A stretch of 64,000 bases of DNA from an uncultured Candidatus Saccharibacteria bacterium. GTDB taxonomy: Bacteria; Patescibacteriota; UBA1384; XYA2-FULL-43-10; 1-14-0-10-43-13. The stretch is from the NCBI GenBank assembly GCA_964406145.1, contig CAYOQP010000002.1, positions 13,537-77,536 of the forward strand. The letters run 5' to 3'. This document shows positions 1 through 64,000 of this stretch, one piece after another (the stretch's first letter is position 1; every line of letters starts with the position of its first letter). The position numbers and the translations under genes were made by a program. Under the pieces are notes generated by a model. The model did no database searches, was not told the origin of the DNA, and saw only the letters and a list, made by a program, of their open reading frames with translations.

Positions 1-94
1 ATCCGTTTCACTTTAAGATAATTTCTTAGCAAAGGCACCTCGGTTTATCCGGGGTGTTTTTGTTATTGTTGGATTGTGCTAATATTGAGACGAG

Positions 95-1117
95 ATGGAT
101 TTAAAAAATCGGCTCTCCGAGCTTGGACAAATTTTAAAGATTGACCAGAAAAAGGAGCAACTTCGCTTAATTGAAGAAGAGATGCGCGCTCCTGATTTTT
201 GGCTTGATGAAAAAGTCGCTGGTATTAAGAATCGAGAGCTCAAAAATTTGTCAACCGAGATAAAAGAATTCGATGATCTTGTTGAGATTGCCGAAATTGC
301 GACCGTTGAAGAATTGGAAACATTGCGACCGGAGATTGAAAAGCTTGAGACCTTGGCGCTTTTTTCCGGCAAATACGATAACCACAATGCTATTATCAAT
401 TTTTATGCTGGGGCTGGTGGTGTTGACGCACAGGACTGGACAGAGATGCTCTTGCGAATGTATTTGCGCTGGGCAGAGAATCACGACGCTCTAATTGAGG
501 TGATTGACAAGTCGATGGGAACTGAAGCGGGCATAAAAAGCGCTACTATCGAAATTAAAATGCCTTATGCTTATGGTAGCTTGAGAGGCGAGTCTGGAGT
601 GCATCGACTGGTCAGACAGTCTCCTTTTAATGCCAAGGGCTTGCGTCAGACATCTTTTGCCTTAGTAGAAGTAATGCCAGAGATCGAAACAGATTCTGAA
701 GTAAATATTGAAGCCAAGGATGTTCGAGTTGATGTTTATCGGGCTGGTGGTCATGGTGGTCAATCGGTCAATACGACCGATTCGGCTGTTAGAATTACTC
801 ATATCCCGACCAATATTGTTGTTACTTGTCAAAATGAACGAAGCCAGCTACAGAATAAAGAGGTTGCGATGAAAGTTTTGCGATCTCGTCTGGCTCAGCT
901 TTTGATCGAGCAACACAAGGAAAGAGTTGAAGAGCTGAAAGGGGACTTTACTGCGCCGGAGTGGGGGAATCAGATTCGTTCCTACGTTCTTCACCCATAT
1001 AAGATGGTCAAGGATCATCGGACGAATGTCGAATCCAAAAATCCCGACGAAGTCTTGGCCGGCGATATTGATGATTTTATAAAAGCAGAGTTAAAATCCA
1101 GCGCAATTGAAAATTAG
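95..1117 (+). CDS. prfB: peptide chain release factor 2
   Basis: RF2-specific SPF tripeptide (SPFNAKGLRQTSFA) and GGQ motif (GGHGGQSVNTTDSAVRITHIPT). Single uninterrupted ORF with no programmed +1 frameshift site. Confidence 0.9.
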   Translation: MDLKNRLSELGQILKIDQKKEQLRLIEEEMRAPDFWLDEKVAGIKNRELKNLSTEIKEFDDLVEIAEIATVEELETLRPEIEKLETLALFSGKYDNHNAIINFYAGAGGVDAQDWTEMLLRMYLRWAENHDALIEVIDKSMGTEAGIKSATIEIKMPYAYGSLRGESGVHRLVRQSPFNAKGLRQTSFALVEVMPEIETDSEVNIEAKDVRVDVYRAGGHGGQSVNTTDSAVRITHIPTNIVVTCQNERSQLQNKEVAMKVLRSRLAQLLIEQHKERVEELKGDFTAPEWGNQIRSYVLHPYKMVKDHRTNVESKNPDEVLAGDIDDFIKAELKSSAIEN

Positions 1118-1159
1118 ACTATAATCATACTTCGTAATCCATAAATACTTGGAGGGTAA

Positions 1160-1915
1160 ATGGATCAGATCACAACAATCTTGAATAAGTTCTCGAGCTT
1201 CATAGTAGAAAATTCACATTTTGATTTTCATTCTATTTGGTTTCGCCTATTAGTGATGATTGTTTTAACTCTTCTTCTTTCATTCTTGGTTAATTTTTTC
1301 TTAGCTGGATCTGTTTTGGGTCAAAGCTATCGCGTCTTTGTGGCACCCGGAGTGATACTCCATGAGCTGTCTCACGCTTTGTTTTGTTTGCTGACTGGCG
1401 CCAAGATAAAGAAGATCGCATTATTTGACAAAGATGGTGGTAGTGTTGAGCACGAACAATCAAAAGTTCCAGTCCTTGGATCAATCTTGATTTCTTTAGC
1501 GCCATTCGTAACAGGATCAATCGCTATATTCTTTTTCGCTAAGTGGCTTGGACTCAAGGAGATTGATATCTCAAGTCTTAATTTTTCATACAATAGCATT
1601 GTCTCTTTCTTGAAATCGCTTATTAGCGGATTGGATCTGACAAATTACAAAAACTGGATAATTATTTATTTGGCACTATCTGTTGCTGTGACAATGACTC
1701 CAAGCAAACAGGATGTGAAAAATATTGCTATTACTTTTGTTGCTTTATCTTTAATAATTTTTGCTTTAGTCCAATTCACCTCTTTTAATCTTGGCTTGTC
1801 TTTCATACCGGCCGACAAGATCATCCTACTCTTAAACATGGTCGTTGTTTTATTGATTTTGTCCCTTATTTTAAGTATTATAATTTTTACGTTAAGTAAA
1901 TTTTTTAAACGTTAG
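1160..1915 (+). CDS. polytopic membrane protein with HExxH motif (putative membrane-embedded zinc metallopeptidase)
   Basis: Multiple hydrophobic segments; HELSH motif adjacent to a predicted TM; RBS GGAGGG before the ATG. Confidence 0.5.
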   Translation: MDQITTILNKFSSFIVENSHFDFHSIWFRLLVMIVLTLLLSFLVNFFLAGSVLGQSYRVFVAPGVILHELSHALFCLLTGAKIKKIALFDKDGGSVEHEQSKVPVLGSILISLAPFVTGSIAIFFFAKWLGLKEIDISSLNFSYNSIVSFLKSLISGLDLTNYKNWIIIYLALSVAVTMTPSKQDVKNIAITFVALSLIIFALVQFTSFNLGLSFIPADKIILLLNMVVVLLILSLILSIIIFTLSKFFKR

Positions 1916-1931
1916 TAAACAGGAGTTAGAA

Positions 1932-2237
1932 ATGGTTGATTTTAGCAAGATTAAAGACCTTTATGCTTTGCAGAAGAAGGCCCGCCAAGTCCAAAAAGAA
2001 TTGAAGGACATCGAGGTTGAAGCTTCAAGCAATGACGGCTGGGTGACGGTAGTCTTCAATGGTGAACAACATTTGACTGAAATAAATATTAGTGAAGATG
2101 CGCTCAGACCGGAGAACAAGCGTGAACTCGAGAAAGATCTTCGTAATACTATTTCACAAGCCACCTCAAGAGCTCAGGCAGTTGCTGCCGAGAAGATGAA
2201 AGACATTGCCGGCGGACTTGGCATTCCTGGGATGTAA
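1932..2237 (+). CDS. YbaB/EbfC family nucleoid-associated protein
   Basis: About 100 aa; the N-terminal KIKDLYALQKKARQVQKEL and the VTVVFNGEQHL...INISEDAL pattern are typical of YbaB. Confidence 0.8.
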   Translation: MVDFSKIKDLYALQKKARQVQKELKDIEVEASSNDGWVTVVFNGEQHLTEINISEDALRPENKRELEKDLRNTISQATSRAQAVAAEKMKDIAGGLGIPGM

Positions 2238-2263
2238 TTGCAAACTAATTTGGTAAATATTTA

Positions 2264-2884
2264 ATGAAGATTATTGTTGGCTTAGGAAATCCGGGAGAAA
2301 AATATTCTGCCACTCGGCACAATGCTGGTTTTATGTTTGTCGACAAACTGAGTTCTCACCCTGATCTGACTAATGTCGGCGAGAGCCTAGAATTTCATGA
2401 AAATAAAAAGTTTCAGGCCTCGATTGCCGAAACTAGTGCCAAGGGTGAAAAAATCATACTTGTCAAACCTGTAACTTTTATGAATCTTTCCGGTAATGCA
2501 GTTAGAGCGATTCTTGATTTCTATAAATGCGACATTGATGATCTGATTGTTGTCTCTGACGATCTTGATATACCTGTTGGCTATATACGAATCAGGCGGG
2601 AAGGCTCTAGCGGTGGTCAAAAAGGTTTGCAAAGTATCATCGATACTATTGGCAATGATTCTTTTCAGCGAATTCGTATCGGCATAGCTTCTCAAAGTGA
2701 ATCGGGCGAATCTAATAATCAAGCTAGCCGTTATGATGCAGTTGATTTTGTCTTAGGTAAATTTTCCCCACAAGAGAGTTCGAAAATCAAATCTGCAATT
2801 GATGCGGCAATCGAATATTCCTTACCTTTTGTCTTTTCTCAAGAAAAAATGCCTTCACATACAATAAATATCAGTGAAGAATAG
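2264..2884 (+). CDS. pth: peptidyl-tRNA hydrolase
   Basis: N-terminus MKIIVGLGNPGEKYSATRHNAGF is the Pth signature. Confidence 0.9.
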   Translation: MKIIVGLGNPGEKYSATRHNAGFMFVDKLSSHPDLTNVGESLEFHENKKFQASIAETSAKGEKIILVKPVTFMNLSGNAVRAILDFYKCDIDDLIVVSDDLDIPVGYIRIRREGSSGGQKGLQSIIDTIGNDSFQRIRIGIASQSESGESNNQASRYDAVDFVLGKFSPQESSKIKSAIDAAIEYSLPFVFSQEKMPSHTINISEE

Positions 2885-2987
2885 CTCGACTTTTATTAAT
2901 TTGAACTGAGTTGAAAATATGCTCATTTTCTGTTATAAATAATTGTTAGAAAAATAATAATATGTGGGACCCCTCACCCTTTGTCTC

Positions 2988-3233
2988 ATGTTTTATGTCT
3001 ATTTCTTAAAAAGTCATGTTGGTGAACATTGTTACTTCGGTTTTTCCTCTGACTTGAAGAAAAGGCTAGAACAACATAATCAGGGAAAATCTGCTTATAC
3101 AAAAAGATTTATGCCTTGGGAGCTGGTTTACTATGAGGCATATAGCCGAGAAGATTTGGCCCGTGATAGAGAACGACAATTAAAAAGATTTGCCAAATCT
3201 TACGCAATGTTAAAGCGCAGATTAGGATTGTAG
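2988..3233 (+). CDS. GIY-YIG nuclease-superfamily protein, YhbQ/UPF0213-like (catalytic domain only)
   Basis: MFYVYFLKS...GFSSDLKKRLEQHNQGKSAYTKRF...LVYYEAYSREDLARDRERQLKRF matches the short YhbQ-type GIY-YIG pattern. Start chosen at ATG 2988 by family alignment; the track ORF begins at GTG 2964. Confidence 0.75.
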   Translation: MFYVYFLKSHVGEHCYFGFSSDLKKRLEQHNQGKSAYTKRFMPWELVYYEAYSREDLARDRERQLKRFAKSYAMLKRRLGL

Positions 3234-3271
3234 ATAAAGGGTGAGGGGGTTTGACCACAGAAAGGTAATGT

Positions 3272-4078
3272 ATGGCTAAGGAGCCAAAGAAAAAAGAAGA
3301 AGAGATCGAGGAGACTGAAGTCTCAGAGAAGGATCTCTTAAAAGAAGCTGAAGAGCGAGAGAAGGAGCGCAAAGCTGAAGAAGAGGCCCTGAAGGAAGAA
3401 GAGAAAGAGGCCGAAAAAGAAGCTAAGGCCGAAGCAAAAGTTGCTAGACTTGCTCGCAAAGAAACTCATCGGGTCAAGCCACGTCATGCCAAAAAGCATC
3501 GTGCCGCCGCTGAGAAAATTGAAAAGGACAAGGAATATTCGATAAGCGAAGCGATCGATCTTGCTATCGCAACTACTTGTACGAAGTTCGACGCAACTGT
3601 CGAAATGCATGTCAAATTAAATGTTAAAGAGAAAAATATCCGTGGTATGGTTGTTCTTCCTGGCGGAGTCGTCAAGGAAAAAAACATTCTCGAAGTAACC
3701 GAAGCCAATGTTGACGAAGTTATCGAGAAGGTTAAGGCTGGAAAGATCGAATTTGATACCATGCTTGCTGATGTTAAGGTCATGCCAAAATTGGCTCAAC
3801 TGGCCAAAACACTTGGTCCTAAAGGACTCATGCCTTCACCAAAAGCTGGCACAGTTGTTGAAAACGTCAAAGAAGCTGCCGCTGAGTTAAGAGGTGGCAA
3901 GGTTGAATACAGAGCTGACAAATTCAATATTGTTCATATGGCTATTGGAAAAATTTCATTTGGTTCTGAGAAAATTTATCAGAACTTTCAGGCCATTCTG
4001 GATCATCTTCCAAAAAGAATTGATTCAATTTATCTTACCACTACGATGGGACCAAGTGTCAAAGTATCAAAGAAATAA
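3272..4078 (+). CDS. rplA: 50S ribosomal protein L1 with a roughly 90-aa Lys/Glu-rich N-terminal extension
   Basis: Core AKKHRAAAEKI...FDATVEMHVKLNV...GLMPSPKAGTV...KVEYRADKFNIVHMAIGK is canonical L1. There is no in-frame internal start before the core, so the charged extension appears to be genuine. Confidence 0.85.
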   Translation: MAKEPKKKEEEIEETEVSEKDLLKEAEEREKERKAEEEALKEEEKEAEKEAKAEAKVARLARKETHRVKPRHAKKHRAAAEKIEKDKEYSISEAIDLAIATTCTKFDATVEMHVKLNVKEKNIRGMVVLPGGVVKEKNILEVTEANVDEVIEKVKAGKIEFDTMLADVKVMPKLAQLAKTLGPKGLMPSPKAGTVVENVKEAAAELRGGKVEYRADKFNIVHMAIGKISFGSEKIYQNFQAILDHLPKRIDSIYLTTTMGPSVKVSKK

Positions 4079-4088
4079 GTAAAATATA

Positions 4089-4123
4089 AAAAATCACCCC
4101 GATCTCTCAGGGTGATTTTTTAT
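4089..4123 (+). terminator. intrinsic terminator after rplA
   Basis: AATCACCCC...GGGTGATT stem followed by a T-run. Confidence 0.6.
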
Positions 4124-4151
4124 TGACATAGAAGCTAAAAAGTTGTACTAT
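4123..4151 (+). promoter_or_regulatory. sigma70-like promoter (TTGACA-17-TACTAT)
   Basis: Perfect -35 with 17-bp spacer; drives the GC-rich ORF at 4204. Confidence 0.5.
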
Positions 4152-4203
4152 TGGCAGTTCCCTATGGCGTCCATATTGCTATTGGGTTACAAGGAGAAGT
4201 GCT

Positions 4204-4656
4204 TTGCTTAATTGGAAAAAGTTTCGTTATGGCCACTACTATTCTTCCTGTCTCAGTCGGATGATGGCCGCTCTCGAAAATACCGCAGACGAAGCGCGGC
4301 GGATCTTGGCCTTTGTCATTGATCCGACTCTCGTGGAGGTTGTCCCGGAGAGACTGACAGAGCAGTTCGTCGTTGAGATGGTCGAGCTGATGAAGCATGT
4401 GACGCATGATGTTGAGGAAGGGCTCGTCGTTCTCCTCGCTGTCTACATACATGCCAATCCATCGTCTGGCTCACGGCCAGCCATCGTTGAGCGTTTTGAG
4501 AAGATCTGTCTGGATGCGCGTTTCACGGCCGAGATCAGAGCTCTGGCTAATGTGTCAGCGGACCTCAACATCGGGTCGAAGATGCGCAATGTTCGCCCGG
4601 AACATCTGACCTTCGCTCTGCGTTGGCTCACGACAATCATGGAAGAAGGCGATTGA
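4204..4656 (+). CDS. hypothetical protein; GC-rich ORF inserted between rplA and rplJ
   Basis: 150-aa ORF with a TTG start 8 nt after AAGGAG; noticeably higher GC than its neighbours; no recognisable motif. Confidence 0.35.
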   Translation: MLNWKKFRYGHYYSSCLSRMMAALENTADEARRILAFVIDPTLVEVVPERLTEQFVVEMVELMKHVTHDVEEGLVVLLAVYIHANPSSGSRPAIVERFEKICLDARFTAEIRALANVSADLNIGSKMRNVRPEHLTFALRWLTTIMEEGD

Positions 4657-4892
4657 TCGCTACTTCCAACTGCACCGGCCGCGGAGTGACTTAACTCCGC
4701 GGCGTCAGGCATTTCACTATTGACTCACATCTAAATATTTGTTATAAAATAAGAGTTCCATTGACCATGAGGCCCCGGTCACCCTTGCAAAAGGGTGAGG
4801 GGTTAAACTAAAACCTTATGCAGGATAAACATTAGCTCATTTTGAGTTTTTGCCTGCGTAACAGCAGGTTTTTTTAATAAAAAAGGGAAAAA

Positions 4893-5414
4893 ATGCCAAA
4901 AACAAGAGTTAAAAAAGAAGAATTGATCGGCAAACTTGATGAGCAGATTGCAAATGCTAAGTCTGCTGTTTTGGTCAATTATAAAGGTTTGAAAGTTGTC
5001 GAAACTGAAGAATTGAGAAATCTTCTTCGGGCCAAGGGTGTTACTTTCAATGTTGCCAAGAACACATTGGTTAAGATTGCTTTGAAGAAAAATGGTATCA
5101 GCTTCGAAAAAGGAATTTTCGAAAAGCCAGTTGCTATTGCTTTCGCTTCAGCTGACGAAGTTGCTCCGGCTAAAGAGATCGACCTTTTCGCCAAGAAACA
5201 TGAAGCCCTAGAAATTTTGGGTGGTATCTTGGAGAAAAAGATGATTGATGCCGATGCAGTTAAGAAGTTGGCCCTTTTGCCATCACGCGAACAGCTTTTG
5301 GCTAAAATGGTTGGCTCGATCGCTTCGCCACTTTCCGGTATGGTCAACGTCCTGGCTGGCAATTTGCGAGGCTTGGTTAATGTTTTAAATTCTTACAAAG
5401 AGAAAAAAGTATAA
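4893..5414 (+). CDS. rplJ: 50S ribosomal protein L10
   Basis: MPKTRVKKEELIGKLDEQIANAKSAVLVNYKGLKVVETEELR is the typical L10 N-terminus. Confidence 0.9.
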   Translation: MPKTRVKKEELIGKLDEQIANAKSAVLVNYKGLKVVETEELRNLLRAKGVTFNVAKNTLVKIALKKNGISFEKGIFEKPVAIAFASADEVAPAKEIDLFAKKHEALEILGGILEKKMIDADAVKKLALLPSREQLLAKMVGSIASPLSGMVNVLAGNLRGLVNVLNSYKEKKV

Positions 5415-5441
5415 ATAATTAATATATTAAGAAGGATTCAC

Positions 5442-5849
5442 ATGACAGAAGAGAAAACAATTGAGGTTCCTGAGAAATTCAAGGATCTCGTCGAGAAGAT
5501 CGAGAAATTAACTGTTCTTGAGCTTGCAGAACTTGTTAAAGTTTTGGAAGAGAAGTTCGGTGTTTCTGCTGCTGCTCCTGTTGCTATGGTCGCCGGTGGC
5601 GCTCCTGCTGCAGCTGGTGAGCCAGTTGAAGAGAAAACATCTTTTGATGTCGTCTTGGCTGCTGCTGGTGCTCAGAAGATCAACGTCATTAAGGCTGTAA
5701 GAGAAATCAAACCAGACCTAGGACTCAAAGAAGCTAAGGATCTTGTTGATGCCGCTCCAAAGGAACTTTTGAAGGGTGTTAAGAAGGAAGAAGCTGATGC
5801 TGCTAAGGCTAAGCTTGAAGCCGCTGGTGCTACTGTTGAAGTCAAATAA
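5442..5849 (+). CDS. rplL: 50S ribosomal protein L7/L12
   Basis: Ala-rich hinge plus C-terminal [22 protein letters not shown]...[10 protein letters not shown]...[10 protein letters not shown]. Confidence 0.9.
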
Positions 5850-5889
5850 CTAGATAGACAATCTTGAATCTAGAATATTGGAATCTAGA

Positions 5890-5930
5890 AACCCCTCACC
5901 CTTCGCATGAAAGGTGAGGGGTTTTCGTTT
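5890..5930 (+). terminator. intrinsic terminator after rplL (CCCCTCACC palindrome family)
   Basis: AACCCCTCACC...GGTGAGGGGTT stem followed by TTTTCGTTT. Confidence 0.65.
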
Positions 5931-5940
5931 GTCCTTTAGA

Positions 5941-5969
5941 TTGAATAAAATGGCTAAAAATGTTATAAA
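5941..5969 (+). promoter_or_regulatory. sigma70-like promoter (TTGAAT-17-TATAAA) for tgt
   Basis: -35/-10 with 17-bp spacer; the -10 ends about 9 nt before the tgt ATG, implying a near-leaderless mRNA. Confidence 0.4.
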
Positions 5970-5978
5970 AAGTTGATC

Positions 5979-7109
5979 ATGGCCTACAAACTTATAAAAA
6001 AATCAGATAGTGGTATCCGTATTGGAGAGCTGACAACGCCTCATGGGAAAATTGAGACGCCTTTTTTTATGCCCGTGGGGACTGTCGGCTCGGTCAAATC
6101 GGTCTCTCCAGATGAATTAAATAATCTCGGTGCGCAAATAGTCTTATCTAATACTTATCATCTTTATCTTCGTCCTGGCGAAAAATTAATCAAGAGTCTG
6201 GGCGGCTTACACGAATTTATGAAGTGGCCGAAGCCAATCTTGACTGACTCTGGTGGCTACCAGGTATTCTCTCTAGGGGACCGATCTGGTCAGAAGGATC
6301 ATTCGCTGGTCAAGATTACAGAAGAGGGGATTGAATTCTCTTCTCATCTTGATGGTAGTAAACATCTCTTCACTCCTGAAAAAGTCATCGATATTCAGCT
6401 AGATCTTGGTGTCGACATCTTGATGCCATTGGATGTCTGTCCAAGTGGTAGGGCTGATACTAACGAAATAAGAAAGTCTGTCGACCTCACTATCGCTTGG
6501 GCCAAGAGAGCAAAAGTTTATTTTGATAAAAAAGTTGCTAAGTTACCTGTCGCAAAAAGGCCGCTTCTTCATGGTATTGTCCAAGGAGGATTAGACAAAG
6601 ATCTGCGCAGATATTGTGCTGAAGAGTTAATAAAGCTAGATTTCGATGGCTATTCTGTCGGTGGCTTAGCCGTCGACCTGGAGACACGCGATATGTGGGA
6701 TATTGTCAAACTGATGGGGGAGATATTACCAGAGAATAAACAGCGCTATCTTATGGGTGTCGGTACGCCTGACGATATAATCCATGCCACAACTCTAGGC
6801 ATGGATATGTTCGATTGTGTCTTGCCGACAAGGCTGGCACGTCATAGCAATGTCTATATTCCGAAGCGCCAAAAGATAGATATGAAGAAATATGACAACT
6901 TCACACTAGTTAATTTACTCAATTCAAAATACAGAACGGATGGGGGAGTGCTTGATAAAAATTGCGATTGCCCTGCCTGCAAAGGGGGATTCAGCCGAGC
7001 TTATATTTCTCATCTTTTGCGATCCAATGAGATATTGGGCCTAAGATTCACGACACTTCATAATCTTTGGCAATATCTCGATTTAATGAGGAAAATAAGA
7101 GCTAATTGA
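5979..7109 (+). CDS. tgt: tRNA-guanine transglycosylase (queuine tRNA-ribosyltransferase)
   Basis: TPHGKIETPFFMPVGT, LTDSGGYQVFSL and the zinc site CDCPACKG...H. Confidence 0.9.
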   Translation: MAYKLIKKSDSGIRIGELTTPHGKIETPFFMPVGTVGSVKSVSPDELNNLGAQIVLSNTYHLYLRPGEKLIKSLGGLHEFMKWPKPILTDSGGYQVFSLGDRSGQKDHSLVKITEEGIEFSSHLDGSKHLFTPEKVIDIQLDLGVDILMPLDVCPSGRADTNEIRKSVDLTIAWAKRAKVYFDKKVAKLPVAKRPLLHGIVQGGLDKDLRRYCAEELIKLDFDGYSVGGLAVDLETRDMWDIVKLMGEILPENKQRYLMGVGTPDDIIHATTLGMDMFDCVLPTRLARHSNVYIPKRQKIDMKKYDNFTLVNLLNSKYRTDGGVLDKNCDCPACKGGFSRAYISHLLRSNEILGLRFTTLHNLWQYLDLMRKIRAN

Positions 7110-7155
7110 TCTCAAAAAGTGCAATCACGCCGCTTTTCTGTCGGCTATTTTGACG

Positions 7156-7184
7156 TTGACACAAACACGAAAATATGTTAAAAT
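7156..7184 (+). promoter_or_regulatory. sigma70-like promoter (TTGACA-17-TAAAAT) at the left edge of the GC-rich island
   Basis: Consensus -35 with 17-bp spacer; AAGGAG RBS before ATG 7242. Confidence 0.5.
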
Positions 7185-7241
7185 ATCGCAAGCTCAGCCT
7201 GGGAAAGATCGAATTCAGGCGAGCTAACAAGGAGCGGGAAC

Positions 7242-7871
7242 ATGCGTACTTTGATAATTTTGAGCCTTGTGCTCACGGTGGCGATCCCGATGATCGTCCT
7301 TACCGGTTGCGGCCAGAAGCAACCGGACCGTGCCCTTTTGGCTGCGGTGGACTACTCTGGCTCGGTTGATTCCAAGGAGCGCGCCGACTACGTCGGCAAG
7401 CTCGAGGAGCTGATCGACCGGCAGGATGGCAAGGCAGAGGTAACACTCTACGTCTTCGCCAAGACGCCGGAAAAGGTCTACTCTGGCCGACCTCTTGACT
7501 TCACCGACTGCTGGTTGGTGGATGACGAGACCAAGGCTCGTGAGGCCGACAAGACTCGTGGAACGAGTCTTGCTCCCACGCTGGAACAGTATTGCAGGGA
7601 TGCAGCTGCTACCAGCCTGCCAGTGATTGCCGTTCTGTTCACAGACGGTGATTGCTTCGATGTCCCGCGTACCAAGGCGGCGGCAAAGAAGCTGGCAGAA
7701 ATGTCTAATTTCAAATGTCTGATGGTCGGACCGCTGACGACCGATAGACTCGGACTAGAGAACAGTACCCTTTCGCCCCTGCGCGATAGTGGTAAGCTGG
7801 TCACTTGTGGCCAGCACGACGTCGCCGACGCGTTCAACACGCTCATGGCGAAAGTGGGAGGCTCCAAATGA
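7242..7871 (+). CDS. vWA-like lipoprotein
   Basis: Lipoprotein signal (LTGCGQ); MIDAS-like DYSGSVD; VIAVLFTDGD. About 60% GC. Confidence 0.55.
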   Translation: MRTLIILSLVLTVAIPMIVLTGCGQKQPDRALLAAVDYSGSVDSKERADYVGKLEELIDRQDGKAEVTLYVFAKTPEKVYSGRPLDFTDCWLVDDETKAREADKTRGTSLAPTLEQYCRDAAATSLPVIAVLFTDGDCFDVPRTKAAAKKLAEMSNFKCLMVGPLTTDRLGLENSTLSPLRDSGKLVTCGQHDVADAFNTLMAKVGGSK

Positions 7872-9190
7872 CAAACCAGCGTTACACCGACGTAGACGAT
7901 CTCCTGGCGGCTGAGCCCCAGGACACTACCGGAGCCCCCACGGCTCCCGATATGGATGTCATGACCCTGCTGCAGCCGATCAATCATGATCTGGCTGCAT
8001 ACCAGACCGCCATCGACGCGATGGCCGCTTCCTACCCGGAAGAGGCGGCGCGTCTGACAGTTCTGCTGTCCCAGCTTCGCGAGACGGGCAACCGTTTCGA
8101 GGATGCTCGTGCTAGCGCAGAAACGCTGCGCAACCAGCTCATCGGACAGCGCCAGACTCAGCGCAATACGATCGAGACCGACCTGAAAACGGTCGTCTCT
8201 GCTCTCGTACCATTGCGTCAGGCCCACGATGCCAAAGCGGCCGCCTTCCGCCTGGAAGCCGCCAAGTATGGTGTCAGTTGTGAGCCGTCTGGCCCCGCTT
8301 ATCAGGCCGCCCTGGCCGAAAAAGCAGGAGTCGTTATTCCGGAAGAGATCCCGGCCCTGCCGGAACTCATGCCGGAACTGACCCAGAAGACCAAGTTGAT
8401 GGGGCTGAGCGACATCTTCGCCTCGATCCTGGTTGGCCTCTTCGTCGCTGTCTGTGTGTTGAGCGCTTTCGGGTTCTTGACATATCGCGCGATGAAGACG
8501 GGGCAAATTGACCCGATCGCCTGGGTCCTTTCCCCGTTCGGTCCCCTCGTTGTCTTGCTCGTCGGCATTGCCATCGCCTGGGTGACCAGGAACCTGCTCG
8601 AGCTGGAGATGGAGGATTCGTCCAAATCCCAGCGCAGCATGGCTTATGGCTCTGCCATTGCGATCGGCGCCATCTGGCTGGCGGAGATGTTCTTAGAGGC
8701 CTACGGTCTCTTCCGTCTCTCTCAGGAGAAGGCTGCCATCGCGGCGCGCATGACTGGGCAACCGGTCGAGGCAACTCCGCTTGCGTTCCTCGTCATCCTG
8801 GCGCTGATCGTCACGACACCGTACTTCGTCTATAAGGCTCTCAAGGCCTACAACGATACGATGCCGCGGATCAAAGCCTGGCGTGAGCGCAAAGCGGCCG
8901 AGCGCCAACGGGCCGAAGCTCTGGCACAGCGCGCCAGCGCCTGCCAAGCCATAGAGACGCTATGTCGCACGACCCCGCGCCTGCGGGACATCGGCGGCAT
9001 TGTCGCTCAAGCGGACGCGCTCGCGTCGCAGATTGAGCCCCTCGAGGCCCGCGAAGTACTGCTCCGGGAATCCTTAGAGGACCTGGAGGGGGAGCCCGAA
9101 CTCCCTGCCCTTACCCAACAGACACTGCTGCGCTTGCGCACCGGTGTCGAGACCCTCGAGCACCAGCTCGTGGAACGTCTCACGACTTGA
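7868..9190 (+). CDS. polytopic membrane protein with N- and C-terminal coiled-coil regions
   Basis: ATGA overlap with the upstream stop; GGGAGG RBS; four hydrophobic helices in the middle; high GC. Confidence 0.55.
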   Translation: MTNQRYTDVDDLLAAEPQDTTGAPTAPDMDVMTLLQPINHDLAAYQTAIDAMAASYPEEAARLTVLLSQLRETGNRFEDARASAETLRNQLIGQRQTQRNTIETDLKTVVSALVPLRQAHDAKAAAFRLEAAKYGVSCEPSGPAYQAALAEKAGVVIPEEIPALPELMPELTQKTKLMGLSDIFASILVGLFVAVCVLSAFGFLTYRAMKTGQIDPIAWVLSPFGPLVVLLVGIAIAWVTRNLLELEMEDSSKSQRSMAYGSAIAIGAIWLAEMFLEAYGLFRLSQEKAAIAARMTGQPVEATPLAFLVILALIVTTPYFVYKALKAYNDTMPRIKAWRERKAAERQRAEALAQRASACQAIETLCRTTPRLRDIGGIVAQADALASQIEPLEAREVLLRESLEDLEGEPELPALTQQTLLRLRTGVETLEHQLVERLTT

Positions 9191-9214
9191 TGCCTTTACC
9201 GGCATCCCTATCAC

Positions 9215-9250
9215 GCCCTCGGCCAACCGGCCGAGGGCGTTGTGTATCTA
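9215..9250 (+). terminator. intrinsic terminator
   Basis: GCCCTCGGCC-AACC-GGCCGAGGGC perfect hairpin followed by a T-rich stretch. Confidence 0.7.
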
Positions 9251-9317
9251 TGGGATTTTTTACTTTGCCATATACATATATATGTATGAAGAAATCATAT
9301 ATAAAGTCAAATTGTTA

Positions 9318-9346
9318 TTGACAAAATAAATTTAGCGTGGTACAAT
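9318..9346 (+). promoter_or_regulatory. perfect consensus sigma70 promoter P1 (TTGACA-17-TACAAT)
   Basis: Seen directly in the sequence. Confidence 0.6.
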
Positions 9347-9531
9347 GCAGCGTTCTGAGGGTGAGTGAGTGGAAGACCTCAGGAGGTGCAAGATCGATTA
9401 AATAATTACGCTACATAGCAAAAGTGGCAGTAGAGTACTGGTAATTCGTTGGCTCCCCTCCGCCTTCGAGTTGCCAGTACTTTGCCGCCAGACGTATCAA
9501 CTTTACCCAGCTCAAAACAGACAATACAGTC

Positions 9532-9560
9532 TTGACAAAAACAGAAAAATGTAGTATAAT
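9532..9560 (+). promoter_or_regulatory. perfect consensus sigma70 promoter P2 (TTGACA-17-TATAAT)
   Basis: Seen directly; lies 214 bp downstream of P1. Confidence 0.6.
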
Positions 9561-10005
9561 ACTCTTATGCACGATAGGAAATGAAGTCGTGAGCAACACA
9601 CAAAATAGTAACGAAAAGCATGAATACTGGCGCATATGATCGAGGGTAATTGCACAGAATCAAGTTTACCTAGAATCAGGCGACAGCGTCCTGCATAATT
9701 CAATCCATCGCAAGATGGAATCGTGGGTTCCCCCTCCGCCCGCGAGAGTTATGCAGAACAGTGTCGCTTTATTTGTCTCAAAAGAGACAATATAGGGTCA
9801 CCTGCACATTAACAATATTATAAACTTTCTCAGCAAAGAATTAGCTAATCACACACTATGGCGCTCGTAACGGCGTAATCTGATCTTGCGATCACTCGCG
9901 CCAGAGGAAACGCCAGAATAGCCCTGATCTCGATTGGCAACTTCTTGCTGAGAAAGCACACTCCAGCCCGTCAATATGACGGATCTTGATAGAAGGAGAA
10001 AGACG

Positions 10006-10899
10006 ATGAATAAACTCGTCACCCTCATCACTTTGTCCGTCATCTTAGTTATGACGGCTGGACTCAACGCATTTGCCGTCTCTGACGGCTATGCCTACGG
10101 CACGGCCCCTGCGCCGACCATGACCAACCCGGCCCCTGTGCCGGCTACCAGTTCTTCCACTGCTACTGCGAAGGCAGAAGCCGTGATCAATCAGATGATC
10201 ACGAAGAAGACCGTTGTGGTCCACCGCCATGGTGGCGGGACCGTAGTCAACGTGCCGCGGCAAGCGGCACCCGTAGTGAATAACTACATCGTGCCGCCGG
10301 CACCGCCGGCAAAGGAGAACGATATGAGTGGAGTACTGATGGGCCTAGTGGTCCTCGGCTGCATCGCGGTTATCGGCGTCATCGCTTGGATCATTACTGC
10401 CGTCATTCAAGGCGGTATGATCGCTCGCACAGAGCAAGCCGCCGCCGCCCGTGAGACCGCACAGCAAAACGCCATCCAGGCCAATGCATTAGCGGCCGCC
10501 AATGCCGCTGCCCGTATCCCTGGGTATGAAGCGCTCAATCTGAGCGTCACGCCCACTGGCCTGCACATGAACGTGCGCCCAGCGAATCCCACGCCGGTCA
10601 TCCCCGCCGCTCCGGTCGCGCCGCCCCCAACGCCGATCATCATCATCCCGCCGGCTGCGCCTGCCCCTGCGGCCCCCGCCGCTCCGGCTGGCTACATGCC
10701 AGCGCCGGTCTTCACCGTAGCGCCGATCACCCTCGTCCCAGTCGGGCACGCTCCGGCACCCGCCCCGGGACCCGCACCTGCTCCGGCACCTGCCCCTGCA
10801 CCTCGTCCCGCCCCGGGACCCGCACCTGCTCCGGCACCTGCCCCTGCACCTCGTCCCGCCGGTGGTGGTGCTCGCCGCCCCGCTCGCACAACCCCGTAA
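10006..10899 (+). CDS. signal-peptide/TM protein with Pro/Ala-rich tandem-repeat C-terminus
   Basis: AAGGAG RBS; N-terminal signal peptide; one internal TM; PAPAPGPAPAPAPAPAPRPA repeated twice (48-bp DNA tandem repeat). Confidence 0.5.
   Translation: MNKLVTLITLSVILVMTAGLNAFAVSDGYAYGTAPAPTMTNPAPVPATSSSTATAKAEAVINQMITKKTVVVHRHGGGTVVNVPRQAAPVVNNYIVPPAPPAKENDMSGVLMGLVVLGCIAVIGVIAWIITAVIQGGMIARTEQAAAARETAQQNAIQANALAAANAAARIPGYEALNLSVTPTGLHMNVRPANPTPVIPAAPVAPPPTPIIIIPPAAPAPAAPAAPAGYMPAPVFTVAPITLVPVGHAPAPAPGPAPAPAPAPAPRPAPGPAPAPAPAPAPRPAGGGARRPARTTP
10763..10858 (+). repeat. 2 x 48-bp perfect tandem repeat encoding the Pro/Ala-rich segment
   Basis: ccccgggacccgcacctgctccggcacctgcccctgcacctcgtcccg occurs twice, head to tail. 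Confidence 0.8.
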
Positions 10900-11017
10900 G
10901 GTTTGTGCGGCAGAGATCCTGTCTCTATGCTCGCCCCCGTGGCGTGCTGGAGACAGTCCTCTGCGAATCATTCCAGACATTCACCCAGCGACCTTGAACT
11001 TGAAGGAGGTTTCAACC

Positions 11018-11569
11018 ATGTCCGACACTCCCGCCGGCACCACCGGCAAAGCGCAGATCAAGCTTCCGCAGCTTCCGCCGGCAGTTGAGCCGGAAGATCT
11101 GCGGACTCGCCTGATGGAAGTGGCAGTTGCCACCCCGTCCGGCGAACGCGCCAAGATGATCGATGCTCTCTCGCGGAAAATGGCCGGTGGCAGCAATGCC
11201 GTCGAGCATCTCCTCGAAGTGATCGAAGACACCAGCGCGGCGCGCGAAGAAATCGTCGGCGCCATCGCCATCCTCATCTCCCCCGCGATCTGGGACAAGT
11301 ACACCAATCCCGATCTGCGTGGAGCTGTCGTCTCCTGGCTCGTGTGGCTGGCCACACAGGAGTTCGACTCCGACATCAGCTTGACCGCGCTGGCGGCAGC
11401 CCAAGCCCTCCTCGCCGAGGGACCGCTCCGCAAGGAGCACGCCAACACAGTCAAAACCTGCATTCTGCAGGCGCGACAGATGGATCCGCCGCTCACCTGG
11501 TCCATCGCCGTCTCGTTCGTCTTCGACTTCGTCGCCAGCAATGGTGGCGAGTCGAAAGACAAGCAATAG
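11018..11569 (+). CDS. hypothetical protein (GC-rich island)
   Basis: GGAGG RBS 7 nt before ATG 11018; high GC; no recognisable motif. Confidence 0.4.
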   Translation: MSDTPAGTTGKAQIKLPQLPPAVEPEDLRTRLMEVAVATPSGERAKMIDALSRKMAGGSNAVEHLLEVIEDTSAAREEIVGAIAILISPAIWDKYTNPDLRGAVVSWLVWLATQEFDSDISLTALAAAQALLAEGPLRKEHANTVKTCILQARQMDPPLTWSIAVSFVFDFVASNGGESKDKQ

Positions 11570-11584
11570 TGAGCATCGCCGCGG

Positions 11585-11648
11585 CCCCCACTCTTCCTGA
11601 AAGGGTGGGGGATTCGCATTTTATAAGGACTTTATTAGTCCTTTTTTT
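11585..11648 (+). terminator. double hairpin terminator at the right edge of the GC-rich island
   Basis: CCCCCACTCTT...AAGGGTGGGGG followed by AAGGACT-TTATT-AGTCCTT and a T7 run. Confidence 0.65.
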
Positions 11649-11667
11649 GGTGCCAATTTTGTCTTAT

Positions 11668-11696
11668 TTGCTTTCGAAAAATAATTGTTTTATGAT
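11668..11696 (+). promoter_or_regulatory. sigma70-like promoter (TTGCTT-17-TATGAT)
   Basis: Precedes the 11741 to 25206 cluster. Confidence 0.45.
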
Positions 11697-11740
11697 GTAA
11701 TAAACAATATAATATATCTAAATTATTTTCTGGAGGGATT

Positions 11741-12100
11741 ATGTCAAGTCAACAAGCACAGGACTCCATTGTTGGTGATATCATTAAAAAAGATCTCATC
11801 GATCTTTTGGGATTAAACGATCTACCTGAGGAGAAGAAAGAAGAGTACCGCAAGACGGCGGCTGAGACAGTCTACAACCGAGCCTTTATCCGTGCTACTG
11901 ATATGCTCGAAGAGATGGGACTACTAGAAGAATACCAGAAGGAAGATCGAGACGAAGAGGGGACTAAAGCCTTTTTTGCGAGTCACGGAATCGATCTGGA
12001 ACAATTGCTTAAAGATGAAGCCTTGATATATAAGACGCAGATGAAGATGTCTGCAGACCTACTGGATGCTGGGATAGACGTAAAAGCCAAAGCGGCTTAA
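11741..12100 (+). CDS. hypothetical small acidic protein
   Basis: GGAGGG RBS; 119 aa. Confidence 0.45.
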   Translation: MSSQQAQDSIVGDIIKKDLIDLLGLNDLPEEKKEEYRKTAAETVYNRAFIRATDMLEEMGLLEEYQKEDRDEEGTKAFFASHGIDLEQLLKDEALIYKTQMKMSADLLDAGIDVKAKAA

Positions 12101-12110
12101 GGGAGGGAAT

Positions 12111-15100
12111 ATGACAGTAGACGGACGAGGTCCATCACCTGAAGAAATGGGAGTAGATGTCAGCCGTGCTGGCGGTGCGGTTGTAGTTGATGCGAGCGAA
12201 GCATCTCCAGATGGTGGTGCTTTTAGTTTGGACGATCTTCCACCAGCAGATGTAGATCCTTTAGCAGGTGAAGATGCAGCTCCTGTTGTAGTTGATGAAA
12301 CACCAGAAGAAGGACTTGTTTCTGCTACTCCAGCCACCCAGGCCGAACCAGTCGCTGGAGCAACACTAGAAAGACCAAAGACTCAACAAGAGCTTGCAAA
12401 AGAAAAGAGAATGACCAAACTTGATGAATCAATCAAAGCGACGGCAAAGTTGGCCGAATCAGGCAAATTGCTGAAAATGGCCAAGTATCGCAAGAAAGAT
12501 GCCGGAGAGCATGTCGTCGATGGTCTTAAAAGCTTTGCCAAAAAAGCTGTCATTGGTGGTGCAATTGGTGGATTTTTTGCTGGTCCTCTTGGAATTCTAG
12601 CTGGTATTGGTGGTGCGGCCGGATCAGAGCTTGGAGTCAGTGTCGGCAAGATCTTTCGCGGTGCAGTCGACAAAATTGGCGAGATGAGTGGCCGCGAAAA
12701 TAAACAAGAAGATCTGAGAAGAGAACTCGAAATTCTCGAATCTGACAGACTTTGTAAATTGGCAGATTTAGCAGTCGCCACAGCAGAAGCAATAAGATTA
12801 CCAGAGGGCGAGAAAATTACTTTCGAAGGCGCTGAGTATACGGCGGATGAAATGCGTCTAAAATATTTTGAATTTGTTACTAAAATGGCTGATCCCAATT
12901 CTGCGGAAAATCAGGCCATGGCAGAGAAAGAGAAGAAATACAAAAAAGGAGAAGTCGGTTGGAAATTATTCAATGGCTTACTTGGTGTTGCTGGCGGCAT
13001 ATTAGCTGGCGGCGCGATAACCGAAGCCATCAGAGCAACACTTACACAACAAATTGCTTTGCATGGTGTTAATATGAAGACTGGCGGTATCGGCGAGCTT
13101 GCTGATACTTATGGCTCAGAGAGTCTAAAGCATATGCAAACCCTAGGCCATAATGTGCATGTGCATAATGGCGGAATAGTTTTTGATTATCAGGGTGGTG
13201 CTGGTGGAGCAGAGCTTCAGGAAATTGGTCAAGCAATGCAGAATGCTCCTGCTTGGCTACAGAATGGTCACTTTTTTAATTCAGAATTAATCCAGCAAGG
13301 CATGCACGAGGCCGAAGGTTTAAGAGCTCAGTTTACTGAGATTGTTGGTCGTGAAGTACAAACAAAAATTTATGGTATTATCGCTGGCATTGGTGCGGCT
13401 TCTGCAGTTGTTGATATGTTTAGGAATGATCGTGGCAAGAAGACTGGTAAAGTCGAGGCTATTTCTAAAGAGACATTATTATCCAGAGATCTTGCGCCGA
13501 CTCCTGCTAGTCCAGCGGCACCTGCGGGGCCAGCGGCACCAGGTGGTGAGGGCGGAGGAGAAGAGCTAGCTCCGATAGAGCTTAGGATCGGTGGTATATA
13601 CGGAGCTCGTACCGATTTGCTTGGTTCTGATGGCGCCGTCATTTTGCCTCGAGACGGCGAAGTCACTTTGGCTAGTGCTGATGCTGCTGCGCGAACAGTT
13701 GTCCTACAGCAGACTAATGCTGATGGGGAGACTGCTACATGGGAAGATTATCCTATCGATCAGTTCCAAACAAATTTTATTTATCTTAGAGGTGGCGCTG
13801 CGCCAGAAACATCAACAGAAGAAGATGAGAATGAAGAGCTTGAGCCTGGTGAAATATCAGCAGATGAGCAAGCCGAGCTTGATGATATGCCGGAGAACGA
13901 GCGGGAGTTCATGGAGGCTGCCTATGCTTTACGTGGTGCAAGGGGCCCAATCGCCAGAGCTGAGAGAGAAAATCCCGACGATGAAGTTACATATGTTGGC
14001 GAGGGCACATTCCAAACTTATCAAGATTTGATGGATGCTGGAGATACGGCTGGATTCGACATTTGGTGGAGCGGCCCAGAATATGGCCATATTCCAAATG
14101 TTGGGACAGCAGAATTTGTAGTTACGGGAGTTGTCTGTAGCCGCAATCCAGATGGCCAACTTCGTGTTGATTTCGAAATTGATATTATTGCAGAACCCGA
14201 TCCAGATATATTGGCTCGAGGCTATGAAAGAAAAGGCTTCTTTAATGAAGCTGGTAATAATGAGTTTGATGCCGAAGCTTTCAGGACCGCAGTAAATGAG
14301 GCATCCTTAACGGAGCCAGTAATAATTAGATTGTCTGATGGTCAAGTACTTCATGCCAATCCTAGTTCAGCTGGAAATGAGGGTTTTTCAATATTCAATC
14401 CAGATAATCCAGATAATCCACCTCAGCCGATAAAGTACAACGAGCTTACAGAAGAAGGTTTGAGTGGTGCTCTGGGTGTGGACTGGTACGTCAAAAAAAG
14501 TACGGAGCCGGTAGTAGAAGAAGCACCACTGGCTGATGGCGAGGACGAAGTTGTGCCTCTGCCAGGAGGCTCAGATGCAGACGCTGAAGTGCCGCTTATT
14601 ACTGAGAAAGAGGCTGGTCTTAATGAAATAAGGACACTGGTTAATCGTCTTGCGGCAGTCGGCCCAGTCAAGGCGGTTAGACACGAAGGCGCAAACGATG
14701 ATATTATTGATCCTGACCCAGGAAAAGTTGATAAATGGTTTCAATTTCATGATGAGATCATTGCGAAGAAGAGCGACTCTGTCTCTATCAGTTTTGTCAC
14801 GGAGGGTATAGAGACTTTTACTGATGGTTCTGAGTATATGCTAACTATAGATGGGACTCCAGAAATTTCAGAAGATGCAGATGGCAAAGTTAAGATTATC
14901 ATCAAGGGTCGTGCTGAAGCTGTCTCTGGTCCTGCGGAAGAGTCTGAATTGCCGGCGCCCGAGGGCGATCCGGCCGCGGCGGAGAAAGAAAGAATCCGTC
15001 AAGAGATCAATGATCTAGCAGTAGAATTGGTGGCTTTTGGGTCGGTAAAGATGAGAAGAACGGACACTGGTGCCGAGTCGCTTGACCCTGGATTTTTCCC

Positions 15101-16814
15101 TGCTTATTTAAAACTCAAAAATACCGCTGAAAGTAACGGCTATGAATTCCGACATACAATTGTTGGAATGAACGCTCTCGCTTCTGGGACAGAATTTTCA
15201 GCTATCTACGATTCTCAAGAGATAATTCAAGATCCAGACGGTAAAATGATTATTAAGGTGGTTGCTCATGTTGAGACGGCTCCAGCGCCAGCAAATCCTG
15301 AAGCTGATTTAGAGTCAGATATTTCTGGTAGTGAAGTTTTGGTTAATGCGGCTACTGGGGAAATCAATCCACCTTCAGCTGTTTCGGCCAAATATCCAGA
15401 TAAACGTTTTTCAATCAAGCCAGACCTGTCCTTCAATAAACCAGCCGTTGATTTTTATGCAAAGATTGATTTAGCGGCTGATTCATTTGGCATTACCCCT
15501 GATCCAGAATATCCTGATCATTTATTTGTTCCAATTACGCTAAAGCCGGCTGATGGTTTCACTGAAGCTGAGCGTGGAGGTTTTTTCCTTGAAGTTGATA
15601 TTTTCGGAAGAAATTGGGATAAATTCAACACTCGTTTCGCTAATCGCGAGACTAGCGGCGAAGTCTTCACTTTGCGTGACAGGAATTTAATTGAGTATAC
15701 GATTACCGGTCAGGATGGCGATGATTATATTATGACTTCAGCTGCAGGTGAGACGAGAATGACAGCCGACAAAATTAAGGCAAACATTGTTGACTGGTAT
15801 GCAAAGGCAGGTGAGGTGTCGACTGGAGCCCCAGAGACTGAGAATACTACGGATGCCCCACCTTCCCCAGAAGCCGGCACGGAGACGACAATTGATGCTG
15901 ATGTTGAAGCTTTAAGCGCACAATTCGTCGGAAAAGAATTTGAGTTTACGAGTCCGACTGATTTTCACAACGTTGAGGCTGATGGTTTTACGCTTGATGA
16001 TCAGATGAAGAAACTTGTAGAGAAATATCCAGATTTTTCAGCCAAGCCGATGTGGTTTTTGCCTGAGTCTGCTTCTGGCAAAGCCAGGATTTCCTCTATA
16101 AAAAAATACGAAAAAGAAGGTTATAAGTATTTTATGGTCAAGTTTGATATTGAAGAACTTAACCCCGATGCAATTTTATCTGCCGCTGGTTATGAACAAA
16201 GAGGAACATTACAAAGTGGGATAAAAGGAAATAATTTAGAGAAATATAAAAAGGCAATAGATTCGGGCGAACAGGTAGTTGTAAGAGATTATAAAGGTGG
16301 TATTTATCTAATGACAGGAAAAAATGCGACCACAGGTGATAGATACTGGGAGGGCAGACCATTCGATCCTATTACTGGTACAATTGGAGAGCCAGTTCCT
16401 AGTTTCGCTATGCCAGTTGACTGGTATGTAAAAAAGGCTGATGGCGGTGCTCCAGTCGGAGAGCCTGCGACTGATACTGGCACAACAGAATCTCCTGTCG
16501 ACGAACCACCAGCTGAAAGATTGCCCTTTGAGCGACTAGAGAATGGCCGTATTCGACTAAATTATCCAGATGGCAAGACCATAGAGCTCGGCGGACCGGA
16601 ATCAGTCACATTGCCGATAACTGAAAAGGGTGAGAAAAAAGATGCTACTGGAGTAATAATGAGTGTCAAGTTTTCGCCGCCAGTGACTGAAGAAACCGAC
16701 CTAGATATCAAGCTTCTAAAGGAAGGATCTACTAGGCTTTCAAAAGTTACTTATAAAGTTAGCGAATTAAAACAATATTTATTAGAGAAGAATCCTGGGC
16801 TACTTAGAGGATAA
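12111..16814 (+). CDS. giant acidic protein (1567 aa) with a Gly-zipper segment and internal DWYVKK repeats
   Basis: GGGAGGG RBS; uninterrupted 4.7 kb ORF; GGAIGGFFAGPLGILAGIGGAAG segment; repeated (V)DWY(V/A)K(K/A) motif three times. Confidence 0.6.
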   Translation: MTVDGRGPSPEEMGVDVSRAGGAVVVDASEASPDGGAFSLDDLPPADVDPLAGEDAAPVVVDETPEEGLVSATPATQAEPVAGATLERPKTQQELAKEKRMTKLDESIKATAKLAESGKLLKMAKYRKKDAGEHVVDGLKSFAKKAVIGGAIGGFFAGPLGILAGIGGAAGSELGVSVGKIFRGAVDKIGEMSGRENKQEDLRRELEILESDRLCKLADLAVATAEAIRLPEGEKITFEGAEYTADEMRLKYFEFVTKMADPNSAENQAMAEKEKKYKKGEVGWKLFNGLLGVAGGILAGGAITEAIRATLTQQIALHGVNMKTGGIGELADTYGSESLKHMQTLGHNVHVHNGGIVFDYQGGAGGAELQEIGQAMQNAPAWLQNGHFFNSELIQQGMHEAEGLRAQFTEIVGREVQTKIYGIIAGIGAASAVVDMFRNDRGKKTGKVEAISKETLLSRDLAPTPASPAAPAGPAAPGGEGGGEELAPIELRIGGIYGARTDLLGSDGAVILPRDGEVTLASADAAARTVVLQQTNADGETATWEDYPIDQFQTNFIYLRGGAAPETSTEEDENEELEPGEISADEQAELDDMPENEREFMEAAYALRGARGPIARAERENPDDEVTYVGEGTFQTYQDLMDAGDTAGFDIWWSGPEYGHIPNVGTAEFVVTGVVCSRNPDGQLRVDFEIDIIAEPDPDILARGYERKGFFNEAGNNEFDAEAFRTAVNEASLTEPVIIRLSDGQVLHANPSSAGNEGFSIFNPDNPDNPPQPIKYNELTEEGLSGALGVDWYVKKSTEPVVEEAPLADGEDEVVPLPGGSDADAEVPLITEKEAGLNEIRTLVNRLAAVGPVKAVRHEGANDDIIDPDPGKVDKWFQFHDEIIAKKSDSVSISFVTEGIETFTDGSEYMLTIDGTPEISEDADGKVKIIIKGRAEAVSGPAEESELPAPEGDPAAAEKERIRQEINDLAVELVAFGSVKMRRTDTGAESLDPGFFPAYLKLKNTAESNGYEFRHTIVGMNALASGTEFSAIYDSQEIIQDPDGKMIIKVVAHVETAPAPANPEADLESDISGSEVLVNAATGEINPPSAVSAKYPDKRFSIKPDLSFNKPAVDFYAKIDLAADSFGITPDPEYPDHLFVPITLKPADGFTEAERGGFFLEVDIFGRNWDKFNTRFANRETSGEVFTLRDRNLIEYTITGQDGDDYIMTSAAGETRMTADKIKANIVDWYAKAGEVSTGAPETENTTDAPPSPEAGTETTIDADVEALSAQFVGKEFEFTSPTDFHNVEADGFTLDDQMKKLVEKYPDFSAKPMWFLPESASGKARISSIKKYEKEGYKYFMVKFDIEELNPDAILSAAGYEQRGTLQSGIKGNNLEKYKKAIDSGEQVVVRDYKGGIYLMTGKNATTGDRYWEGRPFDPITGTIGEPVPSFAMPVDWYVKKADGGAPVGEPATDTGTTESPVDEPPAERLPFERLENGRIRLNYPDGKTIELGGPESVTLPITEKGEKKDATGVIMSVKFSPPVTEETDLDIKLLKEGSTRLSKVTYKVSELKQYLLEKNPGLLRG

Positions 16815-16821
16815 AAGAATT

Positions 16822-17778
16822 ATGGACACATCTACATCTGCAAAAAATGAAGAATTAGGTTCGGCCGGATCAGTGGACATCTATAGTCAGGAAGAGGAGC
16901 TGGATCCATCTTCACTTGATGATGAAACCAGAGTTGAAGTGCTGGATGATTTTTGTAATATTCTTTTGCCTTTAATAGAAAATCACAATTCACTAACTGA
17001 GGCAAAGAAAGATGATGAGGCTGAGCCAATCAGCACGAGAATCACAAAGTTTTTTGTCGACATGGTTCCTTATGGACCAGAATCAGAGCAAGTCTTGAGA
17101 ATGGAAAAAAGCGTCAAAGATGCAACATTGAGAGGCGATCTGCAATCCATCAGAGAGCAGGCTATTGCCGACAGGGAAGATTTGGCTAGGCACGCTGAAT
17201 ATATGGATAAGGTAAGAGGCATGGAGTTTATGACGAAGAAGAAGCTCGATGCGATTCCGGAGCCAGAGCCAATGAAGCCAGTGCCTTCTCTTCAAGAAGT
17301 CATCGATGCCAAGAAAGCCGCTGGTTTATCAACATTTACTTCGCCAAATGACGAGCTAATAATTGATGCAGTTGATCCCGAGACAGTGCCAACGGGCACA
17401 GCAGAAACGGTCGCGGCGACAAGAGACAATGATAATGCCGTGGAAACAGAGCATGCTGCGCCAGTAGAAACGACCAATGTGGTAACTCCAACGGAAGATG
17501 AAGCGCTTAAGACGGCAGAAGCTGTTAAGGTCGCCCCAGAAGAAGCAGAAGTCGAGACTCCAGTCCAGGCGGCTGTTGTCGAAAAGCCAGCAGGAGATAA
17601 TACTATTGATAAAGTCGAGACGCCGGTAGAGGTGACTACTGCCCCAGTTGCTGAGACGACTGATCCCGATAAATTGCCGTGGTGGAAGAGAGTCTTAGGT
17701 CTTGGGTCTAATCCCGACACTTCTCAGGTTGCTGGTGTTGGCCCCAACGGTCCGCTAGTTGAAGAAGAGAAAAAATAG
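16822..17778 (+). CDS. hypothetical acidic protein
   Basis: 318-aa ORF tightly linked to the giant gene. Confidence 0.5.
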   Translation: MDTSTSAKNEELGSAGSVDIYSQEEELDPSSLDDETRVEVLDDFCNILLPLIENHNSLTEAKKDDEAEPISTRITKFFVDMVPYGPESEQVLRMEKSVKDATLRGDLQSIREQAIADREDLARHAEYMDKVRGMEFMTKKKLDAIPEPEPMKPVPSLQEVIDAKKAAGLSTFTSPNDELIIDAVDPETVPTGTAETVAATRDNDNAVETEHAAPVETTNVVTPTEDEALKTAEAVKVAPEEAEVETPVQAAVVEKPAGDNTIDKVETPVEVTTAPVAETTDPDKLPWWKRVLGLGSNPDTSQVAGVGPNGPLVEEEKK

Positions 17779-17780
17779 AT

Positions 17781-20333
17781 ATGTACAGTGGAGGGAATTA
17801 TTATAATAGCGATCCAGGATTATTCGCGGATGGAATTCCGTGGTATTTTTGGTTGATCGGCGTAATTGTTATTATTGTTTTGGTTGCGATTTTCTATCAA
17901 TGGATCAGGCTCTGGATTCTAGCTCGTTTTCAAATGAGGCTTTCTAAGGACTGGGTCATGTACAAGATTTTGGTGCCGAAAGAACGACATGCCGAGGAAG
18001 ATGATCAGCGCAAGAATTTCCAGGAAATGCTAGCAGTTATTGAGCCATTCTATGCTAATCTAAATGCACTCTTTGATAATTCGATGATCAAGAAAATGAC
18101 TGGTCAGGTCAATGTCTCACTCGAAATTATCGCCAAAGACAATGTCATTTCTTTTTATGTTGGTTGTCCGAGAAAAATATCAGAGATTGTTTTGAAAAAT
18201 CTTCATTCTCAGTACGCTCATGCCGAGATTACTGAGGATAATAATTTTTCAATTTTTCCCAAGAAACCTCTTCAGATTGATATTCTGAATCTAAAGCTAA
18301 TCAAGAGATATTTGTTCCCGATTAAGACATACAAGAATCTCGAGGAAGATCCTCTCAATGCTTTGTCAAATTCGCTTTCTAAGCTTACACTTGATCAGCT
18401 GGCTGGAGTACAGATAATGCTGAGACCGACCTCTGGAATGTGGAGATTGCCGATCGAGCGCGCAGCCTTCAATATTCAGCATGGAAAATCGAGAATTTCT
18501 TATTCCTCATCGGCTACAGTCCGAGCCTCTGAAGCCTTTTTCAATTTCATTGGGCAAGCAGCTAATAATGCGACAGGCAAGGGCGAGGAACAACACACCG
18601 AATTTTATGATCCAAAAAATCCCATGAAAGTAACACCGATGCAAGAAGCACAGGTCAAGATGCTTGGCGAGAAGGCGGCTAAACTTGGATTTGAATGTCA
18701 AATTAGAGTTGTGGCGGTTGCTGAGACAAAGGATCAGGCCAAGCAATTGTCTCGACATGTTGCTGGCGCCTTCAATCAGTTCAATTCTCCTGATGCCAAT
18801 GGTTTTGTGACTAAGGAAGTTAAAAAAATGTCAGAGGAATTAGCCAACTATATCTTTAGGGTTTTCGGTCGGGGGCCGAGACTAATTCTTAATACTGAAG
18901 AGCTGGCTTCACTGTTTCATTTCCCAAATCGTTTTGTTGACACACCTAACATTGTTTGGCTGCTTGCCAAGAAGGAGGCGCCGCCAGCAAACTTGCCAAC
19001 CGAAGGCACGATTCTTGGCAAAGCCCTTTACCGTGGTCAGGAGCAGATGATCAAGATCAAACAGGGCGACAGACTTAGACACTTATACCAGATCGGTAAG
19101 ACCGGCGTGGGTAAGACTGTCCTTTTCCAGAACATGATTCTGCAGGATATTCTTGAGGGTAATGGCGTCTGTTATCTGGACCCGAATGGTGACGCGGCCG
19201 AGTGGATATTGAATCATATACCCAAGGAGCGTGCTGACGATGTCATCTACTTCAACCCAGCTGATCGAGAAAGGCCGATGGGTCTCAATATGTTGGAGTG
19301 GAAGACGTCTGATCAGAGAGACTTTTTGGTCCAGGAAGCTATTCAAATTTTTTACAAGCTTTTCGATCCCAATCAGACCGGTATTGTTGGTCCACAGTTT
19401 GAGCACTGGATGCGCAATGCCTCACTGACTTTAATGTCTCACCCTGATGGTGGCACCATCATCGATATCCCGAGACTCTTTACTGATCCAGATTTCGAAA
19501 AGAGTCGAGTCAAATATGTCAAAGATCCAGTTGTCAAATCATTCTGGGAGAAGCAGATGGCCAAGACGGCGGATTTCCATAAATCTGAAATGTTAAACTA
19601 CTTTACCTCAAAGTTTGGTCGTTTCATGACCAACGATATGATGCGCAATATTATTGGTCAGACCAAGTCATCTTTTGATTTCCGAGACATTATGGATAAT
19701 AAGAAGATTTTGATCTGTAATCTCTCGAAAGGTTTGATAGGGGAGATCAACGCATTTCTGCTGGGTATGATAATAGTTTCCAAGATCGCGATGGGAGCCT
19801 TCTCTCGCCAAGATATTCCAGAGAGTGAGCGTATCCCATTCTTTCTCTATGTTGATGAGTTTCAGAACTTTGTGACTGAGGTTTTTGCCACCATCTTGTC
19901 TGAGTCAAGGAAATACAAGCTGTCTCTAAATATTACTAATCAGTATATCGAACAGCTTGATGAGAAGATTAGAGCGGCTGTAATAGGTAATGCCGGCACA
20001 TTGGTGGCCTTTCGAATGGGTGCGGCTGACGCAGAATTTTTCGTCAAGGAATTTGAGCCGCTAAAGCCGGAGGACTTAACGACAATTGATAAGTATAATT
20101 TCTATATCAAAATGCTGATTGATGGGGCACCAACCAAGCCGTTTAACGGTCAAAGTATCTGGCCTGATGATCCAGAAGGAAATCCGAAGCTTGGAGCGGC
20201 GATTAAGGAGCTTTCCAGGATGAAATATGGCAAACCCAAAGAGATGATTGAGACGGAAATCCTAGAACGATCCAAAGTTGCTTCTATTGATTTACCAGGC
20301 CTACAGCCAACTTCAAACCAGCCCACTCTTTAA
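17781..20333 (+). CDS. membrane-anchored FtsK/HerA-superfamily P-loop ATPase (VirD4/TraG/VirB4-like)
   Basis: N-terminal TM; Walker A GKTGVGKT followed by DPNGD; Walker B FFLYVDEFQNF. Confidence 0.7.
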   Translation: MYSGGNYYNSDPGLFADGIPWYFWLIGVIVIIVLVAIFYQWIRLWILARFQMRLSKDWVMYKILVPKERHAEEDDQRKNFQEMLAVIEPFYANLNALFDNSMIKKMTGQVNVSLEIIAKDNVISFYVGCPRKISEIVLKNLHSQYAHAEITEDNNFSIFPKKPLQIDILNLKLIKRYLFPIKTYKNLEEDPLNALSNSLSKLTLDQLAGVQIMLRPTSGMWRLPIERAAFNIQHGKSRISYSSSATVRASEAFFNFIGQAANNATGKGEEQHTEFYDPKNPMKVTPMQEAQVKMLGEKAAKLGFECQIRVVAVAETKDQAKQLSRHVAGAFNQFNSPDANGFVTKEVKKMSEELANYIFRVFGRGPRLILNTEELASLFHFPNRFVDTPNIVWLLAKKEAPPANLPTEGTILGKALYRGQEQMIKIKQGDRLRHLYQIGKTGVGKTVLFQNMILQDILEGNGVCYLDPNGDAAEWILNHIPKERADDVIYFNPADRERPMGLNMLEWKTSDQRDFLVQEAIQIFYKLFDPNQTGIVGPQFEHWMRNASLTLMSHPDGGTIIDIPRLFTDPDFEKSRVKYVKDPVVKSFWEKQMAKTADFHKSEMLNYFTSKFGRFMTNDMMRNIIGQTKSSFDFRDIMDNKKILICNLSKGLIGEINAFLLGMIIVSKIAMGAFSRQDIPESERIPFFLYVDEFQNFVTEVFATILSESRKYKLSLNITNQYIEQLDEKIRAAVIGNAGTLVAFRMGAADAEFFVKEFEPLKPEDLTTIDKYNFYIKMLIDGAPTKPFNGQSIWPDDPEGNPKLGAAIKELSRMKYGKPKEMIETEILERSKVASIDLPGLQPTSNQPTL

Positions 20334-20372
20334 TTAATAAGTCCTAGATTAATATTATTGCGCGACAAAATG

Positions 20373-20401
20373 TTGACGTATTGCTATTTATGTGGTAAGA
20401 T
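20373..20401 (+). promoter_or_regulatory. sigma70-like promoter (TTGACG-17-TAAGAT)
   Basis: Seen directly; internal promoter within the cluster. Confidence 0.4.
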
Positions 20402-20437
20402 AATGGCGTTGTTTAAGAATTATTAAACAAAAATAAA

Positions 20438-20944
20438 ATGCCAACTGAAAAAGAGCTCGAAAGAGTCAAACAATTGCTTGATGCGGCGGAAGCCAGCATC
20501 AGACAGGCGAAGAACGTTTTGTTCACAGCTGAGCTGTCTGAGATGACCAAGGAGTTGTCCAACGGTGATAGCAAGGTGATCGAAGGCGTTTTCAATGGCG
20601 AGAGCATGGTCGGCCCCGATAAAAAGATTTATCCGGTGCCCGCAAACTATGCTTCTAAGTCAAAATTAGTAAGCGGGGATGTCTTAAAGCTTACAATTCT
20701 TGATGATGGCACTTTTCTTTATAAGCAGATCGGGCCGGTCAAACGTAAAAAGGTTATCGGCGAACTTATCGAGGTTGGCGATGGAAAATATATCGTCGAC
20801 ACCAAGAGCGCCGAATATCAAGTTTTGCCTGCGTCAGTAACTTATTTTAAAGCCAAATCAGGTGACAAATTAACAATTCTTTTGCCAGAAGCCGGAGTCT
20901 CCGAGTGGGCGGCAGTAGAAAATTTATTAGAATCAACAATTTAA
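20438..20944 (+). CDS. hypothetical protein
   Basis: 168-aa ORF. Confidence 0.45.
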   Translation: MPTEKELERVKQLLDAAEASIRQAKNVLFTAELSEMTKELSNGDSKVIEGVFNGESMVGPDKKIYPVPANYASKSKLVSGDVLKLTILDDGTFLYKQIGPVKRKKVIGELIEVGDGKYIVDTKSAEYQVLPASVTYFKAKSGDKLTILLPEAGVSEWAAVENLLESTI

Positions 20945-20952
20945 GAGGTAAA

Positions 20953-21987
20953 ATGGTAGTCAAAAACTTTAGCCCCTACAAATTAGTTAGTGAAGCAATT
21001 CATGAATTGAAACCAAATGAGGTTACCGTCATTTCTGGTCGTTTTGGCATTGGTTCTGATCATCTTACTCTTTCTGCTATTGGCAAAAAGCTTAAACTCT
21101 CTAGAGAGCGAATACGTCAAATTGAACGCGAAGCCCTAAAAAAGGTTGCACGTCTGATTGTGAATGAGAAAAATTCTTCTATCAATGAGATTGTTCGTTC
21201 TTTCGAAAAAAATGGTGGCATCACTAGCCATGAAAAAATTGCCGAAAAGTTTCTCGAAGAGAATTATTGGAATGACAAAAACGAGTTCAATTCACTTCAT
21301 CTTATTTTTGTTATTATGCCATCAATTTTGAAAATTGAAAAAACCCAAGAGCTTGAGTCTGGCTGGATGCTAACGTCCTTGTCGAAAGATGACGCAATTA
21401 AAATTATTAACGATTGGGTTGGCCATCTTAAGAAAAATAATAAACCAGAAACTCTTGATGTTTTGATTGATGCTCATCCAGAACACAAGAAATACAAAGT
21501 TACTTTCCTGTCAGAGCTTCCAGAAATTAGTAAGAAACTAGTCAAAACTGATACCGGCCACATTGGTCTATCTTCTTGGCCAGAGGTCAATCCTAAAAAC
21601 GTTCGTGACAAAATATTCTACATCCTAAATCATCATGGTAAGCCAATGCACTTTGAAGACATCGCCAAGGCGATCGTCGACCATAAGTTTGATGGCAAAA
21701 AAATTGTCAAAGCCACAGTTCATAACGAATTGATTGCTGATTCTCGTTTCGTTTTGATTGGCCGTGGAATTTATGCTCTCAAAGAGTGGGGTTATCAACA
21801 GGGTACAGTCTCGGACATCATCAAAGAGATTCTCTCAAAGCATGCCGCTGGTCTTACAGTTGACGAAATCACCAAGAAAGTTTTAGAACAGAGAATGGTT
21901 AAGAAAAATACCATCCTTATCAATCTCCAGACAAAGCCATATTTTAAGAAAATTTCTAAAGAGAAATACGTCCTAAGTAGCTTCTAA
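20953..21987 (+). CDS. sigma-70 region-4-like HTH protein (putative regulator)
   Basis: LTLSAIGKKLKLSRERIRQIEREALKKVAR resembles RpoD region 4.2; AAGAGG RBS before ATG 20953. Confidence 0.55.
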   Translation: MVVKNFSPYKLVSEAIHELKPNEVTVISGRFGIGSDHLTLSAIGKKLKLSRERIRQIEREALKKVARLIVNEKNSSINEIVRSFEKNGGITSHEKIAEKFLEENYWNDKNEFNSLHLIFVIMPSILKIEKTQELESGWMLTSLSKDDAIKIINDWVGHLKKNNKPETLDVLIDAHPEHKKYKVTFLSELPEISKKLVKTDTGHIGLSSWPEVNPKNVRDKIFYILNHHGKPMHFEDIAKAIVDHKFDGKKIVKATVHNELIADSRFVLIGRGIYALKEWGYQQGTVSDIIKEILSKHAAGLTVDEITKKVLEQRMVKKNTILINLQTKPYFKKISKEKYVLSSF

Positions 21988-22059
21988 GGCCCTAGTAAAT
22001 CTTACTCCATAGCAGTATAATGATCTTAGTCGTATTACGACTTAGTTTGCAGTAGGAGT

Positions 22060-25000
22060 ATGAATTACATTTTATACATTATCTATGCTATCCTAATCAT
22101 TGGTCCGATTTACCTTATTTGGGCGATTATGAATATTAATAGAAAAATGAAAAAAGTTGACTGGCTCAATGCACAAGAATACACCATTCTTCGCATTGAT
22201 GTCCCGAAAAATAATGACAAGTCTCCGCTTGCCGCTGAGCAAATGTTTGCCGCTATTCATGGAATTTACTCGGAGAGTGCTAGTTATCAAAATCATCTCT
22301 CTTTCGAAATAGTTTCCAAAGACAAGTTTATCCAATTCTATATCTATCTTCCGGTCCATTTGAAAGATTTTGTCGAAGGGCAAATTTATGCTCAATATCC
22401 GACAGTTGAGATTCAGGAAGTAGGGGATTACACTCAAGAAATCGACCCTAAGTCACAGAACTATGCTACCTGCGAGCTCGGTCTTAATAAGCCTGATGTT
22501 TATCCGATAAAGCAGTTTACTGATTTTGAAGTTGACCCGATTTCCGGCATCACTTCTGTTATGACGAAGCTCAATGCTGGCGAGGAAATTTGGTTTCAGG
22601 TCATGATCAGGCCGATAGGCGATGAGTGGCAGGAAAAGGGTCATGAAATGGTTTCGCACATACGTAACGGCACGTCTCTCAGGGGTAAGGGGCTAGCCGG
22701 TCAGTTCAACAAGACATTAAAACTTTGGTTTAAAGCTTTCTTTATTCAGCTCGTTAAACCAGGAGAGGCTTTTGAAACTAAGCCATCTGAAGTTAAACTT
22801 CATGCTTCCGTTGAGGATGCTCTCAAAAACATTGAACAAAAAATCACCAAGCTGGGTTTTGAGACCAAGATGCGAATCTTGGCTTTGGGCGGAGATAGTG
22901 TTTCGGCCAGAATGAAATGCCAGAATGTTGCTGCTGCCTTCAAGCAATACAACACTACCCACCTAAACGGTTTCAAGGTTGGCGAAATTTTGGTTAACGA
23001 TCATTCGGCTTGGAAGGATTTTGCAGAGCGTTCTTTTGAAGATGATGGTAAGATTTTTAATATTTCCGAACTTGCCTCAATTTATCACTTGCCTCATAGC
23101 TCGGTTTCGACGCCAAATATTGTTTGGTCTGGATCCAAGAAAGGCGAGCCACCTGCTAATTTGCCTCTTCGTGAAAATACTCCAGAGGACGAACTAACTG
23201 TAATCGGTGAGACAAATTTCAGAAACAACTTCAAGGTTTTCGGCATCAAGAAAGATGACAGGCGCCGACATATCTACATTGTTGGTAAGTCTGGTGTAGG
23301 TAAATCAGTTTTGATTGAAAATATGGCTGTCAATGATGTTTGTGCGGGTAGGGGAGTGATTGTGGTCGATCCACATGGCGAACTAGCCGATAAGGTTCTT
23401 TCCTGTATTCCAGAAAACAGAATTAAAGATGTAGTGGTTTTCGATCCATCTGATCGTGAATTTCCGGTTGCCTTTAACCTTCTAGAGCATGTTGATGATG
23501 ACTTTAAGAGTATTGTCGCTTCAGGTTTCGTCGGTATTTTCAAAAAGATTTTTGGCGATTCTTGGGGCCCTCGTCTCGAGCATATTCTTCGAAACACGGT
23601 TTTGGCGCTTCTTGATTTTCCTGATTCGACCATGTTGGACATTCCGAGAATGTTAACTAATAATCGTTTTCGCGAAAAAGTTATCGAAAGAGTAAAGGAC
23701 CCAATCATTAAAGAATTCTGGCTCAATGAATTTGCTTCATTCGATAGCAAGTTCAGAACTGAAGCCGTTTCGCCAATTTTGAACAAGGTTGGACAATTTT
23801 TGTCTTCGGCCACAATCAGACATATTGTTGGTCAGCCAAAATCAACGATTAATATTCGTGAAATTATGGATCAAAAGAAGATAATGATTGTCAATCTTTC
23901 TCGCGGTAAGATCGGTGAGGATAATTCGGCCCTCTTGGGTGCAATGATGATCACCAAAGTTCAGCTTGCGGCTATGAGCCGTGCTGATGTTACTGTCGAT
24001 AATCGACCGGATAGTTATCTTTACGTCGATGAGTTTCAGAACTTTGCCACAGAATCATTCGCTGTTATTCTGGCAGAAGCCAGAAAATATAACTTGAATC
24101 TCACAATGGCTCATCAGTATATTGCTCAGCTTAAGGAGGAAGTGAGAGAGGCTGTCTTTGGTAATGCCGGCACAATTATTTCCTTTAGAGTTGGTGGAGC
24201 CGATGCTGATACTTTGGTCAAAGAGTTTGAACCAGTCTTTGAAACTAATGATATGGTCAATCTTGATAAATATCATATTTACATCAAGCTTCTTGTTGAC
24301 GGTGTTTCCTCCCCGGCATTTTCTGCTCGTACATTGCCTCCAGTCCAAAAACTAACAGGTAATCTTGAAGCTGTGATCAATAATTCGCGTAGCACTTATT
24401 CTCGAACACGTGCTGAAGTTGAGAATATGATCATGCACAGAAGCCAAGAGGAGGAAGAAGAGCTTAAGGCGGAAGCAGAGGCTTTCAAGCAAGGTGGCCT
24501 TGAAGCCCTTTTGTCCAAAAAACCAGTTTCTGTAACCTCTTCCCCAAGTTCTGAAGAGAAAAAGGGCGATCTTGATGTTGAGATTATCCAAGAGCCAGTT
24601 CCGATTAAATGGATCAATCCAGAGAAACCAGAAGTTAAGGATGTGCCAGCCGAGACCAAGACAATCGCTGAGCCATCAGAACCAAGGAACGAAAATGTTG
24701 AGACTAAAAAAGCAGAAGGTCCAAGAGTTGTGAAATATGATAGCATTCTGGACGGTAAAATTTATAAGGAAAGAACGGCTAGGGGAGGGGTGAAATGGTA
24801 TCTCGGGGAAGAGATTGACGAGGAAAAATTAGCCAAGAATAAGGTCTTATTAGATGACGGAGCTCGTAAAATTATTGAATTGTCAAAAGAAGTCGCGCCC
24901 AAAGGGGGAAAGAAAAATAACCAAAACAAGGGTGATGGTCATAAAAAAAATGATCATGAGGCAGGGGAGTCTCATTCTGGAAAAAGTGATAAGGTTGCAG

Positions 25001-25206
25001 AGAAGACTGAAGATAAAGACCCAGAGATAACTAAATTCCCAGAAAATCAAACTGAAAACGACAAGGCTAAAGAAGACAAAGAAGGGGCTGAAATCAAGAC
25101 TGAGCCAGAGGCAAAAATAGTCGCCGATAAAAATAACGATGAGCAGCCTATTAAATCCGATCCTCAGCATCTGGAAGAGGGCCAGTCGGTCAAAATTGGT
25201 GACTAA
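22060..25206 (+). CDS. membrane-anchored FtsK/HerA-superfamily P-loop ATPase paralog with Lys/Glu-rich C-terminal tail
   Basis: N-terminal TM; GKSGVGKS followed by DPHGE; SYLYVDEFQNF; alignable with the 17781 to 20333 protein across the whole ATPase region. Confidence 0.7.
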   Translation: MNYILYIIYAILIIGPIYLIWAIMNINRKMKKVDWLNAQEYTILRIDVPKNNDKSPLAAEQMFAAIHGIYSESASYQNHLSFEIVSKDKFIQFYIYLPVHLKDFVEGQIYAQYPTVEIQEVGDYTQEIDPKSQNYATCELGLNKPDVYPIKQFTDFEVDPISGITSVMTKLNAGEEIWFQVMIRPIGDEWQEKGHEMVSHIRNGTSLRGKGLAGQFNKTLKLWFKAFFIQLVKPGEAFETKPSEVKLHASVEDALKNIEQKITKLGFETKMRILALGGDSVSARMKCQNVAAAFKQYNTTHLNGFKVGEILVNDHSAWKDFAERSFEDDGKIFNISELASIYHLPHSSVSTPNIVWSGSKKGEPPANLPLRENTPEDELTVIGETNFRNNFKVFGIKKDDRRRHIYIVGKSGVGKSVLIENMAVNDVCAGRGVIVVDPHGELADKVLSCIPENRIKDVVVFDPSDREFPVAFNLLEHVDDDFKSIVASGFVGIFKKIFGDSWGPRLEHILRNTVLALLDFPDSTMLDIPRMLTNNRFREKVIERVKDPIIKEFWLNEFASFDSKFRTEAVSPILNKVGQFLSSATIRHIVGQPKSTINIREIMDQKKIMIVNLSRGKIGEDNSALLGAMMITKVQLAAMSRADVTVDNRPDSYLYVDEFQNFATESFAVILAEARKYNLNLTMAHQYIAQLKEEVREAVFGNAGTIISFRVGGADADTLVKEFEPVFETNDMVNLDKYHIYIKLLVDGVSSPAFSARTLPPVQKLTGNLEAVINNSRSTYSRTRAEVENMIMHRSQEEEEELKAEAEAFKQGGLEALLSKKPVSVTSSPSSEEKKGDLDVEIIQEPVPIKWINPEKPEVKDVPAETKTIAEPSEPRNENVETKKAEGPRVVKYDSILDGKIYKERTARGGVKWYLGEEIDEEKLAKNKVLLDDGARKIIELSKEVAPKGGKKNNQNKGDGHKKNDHEAGESHSGKSDKVAEKTEDKDPEITKFPENQTENDKAKEDKEGAEIKTEPEAKIVADKNNDEQPIKSDPQHLEEGQSVKIGD

Positions 25207-25271
25207 ATTTTGAAATTGTGACAGGGGAGAGCCGACCGGGGGAGTGGTCGAAATTTGCACTTTTATTGTCT

Positions 25272-25301
25272 GGGTGATGCTTGGTTCACCCTTTTTATTT
25301 T
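25272..25301 (+). terminator. intrinsic terminator
   Basis: GGGTGA-TGCTTGGT-TCACCC followed by TTTTTATTTT. Confidence 0.65.
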
Positions 25302-25683
25302 ATTTACAGAGGAAATGAAAATAGAGAAGCAGATAGAATGAAAAATAAAATTATATTTTTTGACTAGCCTATTAGTAATTATCAATTTTCGAATCCATCA
25401 GTTTATTTTGGGCCCAAATAATCTCATAAGCTACAAGACAATGTTCAATGTCGCATAACTATCATTATGCGACATTGCTAAATTATGCAACTTACCAACG
25501 ATATAGGTAACTTGGTGATTATCTGATTTTAATCTATGATATATCGCCTATTACTTTGCGAGACTCAAATAAATTTTTTGATTAAATTATTATGATAAGA
25601 TTTATCTGAGATATCCTCTCTTTGTGGCCCGATTCATGCTTCTGCATGCTAGTGGCTTGTTGCAAACATTGGCCTGCCAATAC

Positions 25684-25720
25684 AAAAGCCCCCAGAATCG
25701 ATTCTAAGGGCTTTTTCATA
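25684..25720. terminator. bidirectional hairpin terminator
   Basis: AAAGCCC...GGGCTTTTT with an inner AGAATCGATTCT palindrome; A-run and T-run flank it. Confidence 0.5.
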
Positions 25721-25754
25721 CTTAGTATGACTATTTGTACGTCTTGAGATCAGA

Positions 25755-26111
25755 TTAGGACTTGTCTGTGACCTTTTTTTGTAATTTATTGAGAGTTGCG
25801 GTTTTGAGTTGTCCGATGTTGGCAAAGATTCTTATTATAAAGGCAACAAGTATTGCTAGATACAAATCAAGATTTAATTTATCACCGAAGAAGGTAATTA
25901 GTATCGCAACAGCCATATTGAAAGCTAGACCAGTTAAGAAGACCATGGTGTCGTACTTGTTTTCAGCTGAAGCACGAATAGCCCCAAACAAAGAATCCAT
26001 CACGCCGACTATAGCTACAGCGGTGTATCTAGCGTATTCTGGTGGAATATTAAATTGGAGAAATCCGCCAATAGCGAGACCAAAGGCAAGAGAAATAATT
26101 AATAAATACAT
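25755..26111 (-). CDS. small integral membrane protein
   Basis: 118 aa with three or four hydrophobic helices. Confidence 0.45.
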   Translation of the reverse strand: MYLLIISLAFGLAIGGFLQFNIPPEYARYTAVAIVGVMDSLFGAIRASAENKYDTMVFLTGLAFNMAVAILITFFGDKLNLDLYLAILVAFIIRIFANIGQLKTATLNKLQKKVTDKS

Positions 26112-26263
26112 TTTGACTCCAGACGAATTTAATTTAAATTCTATTTAGAAATCTATTTAGGGCCTGTGGCTTTGAAAGGGAGTCTTTCTTGGGATAAAAA
26201 TTAGCGCAGAAATAGATTTAATAATTTCCTAAACCACTCCCCTCCCCTTATCAAAGAGTGTTT

Positions 26264-27160
26264 TTATTTTGCTTTAAGACTCTTTTTTTGCCACAAAACA
26301 AGTAGCGGAGCGGCGTTGAATATTGAGGAGTAGGTGCCGATAAATATACCGAAGACCAATATCAGAATAAAATGTCTGATTGAGAAGCTACCGAATATTA
26401 GCATTGCGACCAAAACAAGAATTGTGGTCATAGAAGTATTAATTGATCTAACAATGGTCTGATTAATACTCTCTTCAGCGGCCAGAGCGATATCTTCTTT
26501 TGGATTCTTAATGAAGTTTTCTCTGAGACGGTCGTAAACAACAATGGTGTCGTGAACCGAAAAACCCATAATAGTCAAAAGAGCCGTAACAAATAAGGCG
26601 TCGACTTCCATCCAAATATTGAAATGTCCGACGATGGAGACAAATCCGATTGTAATCAAAAGATCGTGTATTAGGGCAATTACAGCACAAACACCAAATT
26701 TCCATGAAGAGAGTGGCTTGGGGACCTTTCTAAAAGCGAATGCAATAAAGATTATTATCCCAATCGATGCCAGCACAACGGCCAAGATTGATTTTTTAGT
26801 TAGATCCTTTCCGATTGTTGGCCCGACAGTGTCATAGCTTGTTTCTGTATAATCACCCATCTGACTCTTGAAGGAAGTGGCTAATGTGGAGTGTTCCTCT
26901 GCGGTCAGTGTTTGCAAGCGCAAAATAACCTTATCGCTCCCACTTTCCTTTATTTGGTAACCATTATAGCCTAGCTTATCTAATTCTGTTTTTGCGATAT
27001 TGATTCGGTCTGATGAAGATGAAGTAAATTCGATAACACTTCCACCCTTATAATCAATGCCAACTTTTAAGCCAAAGATAAATATCGATGCAATTGAAAG
27101 AATGGCTAAAACAATGGAAATAGAAAACCAAACCCAACTGTTTCTTATAATTCTATACAT
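26264..27160 (-). CDS. secF: protein translocase subunit SecF
   Basis: GIDYKGGSVIEF and SecF-type TM pattern; overlaps secD by 8 bp. Confidence 0.9.
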   Translation of the reverse strand: MYRIIRNSWVWFSISIVLAILSIASIFIFGLKVGIDYKGGSVIEFTSSSSDRINIAKTELDKLGYNGYQIKESGSDKVILRLQTLTAEEHSTLATSFKSQMGDYTETSYDTVGPTIGKDLTKKSILAVVLASIGIIIFIAFAFRKVPKPLSSWKFGVCAVIALIHDLLITIGFVSIVGHFNIWMEVDALFVTALLTIMGFSVHDTIVVYDRLRENFIKNPKEDIALAAEESINQTIVRSINTSMTTILVLVAMLIFGSFSIRHFILILVFGIFIGTYSSIFNAAPLLVLWQKKSLKAK

Positions 27161-28448
27161 GGATAAACCTCTTCATTGAACTGCCAGCTAATAATATAAG
27201 GACTGTTCTTGTTAGTGTTATAGCAGTAAACATGCTTATTAAAATCCCGATCATAAGTGTTAGGGCAAAACCCCTGACCGGTCCAGAGCCTGTTGCGAAA
27301 TAAAGAATGAGACTTGTTATCAATGAAGACATGTTCGAGTCTCTAATCGAGTTCCATGACCTTCTAAAGCCATCTTGGATCGACAAGTGTAACTCTTTGC
27401 CAGATTTTAATTCTTCCTTTAACCTTTCAAATATCAAAACATTAGCATCTATCGCCATGCCAATCGAGAGCACAAATCCAGCAATACCAGCTAGTGTCAA
27501 TGTGACCGGAATGAGCTTGTATATTGCCAGGGTAATAATTGCGTAAATTACTAGAGCCAATATAGCGACAAGGCCGGGAAACTTGTAATAAGAAAGCATG
27601 AAAACAGAGATCAGAAGTAAGCCGATAAGACCAGCAACTATGCTTTGTTTTAGAGAGTCTTTACCAAGAGTCGCTCCAACATTTTGTTGTCCTATAAGTT
27701 TAGTTGGAACAGGAAGCATGCCTTCGTTAAGTCTTTTTGCTAGCTGTTGTGCCTCCTTTATGTCTTTTGAGCCGGTAATAACTGCTTCTCCGCTAGAAAT
27801 CTCTTCGTTGACGTTTGGTGCGGAAACTATTTTATTGTCCAAGACAATGGCGATTCTTTTATTGACATTATTTTTGGTGAGTTCTTGAAATTTGGCTTTA
27901 CCAGCGTTATCAAACTGAATTGATACTACTGGGGAAGACTGAACCATCTGGCTTGATCCACCCTGAAATGTTGCATCAGCCTTAACTAGACTTTTTCCTG
28001 TGAGATCTGATTTCTGCCAATAACCTGGATAAGAAAAATTAGAATCATAATAATCTTTAAGCTGATTCCCTGTTTCGGCGGTGGCTTCCGTCATAAAAAC
28101 CAATTCGTAGGTATCCCCTATTTTTTTGATAGCATTATCAATATCCTTGATTCCGGGAAGCTCAATAATGATTCTATCGCCGCCAGAAGTTTGAATGTTT
28201 GGCTCGGAAACTCCGAGCTGGTTTATCCTTTGTGAGAATACGCTTTTTAGATTATCTAAATCCTTGAACTTATCTGCTGATTCTGAGAGATCAGCTTGGT
28301 ATGTTAGTTCTGTGCCGCCGACAAGATCGAGTCCTAGAGAAGCTTTAATCTTCTCGCCACCAAGAAAACTTTGTGGTAAATCAACAAAAACAGCCAAAGC
28401 AATGACTATAACAATAAAAGAAAGCATGATCCAAAGTTTTGTACGCAT
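27153..28448 (-). CDS. secD: protein translocase subunit SecD
   Basis: LGLDLVGGTELTYQAD and periplasmic domain followed by a 6-TM pattern. Confidence 0.9.
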   Translation of the reverse strand: MRTKLWIMLSFIVIVIALAVFVDLPQSFLGGEKIKASLGLDLVGGTELTYQADLSESADKFKDLDNLKSVFSQRINQLGVSEPNIQTSGGDRIIIELPGIKDIDNAIKKIGDTYELVFMTEATAETGNQLKDYYDSNFSYPGYWQKSDLTGKSLVKADATFQGGSSQMVQSSPVVSIQFDNAGKAKFQELTKNNVNKRIAIVLDNKIVSAPNVNEEISSGEAVITGSKDIKEAQQLAKRLNEGMLPVPTKLIGQQNVGATLGKDSLKQSIVAGLIGLLLISVFMLSYYKFPGLVAILALVIYAIITLAIYKLIPVTLTLAGIAGFVLSIGMAIDANVLIFERLKEELKSGKELHLSIQDGFRRSWNSIRDSNMSSLITSLILYFATGSGPVRGFALTLMIGILISMFTAITLTRTVLILLAGSSMKRFIHV

Positions 28449-28506
28449 TAAAATCTCCTGCTAATAATTCTATTATAGCAAAATTATTTAGTCAATCGTA
28501 TAGTCA

Positions 28507-29160
28507 TTAAATAATAGGGCAAATTACAGCTTTGCCGTCTTTGATGAGCTTAGGCAGAACGTCTTCTTCGATCATCGAAAAACCCTTGGGGATATAATTT
28601 AGGACTTCGGGATCAAATATATATATGCCTCTCATGTCATCAAGACTATCAGTTGCGATTGTAGCAATAAAACTATGCTTCTTGTGAAAGTTGAGAAGAT
28701 GGGTTATCTCAATTTCAGTAAAACGATTGTGATTTACGACAACAAAAGTGCCTCTTAATTCTTTTTTTAATATAGACAGTGCTCCACCAGAGCCCTCTCC
28801 TTTGTCATTATATATTAATTGGAGTCCATAAGATTCTTCGGCTTCAATTTTTTCCTTAACCTTATCGCCCAAGAAACCAACGGCGATATTTACTTTTTCA
28901 AAGCCATTCTTTTTCAATTCAGCAAATATTTTCTGAGTGTTAGGAATTGATTTTAAGGCATCATCACCGCCGAGCAGAATAACTGCGCTGTTGGTATCTT
29001 TTGTACCTAGGCCTTTTAGTATTAGAGATTCAATAGCGTGAGATCTATTTCTGACCGATGTACCGTCAATAGTACGGTCAACTTTATCGAGGACGTTTTT
29101 CTTTATCGAGATTGTGATTCTTTCGCGCTCCATTAAACTCCTTAGACTAATAATATTCAT
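28507..29160 (-). CDS. nucleotidyltransferase-family protein with N-terminal ribbon-helix-helix-like segment
   Basis: ERITISIKKNVLDKVDRTIDG...RSHAIESLI is RHH-like; AVILLGGDD...LIYNDKGEGSGGAL...VVNHNRF...FH is NTP-transferase-like. Confidence 0.5.
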   Translation of the reverse strand: MNIISLRSLMERERITISIKKNVLDKVDRTIDGTSVRNRSHAIESLILKGLGTKDTNSAVILLGGDDALKSIPNTQKIFAELKKNGFEKVNIAVGFLGDKVKEKIEAEESYGLQLIYNDKGEGSGGALSILKKELRGTFVVVNHNRFTEIEITHLLNFHKKHSFIATIATDSLDDMRGIYIFDPEVLNYIPKGFSMIEEDVLPKLIKDGKAVICPII

Positions 29161-29214
29161 AACTTATCATAAACAAAAAAGGCTAGTCAAATTAAATATG
29201 AATAGTTACGAATA

Positions 29215-30180
29215 TTATTTTTTATTGAGCGTCGATAGGAATTTTTTGAAATCTTCAGGAAGCTCGGCCTCAAAAGTTCTAGGTCTATTTTCTCCTGGCA
29301 GAGTTATGGAGAGATTTTTTGAGTGTAGAAGTTGTCTCGGAATTGCGTATTTTGCAGATATTTCACGACTATCTTTATTGAAATAAGAAGTATCTCCAAT
29401 AATTGGAAATCCAGCAAGTTTTGCTTGAGAGCGAATTTGATGAGTTCTGCCTGTCTTAATATCAAACTCGATTAAGGAAACTTTCTTGTTATCTTTTGTA
29501 AAAAAATAATCTAGGAGATTATATTTTGATATTGCCTTCTTGCCCTTGTTCTCCCCTACTTCGGTGAATTCTTTGCGATTTTTTTCGCTACGTCCAAGGA
29601 AGTTCACTAACTCCCCGTTTTCATTTTTTGGCCAACCAGCACAAATGGCCCAATATATTTTTTTAACAGTTCTATTTTGCATTTGACGGGAAAGAGAATG
29701 CATCGCTCTAGCATTTTTGGCGACTATAATTGTTCCAGAGGTGTCCTTGTCAAGACGATGGACGAGGCCAGGTCTCAGCAGGGAGACTTTGGATTCTTTG
29801 TCATAAACAGCATTTTTTATTTGTGGAAAATGTGCCAACAAAGCGTTAATAAGTGTACCGTTTTTTGTTGATAAAGCTGGATGGACAACCAATCCTGCTT
29901 GTTTATTGATGACTATTACGTCTTTGTCTTCGTAAATAATATTAAGAGGAATTTTCTCTGGTCCTAGATCAATCGTTTCTATCTCGATGAAGTTGACCTC
30001 GATCATATCACCAGCTTTGATGCGGTAGCTTGACTTGCTTGTTGATTCGTTAACTTTGACGTAACCAGATTTAATTAAATTAGCAAAGTAATTTCTTGAA
30101 TAATCTGAGAACTTTTCCGACAAAAATTGGTCGAGCCTGATGGAATTAAAACCTTCGTTTATGGTTATTGTTTGTTTCAT
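29215..30180 (-). CDS. rluD: RluA-family pseudouridine synthase (RluD-like)
   Basis: S4-like N-terminus; HRLDKDTSGTIIVAKN catalytic motif. Confidence 0.85.
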   Translation of the reverse strand: MKQTITINEGFNSIRLDQFLSEKFSDYSRNYFANLIKSGYVKVNESTSKSSYRIKAGDMIEVNFIEIETIDLGPEKIPLNIIYEDKDVIVINKQAGLVVHPALSTKNGTLINALLAHFPQIKNAVYDKESKVSLLRPGLVHRLDKDTSGTIIVAKNARAMHSLSRQMQNRTVKKIYWAICAGWPKNENGELVNFLGRSEKNRKEFTEVGENKGKKAISKYNLLDYFFTKDNKKVSLIEFDIKTGRTHQIRSQAKLAGFPIIGDTSYFNKDSREISAKYAIPRQLLHSKNLSITLPGENRPRTFEAELPEDFKKFLSTLNKK

Positions 30181-31022
30181 TTAATATATTTTTTAATATT
30201 TGTATCGCTGTTCATTCGATATCGGGATAATTCTAGCGGACCGTCAAAGTCGGCAATGCCTGATTTTGTGGTTGTTGCATATTTATATCCGGCGCCTTTT
30301 ACTATTTCTATTGTCTCTAAAGTATATTTTCCTGCCGGATAGCAGAAGGAAATAACATTTTTGCCAATAATGCTTTCGAGTCTTGTCTTGCTTTGGCTGA
30401 TTTCGTTTGATGCTTTCGTTGTGTTTGCCGTCGAGAGATCGATGTGCGACAGAGTGTGAGAACCAATTTCTATACCATTATCAGCAATTTCCCTTATCTG
30501 ATCCGTGGTTATGTAATTAGCTCCATCATTATTGGCTATGACATACACAACTGCGGTCATATTTCTTTTTCTTAATTCCGGGTAAGCCGTCGTATAAAAA
30601 TCTTTATAACCATCATCAAAGGTCAATATTATTGGTTTCGTTGGAATATTGCCCTGTTCAATATTGTAGAAATTTATGGTTTCATAACCATTCTTTTGGA
30701 TTTCGTCTAATTGCTCGGCGAATTTGGTTGGCTCGACTGAAAGATTTATACCAAGCGTGTCGTTCTGATCTACAACAGTCCGAATGTAGTGATACATCAG
30801 GATTGGAATATTTGGAATTTCATTTATAGGCTGAGCATTCTCGACAATTGGAGTCTTAAGTTCTGCTTCGGCTATGGGATTGTCTATCGTTTTTTCAGCT
30901 TCTTGTCTTGCCTCGGTTTGTTTTTCGGCTGTTTTTTTGTCTGGCATCAGGAAATAAAATATTGATGCACCAGTAAGGCAAATCAACAAGATAATTGAAC
31001 AGATTATTCTTTTTTTATACAT
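30177..31022 (-). CDS. polysaccharide deacetylase (NodB homology)
   Basis: LTFDDGY, HTLSHIDL, signal-anchor N-terminus. Confidence 0.8.
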   Translation of the reverse strand: MYKKRIICSIILLICLTGASIFYFLMPDKKTAEKQTEARQEAEKTIDNPIAEAELKTPIVENAQPINEIPNIPILMYHYIRTVVDQNDTLGINLSVEPTKFAEQLDEIQKNGYETINFYNIEQGNIPTKPIILTFDDGYKDFYTTAYPELRKRNMTAVVYVIANNDGANYITTDQIREIADNGIEIGSHTLSHIDLSTANTTKASNEISQSKTRLESIIGKNVISFCYPAGKYTLETIEIVKGAGYKYATTTKSGIADFDGPLELSRYRMNSDTNIKKYIK

Positions 31023-31024
31023 CT

Positions 31025-32161
31025 TTAATCTATTAACTTTGGCGCTTCTGTCTCATCAATAATATTTTGACTTTTAATTTTATCGACAACTGTCGTCAAA
31101 GCGCGGTTTCTGGTGTTGGCGACAACATCAAATTGTCGTCCAGTCGAAGCGATTCTCTCGCCCAACTTGTTAACTTCTTCGCTGAATTTACTATATTCAG
31201 AATCGAATTTTTGAATTAGGCCAATTATGTGCTGAAGATTTTCCTGATAACGAAAATTTGTATAAGCCTGCTTAACCATGCGCAGAATTGCAGTAAAGCT
31301 GAATGGGCCAGCAAAGATGACTTTTTTCTGCATAGCTTCCTCCCAGACGTCGTTCATCTTGTCGTAGATGACAGAAAAAATCATCTCGTTGGGAATGAAG
31401 AGTATGACAAAGTCGACAGTTTTGTCTTCCGGGTTTATATATTCTCTGCTCGAGACCTGTTTAATCTTGTTTTTAACATCTTGTTTGAACGTACGCCAGT
31501 AGCGTTCTTTTTCTGTCTTATCCTCTGCCTCGGCATATTTTACGAGTGAAGCATATGGAAATTTTACATCAATATTAATCTTGGTTTGGTCTGGTAAGAA
31601 AATTGTGAAGTCTGGTCTCGTGTTTTCGTTTTGTTGCGCTTCATTGTGTCGATAGTCTTGGCCAATAACGAATCCAGCCATCCTTAGTAGATTTTCGGCA
31701 ACTTGTTCACCGAAAGCACCACGCATTTGGTTGTTAGATAAAAGATCCTTTAGTTTGTCGGCGCTGACCTTGAGATCACCAGTGATTTCTTTATAATTTT
31801 TAAGTTCACTTTCTAGGGCTGAGAATGATTTGATTCTTTCGTCATCGCTTTGTTTAAGGCGGTCTTCGTTCTTGTGGATATCTTTTCTGATCTCCTCAAT
31901 TAATTCGGCAATAACCGACTTCTTGCCTTCGAGATCAGTTTTGATTTCATTTTTCTGAACATTCAAGACCTCTTTGGCCAACTGCAAAAAACGCTCAGAA
32001 TTTTTATCAAGAGCCTCGGATGAAATCCGAGCTATTCTATCTTCTAGGATTTTTTCATCTGGCTGAGCAGTTAAATTTTTTTTCTGAATCAAAATATTGG
32101 CAATGATCGAGCCGATCAAAACGGCAACAAAAACAGCAACTACAATTAAAACAATGTCCAT
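31025..32161 (-). CDS. rmuC: DNA recombination protein RmuC
   Basis: N-terminal TM, long coiled coil, RmuC C-terminal domain (MRGAFGEQVAENLL...). Confidence 0.85.
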   Translation of the reverse strand: MDIVLIVVAVFVAVLIGSIIANILIQKKNLTAQPDEKILEDRIARISSEALDKNSERFLQLAKEVLNVQKNEIKTDLEGKKSVIAELIEEIRKDIHKNEDRLKQSDDERIKSFSALESELKNYKEITGDLKVSADKLKDLLSNNQMRGAFGEQVAENLLRMAGFVIGQDYRHNEAQQNENTRPDFTIFLPDQTKINIDVKFPYASLVKYAEAEDKTEKERYWRTFKQDVKNKIKQVSSREYINPEDKTVDFVILFIPNEMIFSVIYDKMNDVWEEAMQKKVIFAGPFSFTAILRMVKQAYTNFRYQENLQHIIGLIQKFDSEYSKFSEEVNKLGERIASTGRQFDVVANTRNRALTTVVDKIKSQNIIDETEAPKLID

Positions 32162-32403
32162 CAGTTCCTTTCTCTAATATCTGATCACATTATATCAAAT
32201 TATTTTTTACCGAACAAATGCCAAACACCTATTGACAAATAAGGCGCTGAGTTGTATAGTAATTGTACGCTTGTTCCCTTGCTAAGGAAGTGGCCGTGTT
32301 AATTAATATATCCATTCATTCATCCAAGAATGCGGCCACTTCCAGCCATCATCGGCCCACCGACTCCCCTGTGTCTCGGTGGGTCTTCTTTTTGTTGGCA
32401 AAT

Positions 32404-35313
32404 TTATACTTTACTGTCTGGACAGATATCCGAGTAAGGGCATTGCTTGCACTGGAAGAGATCGGGCTTAGCCGTAAGATTATTGGCTCTTAAACCAGTG
32501 GCGACGTCAAAGATCATTTTCTTGGTTTCATCTAATTCCTTGAGGCTAAATGTTTTGGTTCCAGTAAGACCGGACTCGATAAAAACTAGTGTTGTTTTGG
32601 GAATTACCTTGAATTTTTCATACCAAGCTAGAGCGTAGATCATCATCTGGGTTGATTCTTTTATCCGTCTTTCAGCATCTTTTTGCTCAACTACATTGGA
32701 AGTTTTAAAGTCTTTAATCTCAGCAGTTTTGTCTTTGCCGCAGACGAGGTCATAGCGGCCATTAACTTTGACGCCATTTTCAGCGAATTCAAACATGGCT
32801 TCGACCTGTGTTGGGATAGTCGGATTATCAATGTCGTCTTGATAGAAACGGGTCAACGTCTCAATCCCCTGCTTAAATCTAAGTTCCTCTTGTTCTCTGG
32901 TGATAAAACCAATGTTTTTGAAAGCCACCTTATAGTCATTGATGAGCTGGTCGAGTGTCGATTGTTCGCCACGAATTTTGCGATTAAAATAGTGATCCAG
33001 TGCGGCATGAACAGCGGTCCCATACATCAAATATTGATTTTCGAGAAGCGGAATTTTGACAACATGAGCGAAATAAAATTTTTTCGGACAAGAATAATAA
33101 TCGTCAATTTGCTGACGTGAAAGCTTTAAAGTTTCGCCAGTAAATTTGTTTGGTAATTTTTTGTGCTTTATTTCAATTTTTTTGAATCTCTCGATCTTCT
33201 CGACTGCAGAGAGTTTGTGTTTGAGCTTGTCTCCTTCTGGCTGGTCGAGAAGCTCTAAAACAAACTGTGAGAGCTTCTTGCTGCGTTTACCGCCATAGTC
33301 CTCAGCAGCTGTTAGAAAAAGATAATCCTTAGCGCGCGTCGTGGCGACATAGAAGAGTCTGCGTTCTTCCTGAAGATGAAAATCTCCTTCTGGTAATCTT
33401 TCGCGGATTAGATCGTCTGGAATCGGTAGGGCTTCACGCTTTTGTCTTGAGGGGAATCTATCGGCGACACAATTGGCAACAAAAACAACTGGCCATTCAA
33501 GTCCCTTGGAAGCATGGGCAGTTAAAATATTAACAGCATCAATGTCTGGATCGATGTCGGACGTTATGACCTCATCGCCAACCTCGAGAATTAATTCTAG
33601 ATTATTCAAAAAGGCGTGGACTCCCCTTTCGTCCGAAGAGTGATTAAAAGCAGAAATGCGATCAAAAAATTTAGCGATATTGTGAACTTTTAATTCATTT
33701 TCAATGTTATTTTCAGAAGATAATTTCTTGAGATAGTTTTTTTCTTTGAGGTAATCATATAAAACTTCACCGCAAGGATCATTTTTCTTTTCTGAATAAT
33801 TCTTGACGTCCAAAATAAGCTCTTTGAGCTTAGTAAAATCTTGTTGAGTTAATTCATCACTAATATCAAGTGTCGGCTGGACTTGTTTGTCAACTATATC
33901 CTTTAGAGAGCGGTTATAACGCTTCGCCTTGGTATAATATTCGGCCAATCCTTCATGTGAGACTCTGTACATCTCGCTAGTAGCAAGCTGATAGAAGGCT
34001 AAGGAGTCATCGGTGTAGACAAGACATTTTAAAAATGCGATAAGCATCTTGATTTCTTGCTGAGCGAATAGTCCTGATGCTCCGGAAAAGATATATGGAA
34101 TTCCGGCGACATTGAGTGATTGGACGAATGGCTCGGCTTGGCTGTTGGCTCTGACTAAAATCGCAAAATCATTATATTTGTAGCCATTTTCTTTTTTGAA
34201 TCTAGTAATAGTCTCAGCAACTTTGTCGGCTTCACACGATAGGTTGTCGCAATAAAGTAATTCCGGCATCCTGCCTCTTTTGGGCGAGATAAGTCGCTTG
34301 TCTATCTTATTTTGGACTTCGAGTCGATCTGGATTGTTGTTTTGGATTAATTTGTATGAAGCATCTAATATCTGTTGGGTTGAGCGATAATTTTGGTTAA
34401 GAACTATCTCTTTTGTCCCAGGATAAGTATTTTTAAAATCTAAAATATTAGAAATAGAAGCGCCACGAAATCGGTAAATCGATTGGTCATCATCTCCTAC
34501 CACTGTTAGATTCTTGTCTTTGGAGGCTAATAATTTAACGATTTCGTTTTGAGCAAAATTGGTGTCTTGAAACTCATCAACTAGAATATATTTAAATCTT
34601 TTTTGGCATTCTGATAGAACTTTCGGATTTTCCTTTAACAATTTATAGGTCATAAAGATCTGATCGCCAAAGTCGAGATTGCCAGACTGAATCATGAGAT
34701 CGCAATAGCGATCATAGGCGTTGGCAAGCTCGAGAGTTTTGTTGTTTTCTTCGTTACTTTCTTCCAAAACTTGTTTCTGGGCATAATCGAGATATGTTTC
34801 TGGTGTGATTAGTTCATCTTTGAGTCGTGAGAAATGAGACAGGAGTGCCTGAATATGACTCAGCGGATTGGCGATCGGACGAAAGTATTTAAGGTCGAAA
34901 GCATAAATATTTTGCCGCATAAAGATAGCTTGTTCTGTCCCGGTCAAAACCTTGAAATTAGCCGGAAGGCCGAGATCGATAGCAAAATCACGTAATAATC
35001 GATCGCCGAAAGCATGAAAAGTCGAAATCCACATATCGGTGTAGCCATAAGGGACAAGCGTATCGACGCGCTCCTCCATCTCCGAGGCGGCCTTTTCGGT
35101 AAAAGTGAGAGCTAGGATTTCAGAGGGTTTGCAGATCTTTTGCTCGATTAAATATGCGATGCGACGAGATATTACGGTTGTCTTACCTGTACCGGCGCCG
35201 GCAATGATTAAAAGAGGTCCATCTTTGTGGGTGACAGCATCTTTTTGGGTGCTATTTAAGCCAGTCAATATTTTTTCAGTTGAATTTTGATTTGAGAAGA
35301 GGTCTTGTTGCAT
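32404..35313 (-). CDS. UvrD/PcrA-like helicase fused to a C-terminal Cas4/AddB-like PD-(D/E)xK nuclease with 4-Cys cluster
   Basis: GAGTGKT Walker A; UvrD motifs; C-terminal C...CKQCPYSDIC. Start set at MQQDLF, 50 bp downstream of the upstream gene. Confidence 0.8.
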   Translation of the reverse strand: MQQDLFSNQNSTEKILTGLNSTQKDAVTHKDGPLLIIAGAGTGKTTVISRRIAYLIEQKICKPSEILALTFTEKAASEMEERVDTLVPYGYTDMWISTFHAFGDRLLRDFAIDLGLPANFKVLTGTEQAIFMRQNIYAFDLKYFRPIANPLSHIQALLSHFSRLKDELITPETYLDYAQKQVLEESNEENNKTLELANAYDRYCDLMIQSGNLDFGDQIFMTYKLLKENPKVLSECQKRFKYILVDEFQDTNFAQNEIVKLLASKDKNLTVVGDDDQSIYRFRGASISNILDFKNTYPGTKEIVLNQNYRSTQQILDASYKLIQNNNPDRLEVQNKIDKRLISPKRGRMPELLYCDNLSCEADKVAETITRFKKENGYKYNDFAILVRANSQAEPFVQSLNVAGIPYIFSGASGLFAQQEIKMLIAFLKCLVYTDDSLAFYQLATSEMYRVSHEGLAEYYTKAKRYNRSLKDIVDKQVQPTLDISDELTQQDFTKLKELILDVKNYSEKKNDPCGEVLYDYLKEKNYLKKLSSENNIENELKVHNIAKFFDRISAFNHSSDERGVHAFLNNLELILEVGDEVITSDIDPDIDAVNILTAHASKGLEWPVVFVANCVADRFPSRQKREALPIPDDLIRERLPEGDFHLQEERRLFYVATTRAKDYLFLTAAEDYGGKRSKKLSQFVLELLDQPEGDKLKHKLSAVEKIERFKKIEIKHKKLPNKFTGETLKLSRQQIDDYYSCPKKFYFAHVVKIPLLENQYLMYGTAVHAALDHYFNRKIRGEQSTLDQLINDYKVAFKNIGFITREQEELRFKQGIETLTRFYQDDIDNPTIPTQVEAMFEFAENGVKVNGRYDLVCGKDKTAEIKDFKTSNVVEQKDAERRIKESTQMMIYALAWYEKFKVIPKTTLVFIESGLTGTKTFSLKELDETKKMIFDVATGLRANNLTAKPDLFQCKQCPYSDICPDSKV

Positions 35314-35362
35314 GGACAAATTATATCTAGCAACCGAACAAAAGTCGAGCGCCTTTGTGAAA

Positions 35363-35980
35363 TTATTGGTTTTTGACCACAATAGTTTCAAGCGAATTAG
35401 CGGCATCCTCACATCGATCGGTTATTCTCTCTAGAAGCTCATAAATCTCTTTCATTTTGATAATCATGATTGGATCTTTTTCGTTCTCGAATAAATTCTC
35501 CAATGTTTTTCTGTGGTATTCGTCGGCCTGATTTTCAATGAAATTAACAAATTCAGTGTGCTTCAAGACTTCATTTAATCCCTTTTTGTTGCTTAAAGCT
35601 CTGACGCCTTTAGCTATCTCGGAGATTGCTTTTTCGGCCAAATGGGCATATTGAAATATTTCACGCGGAGCAACATCAATCTTGTATATATAGAGTCGGC
35701 TCATAGCCATGTCCATAACATCAACGATGTCATCGAGATGACTGGCCAAAGAAGTGATATCTTCTCGATCAATTGGAGTAATAAAAGTTTGATTTAGCGT
35801 CTTAATAATCTTGTGTGTGATCTCATCCGCTGCATGCTCAATCTTTTTGATTCGGATCGATTGTTTTTTTATATTGTCTTCGGCTTCATAGTCCGAGAAG
35901 ACTTTGACTGCTTTTTGGAGTTCGGCAACCTGTTCTTCAAAAAGTTTAAAGAAATCGATATTTTTCGGGAAAATTTGCAT
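35363..35980 (-). CDS. DUF47/PhoU-like phosphate transport regulator
   Basis: Typical Pit-associated PhoU-like family (TIGR00153-like helical protein); lies next to pit. Confidence 0.75.
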   Translation of the reverse strand: MQIFPKNIDFFKLFEEQVAELQKAVKVFSDYEAEDNIKKQSIRIKKIEHAADEITHKIIKTLNQTFITPIDREDITSLASHLDDIVDVMDMAMSRLYIYKIDVAPREIFQYAHLAEKAISEIAKGVRALSNKKGLNEVLKHTEFVNFIENQADEYHRKTLENLFENEKDPIMIIKMKEIYELLERITDRCEDAANSLETIVVKNQ

Positions 35981-35989
35981 TTTTGCTCC

Positions 35990-36988
35990 TTAATTAAAGA
36001 ATTTAATTGCCCAATAAGTTATAAAAGAAAATGTGCCAGCCAAGGGAATTGTTAAAAGCCAAGCCCAGACAATATTAAATGTTACGCCCCAGCGAACGGC
36101 TGACATTCTTTTTGCTGCACCGACGCCTGAAATTGCACCGGTAATAACATGTGTTGTGCTAACGGGAATTCCTAAGTGAGTGGCAAAAAATATGCTAATA
36201 GCGCTTGCTGTCTCTGCGGCGAAGCCATCGATAGGTCTAAGTTTTGTAATTTTTGAGCCCATAGTTTTGACTATCCTCCAACCTCCAAATAATGTTCCGA
36301 GCGCAATTGCACCATGACAAGACAATACTATCCATAGGGGAATATCGAATGTTTTCATAATTCCGGCCGAAAATAGAAGACTGGCGATAATGCCCATTGT
36401 CTTTTGAGCGTCATTTCCGCCGTGGCCCAAGCTATAAAGGGCGGCAGAAAAGAGTTGTAAAATTTTCGACCATTTGTTGACTTTAGCGAGTGGTTGTTTG
36501 CGAACAAGCCAACTAATTGCTGTTATTAGAATTAATCCCAAGAATAGACCAATAGCTGGTGCTAAAACAATGAAAATTAAGGTTTTGGTCCAACCACTTG
36601 CAATGATTACCCCAAAACCCGCTTTTGCGATTGCTGCTCCAGCGTATCCGCCGATAAGTGCGTGCGAAGAACTAGTTGGTAGGCCCAAATACCAAGTAGT
36701 TAAATTCCAGACTATAGTACCAATTAAACCAGCAAGAATTACGGTTTGATCAACTTGACTGATGTCGATCATGCCTTTGCCGATTGTCTTTGCAACAGCG
36801 GTTCCGAAGACTAAGAAGGCGATAAAATTAAAAAAGGCTGCCCAAATGACAGCTTGTTTTGGAGATAGAACTCTAGTTGAGACTACTGTGGCAATTGAAT
36901 TTGCAGCATCATGGAATCCGTTAGTAAAATCAAAAATAAGAGCAATTAAGATAATAATTATTACAATTGGAAGAATTTCTGATGTCAT
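35990..36988 (-). CDS. pit: inorganic phosphate transporter, PiT family
   Basis: GFHDAANSIATVVSTRVL signature and duplicated PiT TM repeats. Confidence 0.9.
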   Translation of the reverse strand: MTSEILPIVIIIILIALIFDFTNGFHDAANSIATVVSTRVLSPKQAVIWAAFFNFIAFLVFGTAVAKTIGKGMIDISQVDQTVILAGLIGTIVWNLTTWYLGLPTSSSHALIGGYAGAAIAKAGFGVIIASGWTKTLIFIVLAPAIGLFLGLILITAISWLVRKQPLAKVNKWSKILQLFSAALYSLGHGGNDAQKTMGIIASLLFSAGIMKTFDIPLWIVLSCHGAIALGTLFGGWRIVKTMGSKITKLRPIDGFAAETASAISIFFATHLGIPVSTTHVITGAISGVGAAKRMSAVRWGVTFNIVWAWLLTIPLAGTFSFITYWAIKFFN

Positions 36989-37043
36989 CTTCCGTCATAC
37001 TATCAACCCAATCTTATCGTGTCTAGTGGATATCTTCATTCGC

Positions 37044-37070
37044 CAACAAAAAACCGGCTTTCGGCCGGCC
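37044..37070 (-). terminator. terminator/attenuator-like hairpin in the pit 5' leader
   Basis: On the minus strand: GGCCGGCCGAAAGCCGG followed by U6, about 55 nt upstream of the pit start. Confidence 0.4.
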
Positions 37071-37210
37071 AAGCTCCTTCGTGCTTCCTCACACAATGTG
37101 TGAGGAAATCATCAAAGAACTTTGAGAGTATTGATGTCTCCACCAACATCATCAACGATATATATTATAACATACTCATTCGTATAAAGTCAAGAGGGTA
37201 TTATTTGAGC

Positions 37211-37236
37211 AAATAAAAAACATCCGTTAAGGATGT
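37211..37236 (-). terminator. intrinsic terminator (minus strand) at the end of a GC-rich noncoding region
   Basis: On the minus strand: ACAUCC-UUAAC-GGAUGU followed by UUUUUUAUUU. Confidence 0.6.
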
Positions 37237-37800
37237 AGCTCGCTCCAACCCGGGTGGAAGATGTTCCCGGGTTGGAGCCTGCGAGCGCGCCTGTGCGTAG
37301 AGTGCGGTCAGGCGCATTGTGAGGGCTTGCCCCTCTTGATAGCGGTGAAACGCTGACGATCGCCCTAGCATCACGGGCGTGTCACGGTGTGTTGGTTTTT
37401 GACCGCTCGAAAGCGGTCGGTGGTCTGTGTCGTCCACGTTTGAAGCCGTGCACGACTCTCGATGAACCCTGAGGGCTTATCGAGGTTAAGAAGTAGTGGG
37501 GGTGATGTTCCCGCCTAGTGGAGCCTGTTCGGACTCCGACAACGCGGGTGCACATCGACCTCGGTCTTGGTGACTGCTTCCACCAATGTCGTAGCAGGTG
37601 AAGCGGGCGGGCCGCTCACTGCTAAAGCTTGAGTGATCTCTGATTGGATCGAGACGATGGCCCGGATGCTTGGAGCAACGGGAGCCACGGAAACGTATAC
37701 CGAGATCACTTGGGCCGGTGGAGGAGGACTTTGAATGATAAGCATTCACTTTCTCCTACCGAGAGTCTTTGAACACTGTCACACAGCTTGACACTAGCTC
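37237..37800 (-). ncRNA. candidate structured noncoding RNA of unassigned family (GC-rich, ORF-free)
   Basis: About 560 bp of markedly GC-rich DNA in an AT-rich genome. No plausible protein. Many strong hairpins, including a 13-bp perfect stem GCTCCAACCCGGG/CCCGGGTTGGAGC. Bounded by a minus-strand intrinsic terminator. Confidence 0.35.
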
Positions 37801-37879
37801 AGTGCTCAATGCAAAAATGGTAGCAAAAACATGTTTTGCTTGTCAATAATATAGATTGGTATTTGCTAATTAAGCTTCT

Positions 37880-38227
37880 CTATTTTTTGAGTAGGTCGTC
37901 AAGTTTGGCTTGCAATTCTTCGCCCGAACGCATTCCAACCATAGTCTCAATGGCCTTGCCTTCTTGAAAAATAATAAAGGTTGGCACACTCATAACACCA
38001 TATTCGATTGCGATTTCTTTAATCTCGTCTATATCAACTTTAGCAATTTTGACTTTATCGATGTTCTTATATTTTTCAATCATTTCATCAAGAATCGGCC
38101 CCATCATTTGACATGGACCACACCAGACAGCGAAGAAATCAACCAAAACTGGATTTTTTCCGGCTATTAAATTGTCGAATTCTTCTTTTGTGCCAACGTG
38201 AACTATTTTTTCTTTTTTGTCGGTCAT
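37880..38227 (-). CDS. trxA: thioredoxin
   Basis: WCGPC active site. Confidence 0.9.
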   Translation of the reverse strand: MTDKKEKIVHVGTKEEFDNLIAGKNPVLVDFFAVWCGPCQMMGPILDEMIEKYKNIDKVKIAKVDIDEIKEIAIEYGVMSVPTFIIFQEGKAIETMVGMRSGEELQAKLDDLLKK

Positions 38228-38246
38228 TTTCTCTCCTGTTTTCTAA

Positions 38247-38699
38247 TTAATTTTTATCTTTGGTTAGTTTTTCGGCTTCTTTTTGAAATTTTGATGCAGA
38301 GCCGAAGCTTTTGTAAACGGATAGGAATCTTAAGTATGCGACGTCATCTATCTCTTTTAGTCTCTCAATGGCAAATTTGCCTATCTGTTTGCTTGAGACG
38401 AATCTAGTTTTTAATTTGGTTACATCGTGCTCGATGGCATCAATAATGGATTCAATCTGCGTACAGGTGACCGGACGTTTTTCTAGGGCGATATGAATGC
38501 CATTGGAAAGTTTTTGGCGTTGGTAATCCTCAGACGTGCCATTGCGCTTAATGACCTTAATGCGTGGTGACTCAACACGTTCATAGGTGGTAAATCGATA
38601 GCGACAACGCAAACATTCGCGGCGGCGCCTGATCAATCTATCATCGTCGCGAGAATCTAAAACTTTGGTGTCAGACTTTTTACATTCAGGACAAAGCAT
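38247..38699 (-). CDS. nrdR: transcriptional repressor NrdR
   Basis: MLCPECKKSDTKVLDSR...CLRCRYRFTTYE zinc ribbon plus ATP-cone. Confidence 0.9.
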   Translation of the reverse strand: MLCPECKKSDTKVLDSRDDDRLIRRRRECLRCRYRFTTYERVESPRIKVIKRNGTSEDYQRQKLSNGIHIALEKRPVTCTQIESIIDAIEHDVTKLKTRFVSSKQIGKFAIERLKEIDDVAYLRFLSVYKSFGSASKFQKEAEKLTKDKN

Positions 38700-38785
38700 G
38701 TGCTATATATCCCATAAATAATACACAAAATAATTGTACAGACACAAAATATAGTGGTCAATACTAAATACGGACCAGACAAACC

Positions 38786-38814
38786 AAAAAACCCCGACAA
38801 ATCGGGGTTTTTTG
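38786..38814. terminator. bidirectional intrinsic terminator downstream of ftsZ
   Basis: AAAAAACCCCGA-CAAA-TCGGGGTTTTTT. Confidence 0.7.
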
Positions 38815-38830
38815 GGAATATTTCTTAGAA

Positions 38831-39988
38831 TTATTTCAATTTTCTACGTATAAAGGCAGGAACTTCGAGCTCATCCTCGTCATCTTCCTCTTCTTGTCGG
38901 GAAAGCTCTGGTTTGACTGGTTCTGGTTCTGGAGCAAAAAAAGCTCGATCGTTGCGGCGAAGAATCTGTGATGAGGGAATTTCAGAGATTGGTGTTTCAG
39001 CCGGAGTATAGAGTTTTTTCTGTGTGCGGCTCTGTTCTGATTCAAAGCCAGTCGCAATTACAGTGATCTTAACTTCTCCTTGCATTGCTTCATCAATGAT
39101 GGCGCCAAAGATAATGTTGGCGTCGGCATCAGCGGCTTCAGTGATAGCCTTAGCTGCTTCGTCAATCTCATACATACCAAGATCTGGACCGCCAGTAATA
39201 TTAAAGAGTATTCCTTTGGCTCCATCGATCGATAGCTCAAGGAGTGGAGAGTCGATAGCGGCACGAGCGGCTTCAATAGCGCGATTGTCACCAGTGCCAT
39301 GGCCGATACCCATCAAGGCACTACCAGCATCAGACATGATAGCTTTCACATCGGCAAAGTCAACATTGATAAGGCCATGATAAATGATAAGATCAGCAAT
39401 ACCTTGGACACCCTGTCTCAAGACATCATCGACGATACCAAAAGCGTCGAAAAGTGAGGTTTTCTTATCAATTACTTGTAAGAGTCTATCATTTGGGATT
39501 GTAATAAGAGTGTCAACACGTTCTTTCATCTCGGAAATACCGAGCTCGGCGATTTTTTTGCGTCTCAGACCTTCAAAAGAAAAAGGTTTAGTCACGACGC
39601 CAACAGTAAGAGCTCCAAGCTCTTTGGCGATATCGGCTACAAATGGCGCCGCACCAGTGCCGGTTCCGCCACCCATGCCACAGGTAACAAAAACCATATC
39701 AGCACCTTTTAGCGCCTCATATACTTCTTCTTTATTTTCTTCAATTGATTTTCTTCCGACTTCTGGATCAGCACCAGCACCAAGACCCCGAGTGGTTTCT
39801 TTGCCTATCTGAATCTTGATGGGCGCCTCATTGAATGCAAGCGCTTGAGAATCAGTATTAATCGCAATAAATTCAATACCCCTCAGTTTTGAATTGATCA
39901 TCCGAGTTATTGCACTCCCTCCAGAGCCGCCGACACCAACAACCTTGATGTTTGCGAAATTGGCGAGGTCTGAATTCTTTTCGATCAT
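38831..39988 (-). CDS. ftsZ: cell division protein FtsZ
   Basis: [30 protein letters not shown]. Confidence 0.9.
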
Positions 39989-40023
39989 GTTGGTCCTTAT
40001 ATGGTATGAATACTTAATACTTT

Positions 40024-41271
40024 TTAAGGCAAGATGTGCTTAAAAGCAGACTTAAATTTAGAGACGATATTATTCAGTCCCGGTAAGTCTATACTCAAGG
40101 AATTGCCCGTGGTTGTTCTGTCTTTTCCCCAGATCATCAAACCTATGGTTGTAGAATATATCGGATCTGACAGCTTGTCAATAAGTCCGCTGATCTCAAT
40201 TGCTGGTTTGCCAACTTGAGCAGGTAGCCTCATGGTCTCTTTTGTTAGTTCTACTATGCCTTCGATCTTGGAACCGCCACCGGTAATGATTATGCCGGCC
40301 GGCAAAGAAGTATTACAATTTACTTTGACGAGATTGTCCTGAATGATCAAGAATATCTCGTTAAGTCTAGCTTCAATTATCTCAGCAATGTATTTAAGAT
40401 TGACCTTCTCGGTTTCGTTTTTATCTAATTTTGATAGATCTATTTCTTCTTTTTCGCCGATTCTGTCGGGAAGAGCATAACCGTATTTGAGCTTAATCAT
40501 CTCGGCGAGATCAATGTTAGTCCTAAGGCCGATAGCTATGTCATTGGTTATGTGGGTCGAACCAACTGGTACAACGCCACAAGTTATTAGCTCACCTTCT
40601 TCAAAAACAGCATACGAAGTAGTGTTGGCGCCGATATCAACAAGCATAACGCCGATATCCATCTGGCGACTAGAAAGAAGGACTTTTGATGTGCCGAGTG
40701 GAGAAAAAACCAAATCGGCTATCTCTAATCCTGCTTGTCTGACTGATCGAGTAAGTGACTTTATGGCGTTGGAAGAGGCGGATATGATATTTGCAACAAC
40801 TTCAAGGCGGATGCCGGTCATTCCAACGGGATCTTTGACAACTTCGGTGCCGTCAACAATAAAACTTATCGGAATAACATGGAGAACTTCTCTGTTGGGT
40901 CTGCTTGGTATTGCCTTAGCGGCCTCGACAACACGCATGACATCTTCTTCACTTATTTCTCCGTCTTGACGAGAGACTGCAATAACTCCCCTGCTTTGTT
41001 CGCATTCTATGAATGGTCCGGAAATACCAACAACAGCGTTTTGCAATGGCACTCCAGCCATTCTTTCCGCTTCCTCTAATGATAATGAGATCGCTGAGAC
41101 CGTTTCTTCAATATCGACAATAATACCTTTTCTAATGCCATTGTTCTGGCTTTTGCCAATCCCGATAATATCAATAGCGCCTGCTTCGAATTTGCCAACG
41201 CAAGTGATTACCTTAGTGTTTCCTATGTCTATTCCAACTGATATTTGAGCTTCTCGCACTACACCCTCCAA
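40024..41271 (-). CDS. ftsA: cell division protein FtsA
   Basis: Actin-like ATPase motifs (DIGNTKV..., [11 protein letters not shown]). Confidence 0.85.
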
Positions 41272-41318
41272 TAAACTACTATATAGATTTTATAATAAAA
41301 TGGTCTCTTCTTGCAAGT

Positions 41319-41759
41319 CTAGAAGACCAAATTTTTGATATATGGCATGAAAATCAAGAAACCAACAACCCCGGCAATAATTGCGGCGATTAAAACGGCA
41401 CCTGCCATAGCGTCTTTTGCCGCTCTTATTAGGACGTGATCTTCTGGATGGCAAACATCAAAAACTTTCTCTAGGGCGGTATTAATAATCTCGATAGCGA
41501 ATACCATGATAACGGCAATAAATAAAATAGCTGCCTCTAATCGAGATACCTCTAGTATATAGACAGCAATGCCAACAAGAATTGTAATAACTGCATGAAC
41601 TCGGGCATTTTGTTCAGATTTAAGCAAAAATATCACTCCTCGAATTGCATGATCAAAACTCGATAAAAACTTATTGGAATTAAATTTTTTGTAACATATT
41701 ACTTCGTCTGAGGCATGAACTCTGGATAATTCTTCTTCTGACATTTTTTTATTTTCCAT
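41319..41759 (-). CDS. dgkA: diacylglycerol/undecaprenol kinase family protein
   Basis: DAGK_prokar pattern (FDHAIRG...EIINTALE...). Confidence 0.75.
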   Translation of the reverse strand: MENKKMSEEELSRVHASDEVICYKKFNSNKFLSSFDHAIRGVIFLLKSEQNARVHAVITILVGIAVYILEVSRLEAAILFIAVIMVFAIEIINTALEKVFDVCHPEDHVLIRAAKDAMAGAVLIAAIIAGVVGFLIFMPYIKNLVF

Positions 41760-41770
41760 TGTTGTTCCTT

Positions 41771-42160
41771 TTATAAATTACAGTTGATTAGTTCGGCAGC
41801 CTTGTTCCAATCAGACTCGTTTTCTTCGTGGTCATATCCCAAAAGATGCAATAAACCGTGTTTAACAACGTCTTCAATCTCTTCATTTTTTTTATTAACA
41901 TCATCTAAAGAAATCACAATATCTCCGAGTAGCACTATTTTTTGATTTGGAATTTTTGCTTGAGGAAAAGACAAAACGTCGGTTGGCCTATTGATATTGC
42001 GATATTTACAATTGAGCTCAGTAATTTCTTCAGCGGAGATGAATATAATATTAAGATGAGCGTTTTTTATCTTAAAAACATCAAGGCAATCAACGATGAT
42101 ATTTTTAATTTTAGATATTTCTATATTTTCTGAATTAGATTGAATCTGAATTTTGTTCAT
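41771..42160 (-). CDS. ybeY: rRNA maturation RNase YbeY
   Basis: HGLLHLLGYDHE metal-binding motif. Confidence 0.85.
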   Translation of the reverse strand: MNKIQIQSNSENIEISKIKNIIVDCLDVFKIKNAHLNIIFISAEEITELNCKYRNINRPTDVLSFPQAKIPNQKIVLLGDIVISLDDVNKKNEEIEDVVKHGLLHLLGYDHEENESDWNKAAELINCNL

Positions 42161-43070
42161 GCTTGGCCGTGATTCTTTGGTGATAAATAGATTTTAATGT
42201 TTCGGTAAATGATTTTTTAAGTGTTTCGAAGTCTTGATCGGATAGACCACTATTCTTAAACTGATTTTCGGTTTGTTTGTCTCTGAGTGTGTTTGTAACT
42301 ATCTCATCCATTATTTCTTGGGTTAGATTTGGAACAGCTCGAGTCGCAGCTTCGATAGAATCAGCAAGCATGAGTATGGCTGACTCCTTTGATCTTGGTA
42401 TTGGTCCGGAGTAACGAAAATCAGTTTTTTTGATCTTCAGTCCTCTCTCCTTGGCCTTCTCAAAAAAATACAGAACCTTGGTTGTGCCGTGGTGTTCGGA
42501 GATCATGTCTAGAATCTCTGCTGGAAGATGATGCTCTGCGCCAATTTTTAACCCTGAATCAATATGGCTGATGATTTTTGCAGCCGTTGTTCTGATATAT
42601 TCAGCATTTTCAATTGTTGGGATTTCTTCTCCTGACTGGTTTTCAATAAATCGTGTTGGCGACTCTAGCTTTCCAATATCGTGATAATAGGCAGAAACTC
42701 TTACAAGCATACTGTCTGCACCAATCGATTTGGCTGCCTTTTGTCCCATGATTGATACGTTTATTGAATGATGGAATGTTCCAGGAGCTTCGTAAGCTAG
42801 TTTCAACAATAGAGGATGTGAAAAATTTTCAAAACGAGTCATTTTTTTAAGTGCCAAGACGGCGTCAAAGAAACCAGGAGATAGTGCTATAAAACCGACA
42901 GTAATCGCAATAGATATAAAAACGGCAAAAATAAACCAAACTAAAATCTTAATTATCAGCGAAAAAGACAAGAGAAGAAATAGTGATTCCAAAAGAAGGG
43001 CAGCAAAAGTTATTATCAGAGCAATTGCCAGAGTGGCCAAAATGGATATTTTAGGAATTACTTTTTTCAT
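42135..43070 (-). CDS. 7TM-HD (HDIG) membrane phosphohydrolase, PgpH/YqfF-like
   Basis: HH...H...YYHDIGK HD motif after N-terminal TM helices. Confidence 0.8.
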   Translation of the reverse strand: MKKVIPKISILATLAIALIITFAALLLESLFLLLSFSLIIKILVWFIFAVFISIAITVGFIALSPGFFDAVLALKKMTRFENFSHPLLLKLAYEAPGTFHHSINVSIMGQKAAKSIGADSMLVRVSAYYHDIGKLESPTRFIENQSGEEIPTIENAEYIRTTAAKIISHIDSGLKIGAEHHLPAEILDMISEHHGTTKVLYFFEKAKERGLKIKKTDFRYSGPIPRSKESAILMLADSIEAATRAVPNLTQEIMDEIVTNTLRDKQTENQFKNSGLSDQDFETLKKSFTETLKSIYHQRITAKHEQNSDSI

Positions 43071-43072
43071 TT

Positions 43073-43522
43073 TTATTTTACAGAGAGTTTTTCTCTAACG
43101 ATTTGAGACACAACTGAGCCATCACTTTGATTGCCTATTTCCTTCATTGCGGCGCCTATTACCTTGCCCATGTCACTCGGACCCAATGCTCCAAGATCGG
43201 AAATAATTCGCTCAACAATGGTCTCGATTTGAGCTTTATCAATCTGAGCTGGTAAATAGACATCAAGAAGTCCTATTTCGCTCTTATCTTTATCAACAAG
43301 ATCTAGCCTGTTACCTTTCGTGTACTCAACAATAGCGTCTTGTCGTTGCTTAACTTCTTTGCGTAAAATTTTGATGATTTCATCATCATTAAGGTCGTGT
43401 TTTTCGTTGATCTCACTATTTTTAATAGCACTTTTGAGCAAACGCAAAACAGAGACTTTCTGTTCGTCGTGTGCTTTATATGCACTTATGAAGTCTGATT
43501 CGATCTTTTCTTTTAGAGACAT
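43073..43522 (-). CDS. GatB/YqeY domain protein
   Basis: MSLKEKIESDFISAYKAHDEQKVSVLRLL is the typical YqeY N-terminus. Confidence 0.8.
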   Translation of the reverse strand: MSLKEKIESDFISAYKAHDEQKVSVLRLLKSAIKNSEINEKHDLNDDEIIKILRKEVKQRQDAIVEYTKGNRLDLVDKDKSEIGLLDVYLPAQIDKAQIETIVERIISDLGALGPSDMGKVIGAAMKEIGNQSDGSVVSQIVREKLSVK

Positions 43523-43523
43523 T

Positions 43524-43730
43524 TTACCAACCTCGCTTAAGCTTGTTGATGGCGCTGCGTCTAATAGCTACTTTGCGTCTGAGTCCACGATTGAGTGATT
43601 TTTCAAAAAAACGTTTCTCTTTGGCGACAGTTAAAATACCGCTCTGTTGAACTTCACGGTTAAATCTGCGAACCATTACGTCGATTCTTTCGTCGCCCTT
43701 CTTTTTGACCTCGATCAAGTAAATCACCAC
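43524..43730 (-). CDS. rpsU: 30S ribosomal protein S21
   Basis: EVKKKGDERIDVMVRRFNREVQQSGIL...; conserved rpsU-yqeY neighbourhood. Confidence 0.8.
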   Translation of the reverse strand: MVIYLIEVKKKGDERIDVMVRRFNREVQQSGILTVAKEKRFFEKSLNRGLRRKVAIRRSAINKLKRGW

Positions 43731-43812
43731 CTTTCACTGGAAAAAATGGGAAAACATTCCCTTAGTTTATGTGACAAATTATAACGTAAAATTGTCTTCT
43801 TGGCAAGAGAGT

Positions 43813-44151
43813 TCAAGCAATTGGTCCAAGCTTTGAATCACCCAATAAGTGAAGATGAATGTGGCCAACGACCTGACCAGCATCTGGGCCGGAATTAAAA
43901 ACCAAACGATACCCTGTTTTGTCTAGTTCGAGATCCGAGGCGATCTTCTTGGCCGTAAATACAAGATTGGAGATCATCGGTTTGTCCTTTTCGGCCAATT
44001 CTATGACGGATGTAATGTGTTGCTTGGGTATGATTAAAATGTGAGTTTCGGCCTGCGGGTTGATATCATCAAAGGCGATAAACATCTCATCCTCATATCG
44101 GATTTTTGAGCTGATTGAATGATCGGCAATCTTGCAGAATAAGCAATCCAT
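43813..44151 (-). CDS. HIT family protein
   Basis: Histidine triad VGHIHLHLLG. Confidence 0.8.
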   Translation of the reverse strand: MDCLFCKIADHSISSKIRYEDEMFIAFDDINPQAETHILIIPKQHITSVIELAEKDKPMISNLVFTAKKIASDLELDKTGYRLVFNSGPDAGQVVGHIHLHLLGDSKLGPIA

Positions 44152-44162
44152 ATATTCTCCTT

Positions 44163-44615
44163 TTAAAAAAATTTAAATCTGAATTTAAAATGTGATTTTT
44201 TGCGTTTACCCACACCAACAAGAGCAACCCACTCATTTTTAAGCCATTTTTCTTGAAAATCAAGATCGACTCCTAATCCCCTTTTTCTTAATTCATCGTC
44301 GACAATATCGCCCCTATGCGGAAATTTGGAAAATTGTGGCAACGGTGAGGCGAATCCGTGAGCATAATGACAGAGCTCGTGAGCGATGGTGACCCGGACT
44401 ATCCTTTCTGGTACAGTCTCATTTTTATAGAAACCCGTCACGAGAATCTTGGTATCAGACTTTTTATCTCGTCTATTTGTTTGTCTGATGCTCGCTAGTC
44501 TTCTTCGGGCCATTCTGCCAAATGATATGCTAATCTTATTTAATTTGGGAATATCGCTAAAATAATCTTTCCAAACTGTATCTAGAATTTTTTCAAGCCA
44601 AGCTGTGTCTCTCAT
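44163..44615 (-). CDS. SprT/DUF45-like zinc metallopeptidase-family protein
   Basis: AHELCHYAHG HExxH motif in a small basic protein. Confidence 0.5.
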   Translation of the reverse strand: MRDTAWLEKILDTVWKDYFSDIPKLNKISISFGRMARRRLASIRQTNRRDKKSDTKILVTGFYKNETVPERIVRVTIAHELCHYAHGFASPLPQFSKFPHRGDIVDDELRKRGLGVDLDFQEKWLKNEWVALVGVGKRKKSHFKFRFKFF

Positions 44616-44733
44616 ATGAAAAGATTATCTCACGGAACGAAAATTAATCAATATTTTAGAGGTCGATCTGATCTTGACGCTGGGCTTATTTTGTTATGTT
44701 GCTATGATCAAAAGTTGTGAAACACCTGTGCTA

Positions 44734-44762
44734 TTGACAAAAACACAATAGTGTGCTAATAT
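44734..44762 (+). promoter_or_regulatory. consensus sigma70 promoter (TTGACA-17-TAATAT)
   Basis: Seen directly; about 100 to 150 nt leader before the SLT-domain gene. Confidence 0.55.
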
Positions 44763-44867
44763 ATACTCAGACTTGGAGGTAAATCTTCAGGTTTTTTATT
44801 TAAAAAAGGTTTTAGGAATAAGGCTTTTACTCACGAATTATCCGGCCGAAAATCCTATTTATTCAAG

Positions 44868-45599
44868 ATGCCTCTCTGCTTAGAGAGACTTTGCGTTTTA
44901 TCAAGGAGGGTGTGTGAAAAAATTAAATCGAATCAGAAAATACTTGCGTCAATCGTTGTCGCATTCTTAGTTCTGGCCTCTGCTCCTATTAAGTTGGAAG
45001 CTATGCCAAAATCTTTGGATGTTTCAAGTGCTGACCAAAAGTCAATTTTGGAATTAAGAACAGATAGTCACATGGTTATTTTACCTACCGTAAGTCTTTC
45101 CAAGATTATTCCTGGCGAATCTCTTGCCCAGCGTGAGGCCCGTGAAAAGGCCGAAGCTGCTCTTAAGGCTCAGGCTGAAGCCCAAGCTAAAAGAGATACG
45201 GTTAGCCGTGATGCTCGTGTTGCTGTTAAAACTTACAATGATCCTACTAATTTTGATGAAATTTATCAAAGAGCAGGTGATGCCATGGGTGTAAGCCCGG
45301 CCTTACTTAAGGCAATTCACACTGTTGAGACCGGTGCTTCTGGCTCAACTTATAGAAGCAACCCTTCTGGTGCTACTGGTCCAATGCAGTTTTTGCCTTC
45401 AACTTTCAAAAGACATGGAATTGATGGTAATGGTGATGGAATCGCCGACATTTCTAATGTCGAAGATGCCATTTTTAGCGCCGCCGCTTATCTTAAGGCT
45501 TGTGGTTATCCTGATTTGAAAAAGGCTCTATGGGGTTATAATCCTTCGAGTTCTTATTACAATAAGGTTATGAAGCTTGCAATAAGCTTCGGCCTCTAA
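44868..45599 (+). CDS. secreted lytic transglycosylase (SLT_2/MltB-like domain)
   Basis: Signal peptide; C-terminal GATGPMQFLPSTF...GDGIADI...AIFSAAAYL. The start is uncertain: ATG 44868 and GTG 44910 are both possible. Confidence 0.7.
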   Translation: MPLCLERLCVLSRRVCEKIKSNQKILASIVVAFLVLASAPIKLEAMPKSLDVSSADQKSILELRTDSHMVILPTVSLSKIIPGESLAQREAREKAEAALKAQAEAQAKRDTVSRDARVAVKTYNDPTNFDEIYQRAGDAMGVSPALLKAIHTVETGASGSTYRSNPSGATGPMQFLPSTFKRHGIDGNGDGIADISNVEDAIFSAAAYLKACGYPDLKKALWGYNPSSSYYNKVMKLAISFGL

Positions 45600-45641
45600 T
45601 AAATAAAAAGCCCCTCGCAAGAGGGGCTTTTTATTTATGTA

Positions 45642-46946
45642 TTATATTGTTCCGTTGCCTTTAATGTTCCAGGCAGCAAGGCTACAGTTACCCTGGTTTT
45701 TCTCTTCTATTTCCATTATTCGATTATATTTGGCATTTCGTTCCGATCGACAAGGAGCGCCAGATTTTATTGTACCGCAACCAGAAGCAACTGCCAGATC
45801 GGCAATGAAATGATCTTCTGTTTCTCCGGATCGATGAGAAACAACAACCTTAAAGCCAGAGTCCTCAGCAATCTTAATCGTTTCAAGCATTTCGGTGACT
45901 GTGCCAATCTGATTGGGCTTAATTAATATTCCGGTAGAGGCTTTCTCGGTGATGCCTTTTTTAAGCAGTTCTTTATTTGTGGCATAAATATCATCACCGA
46001 TGATCTCTGTCTTACTACCGATTCTTTGTGTTAGTTCTCTCCAGCCATCCCAATCTTTTTGATCTAACGGGTCTTCAATAGAGATGATTGGATATTTCTC
46101 AGCCCAAGTAGTATAAAAATCTACCATTTCCTCGGTTGTTAGAGATTTGTTTTCGCGATGCAATTCGTAGAATCTGTCTTCTGAATACAAACGGCTGGCA
46201 GCTGGATCGAGAGCAATAAAAACGTCTTCACCGGCGTGATAATCTGCCTCGGCTATTGCCATAAGGAGAAGTTCCATTGCCTGTTCGTTGGAAAACAATG
46301 ATGGTGCATATCCACCTTCGTCGCCGACAAGTGGCTGATAATTTCTTTCTTCTAAGATTGATCCGAGTGCATGAAAAATTTCCGTTCCAGCTCTTAATGC
46401 TTCGGCAAAGGAGGGAAATTTAACTGGTGCTATCATATATTCCTGAAAATCAGTTGATCCAACTGCATGTTTTCCGCCATTCAAAATATTCAAAAGTGGT
46501 AGTGGCAAAAGTGGTCCAGATTGAGCCTTACCCATAATAGAAGCAAGATATTGGTAGAGTTCGACATTTGTGCTTTTGGCGCCGGCTTTAGCTGCGGCCA
46601 TAGACACAGACAAAATAGCATTTGCCCCAAGTTTTGATTTATTGGGTGTACCGTCAATCTCGATCATTCTTCTATCTATATTGGCCAAGTTGCTAATTTC
46701 CATGCCCAATACCGACTCTTTTATAATTGTATTTACGTTTGAGACGGCTTTTAATACGCCTTTGCCCTTATATCTTGATTCATCATTGTCTCTAAGCTCT
46801 AGAGCTTCAGCGTCTCCAGTAGAGGCGCCTGAAGGTACATAGCCGACAGCATAAGTCTGATCATCCAGTAAAATCTCGCAGGAGACGGTTGGGTTGCCAC
46901 GAGAGTCCAAGATTTCTCTGCCGCGGATATCTTTAATTGTTGCCAT
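45642..46946 (-). CDS. eno: enolase
   Basis: MATIKDIRGREILDSRGNPTV and the full enolase pattern. Confidence 0.95.
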   Translation of the reverse strand: MATIKDIRGREILDSRGNPTVSCEILLDDQTYAVGYVPSGASTGDAEALELRDNDESRYKGKGVLKAVSNVNTIIKESVLGMEISNLANIDRRMIEIDGTPNKSKLGANAILSVSMAAAKAGAKSTNVELYQYLASIMGKAQSGPLLPLPLLNILNGGKHAVGSTDFQEYMIAPVKFPSFAEALRAGTEIFHALGSILEERNYQPLVGDEGGYAPSLFSNEQAMELLLMAIAEADYHAGEDVFIALDPAASRLYSEDRFYELHRENKSLTTEEMVDFYTTWAEKYPIISIEDPLDQKDWDGWRELTQRIGSKTEIIGDDIYATNKELLKKGITEKASTGILIKPNQIGTVTEMLETIKIAEDSGFKVVVSHRSGETEDHFIADLAVASGCGTIKSGAPCRSERNAKYNRIMEIEEKNQGNCSLAAWNIKGNGTI

Positions 46947-46964
46947 TTATCCTCCTTAGTATAT

Positions 46965-48113
46965 TTATTGTACAGTTACGCTTGATTCTGGTGGAATAAC
47001 ACAAATCCAGAACTGTCCTCGATTAAAAATAATTTCTTGATTGTTTTCGTCATAAAATATTTCGCGATCTGATGCAGAATTTTTCTTCCAAGTTCCAGTT
47101 ATGGTTTTGCCGTCTAGAAAAATTTTAGCCGAACCAGATCCAACTGTTGTCATTTGAAACCCTGCCTCGTTGATTCTGGTTGTGACTGCTTTTCTATTTA
47201 CTGTCATAACGATGATATTTTTTGGCGAAATTTGATCTTTGGTAATTTTGTCAACATGAGCTTTGCCACCTTGGAATCTTTTATATGAGTTGGTTGCTTT
47301 GTCATAATCAAAGTAAACATCATATGATGCACTAGAAAAATCAACGTTTATTCTTTGTTTTTCTGGCAAAACGAGTGTTGGGTCTGCGGCATCTTTGAAT
47401 TTATAGACTGCAAAGTTGTTTTCGGTTGGATATCCATTTGTGGCAGCTTGTTCCCAAAGTTTCTCGGTTGAAGAATACATTGTGTGTTCTGAAGCTAACC
47501 CAGCGGCATATTCGCGAGCGTAAGGCTTCGAATAGGCGAACTGATCCAGGTCATAAGTTTTTTCAGCCTTGATCTTGTCTAGCGCGTCCATATTTCCACC
47601 AACATGAGCGATATAGGCGTTATAGCCATGAGCCCAATCGACGAAATACGTTCTAACCGATCTAATCGGTCCGACTTTCTCGGCTTGATGTGTGCTAAAA
47701 AGTGCTAAGAATCTTGTGATTCCTCCTTCGGCAATTGCTTCATAAACGACACTCGCCTTGTCGAGGCCTGCTTGTGGTCTAGCATCGACGTGATTTTCAA
47801 CAATTACTCCTAGAGGATGACGAGTAGAAGAATCTTTATCAACCATTAAACCATCCAATACATTGGCATAGGTCATCGGTGTTTCAGTAACAACAACCTC
47901 TGGTTGCTCGATATTAGTAGTCTGTGTTGTTTGCGGTTTCTCGTGTCTCAGAAAGAAAAAACCGATTGCCGATAAAACTATTATCGCCAGAATAATAGAT
48001 CCGATGATGATAATTATTTTTTTGTTTTTTTTGAAATATCTTTTAAATTTAGAGTCAAGTTGTCCGCTGTTGATGACAATCTGTTCTTTGTTTTGATTTT
48101 CTCTCTCCTCCAT
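46965..48113 (-). CDS. DUF3048-domain protein (YerB-like), membrane-anchored
   Basis: N-terminal TM; HPLGVIVENHVDARPQAGL...VVYEAIAEGGITRFLALF. Confidence 0.6.
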   Translation of the reverse strand: MEERENQNKEQIVINSGQLDSKFKRYFKKNKKIIIIIGSIILAIIVLSAIGFFFLRHEKPQTTQTTNIEQPEVVVTETPMTYANVLDGLMVDKDSSTRHPLGVIVENHVDARPQAGLDKASVVYEAIAEGGITRFLALFSTHQAEKVGPIRSVRTYFVDWAHGYNAYIAHVGGNMDALDKIKAEKTYDLDQFAYSKPYAREYAAGLASEHTMYSSTEKLWEQAATNGYPTENNFAVYKFKDAADPTLVLPEKQRINVDFSSASYDVYFDYDKATNSYKRFQGGKAHVDKITKDQISPKNIIVMTVNRKAVTTRINEAGFQMTTVGSGSAKIFLDGKTITGTWKKNSASDREIFYDENNQEIIFNRGQFWICVIPPESSVTVQ

Positions 48114-48126
48114 TGCACTCCTTAAA

Positions 48127-49059
48127 TTAATGCCAGTCTGCTAATATGCCCTTTTTGCCTTCTAGTCTTTGAATATAGTCGAAACATGAAAGGGCAGCTT
48201 TGGCGCCCTCGCCTGCCGAGACAACTATTTGTTTGACTGGAGTTTGAGTTAGATCTCCAGCGGCAAATATGCCTTCGATTGAAGTTGATTGGCGACCGTC
48301 GACTATTACCTGGTTTATTTGATCCATATCAACAAGACCTTGAATCAGCGATCGGTCGATAATAAAACCAATTTCAACAATAACACCATCAGTTGCTAAA
48401 TTTTTGCCAGATTTTAATTTTACGCTTTCAACTTTTGCTTCGCCTATTATTTCTGAAACTTCTTCGTTCATTAAAATCTCAATGTTTTTTAAGCCTTTGA
48501 CTTGTTGAAGCAAGGCCTCTTCTCCGCGGAATTCATTTCCTCGATAAATGAGATAAACCTTTTTGGCGACGGCCGCTGAGACGATGGTCGCTTCAAGGGC
48601 TGAATTTCCACCACCAACAACGCAAACATTTTTGTCTTTAAAGAATGGAGCGTCACATGTTGCGCAATAAGTAACCCCCCTGCCCTTAAGATTTTCCTCA
48701 CCCGGAACGTTGAGCTCTCTTGGTTTTTTGCCAAAAGCAAGTATTATCGACTTGGCTTGATATATTTCTCTGATGGTCTTAACTGTAAACTTCTTGTCTT
48801 TTTTAATTTCCTTGGCCTCATCAAATAATATTTCAGTGCCAAACTTTTTAGCTTGATCAAAAAGTTTTTTGGCTAGCTCGGTTCCAGAGACTTTTTCGAG
48901 TCCAGGATAATTTTCTATTTCACCAGTTCGAGTTATTTGGCCACCAATATCTTTTGTAATCAGCAAAGTTGCAAGACCGCGTCTTGAACAATATATGCCG
49001 GCGGTCAATCCAGCGGGTCCTCCACCGATAATAATAACGTCATACATTTTTTCGTTCAT
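48127..49059 (-). CDS. trxB: thioredoxin-disulfide reductase
   Basis: IIIGGGPAG FAD motif; CATC redox centre. Confidence 0.9.
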   Translation of the reverse strand: MNEKMYDVIIIGGGPAGLTAGIYCSRRGLATLLITKDIGGQITRTGEIENYPGLEKVSGTELAKKLFDQAKKFGTEILFDEAKEIKKDKKFTVKTIREIYQAKSIILAFGKKPRELNVPGEENLKGRGVTYCATCDAPFFKDKNVCVVGGGNSALEATIVSAAVAKKVYLIYRGNEFRGEEALLQQVKGLKNIEILMNEEVSEIIGEAKVESVKLKSGKNLATDGVIVEIGFIIDRSLIQGLVDMDQINQVIVDGRQSTSIEGIFAAGDLTQTPVKQIVVSAGEGAKAALSCFDYIQRLEGKKGILADWH

Positions 49060-50303
49060 GAAAGGATTCCTCTATTTCTTGTGGCCTTGCCGACTCGATC
49101 AATAGCGAGGGCAAAGGCCGCTTCTCTTAATGTACATTTTTTGACTAATGTAAAATTATAAATATCACCAAATGCCTGAGTCATAATCTCGCGAAGTCTT
49201 GACTCAACTTTTTCTAGCGACCAATAATAACGTGATAAATTTTGAACCCATTCAAAGTAACTTACAGTAACGCCACCAGCATTGGCGAGAACGTCAGGAA
49301 TCACATCAATCTCTCTCTTCGCTAATAGCTTATCTGCTTCTGGTGTGGTCGGGCCGTTGGCCAATTCAAGTATTACTTTGGCCTTTATTTCCTTTGCGAT
49401 ATCACTTGTAATAGCGTTTTCCAGTGCAGCTGGGACGAGTATATCTGTTTTTAATGTTAGCAGTGAATTATTTTCAACATTTTTTGTGCCATTCATGTTT
49501 TTGACTGAACCAGTCTTCTTTTTATGGGCCATGGCTTGAATCGGATCTATACCAACACTTGAATAAATAGCACCGCGAGAGTCTGATATTCCAACAATAG
49601 TAATTCCCTCTTCATGAAGAAGTTTGGCAATATTATATCCAGCATTTCCGAATCCCTGAACAATGGCCGTCATATTTTTGGCTATAAGCTTGTGGCTATT
49701 TAGATATTCCATCAAAACAAATTTACCACCGGCAGCTGTTGCAGTATCTCTTCCAAGTGATCCCTCGTTTTCCAATGGTTTTCCAGTAACTACAGCTGGA
49801 GAATGTTCGCGTAAGATCTTGCTATATTCATCCATAACCCATGCCATGATTTTGGCATTTGTATTGACATCCGGGGCAGGGACATCTTTTTTAGGGCCAA
49901 TGAATTCAAATATTTTATCGATGTAGCCGCGAGTTAAATGTTCTAATTCGTGTTCAGATAAGGTTTTGGGATCAACCATAATTCCACCCTTGGCACCACC
50001 AAAGGGAATATTTACAACGGCACATTTAATAGTCATCCAAAGTGATAGAGCTTTAACTTCATCAATATTCACTCCTTGGTGATAACGGATGCCGCCTTTG
50101 TATGGCCCACGAGCATTGTTGTGCTGTATGCGGAAACCCTCAAAAACCTTAATTTTCCCATCATTCATTTTTAAGGGAATCGAGACCTGCAAAATTTTTT
50201 GAGGATATTTTAATATTTCAATCATTTCGTTATCGCAATCAGAAAAACGAGCGGCGGCCTCTATCTGTCTAACAGCGTTTAGATATGGATTTGTTTCTTT
50301 CAT
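49056..50303 (-). CDS. gdhA: Glu/Leu/Phe/Val dehydrogenase (glutamate dehydrogenase)
   Basis: FGGAKGGIMVDPK active-site region. Confidence 0.9.
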   Translation of the reverse strand: MKETNPYLNAVRQIEAAARFSDCDNEMIEILKYPQKILQVSIPLKMNDGKIKVFEGFRIQHNNARGPYKGGIRYHQGVNIDEVKALSLWMTIKCAVVNIPFGGAKGGIMVDPKTLSEHELEHLTRGYIDKIFEFIGPKKDVPAPDVNTNAKIMAWVMDEYSKILREHSPAVVTGKPLENEGSLGRDTATAAGGKFVLMEYLNSHKLIAKNMTAIVQGFGNAGYNIAKLLHEEGITIVGISDSRGAIYSSVGIDPIQAMAHKKKTGSVKNMNGTKNVENNSLLTLKTDILVPAALENAITSDIAKEIKAKVILELANGPTTPEADKLLAKREIDVIPDVLANAGGVTVSYFEWVQNLSRYYWSLEKVESRLREIMTQAFGDIYNFTLVKKCTLREAAFALAIDRVGKATRNRGILS

Positions 50304-50308
50304 ATATT

Positions 50309-50587
50309 CTATAAATTAATTTGAACTCTTATTAATAAAAATTTAAATAGTGACCAAACTATTAAAGAAATGGTTCGTATTGCTGGCCAACCACTTGGAA
50401 ATAGAATGACAAATATTACCACAAAAATCCAGTGTCCGTGTTTAAACATAGAAACAAGCGACCAGACGAGTAGCAGTAAAAGTGTTAAGGATACAAAAAA
50501 CTGAACGCCTGTCGGAAAACCGGCGATGAAACCATCATAGAATGTAAAAATGTAATCCAATATTTTCATGCTATTTCTTGCCCACAA
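50309..50587 (-). CDS. small hydrophobic protein (hypothetical)
   Basis: Two TM helices; weak evidence. Confidence 0.3.
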   Translation of the reverse strand: MWARNSMKILDYIFTFYDGFIAGFPTGVQFFVSLTLLLLLVWSLVSMFKHGHWIFVVIFVILFPSGWPAIRTISLIVWSLFKFLLIRVQINL

Positions 50588-51434
50588 CCATCACGATGTC
50601 GTAGGTGCCACATATGGCTTCGTTGTTTTCCTCTATTATTGTTCTGGTTGGAAATAGGAGTTTTATTGCATCAGCGTTTGTTTTGAAGGCGGTTTTGTAA
50701 TAAATGTATGTACTTTGATAAGTAAACACTTTCGCATTACCCAAGAAACCAACCACGTAGCCGTCGGCCTCCAACGTTTTCTTTATTGTGTTAGCTGAAC
50801 CTGTTATGCCATTGCCGTTTAGCAGTTTGAGCTTAATAGCTGACTTTGCTGTTGTTGTGACAGTTGCAGGAGTTGTTGTTTGTGCTGGTGCAGTTATTGG
50901 AGTAGTTGTCTGGGCTGTCGAGCCGGTTGTTGCTGGCGCAGTTGTGGTCCCAGTAGAATAATCTTGGGGTACTATTTTGACAGTTTGTGTGATGTTGCCA
51001 CCCGTACCATCCTCTTTGCCTGTTTGGGTATTGTAAAAATCCTTTATCTTCTCAAAGTTTTGAAAAGCTAAAAGCGATAGTGCAAAAACCAACAAAAACA
51101 ACAAAAGCCAACGATTAAAAATTCTCTCAAATAAGGATTTTTCCGGGATAGATTTTGCCTTTGACTTTTGGGTTTCTTTGGTCTTCGGTGTTTTGTCGAA
51201 GAAACTTTCAAAATCAGCTACTTTTGAAGGCGCTTTTTCTTCTGTCTTTTCCTCGACTTTTTTTTCTGCAATCTCTTCCTTTGCCTTTTTTGGCTCTGGT
51301 TCGGGAGATTTTTCTGAAGTTTTAATTTTCACTTCCTCTGGTTCATTTTCAATCACAGGAAGCTCATGCGATGGTTTTGCATGATCAGAAAAACGCGAGT
51401 GCTTTCTTGGTTGTATATCGTTTGATATTCCCAC
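50571..51434 (-). CDS. LytR_C (cell envelope-related) domain protein with Thr-rich linker
   Basis: TM anchor; TTAPATTGSTAQTTTPITAPAQTTTP linker; C-terminal LKLLNGNGITGSA...GYVVGFLGNA. Confidence 0.6.
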   Translation of the reverse strand: MGISNDIQPRKHSRFSDHAKPSHELPVIENEPEEVKIKTSEKSPEPEPKKAKEEIAEKKVEEKTEEKAPSKVADFESFFDKTPKTKETQKSKAKSIPEKSLFERIFNRWLLLFLLVFALSLLAFQNFEKIKDFYNTQTGKEDGTGGNITQTVKIVPQDYSTGTTTAPATTGSTAQTTTPITAPAQTTTPATVTTTAKSAIKLKLLNGNGITGSANTIKKTLEADGYVVGFLGNAKVFTYQSTYIYYKTAFKTNADAIKLLFPTRTIIEENNEAICGTYDIVMVVGKK

Positions 51435-51521
51435 GTGCCCCTCACTTATGGTTTTCTAAATTATAGCACAACTAAGTTTGTTGTCTATTTGAGATCTATA
51501 AAAAAGTTTAATTAAATAGTT

Positions 51522-52133
51522 TTATCGAAATTTTCTGATCACACCTTTGACTTTGCCCTGTATAGTGACGCGTTCTTTTTTAAACAACATTGGCTGCATG
51601 GTGTGGTTAGCTGGCTGAAGCCGAACGTTATTTTTTTCCTGATAAAAACGTTTTAGTGTCGCATTAGCGTTATCGATCAAGGCCACAACAATGTCGCCAT
51701 TCTTAGGTGAGGCAGTTTGCTCGATGATAACATAGTCACCTTCTAATATACCATCTTCAATCATTGACTCGCCTCTGACTCTTAGAGCAAAAGTCCGTCG
51801 TCCAAGCATGTCTCTTGGAATATCAATGGTTTCGTTGGTACGGATTGCCTCAATTGGTCTACCAGCGTCGATGATACCCAAAAGTTGAATTGAATGGAGC
51901 TCTATGCCGTCATCAAAAGTTGGTGTTAGTTGAATCGCCCTAGCTTCCATGGCATCTTTGGTTAGATAACCTTTCTCGGCCAAGATACTGACATATTCGG
52001 CGATAGTGCCTGTTGAAGAGAGTTCAAAATAATGGGCTATTTCACGATAGCTAGGTGCATAGCCATTTTCATCAATAAAATTACGTATATAGTCTAATAT
52101 TTCCTTTTGTCTGCGAGTGAGCGGTTCCATTTT
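51522..52133 (-). CDS. lexA: LexA repressor
   Basis: wHTH N-terminus (LTRRQKEILDYI); S24 peptidase with RVRGESM and K in GKV. Confidence 0.85.
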   Translation of the reverse strand, partial: KMEPLTRRQKEILDYIRNFIDENGYAPSYREIAHYFELSSTGTIAEYVSILAEKGYLTKDAMEARAIQLTPTFDDGIELHSIQLLGIIDAGRPIEAIRTNETIDIPRDMLGRRTFALRVRGESMIEDGILEGDYVIIEQTASPKNGDIVVALIDNANATLKRFYQEKNNVRLQPANHTMQPMLFKKERVTIQGKVKGVIRKFR

Positions 52134-52561
52134 GTTCGGTCTCCTTATGCTTACATTATCGAACAAAAACCAAACAAAAGTCAAACAAAATCTGTGGATA
52201 AATCTATCTTTGTTTAGCTATTGACAAAAAAATAAGCTAGGACTATATTACCTTCTAAGGTGAGGTAGTTGCTGGCTAGCAGTTCCCCACGATGACTCGA
52301 CGCACGGCTTTGTGTGAGTTCCGCCATGGTTTCAACCTTGGTATTCTCTATCCCTGGGATACCATCCCAAACTGCCCAACGTCTCTCGTCGTCTGCAAAC
52401 GAGCGCAAATCCCCGCAGCAATGCGTCCGTTCGTTAGCAATTACCGCTTAGCCTTCCGTCAGTGCCACCAGATGGTGGCCCTCTACCTCACCGACTTCTT
52501 TCCGAGATCCGTCACGGCCTATGCCTTGACGGATCTTGACTTTTGTAGCCCGTATTTAGTC

Positions 52562-52780
52562 TTGACAAAGTTATATAAAAAATGTAGAAATAATATGCCA
52601 ATCGCTAGCTTGTCGTCGCGGGGAGACGCCAAGAAGACGATTGGTTTGCCGCCGTGGGGACGCCCACTTTTCCACTGGAGGAGCCTGATTCAGCCCTGTT
52701 TCAGGCTCCTCATAACACACCCGACACATTCAAGGTGATGAGTTTGAGGAAACATGTCCATTGGTTGGACTTTTTTTAAT
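52562..52780 (+). ncRNA. candidate small RNA (promoter TTGACA-17-TAGAAA, 11-bp perfect hairpin, 3' intrinsic terminator) partly antisense to the rlmD 3' end
   Basis: Promoter 52562-52590. Hairpin GAGGAGCCTGA/TCAGGCTCCTC at about 52679-52712. Terminator GUCCA-UUGGU-UGGAC followed by U7 at about 52755-52777. Confidence 0.3.
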
Positions 52781-54000
52781 TCTAGACCATAAGTTTTAAA
52801 TTCTTTGATATCTCTAGCAAAAGTTGCTGGATTGCATGAAACATATATGATCGACTGAAAATTTGTCTGTGAAATCACTTTGATTAACTCTTTGTTCAAT
52901 CCGGCTCGTGGCGGATCAATAATTATTTTGTCAAATTTTTCTCGCTTATTCTTGATAAGCCACATCGTGGCATCGTCGCAAACGAAATCAATATTACTAA
53001 CTTTATTAATTTTTGCATTTGATTTCGCATCATTAACTGCACTTTGAACGACTTCGACACCAAAGACTTTTTTGGCGATAGTTGAGAGGTAAATTCCGAT
53101 TGTGCCAGTACCACAATAAAGGTCTAGCACGTTCTCACCAAATTTAATTTCAGCAAATTCTTTAATTTTGTCATAGAGATTTTTTACACCTAAAGAATTG
53201 GTCTGAAAAAATGAATCAGGCGAAATTTGAAAAGAGTATTTGCCGATTTTCTCATAAATGATTGGTGAGCCATAAAGTAAACGTCTTTTGACATTATGAA
53301 GCGAGCGATTGTGTGTAATTGTGTGATATATCGACTTAATCTCAACAATTTCTTTTAATGCGACTTTCAAATCTTTTTCTTTTATTAGTTCATCCGTGTC
53401 GGTGATCAATTCAACCATTGTTTCGTTGGTGAATTTTCCTTCTCGAATTTTTACTTGGTAAAAACCGTTCAAAGATTCTCTGTCGAGGTTAACAATTTCT
53501 AATATTGTATTTAAAATCTTGTTTGATCTCTCTGATTGCAAAAGACAGCTTTCTGCCTCAACAAAACCATCTTCGAAAAGATAATTATGGCGGGTAAATA
53601 TTTTTTGGCCCGAAGGTTTTTCAATTAAAAAAAATCGGATGGAGTTTCTATAATAAAAAGGCTCACTTGTTTGAATTATCGGCAAAACATCAGTTTTAAT
53701 GCCTTGCCTATCAAGAGTTTCTCGAAAAACCTCTTCCTTGAATTTGAGCTGATTTTGATAGTTAATATTTTGATGCTCACAGCCGCCACATTCGGAAAAA
53801 TATTGACATGGCGGCTCAATACGATCTTTTGACGGCTCAATTATTTTCTTGATCACTGCTTCACAGTAGCTCTTTTTTTGTTTAGAGATCTCGACTTCCA
53901 ATATATCTCCGGGCACACTTTTTTTGACAAAAATAGCCTGACCGTCATTGTGGCCTATCCCCCATCCTTCGTAGATAAGTTTCTCGATTTCGATTTTCAT
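52690..54000 (-). CDS. rlmD: 23S rRNA (uracil-5)-methyltransferase RlmD/RumA family
   Basis: TRAM domain; Fe-S Cys cluster (C..CGGC); class-I SAM methyltransferase motifs; FPQTHHLE C-terminus. Confidence 0.85.
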   Translation of the reverse strand: MKIEIEKLIYEGWGIGHNDGQAIFVKKSVPGDILEVEISKQKKSYCEAVIKKIIEPSKDRIEPPCQYFSECGGCEHQNINYQNQLKFKEEVFRETLDRQGIKTDVLPIIQTSEPFYYRNSIRFFLIEKPSGQKIFTRHNYLFEDGFVEAESCLLQSERSNKILNTILEIVNLDRESLNGFYQVKIREGKFTNETMVELITDTDELIKEKDLKVALKEIVEIKSIYHTITHNRSLHNVKRRLLYGSPIIYEKIGKYSFQISPDSFFQTNSLGVKNLYDKIKEFAEIKFGENVLDLYCGTGTIGIYLSTIAKKVFGVEVVQSAVNDAKSNAKINKVSNIDFVCDDATMWLIKNKREKFDKIIIDPPRAGLNKELIKVISQTNFQSIIYVSCNPATFARDIKEFKTYGLELKKVQPMDMFPQTHHLECVGCVMRSLKQG

Positions 54001-54071
54001 TTTATAATACTTCGGCTGGCAGGCCATCCTTCGTAGATCAATTCCTCAATTTCAATTTTCAAAATAGTTGA

Positions 54072-54725
54072 TTAACCACGAGGCGTGGTCAGCTTGCATT
54101 TACCGGTTTTGACGATATTATTGTCAGCGTCCAGAAGATCGATGCGGACGACTCCGCTGCCGCCCTCAATGAATTTATATTTGGTCTCGGAGATTTGTAC
54201 GAACCAGTAGCCACCTTCTTCAATAGTTGCAACTAAATGTGTGCCATCTGGTCTGGCGAAATCAAGTCTAATATCGGTGTTAAGCGGATCAACCAGATAG
54301 TAGCCGCTCATTGAGCCCGTGGTTAACTGTTCTGGCACAATATTCGTCAAGTCGTATTTCGCTGTAATAATTAGAGCTGTTGTGTCGATAACTGGAGTCG
54401 GATTTGTCTCTGGTATTATTGTGTTTGTTGGGGTTGTTGTAGTTGTGCTCGATGAAGCTACTGGTTTTGTTGTTTGAGTTGTTGTGACTTGTGGAGTTTG
54501 GGTTATTGTTGGCTGTTCCTCTGTATTTTGAGATATTTCTATTTCTGCTGTTTCCTTTTGAAATTGAGCAAAATTTTCTTGTTCGATTCTATTACGCTTG
54601 ACTTCATCATGTTTTTTGATTTGTGGCTGTTTAATAAATATAAAATAAGACAGAGTTGTAATAATCAAAATAAAAATACTCCAAATTGAAATCAAAATTA
54701 TTTTTTTCTTCCCCGGCTCAATCAT
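54072..54725 (-). CDS. membrane-anchored hypothetical protein with Thr-rich linker
   Basis: TM anchor, T-rich stretch, C-terminal globular region. Confidence 0.45.
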   Translation of the reverse strand: MIEPGKKKIILISIWSIFILIITTLSYFIFIKQPQIKKHDEVKRNRIEQENFAQFQKETAEIEISQNTEEQPTITQTPQVTTTQTTKPVASSSTTTTTPTNTIIPETNPTPVIDTTALIITAKYDLTNIVPEQLTTGSMSGYYLVDPLNTDIRLDFARPDGTHLVATIEEGGYWFVQISETKYKFIEGGSGVVRIDLLDADNNIVKTGKCKLTTPRG

Positions 54726-55203
54726 TTGTCTCCTTTGTTTTTCTTATTATATCGAAAAGTGCAATTCCCGTCGCCACGGCAACATTCAGTGAGTTCTTTT
54801 GACCATACATTGGGATTTCTATTATACTGTCGGATAAATCCAATGTGCTCTTTCTGATTCCTTCAATTTCGTTTCCAATAATAATAGCGCAAGATTCCTC
54901 GATGTTTATTTTGGAATATTGGATCGATCGCTTGTCCTGTTCTAAGGCGATAATTTTGACTTCATCTTTTCTCAATTCTGAAATTATTTCCTCAACTTTT
55001 TCATAGTATTCCCAATCGACAAAATCGACGGCGCCAACTGCGGCTCGGTCGATTTCTTTTCGGGGTGGTCTTGGAGTTATACCACAGAGAAATATTTTTA
55101 TAACACCGGCTGCGTCTGCTGTTCGAAAAATAGAACCAACATTTTCCATTGAGCGAATGTTATCTAATATTAGATAGATCTTTTGGGGCTCATTCTGCTT
55201 CAT
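54718..55203 (-). CDS. SpoU/TrmH-family RNA 2'-O-methyltransferase
   Basis: LILDNIRSMENVGSIFRTADAAG and the SPOUT pattern. Confidence 0.8.
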   Translation of the reverse strand: MKQNEPQKIYLILDNIRSMENVGSIFRTADAAGVIKIFLCGITPRPPRKEIDRAAVGAVDFVDWEYYEKVEEIISELRKDEVKIIALEQDKRSIQYSKINIEESCAIIIGNEIEGIRKSTLDLSDSIIEIPMYGQKNSLNVAVATGIALFDIIRKTKETND

Positions 55204-56504
55204 TATAAGCTACAGGTGCATTTGATCAAACGTTTTTTGACCTCTTCGGCAATAACTTTTGAGGAGAAAACTTCCTGTGACGAAGCAGTCAAGTCTCGCA
55301 AAATAATTTCATCCTTAAGAGCTTCTTGCTGACCAATTATGACCGCATACTTAGCATTGAGCTTTGCGGCGCCACGAATTTGCTGTCTTAGACCTTCATT
55401 GGAAGGAACAAAATAAACATTAATGTCTTCTTTGGTCAGAGAATCGTAGATCTTTTTAGAGACTTCCTTGGCTTTCTCGCCAAGCTGAAGAATACAAATT
55501 TCAACACCACGTGGTTCTTCAATCTTTATGTTCTGTTCCTTCATCAAAGAAATTAATCTTTCGACTCCGAAGGAGTAGCCAACGGCTGGAGTTTTTGGCC
55601 CACCAAGAAGCTCGACCAAATCATTATAGCGTCCACCTCCAACGATCGTATTCTGCCTTCCCTTATCGCTCTTCTCGACAATTTCAAAAACAGTTTGAGT
55701 GTAGTAATCAAGTCCGCGTACTAATGTTGGGTCGAGGTCGTATTTTATATTAAAATAGTCCAGATATTCTAATGTCTCTTGAAAATGTTGTTTGCATTCA
55801 GGACAAAGAGAATCTAGCATTATCGGAGCCGATTTGGAAATCTCTTGGCAGTTTTTTTCTTTGCAATCTAGTAATCTTAAGGTATTTGTTTCGTATCGTC
55901 GTTTGCAGTCATCGCAAACTTTTGACAAATTGTCCTTATAATGTTTTTTGAGTTTTGCAATATATTTCGGTCGACATTTTGGACAGCCAATAGAATTGGC
56001 ATAGACCATGAGATTTTTTAATCCCAGTCTATTTAATATCTCCCAGGCAGACATAATAACTAAATAATCAGCTTTAGCACTTGGATCACCGAAGATCTCT
56101 GTGCCAACTTGATAAAACTCTCGGTATCTTCCTTTCTGCGGTCGTTCTCGTCTAAACATTGCGCCAAAATAGAAAAGTCTGACAGGCTGTGACCAGCTAG
56201 CCATACCGTTCTGAACAAACGACCTGACGGCACCAGCAGTTCCTTCTGGTCGCAAAGCGAGGGTTGTGGTGTCATCTTCATTTTTAGAGTCAATCAGAAA
56301 CATTTCTTTCTTGACTATATCTGTGTCGGTGCCTATTCCTCGGGTATAAATTTCGGAGTTTTCAAAATGTGGTAGATCTATTTGGCTGAAACCGAGTCCG
56401 TAGAGAGTAGATTCGGCGACAGATCGAACCTTTGACCAATATGGTTGTTCTTGTGGCAATATGTCTTTAGTGCCGCGAGGGGTTTGAAAGACTTGTTTAG
56501 ACAT
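55203..56504 (-). CDS. hisS: histidyl-tRNA synthetase
   Basis: Class-II motifs; TPRGTKDILP N-terminus; AAGGAG RBS before the chosen ATG. Confidence 0.9.
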   Translation of the reverse strand: MSKQVFQTPRGTKDILPQEQPYWSKVRSVAESTLYGLGFSQIDLPHFENSEIYTRGIGTDTDIVKKEMFLIDSKNEDDTTTLALRPEGTAGAVRSFVQNGMASWSQPVRLFYFGAMFRRERPQKGRYREFYQVGTEIFGDPSAKADYLVIMSAWEILNRLGLKNLMVYANSIGCPKCRPKYIAKLKKHYKDNLSKVCDDCKRRYETNTLRLLDCKEKNCQEISKSAPIMLDSLCPECKQHFQETLEYLDYFNIKYDLDPTLVRGLDYYTQTVFEIVEKSDKGRQNTIVGGGRYNDLVELLGGPKTPAVGYSFGVERLISLMKEQNIKIEEPRGVEICILQLGEKAKEVSKKIYDSLTKEDINVYFVPSNEGLRQQIRGAAKLNAKYAVIIGQQEALKDEIILRDLTASSQEVFSSKVIAEEVKKRLIKCTCSL

Positions 56505-56578
56505 TTTTCTCCTTATTAGTAAAAAGGCTAGTTCTCTAGTGCCAATACTAACAATATTAAATTCAAAAATCAAATGTG

Positions 56579-58459
56579 TTAGAGCTCAATAAATCTTGAG
56601 TGATCAAGAGTAGTCAATCTTTTGCAATTTTTTTTATGTATACGAATGATATGTTCTTTGCCTAGGTAGCCGACAACATCACTGTCTTTTGGTGTTGGTT
56701 TGCAACATTTTGCAAAATCATGCCTAATACTTATTAAAGACGGGTGCTGAGCTGAAATTTGTTCTGATGTTTTTCGTTCTTTTTTTCTCTCAAAAAGACT
56801 GAATTTGGGATATAGAGTTTTTAGAAATTTTATCGGTTTTAGGTTTCTTTCAGCAATTGCGGCGAGAGCTCTGTCTAGTCCCTTGTAAGGTAATTTGGAG
56901 CTAGCGACAATTTTTTCGCTTTTATCTTTGTCGATATCAGGTAGGCCAAACTTAGAAATCTGCTCAGAAACAATTTTAAGACCATATTCAGATAGTTTGT
57001 CAACGGTTTTTTCTCTGGCGAATGATTTTATCCTATTGCGGGCGTATGTTGTTACAACAAAGTTGAGCCAGTCTTGGGACGGAGAACTATTTTTTGATGT
57101 TAATATTTCGACTACATCGCGTGACTGAAGTTTGGTCGAAAGCGGCATTATTCTGTTGTTTATCTTTGCGCCTACACACTTATTTCCGATGCTTGAATGT
57201 ATTCTATAAGCAAAGTCAATCGGAGTTGAATTAATGGGCAAATTAATCAAATCTCCTTTTGGTGTAAATACAAATATTTTTTCTGAAAAGAGTTGATTTT
57301 TAAGTTCTTCGAGAAATTGGCTTTTTCTGCGAATATCTTTAAGTTTATCCAAAGCCTCGAACCATTCTTTGGCATTTTTAGCACTAGTCTTCTCATTGTT
57401 TTGATTATTTTTATAATTCCAATGAGCGAGGTGTCCATGTTCGGCTGATTCGTGCATTTCCTTGGTTCTTATTTGAATCTCGAATATTTTATTGTCCTTA
57501 TTCCTTACGGTAGTATGGAGCGATCGATAACTGTTATTTTTTGGTCGTGCAATATAATCATCCATTAATCTCGGTAGTGGTTCATACATTGTATGAACAA
57601 TTCCTAAGACCCTATAGCAATCCTCGACCGAATCAACAATTATTCTTAGTGCAACAATGTCATATATTCCTTTAGCTGAGCCCTTTCTTCTTATTTTTTT
57701 ATAAAGGCTATATTTGTATTTTTCTCGACCGTTAACGCTGTAAAACTTAACCTTCAAGTCTGAAAGTTTTCTTTTTATGTCCGGAATAACATTATTTATG
57801 ACTGCTAACGGATTTTTGTAAATGTTTCTAGTTTCGATTTTGAATTTTAGATATTCTTCTGGGTATGCCCACGGAAAGGCGGCGTCTTCTAATCGGCCCT
57901 TGATTGATCCCATACCCAATCTTTCGGCAATAGCGGCATAAATGTCGATTGTTTCTCGAGCATAGAACTTTTGTTTGTGTTCCGGGATATGCTTAATGGT
58001 TAGAATATTATCCAGACGATCATAAAGTTTAACAGATATGATTTTGGGGTTAGAAGCTGAGGCGACCAGAAGTTTTCTGTAATTATCAACCTGATCGATA
58101 AATGAAAATTGTCCAGAAAAAACTCTGTTTTTATCCTTAATTTTTACTTGAGAGATTTTTGTTACGCCCTCAACGATTTCTGCGATTTCCTCGCCAAAGT
58201 TTTGTGAAATTTCCTCTTTTGATGTAGCGGTGTCTTCGATCGTGTCATGTAGTAATCCTGAAGCAATTGTGATGGCGTCATACTTATCCTGTATTAAATA
58301 GGAGGCAGTGCGAATCAGATGCAAGAGGTACGGCGATCCAGAAAGTCTTTTTTGGCCATTATGTTTCTTTTTGGCAAAAACAAAAGCCTTCTCAATTAGA
58401 GATTGATCTTGTGTTTTTAGCCCAGCAATTTTATCGGCAAGACTTTTGGGTAGAGACAT
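56579..58459 (-). CDS. rel: bifunctional (p)ppGpp synthetase/hydrolase RelA/SpoT
   Basis: HD domain (HLIRTASYL...HDTIED), RelA_SpoT synthetase domain and TGS region. Confidence 0.9.
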   Translation of the reverse strand: MSLPKSLADKIAGLKTQDQSLIEKAFVFAKKKHNGQKRLSGSPYLLHLIRTASYLIQDKYDAITIASGLLHDTIEDTATSKEEISQNFGEEIAEIVEGVTKISQVKIKDKNRVFSGQFSFIDQVDNYRKLLVASASNPKIISVKLYDRLDNILTIKHIPEHKQKFYARETIDIYAAIAERLGMGSIKGRLEDAAFPWAYPEEYLKFKIETRNIYKNPLAVINNVIPDIKRKLSDLKVKFYSVNGREKYKYSLYKKIRRKGSAKGIYDIVALRIIVDSVEDCYRVLGIVHTMYEPLPRLMDDYIARPKNNSYRSLHTTVRNKDNKIFEIQIRTKEMHESAEHGHLAHWNYKNNQNNEKTSAKNAKEWFEALDKLKDIRRKSQFLEELKNQLFSEKIFVFTPKGDLINLPINSTPIDFAYRIHSSIGNKCVGAKINNRIMPLSTKLQSRDVVEILTSKNSSPSQDWLNFVVTTYARNRIKSFAREKTVDKLSEYGLKIVSEQISKFGLPDIDKDKSEKIVASSKLPYKGLDRALAAIAERNLKPIKFLKTLYPKFSLFERKKERKTSEQISAQHPSLISIRHDFAKCCKPTPKDSDVVGYLGKEHIIRIHKKNCKRLTTLDHSRFIEL

Positions 58460-60964
58460 CTATTGCTCCAGGCTTATCTTGTCCTTTTTGATAACGAGTC
58501 TTATGTCGCCCGTGGCTTGTTCTGTTGCTAATATAATATCAGAGAGAATTGTTTCCACATTGTCTGCAATATATTTTCTAACTGGCCTAGCACCATATTC
58601 TTCATTGTAACTTTTTTCAGCAATAAACGTTGCAACTCTGGCTGGTATGCTTAGGTTTATACCCTGATTTTTGAGCCTATTTTTTAGCTCTTCGAGTTGT
58701 AAATCAACAATTTTTCGAACTGATAACTTGTCAAGCGGGTAAAAAACTATAACGCTATCTAGTCTGTTAACAAATTCCGGCCTGAAAGTTTTTTCGACAG
58801 TCTCGATAATGTTGTCGTGCATTTTGATGTATTTGTTCTCTTGAGATTTGGAATTGCCGAAACCGATGGCGCTTTGGCGTCTTAATATATCGGTGCCCAG
58901 ATTTGAAGTCATAATAATAATAGAATTCTTAAAGTCTACTGTTCTGCCCTTGGCATCAGTTAGTGAGCCGTCTTCCATAATTTGTAGTAATATATTAAAA
59001 ATTTCTGGATGGGCTTTCTCAATCTCGTCAAACAAAATTACTGAATATGGATTTTTACGAATTTTTTCAGTCAACTTGCCACCCTCTTCATAACCAATGT
59101 ATCCGGCTGGTGCTCCAATGAGTCTTGCGACGTTGTGTTTTTCTGCAAACTCAGACATATCTATTTTTACTAATGATTCTTCACTGCCAAAAATTTCACG
59201 GGCCAAAACTTTAGTAAGCTCTGTCTTGCCGACTCCTGTCGGACCGAGAAATATGAATGATCCAATTGGTCTTTTGGGATTAGCAATTCCCGTTCTCGAA
59301 CGCTTAATAGCCTTGACTAATTCGTTGATAGCATTGTCTTGGCCAATAATGTGTTTCTTTAATTTTTTATCAAGGTTAAGGTAATTTTTCTTTTCTTTCA
59401 GAGAAAGGGAGGAAACTGGCACACCGGTCCACTCCGAAACAAGATCGGCTATTTCACCAGCTGTAATAACTGGCCAATTTATCTCTGATTCTACAATATG
59501 AGACTGTATTTTTTCTTGAACCTTGATCTCTTTTTCCCGAAGAAGTGTCGCCTCTTCATATTTTTCGTTTACAATTAAATCCTCTTTTTTCTTTAAAATT
59601 TTAGATAACCTCTTTTTTAAGTCTTCGACTGGGTCAGCTTTGGTCCTTTTAGAGCTGTCTGCGGCACCGGCTTCATCTATAAGATCTATGGCCTTATCAG
59701 GTAAAAATCGATCGTGTATATAACGAATAGATAAGTCTGCTGCGGCCTTAATTGCCTCATCGGAGTATCTGACATTGTGAAATTGTTCATAACGGCTTTT
59801 AATACCGGAAAGAATTTTGATTGTTTCTTCGAGTGTTGGCTCGGTTACATAAATAGGCTGGAATCTGCGCTCAAAGGCTGCATCTTTCTCAATATATTTC
59901 TTATATTCATCAAATGTTGTGGAGCCAATAAGGCGAAGCTGGCCTTTAGCAAGCATGGGTTTGAGTAGATTTGCTGCATCAATTGATCCCTCAGTTGATC
60001 CAGCTCCAACCATCATGTGAATTTCATCGACAAACAAAATAACATTGCCTCTTTTCTCAATTTCAGAGAGAATTTTTTTTATTCTACTTTCGAATTGTCC
60101 ACGATACATCGTTCCGGCCAAGATCGAACCAAGATCAAGTGAAAGTATTTCGGTTTGAGATATTTTTGATGGAACATTGCCGCTGTTAATTTTCTGAGCC
60201 AAGCCCTCGACGATAGCTGTTTTACCAACTCCTGGCTCGCCGATTAGGATTGGATTATTTTTTGTTCTTCTGGATAGAGTTTGGATAAGTCTGTTTATTT
60301 CTTTTTCGCGACCGATTACTGGATCCAATTTTTTTTCATGGGCCAATCTTGTCAAGTTAACAGAAAATGAATCAAGTGCTGACTCTTTCTTGGGCGGATT
60401 AATGGGCTGAACAAAAGATTGCATGCCGCCGAATTGGATTGGGTCGTCAAGTCCGTCATCAGCAATTGATGCCTCTGGGCTAATTATTGACGAAATACTC
60501 CCGGTATTTTCTGGTTGACTAAAAGAATTTTTTATTCCCTTAAAGATTGATTCTATTTGAGCTTTAATTTTGTTTGGATCAATCCCAATCCGTTCGATGA
60601 TCATAAAAGAATTGAATGTTTTGTAGGAAATCAAAGCTAGAAGTAAATGCTCTGATCCAACAGTCGAATGGTTAAATTTTGAAGCAGCCTGAACTGCGAG
60701 TTGAATTGCTTTTTTGGCGTCATTTGTCGCCTCTGTGCCTGAAGATTTTGGATGAGCTATGAGAGAAGATATTAATTCTATACGATCAATTTTTATATTA
60801 AAATTTGCTAATATCTCCGCTGCAAGTGTTTCTTTATTCTGCAGAATGGCTAATAGCTGGTGTTCTGTGTCCTGGCCAGATTTTCTCTCCTTGGCTATTT
60901 TATCTGCCTCGATGAGGGTTTTCTTTAGATTGGGAGTAAATTTTTTGAATATATCGCTGTTCAT
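58460..60964 (-). CDS. clpC: ATP-dependent Clp protease ATP-binding subunit ClpC-like
   Basis: Clp_N repeats; two AAA modules ([16 protein letters not shown]); short UVR-like middle segment. Confidence 0.9.
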
Positions 60965-61047
60965 AATATTTGAGTCCCTAAAATTACTAAATTTCTTTAG
61001 CCTCTAAGTAAGTAGAATATTTCGGCTTGAGATTGCGAGTGCAGAGA

Positions 61048-62130
61048 TTATTCTTCGGGAGTTTCTTTGTCTTCTGTATCTTTTTCTTCCAAAAGCTTTA
61101 TATCGATCCCCCACCCTGTTAGTTTAGAAGCTAGACGTACGTTCTGACCATTTTTACCAATAGCCAGCGATAGATTGTCTTTATCGACGTAAACTGTTGC
61201 CTTGCTATCTTTTGACGAGATGCTGATCTGTCTTGTCTTAGCAGGAGAAAGAGCATTCATAATAAACTGTTCAACATCTTCATCCCATAGGACAATGTCG
61301 ATTTTTTCCATCCCGATTTCGTCCAGAACGGCCTGAACTCTAGTGCCGCGTTGTCCGACGCACGACCCGACCGGATCGATTTTCTCTTCTGTGGCGATGA
61401 CAGCTATCTTGGTTCTGGAGCCCGCTTCTCTGGCAATACTCTTGATCTCAACTGTTCCAGCAAGAATTTCTGGTACTTCTACTTCAAATAGACCACGAAT
61501 GAGATTCTCGTCACTTCGAGATACAATAATTTGTGGTCCTTTGGCTGACTGAGAAACCTCTTTGACATAGACTTTCATTCTTTGACCGGTATAATATTTT
61601 TCGCTCTGGATTTGTTCTGATGGATATAAAATTCCGTTTACCTTACCAAGAGCAATAATTACATTGCGTCCCTCAACCTGAGAAACAGTAGCATTGACGA
61701 CTTTGTGTTCCTTGTCTTTGAATTCAGTGAACATCAAATCTCTCTCAGCTTCACGGATTCGCTGAATAATGACCTGCTTGGCGGTTTGAGCGGCAATGCG
61801 ACCAAAATCTTCGTGATGAGGAAGGGCGACAATAACTTCTTTGCCGATTTCGGCTTTTTTGTCGATCTCTTTAGCTTCTTCGAGAGTTAACTCGTGTTCA
61901 TGTTCTTTGATCTCTTCTGGATCAGCAATGACGTCATAAACACGAAACATCTCGGCTTGACCATTTTCTGCATTAAGCTTGGCGCGAATTATTTGTTTTG
62001 GCTTACCATAATCTTTACGATAGGCCGCAGCGAGAGCCGCTTCAACTGTTTCGATAACGATATCAATATTAAGACCTTTTTCTTCGCACAGGTCCTCAAT
62101 TGCTGCCATGAATGGACTTACTCTTTTCAT
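61048..62130 (-). CDS. nusA: transcription termination/antitermination factor NusA
   Basis: N-terminal domain, S1 and KH domains. Confidence 0.9.
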   Translation of the reverse strand: MKRVSPFMAAIEDLCEEKGLNIDIVIETVEAALAAAYRKDYGKPKQIIRAKLNAENGQAEMFRVYDVIADPEEIKEHEHELTLEEAKEIDKKAEIGKEVIVALPHHEDFGRIAAQTAKQVIIQRIREAERDLMFTEFKDKEHKVVNATVSQVEGRNVIIALGKVNGILYPSEQIQSEKYYTGQRMKVYVKEVSQSAKGPQIIVSRSDENLIRGLFEVEVPEILAGTVEIKSIAREAGSRTKIAVIATEEKIDPVGSCVGQRGTRVQAVLDEIGMEKIDIVLWDEDVEQFIMNALSPAKTRQISISSKDSKATVYVDKDNLSLAIGKNGQNVRLASKLTGWGIDIKLLEEKDTEDKETPEE

Positions 62131-62257
62131 TTTTCTCCTTTATCAATACTACAAGCTAATTATATCATAAGTTGCAAGGTTTTCTTAAAGAAAAAGTGGC
62201 CCGAAGGGTCACTCAATCTTTTTTATTTATACCGAAAAAGATTTCCTGAGTCAAGAG

Positions 62258-63286
62258 CTAGATGGCGCAGCTCTCCAGATATGCCTCTGAGGCATCGGCA
62301 ACCTTCCTCATCACTTTAACTGCCTGGACTGGATATTTGCCATTAGTTGTTTCATCTGAAAGCCAGACATAATGAGCTCCGTCAAAAACTGCATGAGCAA
62401 TATCAGAAATCTCAGCTCTCGTTGGATATGGCGACTCCATCATGTTCTTGAGCATCTGTGTTGCCACAACAGCTGGTTTCAGATGCTGGTGACATTTTCT
62501 TAAAATTCTTTTCTGCAAAATTGGTAGCTGTTCATACGGTGTCTCGACTCCGAGGTCACCTCGAGCGATAACAACAACATCTGAAGCTTCAATAATTTCA
62601 TCAAGGTTTTCTAATGCTTCTCTTCTTTCAACTTTGGACATAACTTTTACATCTCGGTCGCCAATTACCTTTTTGATTTTGGCAATATCGCCGGCGTTTC
62701 CAACAAAAGAAAGGGCGACGTAGTCAACACCAACAGAAAGGACAAATTCGAGATCTCTAATGTCCTTCTCTGTGACAGATGAAGTTGTGAGCTTTGTTGT
62801 TGGCAGATTCAATGCTTTTCTTGGATAAATTGTTCCGCCAATAACAACCTTGGCTTTGAATTTGTGGCTATCCTTACCCGTCTCAGTAATAACTAGTTCA
62901 AGCATACCCGATTCGATAAGCAGTGGATCGCCAACTTTAACATCGGCATGGAGATATGGATCCGTAACGATTAATTCATTAATTTTTTTGTCTTCGCATG
63001 GTTCTGTGACGAAAGTAAGTTCGTCGCCTTCTTCAACCCTCAATCCTTCCTTGGGAATATTTTCGCCCAATCGAATGCTTGGTCCGCGAAGATCCGCTTG
63101 AATCTTTACATCCAACCCGTGTTTTTTATTAATCTTTTTGATTGTATTGTATCTGGCCTCGTACTCGTCGTATTTGCAGTGAGCAAAATTACATCTCATG
63201 ACGTTCATGCCAGCCAAAGCCAGCTTCTCGATCATTTCTGGAGAATCAGTGGATGGTCCAATAGTTGCGATGATTTTTGTTTTCAT
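62258..63286 (-). CDS. pyk: pyruvate kinase (A and B domains only; lacks the C-terminal effector domain)
   Basis: MKTKIIATIGPS...NFAHCKYDEY...; only 342 aa; ends shortly after ...MRKVADASEAYL. Confidence 0.85.
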   Translation of the reverse strand: MKTKIIATIGPSTDSPEMIEKLALAGMNVMRCNFAHCKYDEYEARYNTIKKINKKHGLDVKIQADLRGPSIRLGENIPKEGLRVEEGDELTFVTEPCEDKKINELIVTDPYLHADVKVGDPLLIESGMLELVITETGKDSHKFKAKVVIGGTIYPRKALNLPTTKLTTSSVTEKDIRDLEFVLSVGVDYVALSFVGNAGDIAKIKKVIGDRDVKVMSKVERREALENLDEIIEASDVVVIARGDLGVETPYEQLPILQKRILRKCHQHLKPAVVATQMLKNMMESPYPTRAEISDIAHAVFDGAHYVWLSDETTNGKYPVQAVKVMRKVADASEAYLESCAI

Positions 63287-63418
63287 AAAACCTCTTTTAA
63301 TTAAAAAATGCCCTTCTGGCCTTTAGCTACTATAACATCTCGACGATATTTTTTCAACCATGGTTGAAGTGGACAAATGTTTCATATATATTTTTTATAT
63401 CTATCAAAAAGGAGAAGA

Positions 63419-63841
63419 ATGTCAGAAATTACATTGAGAGTAGAATCACAATATTGGGATGGTGTGATTGAGTTCAATATGAATAAAGACCTATATAATA
63501 AAGAGTTAGTTGAAAATCCTCTTTTCCTCGCCTCTCTTTTGGCAAGCCATATAAACGGAGAACTTGTTAGGAGTGCACGTTCTCTTTTTACTGTAACTAG
63601 AGACGATATCTGTAAAGATATGTCTTTACCTCAAGACCAAAGGAAATACAGAATTACGATACGCCAGGAAATTCCTCGCGAAGAAGTAGTCTCGAAACCC
63701 AGTCGGGAAAATATTGTTACTACCGAGTCTACTCGTCCAACACGCAAAACTTTTGTGCCAGAGCCAGGACCAAGAGGTGAATTGGGCTATGTCGTTCAAG
63801 TTGATGAAGAAATACCACCCGAAGGACAAAAGCTGTCTTGA
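63419..63841 (+). CDS. hypothetical protein
   Basis: AAAGGAG RBS before ATG 63419. Confidence 0.45.
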   Translation: MSEITLRVESQYWDGVIEFNMNKDLYNKELVENPLFLASLLASHINGELVRSARSLFTVTRDDICKDMSLPQDQRKYRITIRQEIPREEVVSKPSRENIVTTESTRPTRKTFVPEPGPRGELGYVVQVDEEIPPEGQKLS

Positions 63842-63928
63842 TTAGATCGTGAAAAATGTTAACCAAGTGTTGACATTTTTTCTTTGTGGCAAGATATTGT
63901 AATAAGTATTCTGCATAAGGAGCATAAA

Positions 63929-64000
63929 ATGACCGACCAGCCTCAACCCCAAGGGTCTGGGACCCTTTTCGCCGAACAAGATGGCGAGCTTGTCGCTAAG
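63929..64000 (+). CDS. 5' end of an ORF (partial, runs off the window)
   Basis: AAGGAG RBS followed by ATG. Confidence 0.3.
   Translation, partial: MTDQPQPQGSGTLFAEQDGELVAK

What the first reader, a model, noticed from the sequence alone, without database searches (positions are those of the whole stretch)
9300..9975. Two perfect-consensus sigma70 promoters in tandem, each followed by a similar about 200 to 250 nt noncoding unit with a shared CCCCTCCGCC motif
TTGACA-17-TACAAT (9318-9346) and TTGACA-17-TATAAT (9532-9560) both match the consensus fully and sit in an AT-rich patch inside the GC-rich island. Each downstream unit repeats three motifs: GGTAATT; GGCTCCCCTCCGCC (9461-9474) and GGTTCCCCCTCCGCCC (9725-9740); and CTCAAAACAGACAATACAG (9511-9529) and CTCAAAAGAGACAATATAG (9779-9797). 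No credible ORF is present. These look like two copies of a small RNA gene, or a structured leader for the 10006 gene. The CCUCC core is anti-Shine-Dalgarno-like, which would suit an RBS-occluding regulatory RNA.
Basis: seen in the sequence. Interest (0 to 1): 0.65.

Follow-up and report, generated by a model that had tools for sequence, protein, structure and literature searches.

The report
Tandem C-loop small RNAs, Saccharibacteria
The region holds two neighbouring genes for an uncatalogued, strongly conserved structured small RNA of one group of Saccharibacteria, each with a near-perfect promoter and an invariant C-rich loop; they always sit just ahead of a surface-protein and secretion gene cluster, and what they control is still unknown.

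Summary
The window is a chromosome piece of a Candidatus Saccharibacteria (Patescibacteria) bacterium.

- **Same element in relatives.** It occurs downstream of tgt in all five related GTDB genomes and in about 20 metagenome contigs. Every transcription unit, holding one or two cores, has a TTGACA-17-TAnAAT promoter.
- **Core fold.** The core is about 100 nt: a long stem P1, a variable hairpin P2, and a hairpin P3 with the loop UCCCCCUCC.
- **Covariation.** On 33 distinct sequences, 96.9% of pair cells are paired and 25 of 30 pairs show compensatory changes. G-U pairs and model scores put the RNA on the + strand.
- **Termination.** The last unit of each locus ends in a U-tract.
- **Databases.** There is no Rfam match and no phage or plasmid match.
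- **Window layout.** It has a reduced type A unit (9347-9495), a full type B unit (9561-9775) and a third conserved element, the structured leader of the GC-rich gene at 10006.
- **Mechanism (inferred, about 35-40%).** These are abundant sRNAs whose anti-Shine-Dalgarno-like loop pairs with G-rich or SD sequences.
- **Rivals.** A cis attenuator of the adjacent surface-protein gene, or a protein-binding RNA.

I file it as a new sRNA family.

The parts
9318..9346 (+). Promoter of unit A: -35 TTGACA (9318-9323), 17 nt spacer, extended -10 TGgTACAAT (9338-9346). The start is predicted near 9353.
   Evidence: It is identical over 37 nt in the relative L001, although the flanking coding DNA is only 88.7% identical. 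Equivalent promoters precede the units in 20+ loci.
9353..9386 (+). Type A 5' domain: hairpin UUCUGAGG...CCUCAGGA (9353-9360 pairs with 9377-9384) followed by GGAGG (9382-9386).
   Evidence: Fold. The domain GUUCUGAGGGUGAG...CCUCA-GGAGG is conserved in most type A units, with some compensatory changes. L001 carries a 30-nt hairpin insertion in its loop.
9424..9495 (+). Unit A core, a reduced form. Outer stem P1 is 9425-9448 paired with 9467-9490. There is no P2 arm. P3 is GGC (9451-9453) paired with GCC (9462-9464), with loop UCCCCUCC (9454-9461). No U-tract follows.
   Evidence: Model R1 scores it 39.3 bits, E 3e-6. The same reduced form, with covarying P1, occurs in the closest relatives L229 and L246.
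9511..9529 (+). Post-core motif CTCAAAACAGACAATACAG, copy 1. It ends 2 nt before the second -35.
   Evidence: Similar CAAAACAGA-type A-rich linkers follow units in L123 and L273. Function unknown.
9532..9560 (+). Promoter of unit B: TTGACA-17-TATAAT, 12/12. The start is predicted near 9567.
   Evidence: It is the only 12/12 site in the window.
9567..9675 (+). Type B 5' domain: hairpin CACGAU...GUCGUG (9570-9591) and the G-rich pentamer GAGGG (9642-9646), which is complementary to the P3 loop.
   Evidence: Fold. All seven type B units carry a loop-complementary pentamer (GAGGG, GGAGG or GGGGA) 29-43 nt before P1, in otherwise unalignable sequence.
9676..9775 (+). Unit B core. P1 is 9678-9701 paired with 9746-9769. 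P2 is CCAUCGCAAGAUGG (9705-9718). P3 is 9721-9728 paired with 9738-9745, with loop UCCCCCUCC (9729-9737). The U-tract UUUAUUUG (9768-9775) makes P1 plus U-tract an intrinsic terminator.
   Evidence: R1 scores it 83.7 bits on +, against 28 bits on -. A U-tract follows the last unit in 20 of 21 loci. The type B core is nearly invariant in sequence across relatives.
9777..9795 (+). Post-core motif CTCAAAAGAGACAATATAG, copy 2. It contains the small hairpin GUCUC-AAAA-GAGAC.
9806..9816 (+). Conserved motif ACaTTAACAAT. It is -35-like but has no -10 at sigma-70 spacing. It may be an unusual promoter, an operator or an RNA-level signal.
   Evidence: ACnTTRACAAT lies 19-136 nt after the terminator and 12-17 nt before the leader hairpin in 16 loci, with degenerate forms in four more.
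9825..9956 (+). Long leader hairpin of the GC-rich gene: CUUUCUCAGCAAAGAA...UUCUUGCUGAGAAAG, with an AACGGCG motif inside.
   Evidence: YNGAGCAAAGA...UCUUUGCUCNG arms are conserved in L126, L267, L233, L229 and L123.
9968..10008 (+). RBS-proximal hairpin CCGUCA-AUA-UGACGG (9968-9982), SD AAGGAG (9993-9998) and ATG (10006) of the GC-rich secreted protein gene.
   Evidence: The hairpin is conserved in L229. The protein has a signal peptide and is Pro/Ala-rich.

Best explanation
Positions 9318-9775 carry two paralogous genes, type A then type B, of a structured small-RNA family. The family is specific to one group of Saccharibacteria and is not in Rfam.

**Transcription.**
- Each gene is transcribed on the + strand from a near-consensus sigma-70 promoter.
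- Unit A has no terminator. Its transcript probably runs through unit B.
- All transcripts end at the intrinsic terminator formed by the long outer stem of unit B plus its U-tract (about 9775).
- The expected products are RNAs of about 210 and about 420 nt.

**Fold.** The conserved core is a three-way junction. Its long stem P1 and spacer arm P2 present hairpin P3, whose loop UCCCCCUCC does not vary.

**Proposed mechanism (inferred).**
- The anti-Shine-Dalgarno-like loop is the working site. It base-pairs with G-rich sequences of the GGAGG, GAGGG or GGAGGG type.
- One partner is inside the same RNA: a conserved G-rich pentamer in the 5' domain, which could close the loop.
- The other partners are ribosome-binding sites of mRNAs. 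This would make the RNA a translational repressor or SD competitor.
- The likeliest regulon is the surface-protein and type IV secretion-like cluster it is always linked to.

**Separate element.** Positions 9806-10005 are the structured 5' leader of the GC-rich secreted-protein gene.

**What is shown.** The family, the strand, the fold, the promoters, the terminator and the synteny.

**What is inferred.** Transcription itself, the transcript ends, and the whole mode of action.
For: **Family and distribution.**
- The host is Saccharibacteria; its tgt is 59-76% identical to five GTDB MAGs.
- All five carry TTGACA promoters followed by CCCC(C)TCCGCC units downstream of tgt.
- A specific pattern scan of metagenomes, followed by model R1, found units of 61-85 bits in about 20 further contigs. 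These are often in pairs.

**Structure.**
- An independent MAFFT and RNAalifold run on 11 units gave 30 pairs, 23 with compensatory changes.
- On 33 distinct sequences, 96.9% of cells are paired, 25 of 30 pairs change on both sides, and 0 of 500 shuffles reach this. Slid controls reach only 24-45%.

**Strand.**
- About 125 G-U cells would be mismatches on the other strand.
- R1 scores 72-88 bits on + against 25-37 bits on -.

**Promoters.** Every transcription unit (one or two cores) has TTGACAAA...TGnTAnAAT. Promoter A and its 5' hairpin are better conserved than the neighbouring genes.

**Terminator.** The last unit has at least 4 U in the 8 nt after P1 in 20 of 21 loci. Ten of 16 internal units have at most 3.

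**Loop.**
- It is CCCCUCC in 11 of 11 units that were not selected by the loop.
- Junction nucleotides are variable. That argues against a small-molecule pocket and for a presented recognition loop.

**G-rich partner.** A loop-complementary pentamer lies at -29 to -43 in 7 of 7 type B units (joint shuffle probability 2e-4). GGAGG or GAGGG follows the type A 5' hairpin in most units.

**SD statistics.**
- GGAGG is followed by G in 28 of 68 SDs in these loci.
- The p119 and giant-protein genes have GGAGGG or CGGAGGG(G) SDs in several lineages.
- In the window, 5 of the 6 locus genes rank in the top 13 of 91 start regions for predicted pairing with P3. This test is crude.
Against: - There are no expression data of any kind. 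Transcript ends are predictions.
- No specific, conserved target site was found. Hits for seven or more complementary bases are scattered.
- GGAGGG is simply the common SD in this group, so the match to neighbouring genes is weak evidence.
- The SD of the immediately downstream gene has no extended complementarity.
- The one perfect 9-nt complement, at 9087-9095 inside the upstream gene, is compatible with chance. I estimate an expectation of about 0.2.
- Loop invariance in the metagenome hits is partly by construction, because the scan pattern contained the loop.
- The near-invariant sequence of the type B outer stem goes beyond what a base-pairing seed model needs. It suggests a protein partner.
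- RNA and GC-rich gene stay together and co-oriented despite rearrangements on both sides. That also fits a cis-acting role.
Confidence: 0.5

Rival explanations
1. The units are a cis-acting transcription attenuator for the GC-rich secreted-protein gene or operon. The very strong promoters drive that gene. Most transcripts stop at the P1 plus U-tract terminator, and the sRNAs are the by-product. A signal such as a protein, a ribosome, an RNA or the loop/G-pentamer pairing controls read-through.
For: - In every locus the units lie directly upstream of, and co-oriented with, a GC-rich signal-peptide protein gene. This holds where the p119/giant operon is inverted (L122, L123) and where other genes are inserted between tgt and the RNA.
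- No sigma-70 consensus promoter lies between the terminator and the gene.
- The terminator is part of the conserved core.
- From general knowledge, not tested here: the HMP-PP riboswitch is a precedent for an aptamer embedded in a terminator, and terminated riboswitches can act in trans.
Against: - Each unit often has its own promoter, which is unusual for a leader.
- Junction and internal-loop nucleotides are poorly conserved, so there is no obvious ligand pocket.
- No conserved alternative (antiterminator) pairing was seen.
- 100-430 nt with a separate conserved motif and leader hairpin lie between terminator and gene. That suggests a separate transcription or processing unit.
Confidence: 0.22
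2. The RNA is a protein-binding RNA: a ribonucleoprotein scaffold, a protein sponge, or a mimic of an rRNA site. The invariant loop and the conserved lower P1 with its 2x2 internal loop would be protein contact sites. One version is mimicry of the 16S rRNA 3' region (helix 45 stem plus the CCUCC tail), titrating a factor that binds there.
For: - Sequence conservation goes beyond structure. The type B P1 is almost invariant while its 5' region is unalignable.
- GCGRYAGCGUGCUG / CAGCACAnUGYCGC and the internal loop are conserved.
- Strong promoters and two copies suggest high abundance.
- From memory, not tool-tested: the consensus P3 stem CGUAGG/CCUGCG, with its U-G pair, equals the E. coli 16S helix 45 stem, and CCUCC is the anti-SD.
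Against: - The P3 stem covaries freely (GUAGG/CCUAC, AUGGG/CCCAU, ACAAG/CUUGU), so its sequence is not what is recognised.
- No candidate RNA-binding protein is conserved next to the RNA.
- There is no match to 6S, SRP, Y RNA or any other RNP family in Rfam.
Confidence: 0.15
3. The 5' strand of P1 is an ops-like DNA or RNA element. It would recruit a specialised NusG paralogue for processive antitermination through the long surface and secretion operon, as ops/RfaH does for LPS, capsule and F-pilus operons.
For: - The family consensus (U/G)GCGGUAGCGUG matches ops12 GGCGGTAGCGTG (sequence confirmed in PMC5995543) at 10 or more of 12 positions in 14 of 33 units, and at 11 of 12 in three.
- Only one other 10-of-12 match exists in the 128 kb of both window strands.
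- The context fits: a leader in front of a surface and T4SS-like cluster.
Against: - The two positions RfaH reads, G5 and T6, are exactly the variable ones here. They covary with their P1 partners as RNA base pairs.
- The window's units read GGCGACAGCGTC (9 of 12) and worse.
- No NusG-like protein was found among the window proteins scanned.
- Rfam JUMPstart does not match.
- In L122 and L123 the T4SS-associated operon is on the other strand.
Confidence: 0.04
4. This is not an RNA at all. It would be chance promoter-like sites with decayed gene fragments, minus-strand small ORFs, or a DNA-level inverted-repeat element such as oriT or a recombination site.
For: - Minus-strand ORFs of 63-81 aa start right after the GGAGGGGGA complement of the loop in the window, L233 and L123.
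- The locus lies beside a T4SS-like cluster.
Against: - Covariation keeps the pairing rather than a reading frame.
- The many G-U pairs work on the + strand only.
- The ORF sequence outside the core is unalignable, with indels.
- Promoters and U-tracts are conserved in the + orientation.
- No relaxase or recombinase lies nearby.
- There are no plasmid or phage matches.
Confidence: 0.02

Closest known systems
C-rich-loop base-pairing sRNAs of Firmicutes (RsaE/RoxS; the hairpin loops of S. aureus RNAIII)
   Same: - Short structured RNAs with their own strong promoter and an intrinsic terminator.
- A conserved C-rich motif is presented in a hairpin loop and is complementary to G-rich SD regions. 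This is the proposed mode of action here.
   Different: - There is no sequence or model similarity; Rfam gives no hits.
- The fold is different: a three-way junction whose closing stem is itself the terminator.
- The phylum is different.
- Targets and any chaperone are unknown, and the mechanism here is inference only.
Multicopy sibling sRNAs with anti-SD motifs (Listeria LhrC1-5; streptococcal csRNAs)
   Same: - Two or more paralogous copies lie in tandem, each often with its own promoter.
- UCCC or CCUCC motifs are complementary to ribosome-binding sites.
   Different: - Here there are two distinct subtypes with different 5' domains. In some lineages two cores lie in one transcript.
- There is no known two-component regulator or promoter motif.
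- The position is fixed beside one gene cluster.
- There is no homology.
Terminator-embedded or terminated cis-regulatory RNAs (HMP-PP 'thiS' riboswitch; SreA/SreB-type terminated leaders acting in trans)
   Same: A conserved structure overlaps an intrinsic terminator directly upstream of a constantly associated gene. The terminated product could also act in trans.
   Different: - There is no conserved junction pocket or alternative pairing.
- Each unit often has its own promoter.
- A long separate leader lies between the terminator and the gene.
ops / JUMPstart element (RfaH recruitment site)
   Same: There is a 9-11 of 12 match to GGCGGTAGCGTG in the 5' strand of P1, and it sits in front of surface and secretion genes.
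   Different: - The invariant G5 and T6 of ops are variable here and covary as RNA pairs.
- The Rfam JUMPstart model does not match.
- No NusG paralogue was seen.
- RfaH is a proteobacterial factor.

Membership tests
Any curated Rfam family (including 6S, SRP, tmRNA, RNase P, 5S, RsaE, JUMPstart, T-box, riboswitches) | Covariance-model match at or near the family's gathering score | tested here: not met
   - The window and five relatives gave no relevant hit at gathering score.
- Permissive scans at E up to 10 of window 9150-10050, L126 12860-13530 and L122 15600-15940 gave only chance miRNA and snoRNA hits.
Independent bacterial sRNA gene | Own promoter immediately upstream | tested here: met
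   By sequence only. Consensus TTGACA-17-TAnAAT, usually with an extended -10 TG, lies ahead of every unit or unit pair in 20+ loci. No transcript data.
Independent bacterial sRNA gene | Intrinsic terminator at the 3' end | tested here: met
   A U-rich tract follows P1 of the last unit in 20 of 21 loci. In the window it is UUUAUUUG, 9768-9775. Unit A of the window has none.
Independent bacterial sRNA gene | Conserved secondary structure supported by covariation | tested here: met
   23 of 30 pairs are compensatory on the independent alignment. 25 of 30 pairs and 96.9% of cells are paired on 33 sequences, far above the shuffled and slid controls.
Independent bacterial sRNA gene | Discrete, abundant transcript detected | not testable with these tools
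   No RNA-seq or metatranscriptome tool was available. A TM7x transcriptome preprint states that no sRNAs have been validated in that species.
Anti-SD (C-rich seed) base-pairing sRNA | Conserved single-stranded C-rich motif complementary to SD sequences | tested here: met
   The loop UCCCCCUCC is unpaired in all folds and invariant. It is complementary to the GGAGGG-type SDs common in these genomes.
Anti-SD (C-rich seed) base-pairing sRNA | Conserved, specific target site(s) in mRNA translation-initiation regions | tested here: inconclusive
   The p119 and giant-gene SDs match at 6-8 nt in several lineages, and locus genes rank high. However, GGAGGG is the general SD here, and only partial genomes were available.
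Riboswitch or attenuator leader | Constant position upstream of the same gene class | tested here: met
   The units are always upstream of, and co-oriented with, a GC-rich signal-peptide protein gene.
Riboswitch or attenuator leader | Highly conserved unpaired nucleotides forming a binding pocket, and a mutually exclusive alternative structure | tested here: not met
   Junction columns are variable. Conservation sits in the P3 loop and lower P1. No conserved antiterminator pairing was found in the folds.
ops / JUMPstart (RfaH site) | 12-mer GGCGGTAGCGTG with invariant G5 and T6 | tested here: not met
   The window's type B unit (9676-9774) reads GGCGACAGCGTC, 9 of 12, with G5 and T6 replaced by A and C. 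Across the family these two positions vary and covary with their P1 partners.

The most novel reading that the evidence does not exclude
The invariant loop copies the ribosome's anti-Shine-Dalgarno tail. The RNA would then be an abundant decoy that competes with 30S subunits for SD sequences genome-wide, switched on or off by its own internal SD-like pentamer. A further version: it is handed to the host bacterium through the adjacent type IV secretion-like machinery to interfere with host translation. Either would be a new kind of RNA-based control in an epibiotic, genome-reduced bacterium.
Probability: 0.06. Interest if true: 0.9.

Novelty: new member of a known kind. Interest (0 to 1): 0.6.

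Why it matters
- **No validated sRNAs in this phylum.** Saccharibacteria and other Patescibacteria are ultrasmall epibionts with reduced genomes and very few known regulators. A TM7x transcriptome study notes that no small RNAs have been validated there.
- **A first well-supported regulatory RNA.** This family has textbook promoters, strong covariation, an invariant loop and a fixed place in front of the surface-protein and type IV secretion-like cluster, which is thought to matter for the epibiotic lifestyle. It would give these organisms a concrete handle on how that cluster is controlled.
- **Immediate annotation use.** The covariance model built here can annotate MAGs straight away.
- **An odd associated feature.** Fast-evolving genes that are far more GC-rich than the genome always follow the RNA. 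That deserves study in its own right.

Tried and rejected
- **Known RNA families.** Rfam at gathering and permissive thresholds gave nothing. tRNA and tmRNA searches gave nothing.
- **Phage or plasmid origin.** blastn against phages and plasmids gave nothing. The specific pattern has no hits in viral contigs.
- **Loose loop pattern.** TCCCCN{0,1}TCCGCCNNCGAG in viral contigs returned only chance hits in GC-rich phages. This showed that the pattern needed more context.
- **Flanking island proteins as anchors.**
  - The 438-aa protein has one homologue among 5.8 billion proteins, on a contig that breaks inside unit A.
  - The 10006 protein has no homologue by word search.
  - The 1567-aa protein has no relative in the GTDB representatives.
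  - tgt turned out to be the useful anchor.
- **Small ORFs and leader peptides.** The 14-codon GTG frame in unit A is broken in L001. The minus-strand ORFs are not conserved.
- **GGTAATT as a shared motif.** Rejected, because the two copies sit in non-equivalent positions.
- **Sigma-70 promoter for the 10006 gene.** No -10 lies at the proper spacing after the conserved TTRACA.
- **5S rRNA, SRP and 6S likeness.** These came from memory of sequence fragments and have no model support.
- **ops/RfaH likeness.** Checked and downgraded.
- **NusG paralogue in the window.** None found among the proteins scanned.
- **Target search by complementarity.** It was noisy and not decisive.
- **Other tgt loci.** Model search of other Patescibacteria and other phyla gave no hits, so the family is group-restricted as far as sampled.
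Full report
**Observation**

TTGACA-17-TACAAT lies at 9318-9346; it is 11/12 with an extended -10 TG. TTGACA-17-TATAAT lies at 9532-9560 and is 12/12. Only nine sites in the whole 64 kb reach 11/12, and 9532 is the only perfect one.

The C-rich motif and the 19-nt tail motif are both present twice, but some coordinates were off by 1-10 nt. The true positions are 9451-9464, 9726-9741, 9511-9529 and 9777-9795. GGTAATT is not a homologous motif in the two units.

Each C-rich motif is the apical loop of a long imperfect hairpin, at 9425-9490 and 9678-9769. A third long hairpin lies at 9825-9956. The fold z-scores run from -3.8 to -6.1.

**Context**

The window is a bacterial chromosome of about 39% GC. 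It carries release factor, Pth, L1, L10, tgt, SecD, FtsA and Clp genes. tgt is 59-76% identical to MAGs named Candidatus Saccharibacteria or Patescibacteria.

After tgt comes a stretch of up to 65% GC (7110 to about 11620). It encodes orphan secreted or membrane proteins. Next come a 119-aa protein, a 1567-aa orphan protein and VirB4/VirD4-like ATPases.

A relative at 88.7% DNA identity (Logan contig L001) has the same tgt-island arrangement. In L001, promoter A and the 5' hairpin of unit A are conserved perfectly over 37+ nt, while the next 40 nt diverge.

**The family**

All five GTDB relatives fetched through tgt carry TTGACA promoters followed by units containing GGUUCCCCCUCCGCC, 0.1-5 kb downstream of tgt. 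Every unit folds the same way:
- a 22-25 bp outer stem P1;
- a variable hairpin P2, often capped by UUCG, GCAA or UUUA;
- a hairpin P3 whose 9-nt loop is UCCCCCUCC, closed by U-G;
- usually a U-tract after P1.

MAFFT plus RNAalifold on the 11 units gave 30 pairs, 23 of them with compensatory changes. I built covariance model R1 from this alignment. It finds only these units, on the + strand, in the window and in the Saccharibacteria loci. It finds none in the tgt loci of other Patescibacteria classes or other phyla.

One metagenome scan with a loop-plus-3'-stem pattern gave 76 loci. R1 confirmed units at 61-85 bits in about 20 of them, often two per locus. The remaining loci are chance hits in GC-rich genomes.

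On 33 distinct sequences, 96.9% of pair cells are standard pairs and 25 of 30 pairs change on both sides. No shuffle out of 500 reaches the observed values, and slid controls give 24-45%. About 125 cells are G-U, which would be mismatches on the opposite strand. Minus-strand model scores are 25-37 bits against 72-88 bits on the plus strand.

The loop is CCCCUCC in all 11 units that were not selected by it. Junction nucleotides vary, whereas the lower P1 (GCGRYAGCGUGCUG / CAGCACAnUGYCGC, with a 2x2 internal loop) is conserved.

There is no Rfam match at any threshold. There is no phage, plasmid or viral-contig match.

**Gene anatomy**

Every unit or unit pair follows TTGACAAA...TGnTAnAAT. Two subtypes exist.
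- **Type A** begins with a conserved hairpin, GUUCUGAGGGUGAG...CCUCA, followed by GGAGG or GAGGG.
- **Type B** begins AUGCACG... and has an otherwise unalignable 5' region. That region always contains one pentamer complementary to the loop (GAGGG, GGAGG or GGGGA) 29-43 nt before P1.

Where each unit has its own promoter, the order is A then B. In other lineages two cores follow one type A promoter. The last unit of a locus has a U-tract in 20 of 21 loci, whereas most internal units do not. Transcripts should therefore end after the last core.

In the window:
- Unit A is a reduced form with no P2, an 8-nt loop and no U-tract. It scores 39 bits. It shares this form, with covarying P1, with its closest relatives L229 and L246.
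- Unit B is a full member at 83.7 bits.

**Surroundings**

The order is the same everywhere: rplJ, tgt, RNA unit(s), GC-rich gene(s), p119 homologue, giant protein, VirB4-like gene. This includes contigs found through the RNA alone.

The gene directly downstream is always co-oriented and GC-rich (0.55-0.69, against about 0.40-0.45 for the locus). It encodes a signal-peptide protein of 230-360 aa. These proteins form a fast-evolving but related family, and some carry collagen repeats.

This RNA-gene pair stays together where the p119/giant operon is inverted (L122, L123). It also stays together where genes are inserted between tgt and the RNA.

Between the terminator and that gene lie further conserved elements:
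- the motif ACnTTRACAAT;
- a long leader hairpin starting 12-17 nt later;
- an RBS-proximal hairpin.

In the window these are at 9806-9816, 9825-9956 and 9968-9982. No sigma-70 -10 lies at the right distance from the TTRACA motif.

**Mechanism**

What is shown: a conserved, + strand, three-way-junction RNA with consensus promoters, a terminator, an invariant presented C-rich loop, and tight linkage to one gene cluster.

What is inferred (about 35-40% for this specific mode): the loop pairs with G-rich sequences. The reasons are as follows.
- An invariant loop on a covarying stem is the classic look of a seed.
- The junction shows no ligand pocket.
- A complementary pentamer is kept in the 5' domain of every type B unit, in varying register. 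This points to an internal pairing that could mask the loop.
- The preferred SD in these genomes is GGAGGG: G follows GGAGG in 28 of 68 cases. The extra G is not explained by the canonical 16S tail (my own knowledge), but it would pair with the loop's CCCUCC.
- The p119 and giant-protein genes have GGAGGG or CGGAGGG(G) SDs in several lineages.
- The vWA gene start region, AAGGAGCGGGAAC, matches 10 of 11 positions.
- Five of the six locus genes rank in the top 13 of 91 start regions for predicted pairing.

The target evidence is weak. GGAGGG is common, the genomes are partial, and the perfect complement at 9087-9095 is compatible with chance.

**Rivals**

- **Cis attenuator of the GC-rich gene (about 0.22).** The unbroken linkage and the lack of an intervening canonical promoter favour it. 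Per-unit promoters, the variable junction and the separate leader count against it.
- **Protein-binding RNA (about 0.15).** The near-invariant type B stem sequence favours it. No partner protein is evident.
- **ops-like site for a NusG paralogue (about 0.04).** The P1 5' strand matches GGCGGTAGCGTG at 10-11 of 12 positions in many units. The two bases RfaH reads are the variable, covarying ones, and the window's type B unit (9676-9774) is only 9 of 12.
- **Non-RNA readings.** Covariation, G-U pairs and oriented promoters and terminators exclude these.

**Comparison and novelty**

The RNA would work most like the C-rich-loop, anti-SD sRNAs of Firmicutes (RsaE/RoxS, LhrC, csRNAs). Like them it has tandem sibling copies. 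It shares no sequence, fold or model match with them, so it is not a member of those families.

It is a new sRNA family confined, as far as sampled, to one group of mostly environmental Saccharibacteria. A TM7x transcriptome study states that no sRNAs are validated in that organism. The papers I searched on Patescibacteria T4SS and on ncRNA discovery do not mention it.

**Verdict**

This is a real, conserved, previously uncatalogued RNA locus of moderate to high interest. The function is open. My confidence in the RNA family is about 0.9, and in the proposed mechanism about 0.35-0.4.

Noticed in passing
window 37205-37850, minus strand: A stretch of about 640 nt, GC-rich (about 57%) and free of long ORFs, lies between a thioredoxin-like gene and the next gene.
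- It has a TTGACA promoter-like site near 37843 and a hairpin plus U-tract near 37215-37260.
- The predicted fold is -254.6 kcal/mol with z = -9.1.
- There is no Rfam match even at E up to 5, and no tmRNA was found.

It is a candidate large structured RNA.
   Followed up: partly
window 10006-11569; L229, L256, L205, L213, L235, L124, L125 and others, downstream of the RNA units: The gene or genes right after the RNA units are always much more GC-rich (0.55-0.69, GC3 up to 0.8) than the genome (about 0.40). They encode fast-evolving signal-peptide proteins, some with collagen-like GXY repeats. The 'GC-rich island' is therefore an old, conserved feature of the locus, not a recent import. The cause of the GC bias is unexplained.
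   Followed up: partly
window 9806-9816 and 9825-9956; same positions in 16+ related loci: The conserved motif ACnTTRACAAT is followed, 12-17 nt later, by a long conserved hairpin (YNGAGCAAAGA...UCUUUGCUCNG, with AACGGCG inside). It lies between the sRNA terminator and the GC-rich gene. It is -35-like but has no -10 at sigma-70 spacing. A similar TTAACAAT also precedes some sRNA cores (L255, L262).
   Followed up: partly
window 7110-9190, with promoter 7156-7184: Only the window lineage (and L001) has two extra GC-rich genes inserted between tgt and the RNA units: a vWA-like lipoprotein and a 438-aa membrane coiled-coil protein. They are driven by a third near-consensus promoter, TTGACA-17-TAAAAT with TG. 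The vWA gene's start region, AAGGAGCGGGAAC, is complementary to the P3 loop region at 10 of 11 positions.
   Followed up: partly
window 9087-9095: A perfect 9-nt complement of the loop, GGAGGGGGA, lies inside the 3' end of the 438-aa gene, 230 nt upstream of promoter A. It is conserved in L001. It is probably chance; I estimate an expectation of about 0.2.
   Followed up: partly
window 20905-21987: A 360-aa protein combines a sigma-70 region 4 domain with a HARE-HTH domain. It sits inside the T4SS-like cluster and may be a dedicated transcription factor of the cluster.
   Followed up: no
L001 2813-2842 (relative of window 9372): The relative carries a 30-nt insertion that itself forms a hairpin (CUCGGCUAGCGCCGAG). 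It lies exactly in the loop of the type A 5' hairpin, so the closing stem is what is kept.
   Followed up: no
L214 2440-2495: A simple terminator hairpin in an unrelated genome of 63% GC carries the same loop: GCCGCCGUGGU-UCCCCCUCC-GCCACGGCGGC followed by U7. This is a single case and may be chance.
   Followed up: no
SD regions across the window and 20 related loci: In this group GGAGG is followed by G more often than by U (28 G, 15 U, 19 A and 6 C of 68). This is unexpected for a canonical 16S tail ...CACCUCCUU. The 3' end of the 16S rRNA in this group is worth reading.
   Followed up: partly
5' strand of P1 in the family (window 9679-9690; L257, L235, L233): The consensus (U/G)GCGGUAGCGUG resembles the RfaH ops element GGCGGTAGCGTG, at 11 of 12 positions in three units. 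The positions RfaH reads are the variable ones here.
   Followed up: yes

What the first reader, a model, noticed from the sequence alone, without database searches (positions are those of the whole stretch)
11741..25206. Candidate uncharacterised secretion or transfer-like module: giant acidic protein plus two paralogous membrane-anchored FtsK/HerA-superfamily ATPases plus sigma region-4 regulator
Seven co-oriented, tightly spaced genes. The 1567-aa protein has no recognisable enzymatic motif but carries a Gly-zipper segment and internal repeats. It is followed by a 318-aa acidic protein and then an ATPase with N-terminal TM, Walker A GKTGVGKT-DPNGD and Walker B YVDEFQNF. Next come a 168-aa protein and a sigma-70 region-4 HTH protein, then a second ATPase paralog (GKSGVGKS-DPHGE, YVDEFQNF) with a long KE-rich tail. 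VirD4/TraG/VirB4-type ATPases power substrate transfer in type IV systems. No relaxase, pilin, VirB6/8/9/10 or integrase is visible, so this is not a canonical T4SS or ICE. A minimal monoderm (CPR-type) export or DNA/protein transfer apparatus with the giant protein as cargo or surface component is a plausible hypothesis.
Basis: partly seen in the sequence, partly recalled or inferred. Interest (0 to 1): 0.85.

Follow-up and report, generated by a model that had tools for sequence, protein, structure and literature searches.

The report
Orphan conjugation-type ATPase pair in CPR
Two conserved membrane ATPases related to the "coupling proteins" of bacterial conjugation sit in the chromosome of a tiny Berkelbacteria (CPR) cell, next to a fast-evolving giant acidic protein. 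The ATPase family has already been counted in these bacteria but its role is unknown, and its link to the giant protein holds only in a few lineages.

Summary

The rest of the proposed module is lineage-specific:
- In related genomes TGT is followed directly by the two ATPases.
- The giant protein has only 18 distant relatives, which share its N-terminal domain only.
- The sigma-r4/HARE-HTH gene lies between the ATPases only in Berkelbacteria.
- A DUF5663 protein, a big acidic protein and an acidic protein do travel with ATPase 1 in Berkelbacteria- and Doudnabacteria-type loci.

Verdict: a conserved orphan T4CP-type ATPase pair next to a hypervariable envelope-protein cassette. A cargo relationship is possible but not shown.

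The parts
11625..11643 (+). Terminator-like hairpin followed by a T-run. It marks the end of the upstream high-GC block and the start of the unit.
   Evidence: This is a consensus match only.
11741..12100 (+). Small acidic helical protein (119 aa, pI 4.5) of the DUF5663 (PF18908) family. It marks the variable cassette.
   Evidence: A family HMM finds it next to big acidic proteins in L001-L004, L008, L009 and L014. Its relatives carry PF18908. In 6 of 7 contexts with enough DNA there is a DUF8128 ATPase within 5 kb.
12111..16814 (+). Giant acidic protein (1567 aa, pI 4.5). Its parts are an acidic N-terminus, a semi-conserved domain (aa ~104-449) with three Gly/Ala-rich hydrophobic segments (aa 146-178, 286-307, 419-437), a Pro-rich linker, and a hypervariable repeat-bearing remainder.
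   Evidence: No match in Pfam, NCBIfam, PHROGs, PADLOC or PDB. The word-indexed search finds only the protein itself. A full phmmer search finds 18 proteins that share only the N-terminal 350-460 aa. Weak internal repeats. Hydropathy. Marginal match to the L001 giant (E 3e-4).
16822..17778 (+). Acidic 318-aa protein (pI 4.28) that ends 2 nt before ATPase 1. It occupies the same position as the 181-322-aa acidic proteins upstream of ATPase 1 in L001-L004.
   Evidence: No family hits. No detectable similarity to the proteins in the same position elsewhere. Not matched by the HMM of the small upstream partner found in Microgenomates-type loci.
17781..20333 (+). ATPase 1 (850 aa). It has an N-terminal transmembrane helix (nt 17835-17942), a DUF8128 domain with a VirB4-NTD-like fold (aa 54-400, nt 17940-18980), and a VirD4-type P-loop domain. 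The P-loop domain carries Walker A (nt 19095-19118), DPNGD (19179-19193), an all-helical insertion (aa ~510-640) and Walker B (19848-19871).
   Evidence: phrog_5156 matches at E 1.8e-86.
20438..20944 (+). 168-aa protein with no known family. It is a conserved downstream neighbour of ATPase 1.
   Evidence: About 50-59% identical homologues lie 0.1-2.7 kb downstream of the ATPase in L001-L003, L009-L013 and L017; in L004 the homologue lies about 1.3 kb upstream of the second ATPase. 200-201-aa genes occupy the same position in L085 and L087. No Pfam or PDB match.
20953..21987 (+). Sigma-70 region 4 plus HARE-HTH protein (the ORF opens at a GTG at 20905). It is probably a DNA- or RNA-polymerase-binding regulator.
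   Evidence: Sigma70_r4 50.4 bits and HARE-HTH 55.5 bits. It lies between the two ATPases only in the window, L001-L004, L083/L084 and the P0138 contig. Elsewhere it is only loosely linked (L061, L078).
22060..25206 (+). ATPase 2 (1048 aa), a paralogue of ATPase 1 (35% identity). It has a transmembrane segment (aa 4-22), DUF8128, a VirD4-type P-loop domain (Walker A nt 23284-23307, Walker B nt 24022-24045), and a K/E-rich low-complexity tail (aa 801-1048, nt 24460-25203).
   Evidence: Above the Pfam cut-offs for T4SS-DNA_transf (35.6 bits), DUF87, TraG-D_C and TrwB_AAD_bind. conju_CD1115 matches at E 1.5e-14. DUF8128 is on record for this protein.
25272..25291 (+). Terminator-like hairpin followed by a T-run, directly after ATPase 2.
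   Evidence: This is a consensus match only.
7242..11569 (+). Adjacent high-GC block (55-72% GC in a ~39% GC genome). It encodes a lipoprotein with a weak VWA-like match, a 4-TM protein, a PAPAP-rich signal-peptide protein and a 235-aa protein. It forms part of the variable insert between TGT and ATPase 1. It is not shown to belong to the system functionally.
   Evidence: Similar high-GC secreted-protein genes flank the locus in L001-L005, L008 and L017.

Best explanation
The core of the finding is a chromosomal, vertically inherited pair of paralogous membrane-anchored ATPases of the conjugative coupling-protein (VirD4/T4CP) lineage.

Each has one N-terminal transmembrane helix. Next comes a ~350-aa domain (DUF8128) that folds like the N-terminal domain of VirB4. 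Last comes a RecA-type P-loop domain with intact Walker A and B motifs and an all-helical insertion.

By analogy with T4CPs and VirB4, I infer that they assemble as ring-shaped oligomers at the cytoplasmic membrane, possibly as a mixed A1/A2 assembly. I also infer that they use ATP to recruit and push a polymeric substrate (DNA or unfolded protein) into or across the envelope. They could do this by feeding the distally encoded CPR type IV secretion system or by acting on their own.

The genes upstream of ATPase 1 are a lineage-specific, fast-evolving envelope-protein cassette inserted next to this conserved pair. They are the DUF5663 protein, the giant acidic protein and the 318-aa acidic protein. 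They are plausible clients or adaptors, but that is not shown.

p168 is a semi-conserved partner candidate. The sigma-r4/HARE-HTH gene is a Berkelbacteria-specific insertion, at most a local regulator.

Shown: domain identities, fold, distribution and synteny. Inferred: oligomeric state, substrate, and any link to the giant protein.
For: Sequence:
- ATPase 2 passes the Pfam cut-offs for T4SS-DNA_transf, TrwB_AAD_bind, TraG-D_C and DUF87.
- Both ATPases hit TraD and CD1115-type VirD4 models and PDB TrwB and DotL.
- Close homologues carry PF26449 (DUF8128) and PF02534.

Structure:
- The AF2 models have pLDDT of about 80.
- The top 13 Foldseek hits for the N-domain are all TrwK.
- The full-length model matches TrwK, HerA, DotL and TrwB.
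- The model has a helical insertion at aa 510-640, between Walker A and Walker B.

Context elsewhere:
- A B. subtilis plasmid carries the operon homologue / Replic_Relax / TcpC / AAA_10 VirB4-like.
- A Natrinema plasmid has a split version next to a pilin gene and another T4SS-type ATPase.

Core status:
- There are at least 600 matches in GTDB species genomes across CPR phyla, at 40-84% identity.
- The TGT ... SecDF synteny is conserved.
- The two paralogues abut or overlap in L005-L007.
- ATPase 1 is 100% identical between strains in which the giant protein is 92.7% identical.

Literature: 5,713 VirD4-type homologues were found in 2,918 Patescibacteria genomes, and only 148 lie near virB4 (PMC12102498).

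Cassette linkage.
Against: - No substrate, partner channel or relaxase is visible in the window or in 79 of 80 loci.
- The literature reports that the T4CP homologue of S. epibionticum is not essential while the T4SS is. That argues against an obligatory coupling role.
- ATPase 1 alone falls just under the Pfam cut-off in the local scan (TraG-D_C 21.6 against 22 bits).
- The AF2 alignments were shallow (46 sequences, most of them at least 60% identical).
- Large orphan genes are not enriched next to the ATPase across CPR as a whole.
- The giant-protein family is tiny.
- One DUF5663-plus-big-protein cluster has no ATPase in view (L088).
- Hetero-oligomer formation is inferred only from gene adjacency.
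Confidence: 0.6

Rival explanations
1. All seven genes form one self-contained minimal export or transfer apparatus of a monoderm CPR cell. The two ATPases power export of the giant acidic protein as cargo or surface component. The DUF5663 and 318-aa acidic proteins act as chaperones or adaptors, and the sigma-r4 protein is the dedicated regulator.
For: - The genes are tightly spaced, co-oriented and bracketed by terminator-like hairpins.
- A DUF5663 gene, a big acidic protein and an acidic protein stay near ATPase 1 in Berkelbacteria- and Doudnabacteria-type loci, even when their order changes.
- Small acidic helical proteins next to large substrates resemble secretion chaperones or adaptors (general knowledge, not tested here).
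- The long ATPase 2 tail resembles the adaptor-binding C-terminal extensions of some T4CPs (general knowledge).
Against: - In L005-L007 the ATPases follow TGT directly, with no cassette.
- In most of the 80 loci no DUF5663 gene or giant-family member is near the ATPase.
- There is no general enrichment of large orphan genes next to the ATPase.
- The sigma-r4/HARE-HTH gene is inserted only in Berkelbacteria.
- The giant protein has its own hydrophobic segments and could be inserted by Sec/YidC.
- L088 pairs the cassette with a sortase and shows no ATPase.
Confidence: 0.2
2. The ATPases are DNA-handling translocases for the cell's own needs. They would act in FtsK-like chromosome segregation and Xer dimer resolution, or in uptake of environmental or host DNA. 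They would not be secretion components.
For: - A XerC/D-like tyrosine recombinase lies within ~3 kb in 20 of 80 loci, and an FtsB/DivIC-like gene in 18.
- In Bacillus phages the homologues sit in the early, recombination and replication region, next to a nuclease-inhibitor gene and an ERF annealing-protein gene.
- T4CPs and FtsK are related DNA pumps (general knowledge).
Against: - There is no FtsK_SpoIIIE or FtsK-gamma match for either protein.
- The best matches are TraD, VirD4 and TrwB.
- At least one CPR genome (TM7x) has a separately annotated ftsK.
- The recombinase linkage is confined to Microgenomates-type loci and is absent from the window.
- According to the review read, competence in Saccharibacteria depends on ComEC and type IV pili.
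Confidence: 0.12
3. The region is a remnant or cargo of a mobile element (ICE, plasmid or prophage), or an anti-phage defence island built around HerA-like ATPases.
For: - Homologues occur on plasmids and phages.
- There are weak PADLOC hits to mad8 (E 1e-13 to 1e-15) and HerA, and a MzaA-like region 4.
- A high-GC, apparently foreign block lies next door.
Against: - There is no integrase, relaxase, repeat boundary or tRNA.
- The ATPase pair sits in the same TGT...SecDF housekeeping synteny in several genomes and is present in nearly all CPR.
- The ATPases are 100% identical between strains that differ elsewhere.
- The PADLOC matches cover only the generic P-loop region or region 4.
Confidence: 0.05

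Closest known systems
Type IV coupling proteins (VirD4 / TrwB / TraD / DotL)
   Same: - N-terminal membrane anchor.
- P-loop domain with a GxxGxGK[ST] Walker A, a DPxGD/E strand and a hydrophobic-DE Walker B.
- All-helical insertion between Walker A and Walker B.
- Pfam T4SS-DNA_transf, TrwB_AAD_bind and TraG-D_C hits.
- A variable C-terminal extension in ATPase 2.
   Different: - One transmembrane helix instead of the usual two.
- An extra ~350-aa VirB4-NTD-like domain (DUF8128) between the anchor and the ATPase.
- Chromosomal and near-universal in CPR.
- Two paralogues.
- No relaxase or T4SS genes nearby.
VirB4 / TrwK (T4SS signature ATPase)
   Different: - No hit to the VirB4 sequence families (AAA_10, CagE_TrbE_VirB) at E <= 0.01.
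- A Bacillus AAA_10 VirB4-like protein does not hit them by BLASTP.
- They carry their own transmembrane helix.
- No VirB3, VirB6 or VirB8 neighbours.
- Patescibacteria have a separate bona fide VirB4 (PMC12102498).
'Orphan' VirD4-type T4CP homologues of Patescibacteria (Quinonero-Coronel et al. 2025, PMC12102498)
   Same: About two copies per genome, almost always far from virB4, present in ~96% of genomes, function unknown. The window's pair fits this description.
   Different: In the sections I read (the VirB4-distribution section and the passages matching VirD4, coupling protein and T4CP), the paper does not mention the DUF8128/VirB4-like N-domain, the tandem-paralogue arrangement, or the DUF5663/giant-protein cassette. 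That the window's proteins are the ones counted there is my inference and was not checked against their tables.
DUF87/DUF8128 ATPase of Bacillus plasmids (e.g. NZ_CP154917.1) and phrog_5156 of Bacillus phages
   Same: Full-length homology that includes the N-domain (22-24% identity over 80-86% of the query, E 1e-27 to 1e-40; phrog_5156 E 1.8e-86).
   Different: On the plasmid it lies immediately upstream of a Replic_Relax protein, TcpC and an AAA_10 VirB4-like gene, which is a conjugation operon. In phages it lies among early and recombination genes. The CPR copies have neither setting.
HerA / FtsK translocases
   Same: Same ASCE P-loop superfamily. There are structural matches to HerA hexamers and a DUF87 hit.
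   Different: No FtsK_SpoIIIE or gamma-domain match. No nuclease partner (NurA, Sir2 or DUF4297) nearby. The N-domain's structural matches are to VirB4, and no HerA N-terminal (HAS-barrel) domain is among them.

Membership tests
VirD4/TraG-type coupling protein (T4CP) | P-loop NTPase domain of the FtsK/HerA/VirD4 clade with intact Walker A and Walker B | tested here: met
   The motifs can be read directly. They are invariant in 46 homologues. There are structural matches to TrwB, DotL, VirB4 and HerA.
VirD4/TraG-type coupling protein (T4CP) | Sequence-profile membership (Pfam T4SS-DNA_transf, TrwB_AAD_bind or TraG-D_C above the gathering score) | tested here: met
   ATPase 2 scores 35.6, 25.0 and 25.9 bits against cut-offs of 20.1, 20.5 and 22. 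ATPase 1 itself reaches only TraG-D_C at 21.6 against 22 bits, but its close homologues carry PF02534 on record. All NCBIfam TraD and CD1115 hits are far below the equivalog cut-offs.
VirD4/TraG-type coupling protein (T4CP) | All-alpha domain inserted in the nucleotide-binding domain | tested here: inconclusive
   The AF2 model has an all-helical insertion at aa ~510-640, between the Walker A and Walker B strands. The TrwB_AAD_bind profile aligns over 396-705 of ATPase 2. I made no domain-level superposition with the TrwB all-alpha domain.
VirD4/TraG-type coupling protein (T4CP) | N-terminal membrane anchor | tested here: met
   Kyte-Doolittle peaks of 2.68 (aa 19-37, ATPase 1) and 2.33 (aa 4-22, ATPase 2). 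The model has a helix at aa 21-54. There is one helix, not the two typical of TrwB and VirD4.
VirD4/TraG-type coupling protein (T4CP) | Works with a relaxase or substrate and a VirB4-based channel (genomic association) | tested here: not met
   No relaxase or T4SS gene lies in the part of the window that was annotated (all genes from 4.9 to 27 kb plus the ten largest ORFs elsewhere). A VirB4-like gene lies within 10 kb in only 1 of 80 loci. The rest of the genome could not be searched.
VirB4 (T4SS signature ATPase) | VirB4-type N-terminal domain | tested here: met
VirB4 (T4SS signature ATPase) | Sequence-profile membership (AAA_10 or CagE_TrbE_VirB) and VirB3/VirB6/VirB8 neighbours | tested here: not met
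   No such Pfam hit at E <= 0.01. There is no BLASTP match to a Bacillus AAA_10 VirB4-like protein. No such neighbours are present.
FtsK/SpoIIIE chromosome translocase | FtsK_SpoIIIE motor domain and gamma (KOPS-binding) domain | tested here: not met
   No Pfam or NCBIfam FtsK hit for either protein. No FtsK chain is among the PDB sequence hits.
HerA-type defence or repair ATPase | HAS-barrel N-domain and a nuclease or effector partner (NurA, Sir2, DUF4297) | tested here: not met
   The N-domain's structural matches are to VirB4, and no HerA chain is among them. No partner gene is present. The PADLOC HerA hits cover only the P-loop region (E 3e-7 to 8e-3).
Pfam DUF8128 / DUF5663 (CPR families of unknown function) | Profile match | tested here: met
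   PF26449 is on record for both window ATPases. PF18908 is on record for 19 of the 21 hits of the g119-family profile. Neither model matched in the local Pfam copy.

The most novel reading that the evidence does not exclude
The paired DUF8128 ATPases are a T4SS-independent membrane translocation motor that is universal in CPR. It would be a VirB4/VirD4 hybrid kept from, or re-engineered out of, monoderm conjugation machinery. In some lineages it would export or assemble hypervariable giant envelope proteins with help from DUF5663 adaptors. More generally it would move host-derived or self polymers across the single membrane of these episymbionts.
Probability: 0.2. Interest if true: 0.85.

Novelty: new variant of a known kind. 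Interest (0 to 1): 0.5.

Why it matters
Patescibacteria make up a large share of bacterial diversity and live attached to host cells, but how they move macromolecules across their envelope is largely unknown. According to the literature, their T4SS is essential, yet no coupling protein was recognised in its gene cluster, while VirD4-like genes lie elsewhere in nearly every genome with no known job.

This work shows three things about those genes:
- They carry a VirB4-type N-domain fused to a VirD4-type motor.
- They come as an ancient paralogous pair in a housekeeping neighbourhood.
- In some lineages they travel with a hypervariable giant-protein cassette.

That gives concrete, testable candidates for substrates and partners. 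It also offers a possible view of how VirB4 and VirD4 diverged. If the pair proves to be a stand-alone translocase, it would be a new minimal secretion or uptake route.

Tried and rejected
- Giant protein, 318-aa, 168-aa and 119-aa proteins against Pfam, NCBIfam, PHROGs and PADLOC: no hits. The giant and 168-aa proteins also have no significant PDB sequence match.
- Word-indexed homologue search of the giant protein: only itself. This turned out to be a sensitivity limit, since the full phmmer search found 18 relatives.
- tRNA and Rfam scans of the window: nothing.
- Test for enrichment of large orphan genes next to the ATPase across 80 loci: flat at about 0.2 coverage in all distance bins. 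I therefore dropped the idea of a CPR-wide link between giant proteins and the ATPase.
- HMM of the small "WRWLAEW" protein found just upstream of the ATPase in Microgenomates-type loci: it does not detect the window's 318-aa protein. I do not claim homology.
- HMM of the giant protein's N-domain against all fetched loci: only a marginal hit to the L001 giant.
- Chimeric assembly as the cause of the high-GC block: judged unlikely, because similar blocks recur at the same locus in independent MAGs. I did not test it with read data.
- FtsK, defence-system and mobile-element readings: considered and ranked low (see the rival explanations).
- Literature searches for DUF8128 and DUF5663: no papers.

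Full report
**What is there**

The window is about 39% GC. It carries L10, L7/L12 and tRNA-guanine transglycosylase (TGT, 5973-7109) upstream. DUF1290, SecF and SecD lie on the opposite strand downstream. Between them lie a 55-72% GC block (7.0-12.0 kb) and then the seven + strand genes of the finding.

All seven ORFs, their spacing and the quoted motifs are confirmed. Terminator-like hairpins sit at 11625-11643 and 25272-25291, just outside the unit. The closest relatives of ATPase 1 are annotated as Candidatus Berkelbacteria or Patescibacteria.

**The ATPases**

By sequence, ATPase 2 passes the Pfam gathering scores for T4SS-DNA_transf, DUF87, TraG-D_C and TrwB_AAD_bind. Both proteins hit NCBIfam TraD and CD1115-type VirD4 models, well below the equivalog cut-offs. 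Both also hit PDB TrwB and DotL. There is no FtsK, AAA_10 or CagE_TrbE_VirB hit. The source database records PF26449 (DUF8128) for both proteins. The paralogues are 35% identical over about 800 residues.

An AlphaFold2 model of ATPase 1 has mean pLDDT 79.5. It shows:
- a long N-terminal helix;
- an alpha/beta N-domain;
- a RecA-like domain with an all-helical insertion (aa ~510-640) between the Walker A and Walker B strands.

Foldseek against the PDB ranks full-length TrwK/VirB4 first (E 5e-12), then HerA, DotL and TrwB.

The proteins therefore combine a VirD4-type motor, by sequence, with a VirB4-type N-domain, by predicted fold. Both models rest on a shallow alignment of 46 sequences.

**Distribution**

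The word-indexed search gave 2,855 significant hits. The best 80 loci cover Berkelbacteria, Doudnabacteria, Woese-, Roizman-, Levy-, Gottesman-, Davies- and Curtissbacteria, Staskawiczbacteria, Gracilibacteria, Peribacteria and others.

Outside CPR, full-length relatives that include the N-domain occur in several places:
- Bacillus phages (phage G gp156, CP-51-like and SPP1-size phages; phrog_5156, E 1.8e-86);
- 392 plasmid records, from Streptomyces, Bacillus, Staphylococcus, Clostridium, haloarchaea and Sulfolobus.

On a 27.5-kb B. subtilis plasmid the homologue is the first gene of an operon. It is followed by a Replic_Relax protein, TcpC (VirB8-like), an AAA_10 VirB4-like ATPase and further transfer genes. 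That is the usual coupling-protein position. On a Natrinema plasmid the N-domain and the ATPase are separate genes, next to a pilin gene and a second T4SS-type ATPase. In a Bacillus phage the gene lies among early, recombination and replication genes.

**Comparison with the literature**

Quinonero-Coronel et al. (PMC12102498) report the following:
- VirB4 in 2,417 of 3,035 Patescibacteria genomes.
- 5,713 VirD4-type T4CP homologues in 2,918 genomes, of which only 148 lie near virB4.
- The T4CP homologue of S. epibionticum is not essential, so they raise the possibility of exaptation.

Wang et al. (PMC10633639) note that the essential Saccharibacteria T4SS lacks a recognisable coupling protein in its cluster.

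The window's two ATPases fit the description of about two per genome, away from virB4. In my 80 loci only L039 has a VirB4-like gene within 10 kb. That these are the same proteins is an inference. No paper in the searchable library mentions DUF8128 or DUF5663.

**Is the seven-gene set a module?**

I ran tblastn of every window protein against the 80 loci, and I clustered all ORFs. Only the ATPase is constant.

- The order ATPase 1 / p168 / sigma-r4-HARE / ATPase 2 is kept only in L001-L004. It is also kept on the contigs found later (L083, L084 and the P0138 contig).
- In L005-L007 TGT is followed directly by the two ATPases. These abut or overlap by a few bases, and in L006 they are followed by SecF and SecD. 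The ancestral arrangement is therefore probably a tandem pair. Everything between TGT and ATPase 1 in the window is an insert.
- p168 homologues (about 50% identical) lie 0.1-2.7 kb downstream of the ATPase in nine other loci; in L004 the homologue lies upstream of the second ATPase.
- In Microgenomates-type loci the neighbours are housekeeping genes (ribonucleotide reductase, NrdR, TrpRS). There are also a XerC/D-like recombinase (20 loci), an FtsB-like gene (18 loci) and a small protein immediately upstream. This small protein has a conserved C-terminal ...WRWLAEW... helix and is found in at least 25 loci by HMM.
- The window's 318-aa protein is not detected by that HMM.

**The giant protein and its companions**

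The giant protein has no domain-library hits. The word-indexed search finds only the protein itself. A full phmmer scan of 1.84 billion representatives finds 18 other proteins of 780-1937 aa. They share only the N-terminal ~350-460 residues, at 27-44% identity.

That domain contains three Gly/Ala-rich, moderately hydrophobic segments and is followed by a Pro-rich linker. The remainder is acidic and carries weak repeats.

Big acidic proteins with the same N-terminal layout sit next to ATPase 1 in L001-L004, L008 and L009. Sequence links among them are thin:
- L001 and L003 are 29% identical over 355 aa.
- The window's domain HMM hits L001 at E 3e-4 and nothing else.

The 119-aa gene is the better marker. 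It belongs to DUF5663 and accompanies the big proteins in the window, L001-L004, L008, L009 and L014.

I then started from DUF5663 hits and looked at their contigs. Six of the seven contexts with enough DNA have a DUF8128 ATPase within 5 kb. One context, L088, instead has a sortase and two ~950-aa proteins with no ATPase in view.

Between two near-identical strains (L083 and L084) the identities are:

| Gene | Amino-acid identity |
|---|---|
| ATPase 1, p168, sigma-r4/HARE, DUF5663 | 100% |
| Acidic protein | 94.6% |
| Giant protein | 92.7%, with indels |
| High-GC secreted protein | 73.7% |

Across all 80 loci, large orphan genes are not enriched near the ATPase.

I conclude that this is a fast-evolving, probably envelope-associated cassette. 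It is linked to ATPase 1 in a limited set of lineages. That is compatible with a client relationship and equally with a tolerated insertion hot spot.

**Mechanism**

What is shown:
- two intact P-loop ATPases with membrane anchors;
- VirD4-type motor sequence;
- VirB4-type N-domain fold;
- core chromosomal status;
- relatives in the coupling-protein slot of a conjugation operon.

What is inferred, from what is known about T4CP and VirB4 hexamers:
- They form ring oligomers at the membrane. A mixed ring is possible, given that the genes abut or overlap in L005-L007.
- They use ATP to recruit and move a polymer.
- They either serve the distal T4SS or act alone.

Three observations make a T4SS-independent activity credible. 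The phage homologues have no T4SS. The reported non-essentiality in S. epibionticum argues against an obligatory coupling role. And more genomes have T4CP homologues than have VirB4.

Rival readings, with the confidence I give each:
- An FtsK-like or uptake DNA translocase (0.12).
- A mobile-element remnant or defence island (0.05).

**Verdict**

The ATPase family is a known kind (T4CP) in an unusual variant that has been catalogued but not characterised.

The features not seen in the literature I could search are the VirB4-like N-domain, the tandem-pair ancestry and the lineage-specific DUF5663/giant-protein cassette. Interest is moderate (0.5). The function remains unproven.

Noticed in passing
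window 7001-12000: A ~5-kb block of 55-72% GC lies in a ~39% GC genome. It encodes a lipoprotein with a weak VWA-like match, a 4-TM Arg-rich protein, a PAPAP-rich signal-peptide protein and a 235-aa protein. Comparable high-GC segments encode ~300-360-aa signal-peptide, Thr/Pro/Ala-rich proteins at the same locus in L001-L003, L005, L008 and L017. L055 and L078 also have high-GC segments next to the ATPase, but their ORFs are of a different kind. Overall 13 of 80 loci have such a segment. Possible origins are foreign DNA, compositional low complexity or an assembly artefact; which one applies is unresolved.
   Followed up: partly
window 9318-9346 and 9532-9560: Two near-perfect sigma-70-type promoter matches (11/12 with an extended TG, and 12/12) lie in the lower-GC gap upstream of the PAPAP-rich gene.
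   Followed up: no
window ~13761 (inside the giant gene): A second public contig (38 kb, JGI) that carries the identical ATPase 1 begins inside the giant gene, with 1,017 residues remaining. This suggests an assembly break or strain variation at that point.
   Followed up: no
L024, L026, L027, L030-L033, L038, L040, L041, L044-L046, L050, L064, L072, L073, L076 and others; immediately upstream of the ATPase: A small protein (90-280 aa) has a conserved C-terminal motif ...LP(L/I)T..E..G...S(W/V)RWLAEW..R..K. It abuts or overlaps the start of the ATPase gene in at least 25 Microgenomates-type loci. It is a candidate membrane partner, possibly VirB3-like in role. This has not been examined structurally.
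   Followed up: partly
L018, L019, L025, L026, L035, L037, L043, L051, L056, L066, L067, L076, L080 and others: A XerC/D-like tyrosine recombinase (usually convergent, within 0-3 kb) and an FtsB/DivIC-like coiled-coil gene recur downstream of the ATPase in about 20 Microgenomates-type loci.
   Followed up: partly
L088 541-9949: A sortase gene is followed by three large proteins with no Pfam match (484, 942 and 978 aa) and a DUF5663 gene, with no DUF8128 ATPase in the 11.5-kb contig. This hints that the DUF5663-plus-big-protein cassette encodes cell-surface proteins.
   Followed up: no
L082 (Natrinema pellirubrum pNATPE02) 1309-13072: A haloarchaeal plasmid cluster carries a pilin gene, a 1102-aa T4SS-type ATPase, and a split version of the family: a 395-aa N-domain gene overlapping a 1003-aa TraM-recognition/T4CP-like ATPase gene.
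   Followed up: partly
L090 (Bacillus phage 031MP004) 6866-9022: A phage homologue, annotated as an ATPase-like protein, sits among early genes next to a host-nuclease-inhibitor gene and an ERF annealing-protein gene. Its function in phages is unknown.
   Followed up: no
L083 vs L084: Divergence between two near-identical strains is mosaic. L1, L10, L12, ATPase 1, p168 and sigma-r4/HARE are 99.5-100% identical, while RF1, Pth and TGT are 94-95%. L083 also has an extra GIY-YIG gene after TGT. This suggests recombination.
   Followed up: no
window 32404-35412, 38831-41271, 56579-60964: The rest of the window is ordinary housekeeping: a UvrD/PD-(D/E)XK AddA-like helicase-nuclease, FtsZ and FtsA, RelA/SpoT, a ClpB/ClpC-type AAA+ chaperone, HisRS, enolase and glutamate dehydrogenase. 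Among the ORFs I annotated there are no T4SS or type IV pilus genes; many smaller ORFs were not scanned.
   Followed up: yes
window 20905-20953: The sigma-r4/HARE ORF opens at a GTG that overlaps the end of p168. Homologues begin at the internal Met (MVVKNFSPYK, nt 20953), so the annotated 360-aa length is probably 16 residues too long.
   Followed up: partly

Follow-up and report, generated by a model that had tools for sequence, protein, structure and literature searches.

A giant modular protein with a conserved membrane-type hairpin is encoded next to VirD4-like ATPases in a Berkelbacteria-related CPR clade

The 1567-aa open reading frame described here encodes a member of a protein family with very few members that had not been described before, belonging to one clade of ultra-small, Berkelbacteria-related CPR bacteria, in which a conserved N-terminal and a conserved C-terminal domain enclose an arm whose modules are duplicated, lost and swapped among the relatives. 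We tentatively suggest, short of calling it probable, that this protein (the giant), tethered to the membrane, acts as a client or platform for the orphan VirD4-like ATPases encoded downstream of it, a functional link proposed from synteny alone. The genes concerned are located as follows in the window, i.e. the whole stretch of 64,000 nucleotides that was analysed.

11741..12100, + strand: small acidic partner gene, 119 aa, pI 4.5, DUF5663 (PF18908), directly upstream of the giant, own Shine-Dalgarno sequence GGAGGG
12111..16814, + strand: giant open reading frame, 1567 aa, ATG start, pI 4.51, a real gene
16822..17778, + strand: mid protein, acidic, low-complexity, 318 aa, pI 4.3, positional equivalent of 350-600-aa proteins in the relatives
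17781..20333, + strand: VirD4/TraD-like (T4CP-type) ATPase 1, with one N-terminal TM helix, DUF8128 and a P-loop domain
22060..25206, + strand: VirD4-like ATPase 2, a paralogue of ATPase 1 (about 35% identity), assigned from Pfam domains

The arrangement of these genes is operon-like, with gaps of 11, 7 and 2 nt and strong Shine-Dalgarno sequences. The ATG of the giant sits 11 nt past the stop of the small gene, 5 nt downstream of a strong GGGAGG, while ATPase 1 starts 3 nt after the stop of the mid protein; terminator-like hairpins were found only 5' of the small gene and 3' of ATPase 2. Two conserved genes separate the ATPases, of which the second scored above the Pfam cut-offs for T4SS-DNA_transf, TrwB_AAD_bind and TraG-D_C. 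The mid protein carries a hydrophobic WWKRVLGLG motif approx. 35 aa before its C-terminus. PF18908 was matched by 12 of the 22 small-gene members, with which the precomputed Pfam annotation concurs, and in some 20 related loci a DUF5663 homologue immediately precedes the giant. When similar ATPases elsewhere were checked, homologues of the giant were found adjoining them: the order DUF5663, giant, (small gene), mid protein, ATPase was kept in most loci with an ATPase at least 60% identical, and in L077-L079 the gene order was the same from pth, L1, L10, L7/L12 and tgt to ATPase 2. Since distant lineages (loci L040-L068) carry the same ATPase pair without the upstream giant/DUF5663 pair, the ATPases do not need the giant. 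According to the literature, such T4CPs number in the thousands in CPR bacteria, where they are encoded apart from virB4 and may have been exapted for a different function (10.1101/2025.01.22.634366).

When 1.84 billion protein representatives were searched exhaustively, just 19 relatives were obtained, which bears out the lineage restriction assumed in the initial annotation, and the closest loci carry the label Candidatus Berkelbacteria, in agreement with the CPR origin supposed there. No match to the giant was obtained by sequence or fold in Pfam, NCBIfam, PHROGs, PADLOC or the PDB. Its giant size and acidic character had been recognized correctly (17.5% D+E, 2 Cys); much of it is low-complexity or linker sequence. 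Common to the relatives are an N-terminal domain of about 350 aa and a C-terminal beta domain of about 90 aa, with a shuffled middle. The following parts were distinguished.

12111..12410, + strand: acidic, Ala/Glu/Pro-rich N-terminal tail (aa 1-100), no signal peptide
12411..13460, + strand: family-defining N-terminal domain (aa ~101-450), the sole region matched by nearly all relatives
12546..12644, + strand: glycine-zipper hydrophobic helical hairpin (aa 146-178; GxxxG repeats, central GP turn), hydropathy peak 1.79
12957..13028, + strand: second hydrophobic helix, Gly/Ala-rich (aa 283-306), from hydropathy, alignment, AF2 and charge count
13029..13358, + strand: conserved loop subdomain (aa 307-416), K/R-poor, predicted extracytoplasmic
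13359..13421, + strand: third hydrophobic/amphipathic helix (aa 417-437), then the basic cluster RNDRGKKTGK, from hydropathy and charge count
13557..13820, + strand: small domain D1 (aa ~483-570), common to the closest homologues, boundaries approximate
13968..14510, + strand: DWY module A (aa ~620-800), VDWYVKK at its end
14586..14942, + strand: tandem repeat R1 (aa 826-944)
14970..15302, + strand: tandem repeat R2 (aa 954-1064)
15363..15830, + strand: module C (aa ~1085-1240), VDWYAKA at its end, marginal homology to A and B
15894..16448, + strand: DWY module B (aa ~1262-1446), VDWYVKK at its end
16494..16811, + strand: family-conserved C-terminal beta-rich domain and terminal helix (aa ~1462-1567), aligning in most members

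The N-terminal tail, which is acidic (net charge -14 over 100 aa) and by inspection, as annotated initially, does not resemble a signal peptide, is probably disordered; its sequence and length differ among the relatives. In the N-terminal domain the residues I108, S172, W284, G319, G326, H347, H399 and F408 were invariant in alignment A1; the AF2 model (pLDDT 71.5) gave no fold match in the PDB or BFVD. The glycine-zipper segment, first noticed as a possible membrane-interaction element, proved to be a conserved membrane-type helical hairpin. Its core, GGAIGGFFAGPLGILAGIGGAAG (aa 149-171), lies within a 33-aa uncharged hydrophobic stretch and is kept across the family, where the first half of the hairpin contains no charged residue and the second half about 0.6 K+R and 0.5 D+E per sequence. 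In the distant members the hairpin spans about 40 aa and has a conserved mid-Pro, and the AF2 model consists of two helices (H36-62 and H64-97). The loop at aa 307-416 was modelled at pLDDT 80-90 and bears the motifs GH(347)NVH...VFDY and GMH(399)E, H347 being invariant across 34 sequences and H399 present in at least 90%. The family-conserved C-terminal domain was modelled at pLDDT 80-93.

The topology was judged from a hand-made positive-inside count. In 18 sequences of the family the flanks on both sides of the hairpin, the one preceding helix 2 and the one following helix 3 are net-positive, and the loop contains 7% K+R versus 18-22% in the other soluble parts; the loop alone is therefore predicted to be outside and the modular arm of about 1100 aa to be cytoplasmic. 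The number of passes is uncertain, given that hydrophobicity is no more than moderate in helices 2 and 3 and that several members have charged residues there. Two relatives (L008 and L015, just 2 of the 34 members) carry PPP-type Metallophos domains in the variable arm, with the motifs GDxHG, GDxxDRG and GNH[DE]. PPP-type phosphatases work inside a cytoplasm, thus these domains as well as the charge pattern argue for a cytoplasmic arm.

The arm consists of folded modules separated by acidic, Pro-rich linkers. The initial annotation had reported the motif DWYVKK three times as the mark of long-range repeats. Three DWY sites are indeed present where they had been placed, compared to 0.022 expected from the composition (P of at least three, about 2e-6), but the literal motif occurs only twice: VDWYVKK at aa 791 (nt 14481) and aa 1437 (nt 16419), VDWYAKA at aa 1228 (nt 15792). 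Modules A (aa 620-800) and B (aa 1260-1446) are significantly related (Smith-Waterman z = 8.3 against shuffles), and an HMM built from the DWY modules of other proteins only gave 50.7 bits for A and 27.1 bits for B, while the top score among 2000 block-shuffles was 5.7 bits. In case of module C, z was 4.0 versus B and 0.2 versus A, and the HMM score was 1.1 bits; the kinship of this third site to the other two thus appears marginal, and the repeat claim stands for A and B. The AF2 model of module B (pLDDT 79) is alpha/beta with DWY in the final beta-strand, and its fold had no match in the PDB. The strongest repeat is the tandem pair R1/R2 (z = 12.2), which the initial annotation does not mention. 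Both repeats match one segment of the closest homologue, the L077 giant: R1 with E 2.5e-29 (58% identity to aa 1120-1238) and R2 with E 2.8e-9; R2 is also the segment matching an unrelated 622-aa protein, P0018. No repeats were found in the giant gene at the DNA level, and since they are visible in the protein only, the duplications are ancient. D1 lies inside a 956-aa BLAST alignment with the L077 giant, and similar segments could be seen by inspection in P0002 and P0003. As a whole, the earlier observation on this reading frame was partly confirmed.

The sequence comparisons indicate that the giant evolves several times faster than its neighbours. Relative to L077 the neighbours are 58-87% identical (84% in case of ATPase 1), while the giant is 38% identical over its first ~1000 aa only and the mid protein 25%. 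A close strain shows 94% identity in the small gene versus 67% in the first 647 aa of the giant, with dN values of 0.029 and 0.19-0.28, respectively; pS was 0.43 for the partner gene and 0.70-0.77 for the giant. The higher pS together with the higher dN suggests old or exchanged alleles. The dN/dS of the giant is about 0.1-0.3, overall without a sign of positive selection.

According to the client or platform model, the hairpin and the two further helices would tether the giant in the cell's own membrane with only the His-bearing loop outside, and the N-terminal tail and the acidic arm would lie on the cytoplasmic face alongside the ATPase motor domains. Constant contacts would be made by the DUF5663 partner and by the conserved C-terminal domain, while variable activity or binding specificity would come from the exchangeable modules, such as the phosphatase of the two relatives; the arm might either stay in the cell or be handed on for export. 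The very fast divergence and the module shuffling are not obviously explained by a resident cytoplasmic role. Such features are more characteristic of proteins that are in conflict with a host or a phage.

It is rather unlikely, in our judgement, that the giant is an exported effector bringing its own membrane-insertion helices into the membrane of the target (host). DUF5663 would then be a dedicated chaperone shielding the Gly-zipper helices, and the VirD4-like ATPase, which belongs to the substrate-recruiting T4CP class, would recognise the C-terminal domain and feed a channel encoded elsewhere. No channel gene, be it VirB4, VirB6 or another, was found in the window, which is otherwise housekeeping; most T4CPs of CPR bacteria are not near virB4, and the Southlakia T4CP is dispensable for epibiotic growth. 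The tightly spaced small acidic gene directly upstream, the missing Sec signal and the conserved ends with shuffled cargo would suit an effector, as would the enzyme domain of two relatives, if the variable modules acted in or on the host, and the non-synonymous divergence of 6-10 times that of the partner gene, the synonymous one being higher too. The marginal hydrophobicity of helices 2 and 3 is like that of membrane-inserting secreted proteins, but the consistent positive-inside pattern suits a resident membrane protein better, and no homology to a known effector, chaperone or translocation signal was found.

The initial annotation had considered a host-facing factor. A surface-displayed protein for host interaction or adhesion, anchored by the N-terminal hydrophobic part with the arm outside, seems improbable to us, even though the organism is a CPR bacterium and the giant is large, acidic and Cys-poor, has Pro/Thr/Glu-rich linkers between folded modules, and shows extremely fast divergence with shuffled modules. 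An outside arm requires an odd number of passes, while the first hydrophobic stretch has the character of a hairpin of two helices and the charge distribution places the side after helix 3 inside; there is no signal peptide, the phosphatase domains would make little sense outside the cell, and no adhesin-type domain (Ig-like, lectin, LPXTG and similar) was seen in the 34 members. The giant is probably not a simple surface adhesin, and, the arm being predicted cytoplasmic, interaction with a host would be possible only via dedicated export. The earlier interpretation is thus partly supported.

We give little credence to an incidental neighbourhood, in which the giant would be a fast-drifting, weakly constrained membrane protein unlinked to the ATPases. 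Many giant-less loci retain the ATPase pair along with the 168-aa gene and the sigma-like gene, and the linker content and the dN/dS values would agree with such drift; however, position and orientation relative to ATPase 1 were kept in roughly at least 20 species-level genomes despite the turnover, the spacing is operon-like, His347 is invariant, both ends are conserved under purifying selection and very small genomes have kept a gene of 4.7 kb. A phage or mobile-element remnant, e.g. a tape-measure-like or ejection protein, is close to refuted: the length of the giant, its coiled-coil-like helices and its hydrophobic Gly-rich segments are reminiscent of tape measure proteins, one of which is the top BFVD match (non-significant, E = 0.35), and ATPase 1 matches phrog_5156 full-length with distant homologues in Bacillus phages, but the giant has no PHROG match and no tblastn match in 50,697 phage genomes, the neighbourhood is free of tail, capsid and integrase genes, the synteny from the ribosomal-protein/tgt genes to secDF is kept stably in different species, and the Bacillus-phage ATPase lies in an early/DNA-metabolism region without a giant partner.

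Compared with known systems, the giant shares with phage tape measure proteins its length, helix-rich character and Gly-rich hydrophobic segments, and differs from them in having no PHROG, Pfam or tblastn match, a Foldseek E of only 0.35 and a housekeeping, syntenic chromosomal context. The polytopic T4SS membrane components VirB6/PrgH/TcpH and F-type TraG likewise have an N-terminus embedded in the membrane and a large soluble C-terminal extension and are encoded together with conjugation-type ATPases, but they have at least 5 strong TM segments, while the giant has about 4 marginal helices, no Pfam/NCBIfam match and no virB4 nearby. GxxxGxxxG on two short uncharged helices with a tight turn is found also in the C19orf12-like family (PF20721) and in ATP synthase subunit c; 4 of 18 members matched the former weakly (best E = 0.0043) and c subunits were matched at E about 1, all below the family thresholds, and in the giant the hairpin forms just one part of a conserved 350-aa domain within a 1567-aa protein. 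Some T6SS effectors have transmembrane helices at the N-terminus and Eag (DUF1795) chaperones encoded upstream. The order of a small partner and a large protein, the N-terminal hydrophobic helices and the variable downstream part are similar here, but the giant locus has no PAAR/prePAAR, DUF1795, T6SS genes or identified immunity-like gene, and its variable part is central with a conserved C-terminus. VirE2-VirE1 and the IcmS/IcmW clients are substrates or clients of T4CPs (VirD4/TraD/DotL) with a dedicated small acidic chaperone or adaptor. Unlike these, the giant has its own membrane hairpin, no sequence or fold similarity to them and no nearby VirB4 genes, and its ATPases are of the 'orphan' CPR type, with translocation of the giant only hypothetical. 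Like them, it adjoins T4CP-type ATPases, follows a small acidic gene, has no Sec signal and ends in a conserved C-terminal region.

The reading frame at 12111..16814 on the forward strand starts with ATG, encodes 1567 amino acids and is the sole long frame in its region. A Shine-Dalgarno sequence, GGGAGG, lies 5 nt 5' of the ATG, which is found 11 nt past the stop codon of a 119-aa gene. The product, hereafter giant, has a pI of 4.51, contains Ala, Glu and Gly at about 10% each and has 2 Cys residues, which confirms the large acidic protein proposed in the initial annotation. Since an independent Logan assembly (run SRR12261225) encodes the identical protein, an assembly artefact was rejected as the source of the gene. 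The genes considered are the following:

11741..12100, 119-aa protein, here called the DUF5663 protein, 5' of giant
12111..16814, forward strand, giant, 1567 aa
16822..17778, acidic 318-aa protein, here called the mid protein
17781..20333, ATPase 1, two genes 3' of giant, membrane-anchored P-loop ATPase of the VirD4/TraD/TrwB type with N-terminal DUF8128
22060..25206, ATPase 2, its paralogue, membrane-anchored P-loop ATPase of the VirD4/TraD/TrwB type with N-terminal DUF8128

The gaps in this array are 11, 7 and 2 nt, and consensus-match scans gave strong Shine-Dalgarno sequences and terminator-like hairpins only at 11625-11643 and 25272-25291; spacing, ribosome binding sites and hairpin placement fit co-transcription. 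The window is chromosomal, with RF2, pth, L1, L10, L7/L12 and tgt upstream, and DUF1290, SecF/SecD, an AddA-like helicase-nuclease, FtsA/FtsZ, enolase, HisRS, RelA/SpoT and a Clp ATPase downstream. No tRNA genes and no Rfam families at the gathering threshold were found in the whole 64 kb (1-64000).

The segment 7200-11600 has a GC content of 57-70%, compared with about 39-40% for the genome. Two of its ORFs, 7242-7871 (lipoprotein-like start, weak vWA-like match) and 7805-9190 (Ala/Arg/Leu-rich, with TM segments), are without counterpart in the syntenic relatives. As their location is precisely between tgt and the operon, foreign DNA or an assembly join may account for them. The Pro/Ala-rich ORF 9976-10899 and the ORF 10862-11569 have orthologues in the syntenic locus L077 (41% and 34% identity), which has a 64% GC kilobase at the corresponding place. 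An independent Logan contig begins near position 10831, and tblastn of the GC-rich upstream ORF against plasmids gave no match.

With ATPase 1 as query, 75 loci were obtained from species-representative genomes; the closest ones carry the label Candidatus Berkelbacteria. The layout recurs where the ATPase is at least 60% identical: most of these loci encode, in order, a protein of about 110-160 aa, one of 700-2040 aa, an optional one of about 115-250 aa, one of 240-600 aa and the ATPase. The first, small gene is a homologue of the window's 119-aa gene and is always directly 5' of the giant gene, and the adjacency persists even in loci where the pair is inverted. The DUF5663 profile (PF18908) matches 12 of the 22 members of the small-gene family (best E = 1.8e-5), and a precomputed PF18908 annotation is attached to most of the homologues in the databases; the window's own copy falls below the detection limit of this profile. 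A weaker DUF5663-like paralogue is located 5' of the mid-size protein in other loci, and the small-gene HMM detected no DUF5663-like region in the 318-aa mid protein. Contigs bearing P0002, the closest relative of giant, have a gene order from pth to DUF1290 identical to that of the window. In more distant lineages the ATPase pair is kept and giant is absent, thus giant and the DUF5663 protein are a clade-specific addition to a broadly conserved ATPase locus.

The mid proteins (16822-17778 and the ORF directly 5' of ATPase 1 in relatives) are acidic, of low complexity and almost unalignable. Many contain the short hydrophobic motif (G)(F/W)(F/W/L)xR(I/L)(F/L)GG about 35-50 residues from the C-terminus and about 14 of 33 end in '...AA'; judged from these features, the C-terminal tail may serve the neighbouring ATPase as a recognition element.

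Both ATPases have the characteristics of type IV coupling proteins (T4CPs), namely an N-terminal TM helix, a Walker A/B P-loop domain and T4CP profile matches. ATPase 2 exceeded the Pfam cut-offs of T4SS-DNA_transf (35.6 vs 20.1), TrwB_AAD_bind (25 vs 20.5) and TraG-D_C (25.9 vs 22), and ATPase 1 was borderline (TraG-D_C 21.6, cut-off 22). In PDB the nearest sequences are those of TrwB and DotL, the Walker motifs are GKTGVGKT/GKSGVGKS and VDEFQNF, and the NCBIfam matches are all far under the equivalog cut-offs. The two ATPases are about 35% identical, and a 168-aa gene and a sigma70_r4/HARE-HTH gene lie between them; this four-gene block is conserved in about 38 of the fetched loci (L002-L057). 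ATPase 1 aligns along its entire length with phrog_5156 (E 1.8e-86) and has homologues of 20-24% identity in Bacillus phage G (gp156) and in the early/DNA-metabolism region of B. subtilis siphophages.

A word-indexed search of 5.8 billion proteins with full giant as query returned only giant itself. In an exhaustive HMMER search of 1.84 billion cluster representatives with aa 101-1300, 19 proteins were found at E <= 1e-3, nearly all matching only query residues ~3-450 (aa ~103-550). P0002 (1937 aa) is 44% identical and aligns to about aa 834 of giant, while the otherwise unrelated P0018 (622 aa) has in common with it the R module alone, the unit that is repeated in tandem in giant. Iterative HMM searches in the ATPase-fetched loci brought the proteins with the N-terminal domain to 33, and a metagenome contig scan with the four-sequence alignment A7 found just two contigs, both of the known closest homologue. 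Giant had no match in Pfam, NCBIfam, PHROGs, PADLOC or the PDB sequences, the last being searched with the single sequence and also with the N-terminal profile. The family is new, without database model, solved structure or paper, and the searchable literature contains no mention of DUF5663 or DUF8128. Where ATPase 1 is most similar to that of the window (81%), the genome encodes a 1049-aa protein (L002:5284-8433) 5' of a DUF5663-like gene, a mid protein and the ATPase; this protein has a run of basic residues, a Gly-zipper hairpin and a region rich in His. Since this protein resembles giant and yet was missed by the family HMM, the family is probably wider than sequence searches reveal.

Hydropathy analysis located three Gly/Ala-rich hydrophobic regions in giant, at aa 146-178, 282-307 and 416-437. 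The first holds GGAIGGFFAGPLGILAGIGGAAG, with stacked GxxxG motifs (G150-G154-G158, G161-G165, G167-G171) and a central GP. Both halves are nearly without charged residues across the family, the region spans about 40 aa with a conserved mid Pro in distant relatives, and AlphaFold2 (AF2) predicts two consecutive helices. The Gly-zipper membrane segment claimed initially is thus borne out, as a conserved GxxxGxxxG pattern on two adjacent uncharged helices. The PF20721 (C19orf12-like) profile gave 0 matches to giant and weak ones in 4 of 18 relatives (best E = 0.0043, not above the curated threshold), and the N-terminal profile weakly matches ATP-synthase c subunits, which are two-helix hairpins. 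On the basis of the length and mid Pro, the two predicted helices and these weak matches, the region is read as a helical hairpin rather than a single span. Eight residues are invariant in the 18-sequence alignment (I108, S172, W284, G319, G326, H347, H399, F408), and H347 keeps its invariance in 34 full-length sequences. For aa 96-460, AF2 gave a model with a pLDDT of 71.5 (80-95 in the soluble subdomains), and Foldseek found nothing below E = 0.1 for it in PDB and BFVD (viral structures).

DWY tripeptides were found at all three sites of the motif named in the initial annotation, aa 791, 1228 and 1437 (nt 14481, 15792 and 16419); 0.022 would be expected from the composition (P(>=3) ~2e-6). 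The exact DWYVKK occurs at two of them, the other site being DWYAKA. Since BLASTP of giant against itself gave nothing besides the identity match and no DNA-level repeats were found in the gene, the duplications are old, and repeats were detected by Smith-Waterman alignment with 200 shuffles and by profile searches. Module A (aa 620-800) and module B (1260-1446) aligned with z = 8.3, module B and the third-motif module (1080-1240) with z = 4.0, and module A and the third with z = 0.2. An HMM trained solely on the DWY-ending modules of other family members, which is an independent test, gave 50.7 bits for A, 27.1 bits for B and 1.1 bits for the third, the top score among 2000 block-shuffled copies being 5.7 bits. 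By both measures the homology of A and B is judged solid and that of the third module marginal, so the internal repeats proposed before stand for two of the three sites. The strongest repeat, missed at first reading, is the tandem pair of R modules at aa 826-944 and 954-1064 (z = 12.2), both copies of which match the same single stretch in the closest homologue (E 2.5e-29 and 2.8e-9).

The DWY modules are limited to one subfamily (P0002-P0006, P0010, P0012, P0013). Common to the family is a C-terminal domain of about 90 aa with the pattern ..F.Y..GG...I.PG..W....I..I......I.F..G.....S...W..F. In an AF2 model of aa 1255-1567, for which 19 rows of aligned modules and C-termini were used (mean pLDDT 79, pTM 0.59), module B is predicted to be an alpha/beta unit with DWY on its final strand, followed by a flexible linker, the beta-rich C-terminal domain and a closing helix; the best Foldseek match in PDB had E = 0.12. 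The closing V(E/D)xW(R/K)xxF of the domain resembles the VDWYVKK end of the DWY modules, and this likeness suggests a common origin. The domain is also found within an independent ORF of 200 aa that lies between the giant and mid genes (L017:7619-8221), alongside which the C-terminus of P0008 was noted. Between the conserved ends the family proteins differ individually in content. Two relatives have in the variable arm a complete, intact-looking PPP-type metallophosphatase motif set, GDxHG / GDxxDRG / GNH[DE] (Pfam Metallophos), and no Pfam domains were found in the other 32 family members:

L008:1873-8004, aa ~1291-1345
L015:5028-8390, aa ~748-814

Evolutionary rates were compared through protein identities with the syntenic L077 locus.

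Protein identity between the window and L077
L10: 87%
L7/L12: 85%
ATPase 1: 84%
L1: 78%
168-aa protein: 75%
Sigma-like protein: 75%
tgt: 73%
ATPase 2: 69%
DUF5663 protein: 63%
pth: 58%
Giant: 38%, first ~1000 aa only, module content differing beyond
Mid protein: 25% over 137 aa

In the much closer strain L080 (Logan SRR24319150) the DUF5663 protein is 94% identical and the first 647 aa of giant 67%. The Nei-Gojobori dN against L080 (11741-14050) is 0.029 for the DUF5663 gene and 0.19-0.28 for giant. As dN/dS is below 0.3, there is purifying selection with fast turnover; positive selection is not demonstrated. Synonymous sites differ in a proportion of 0.43 in the DUF5663 gene and 0.70-0.77 in giant, which, with dS saturated, hints at older or exchanged alleles of the giant gene. 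The raised values are compatible with allele exchange or recombination confined to it.

The topology was assessed by the positive-inside rule, from mean net charges over the 18 aligned sequences.

Mean net charge beside the hydrophobic regions
15 residues before the hairpin: +3.5
After the hairpin: +1.8
Before helix 2: +1.7
After helix 2: +0.3
Before helix 3: -1.1
After helix 3: +1.9

K+R make up 7% of the helix 2-3 loop, compared with 18-22% in the N-terminal helix and loop 1. This pattern suggests that only the His-bearing loop, aa 307-416, would be outside, and that the N-terminal tail, loop 1 and the residues past ~440 would be cytoplasmic. The phosphatase domains of the two relatives point the same way. 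An arm on the outside would need the hairpin to be a single span, which contradicts the charge pattern. Since helices 2 and 3 contain charged residues in several members, they are possibly not membrane-spanning, in which case the whole giant would still be cytoplasmic, merely hairpin-anchored. A surface-exposed arm is therefore disfavoured, which is the chief difference from the host-interaction candidate of the initial annotation; a plain surface adhesin is likewise less likely, and giant acidic CPR proteins should not all be taken for such.

Giant is a rare modular protein, undescribed so far and diverging fast, in which a membrane-type domain at the N-terminus and a beta-rich one at the C-terminus are conserved. 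Its place in an operon-like array is fixed, together with a DUF5663 protein, a disordered acidic protein and orphan ATPases of the T4CP type. We propose that it would be tethered in the membrane of the producer, where it would serve these ATPases as a client or platform, the modular arm lying on the cytoplasmic side next to their motor domains. The chief rival is an exported, self-inserting effector chaperoned by the DUF5663 protein. It would account better for the rapid evolution and the enzyme cargo, and giant is indeed linked to a coupling protein, a T4CP-like ATPase being encoded two genes 3' of it within an operon-like arrangement that is conserved. However, no VirB4, VirB6 or other translocation channel genes lie within the 64-kb window, and the conserved C-terminal domain resembles no known T4SS signal. 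We regard it as improbable that the DUF5663 protein, giant and the mid protein are the cargo/adaptor set of a minimal secretion or delivery route, driven by the orphan VirD4-like ATPase pair that occurs throughout CPR, without a classical VirB4 channel; in this reading giant would insert itself as an effector, and its shuffled modules, in some relatives a phosphatase, would have the host cell as their target.

An incidental neighbour of the ATPases is a less likely reading; if the link were merely positional, giant would be just another lineage-specific hypothetical protein. A phage remnant is also less likely, and tblastn of the N-terminal domain against phage genomes gave no match. A tape measure protein was rejected, there being no tail-gene module and no TMP profile or fold match. 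So was a VirB6/TraG_N-type component, as giant has three hydrophobic regions with about 4 helices, compared with five or more TM segments, and Pfam and NCBIfam gave no match.

Thousands of CPR VirD4-like coupling ATPases are unlinked to any type IV secretion channel: CPR genomes contain 5,713 VirD4-like T4CPs, 148 of them near virB4, and the T4CP of Southlakia is dispensable for epibiotic growth; the authors suggest its exaptation to other functions (10.1101/2025.01.22.634366). The present locus represents a clade in which the ATPase is consistently preceded by a DUF5663 protein, a putatively membrane-tethered, rapidly diversifying giant and a disordered acidic protein. It supplies concrete candidate partners or substrates for these unexplained ATPases, and defines a new protein family whose marks are a conserved N-terminal membrane domain, in which one His is invariant, and a beta domain conserved at the C-terminus.

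Polymorphic toxins combine an N-terminal trafficking domain that is conserved with a toxin tip that varies at the C-terminus, and an immunity gene follows downstream, whereas the C-terminal domain of giant is conserved. A toxin of the LXG/Rhs/CDI type was rejected, since both termini are conserved and the variable part is central; profiles of toxins and immunity proteins gave no matches. In kind, giant is another lineage-specific giant modular membrane protein of the CPR, whose function is read from its context.
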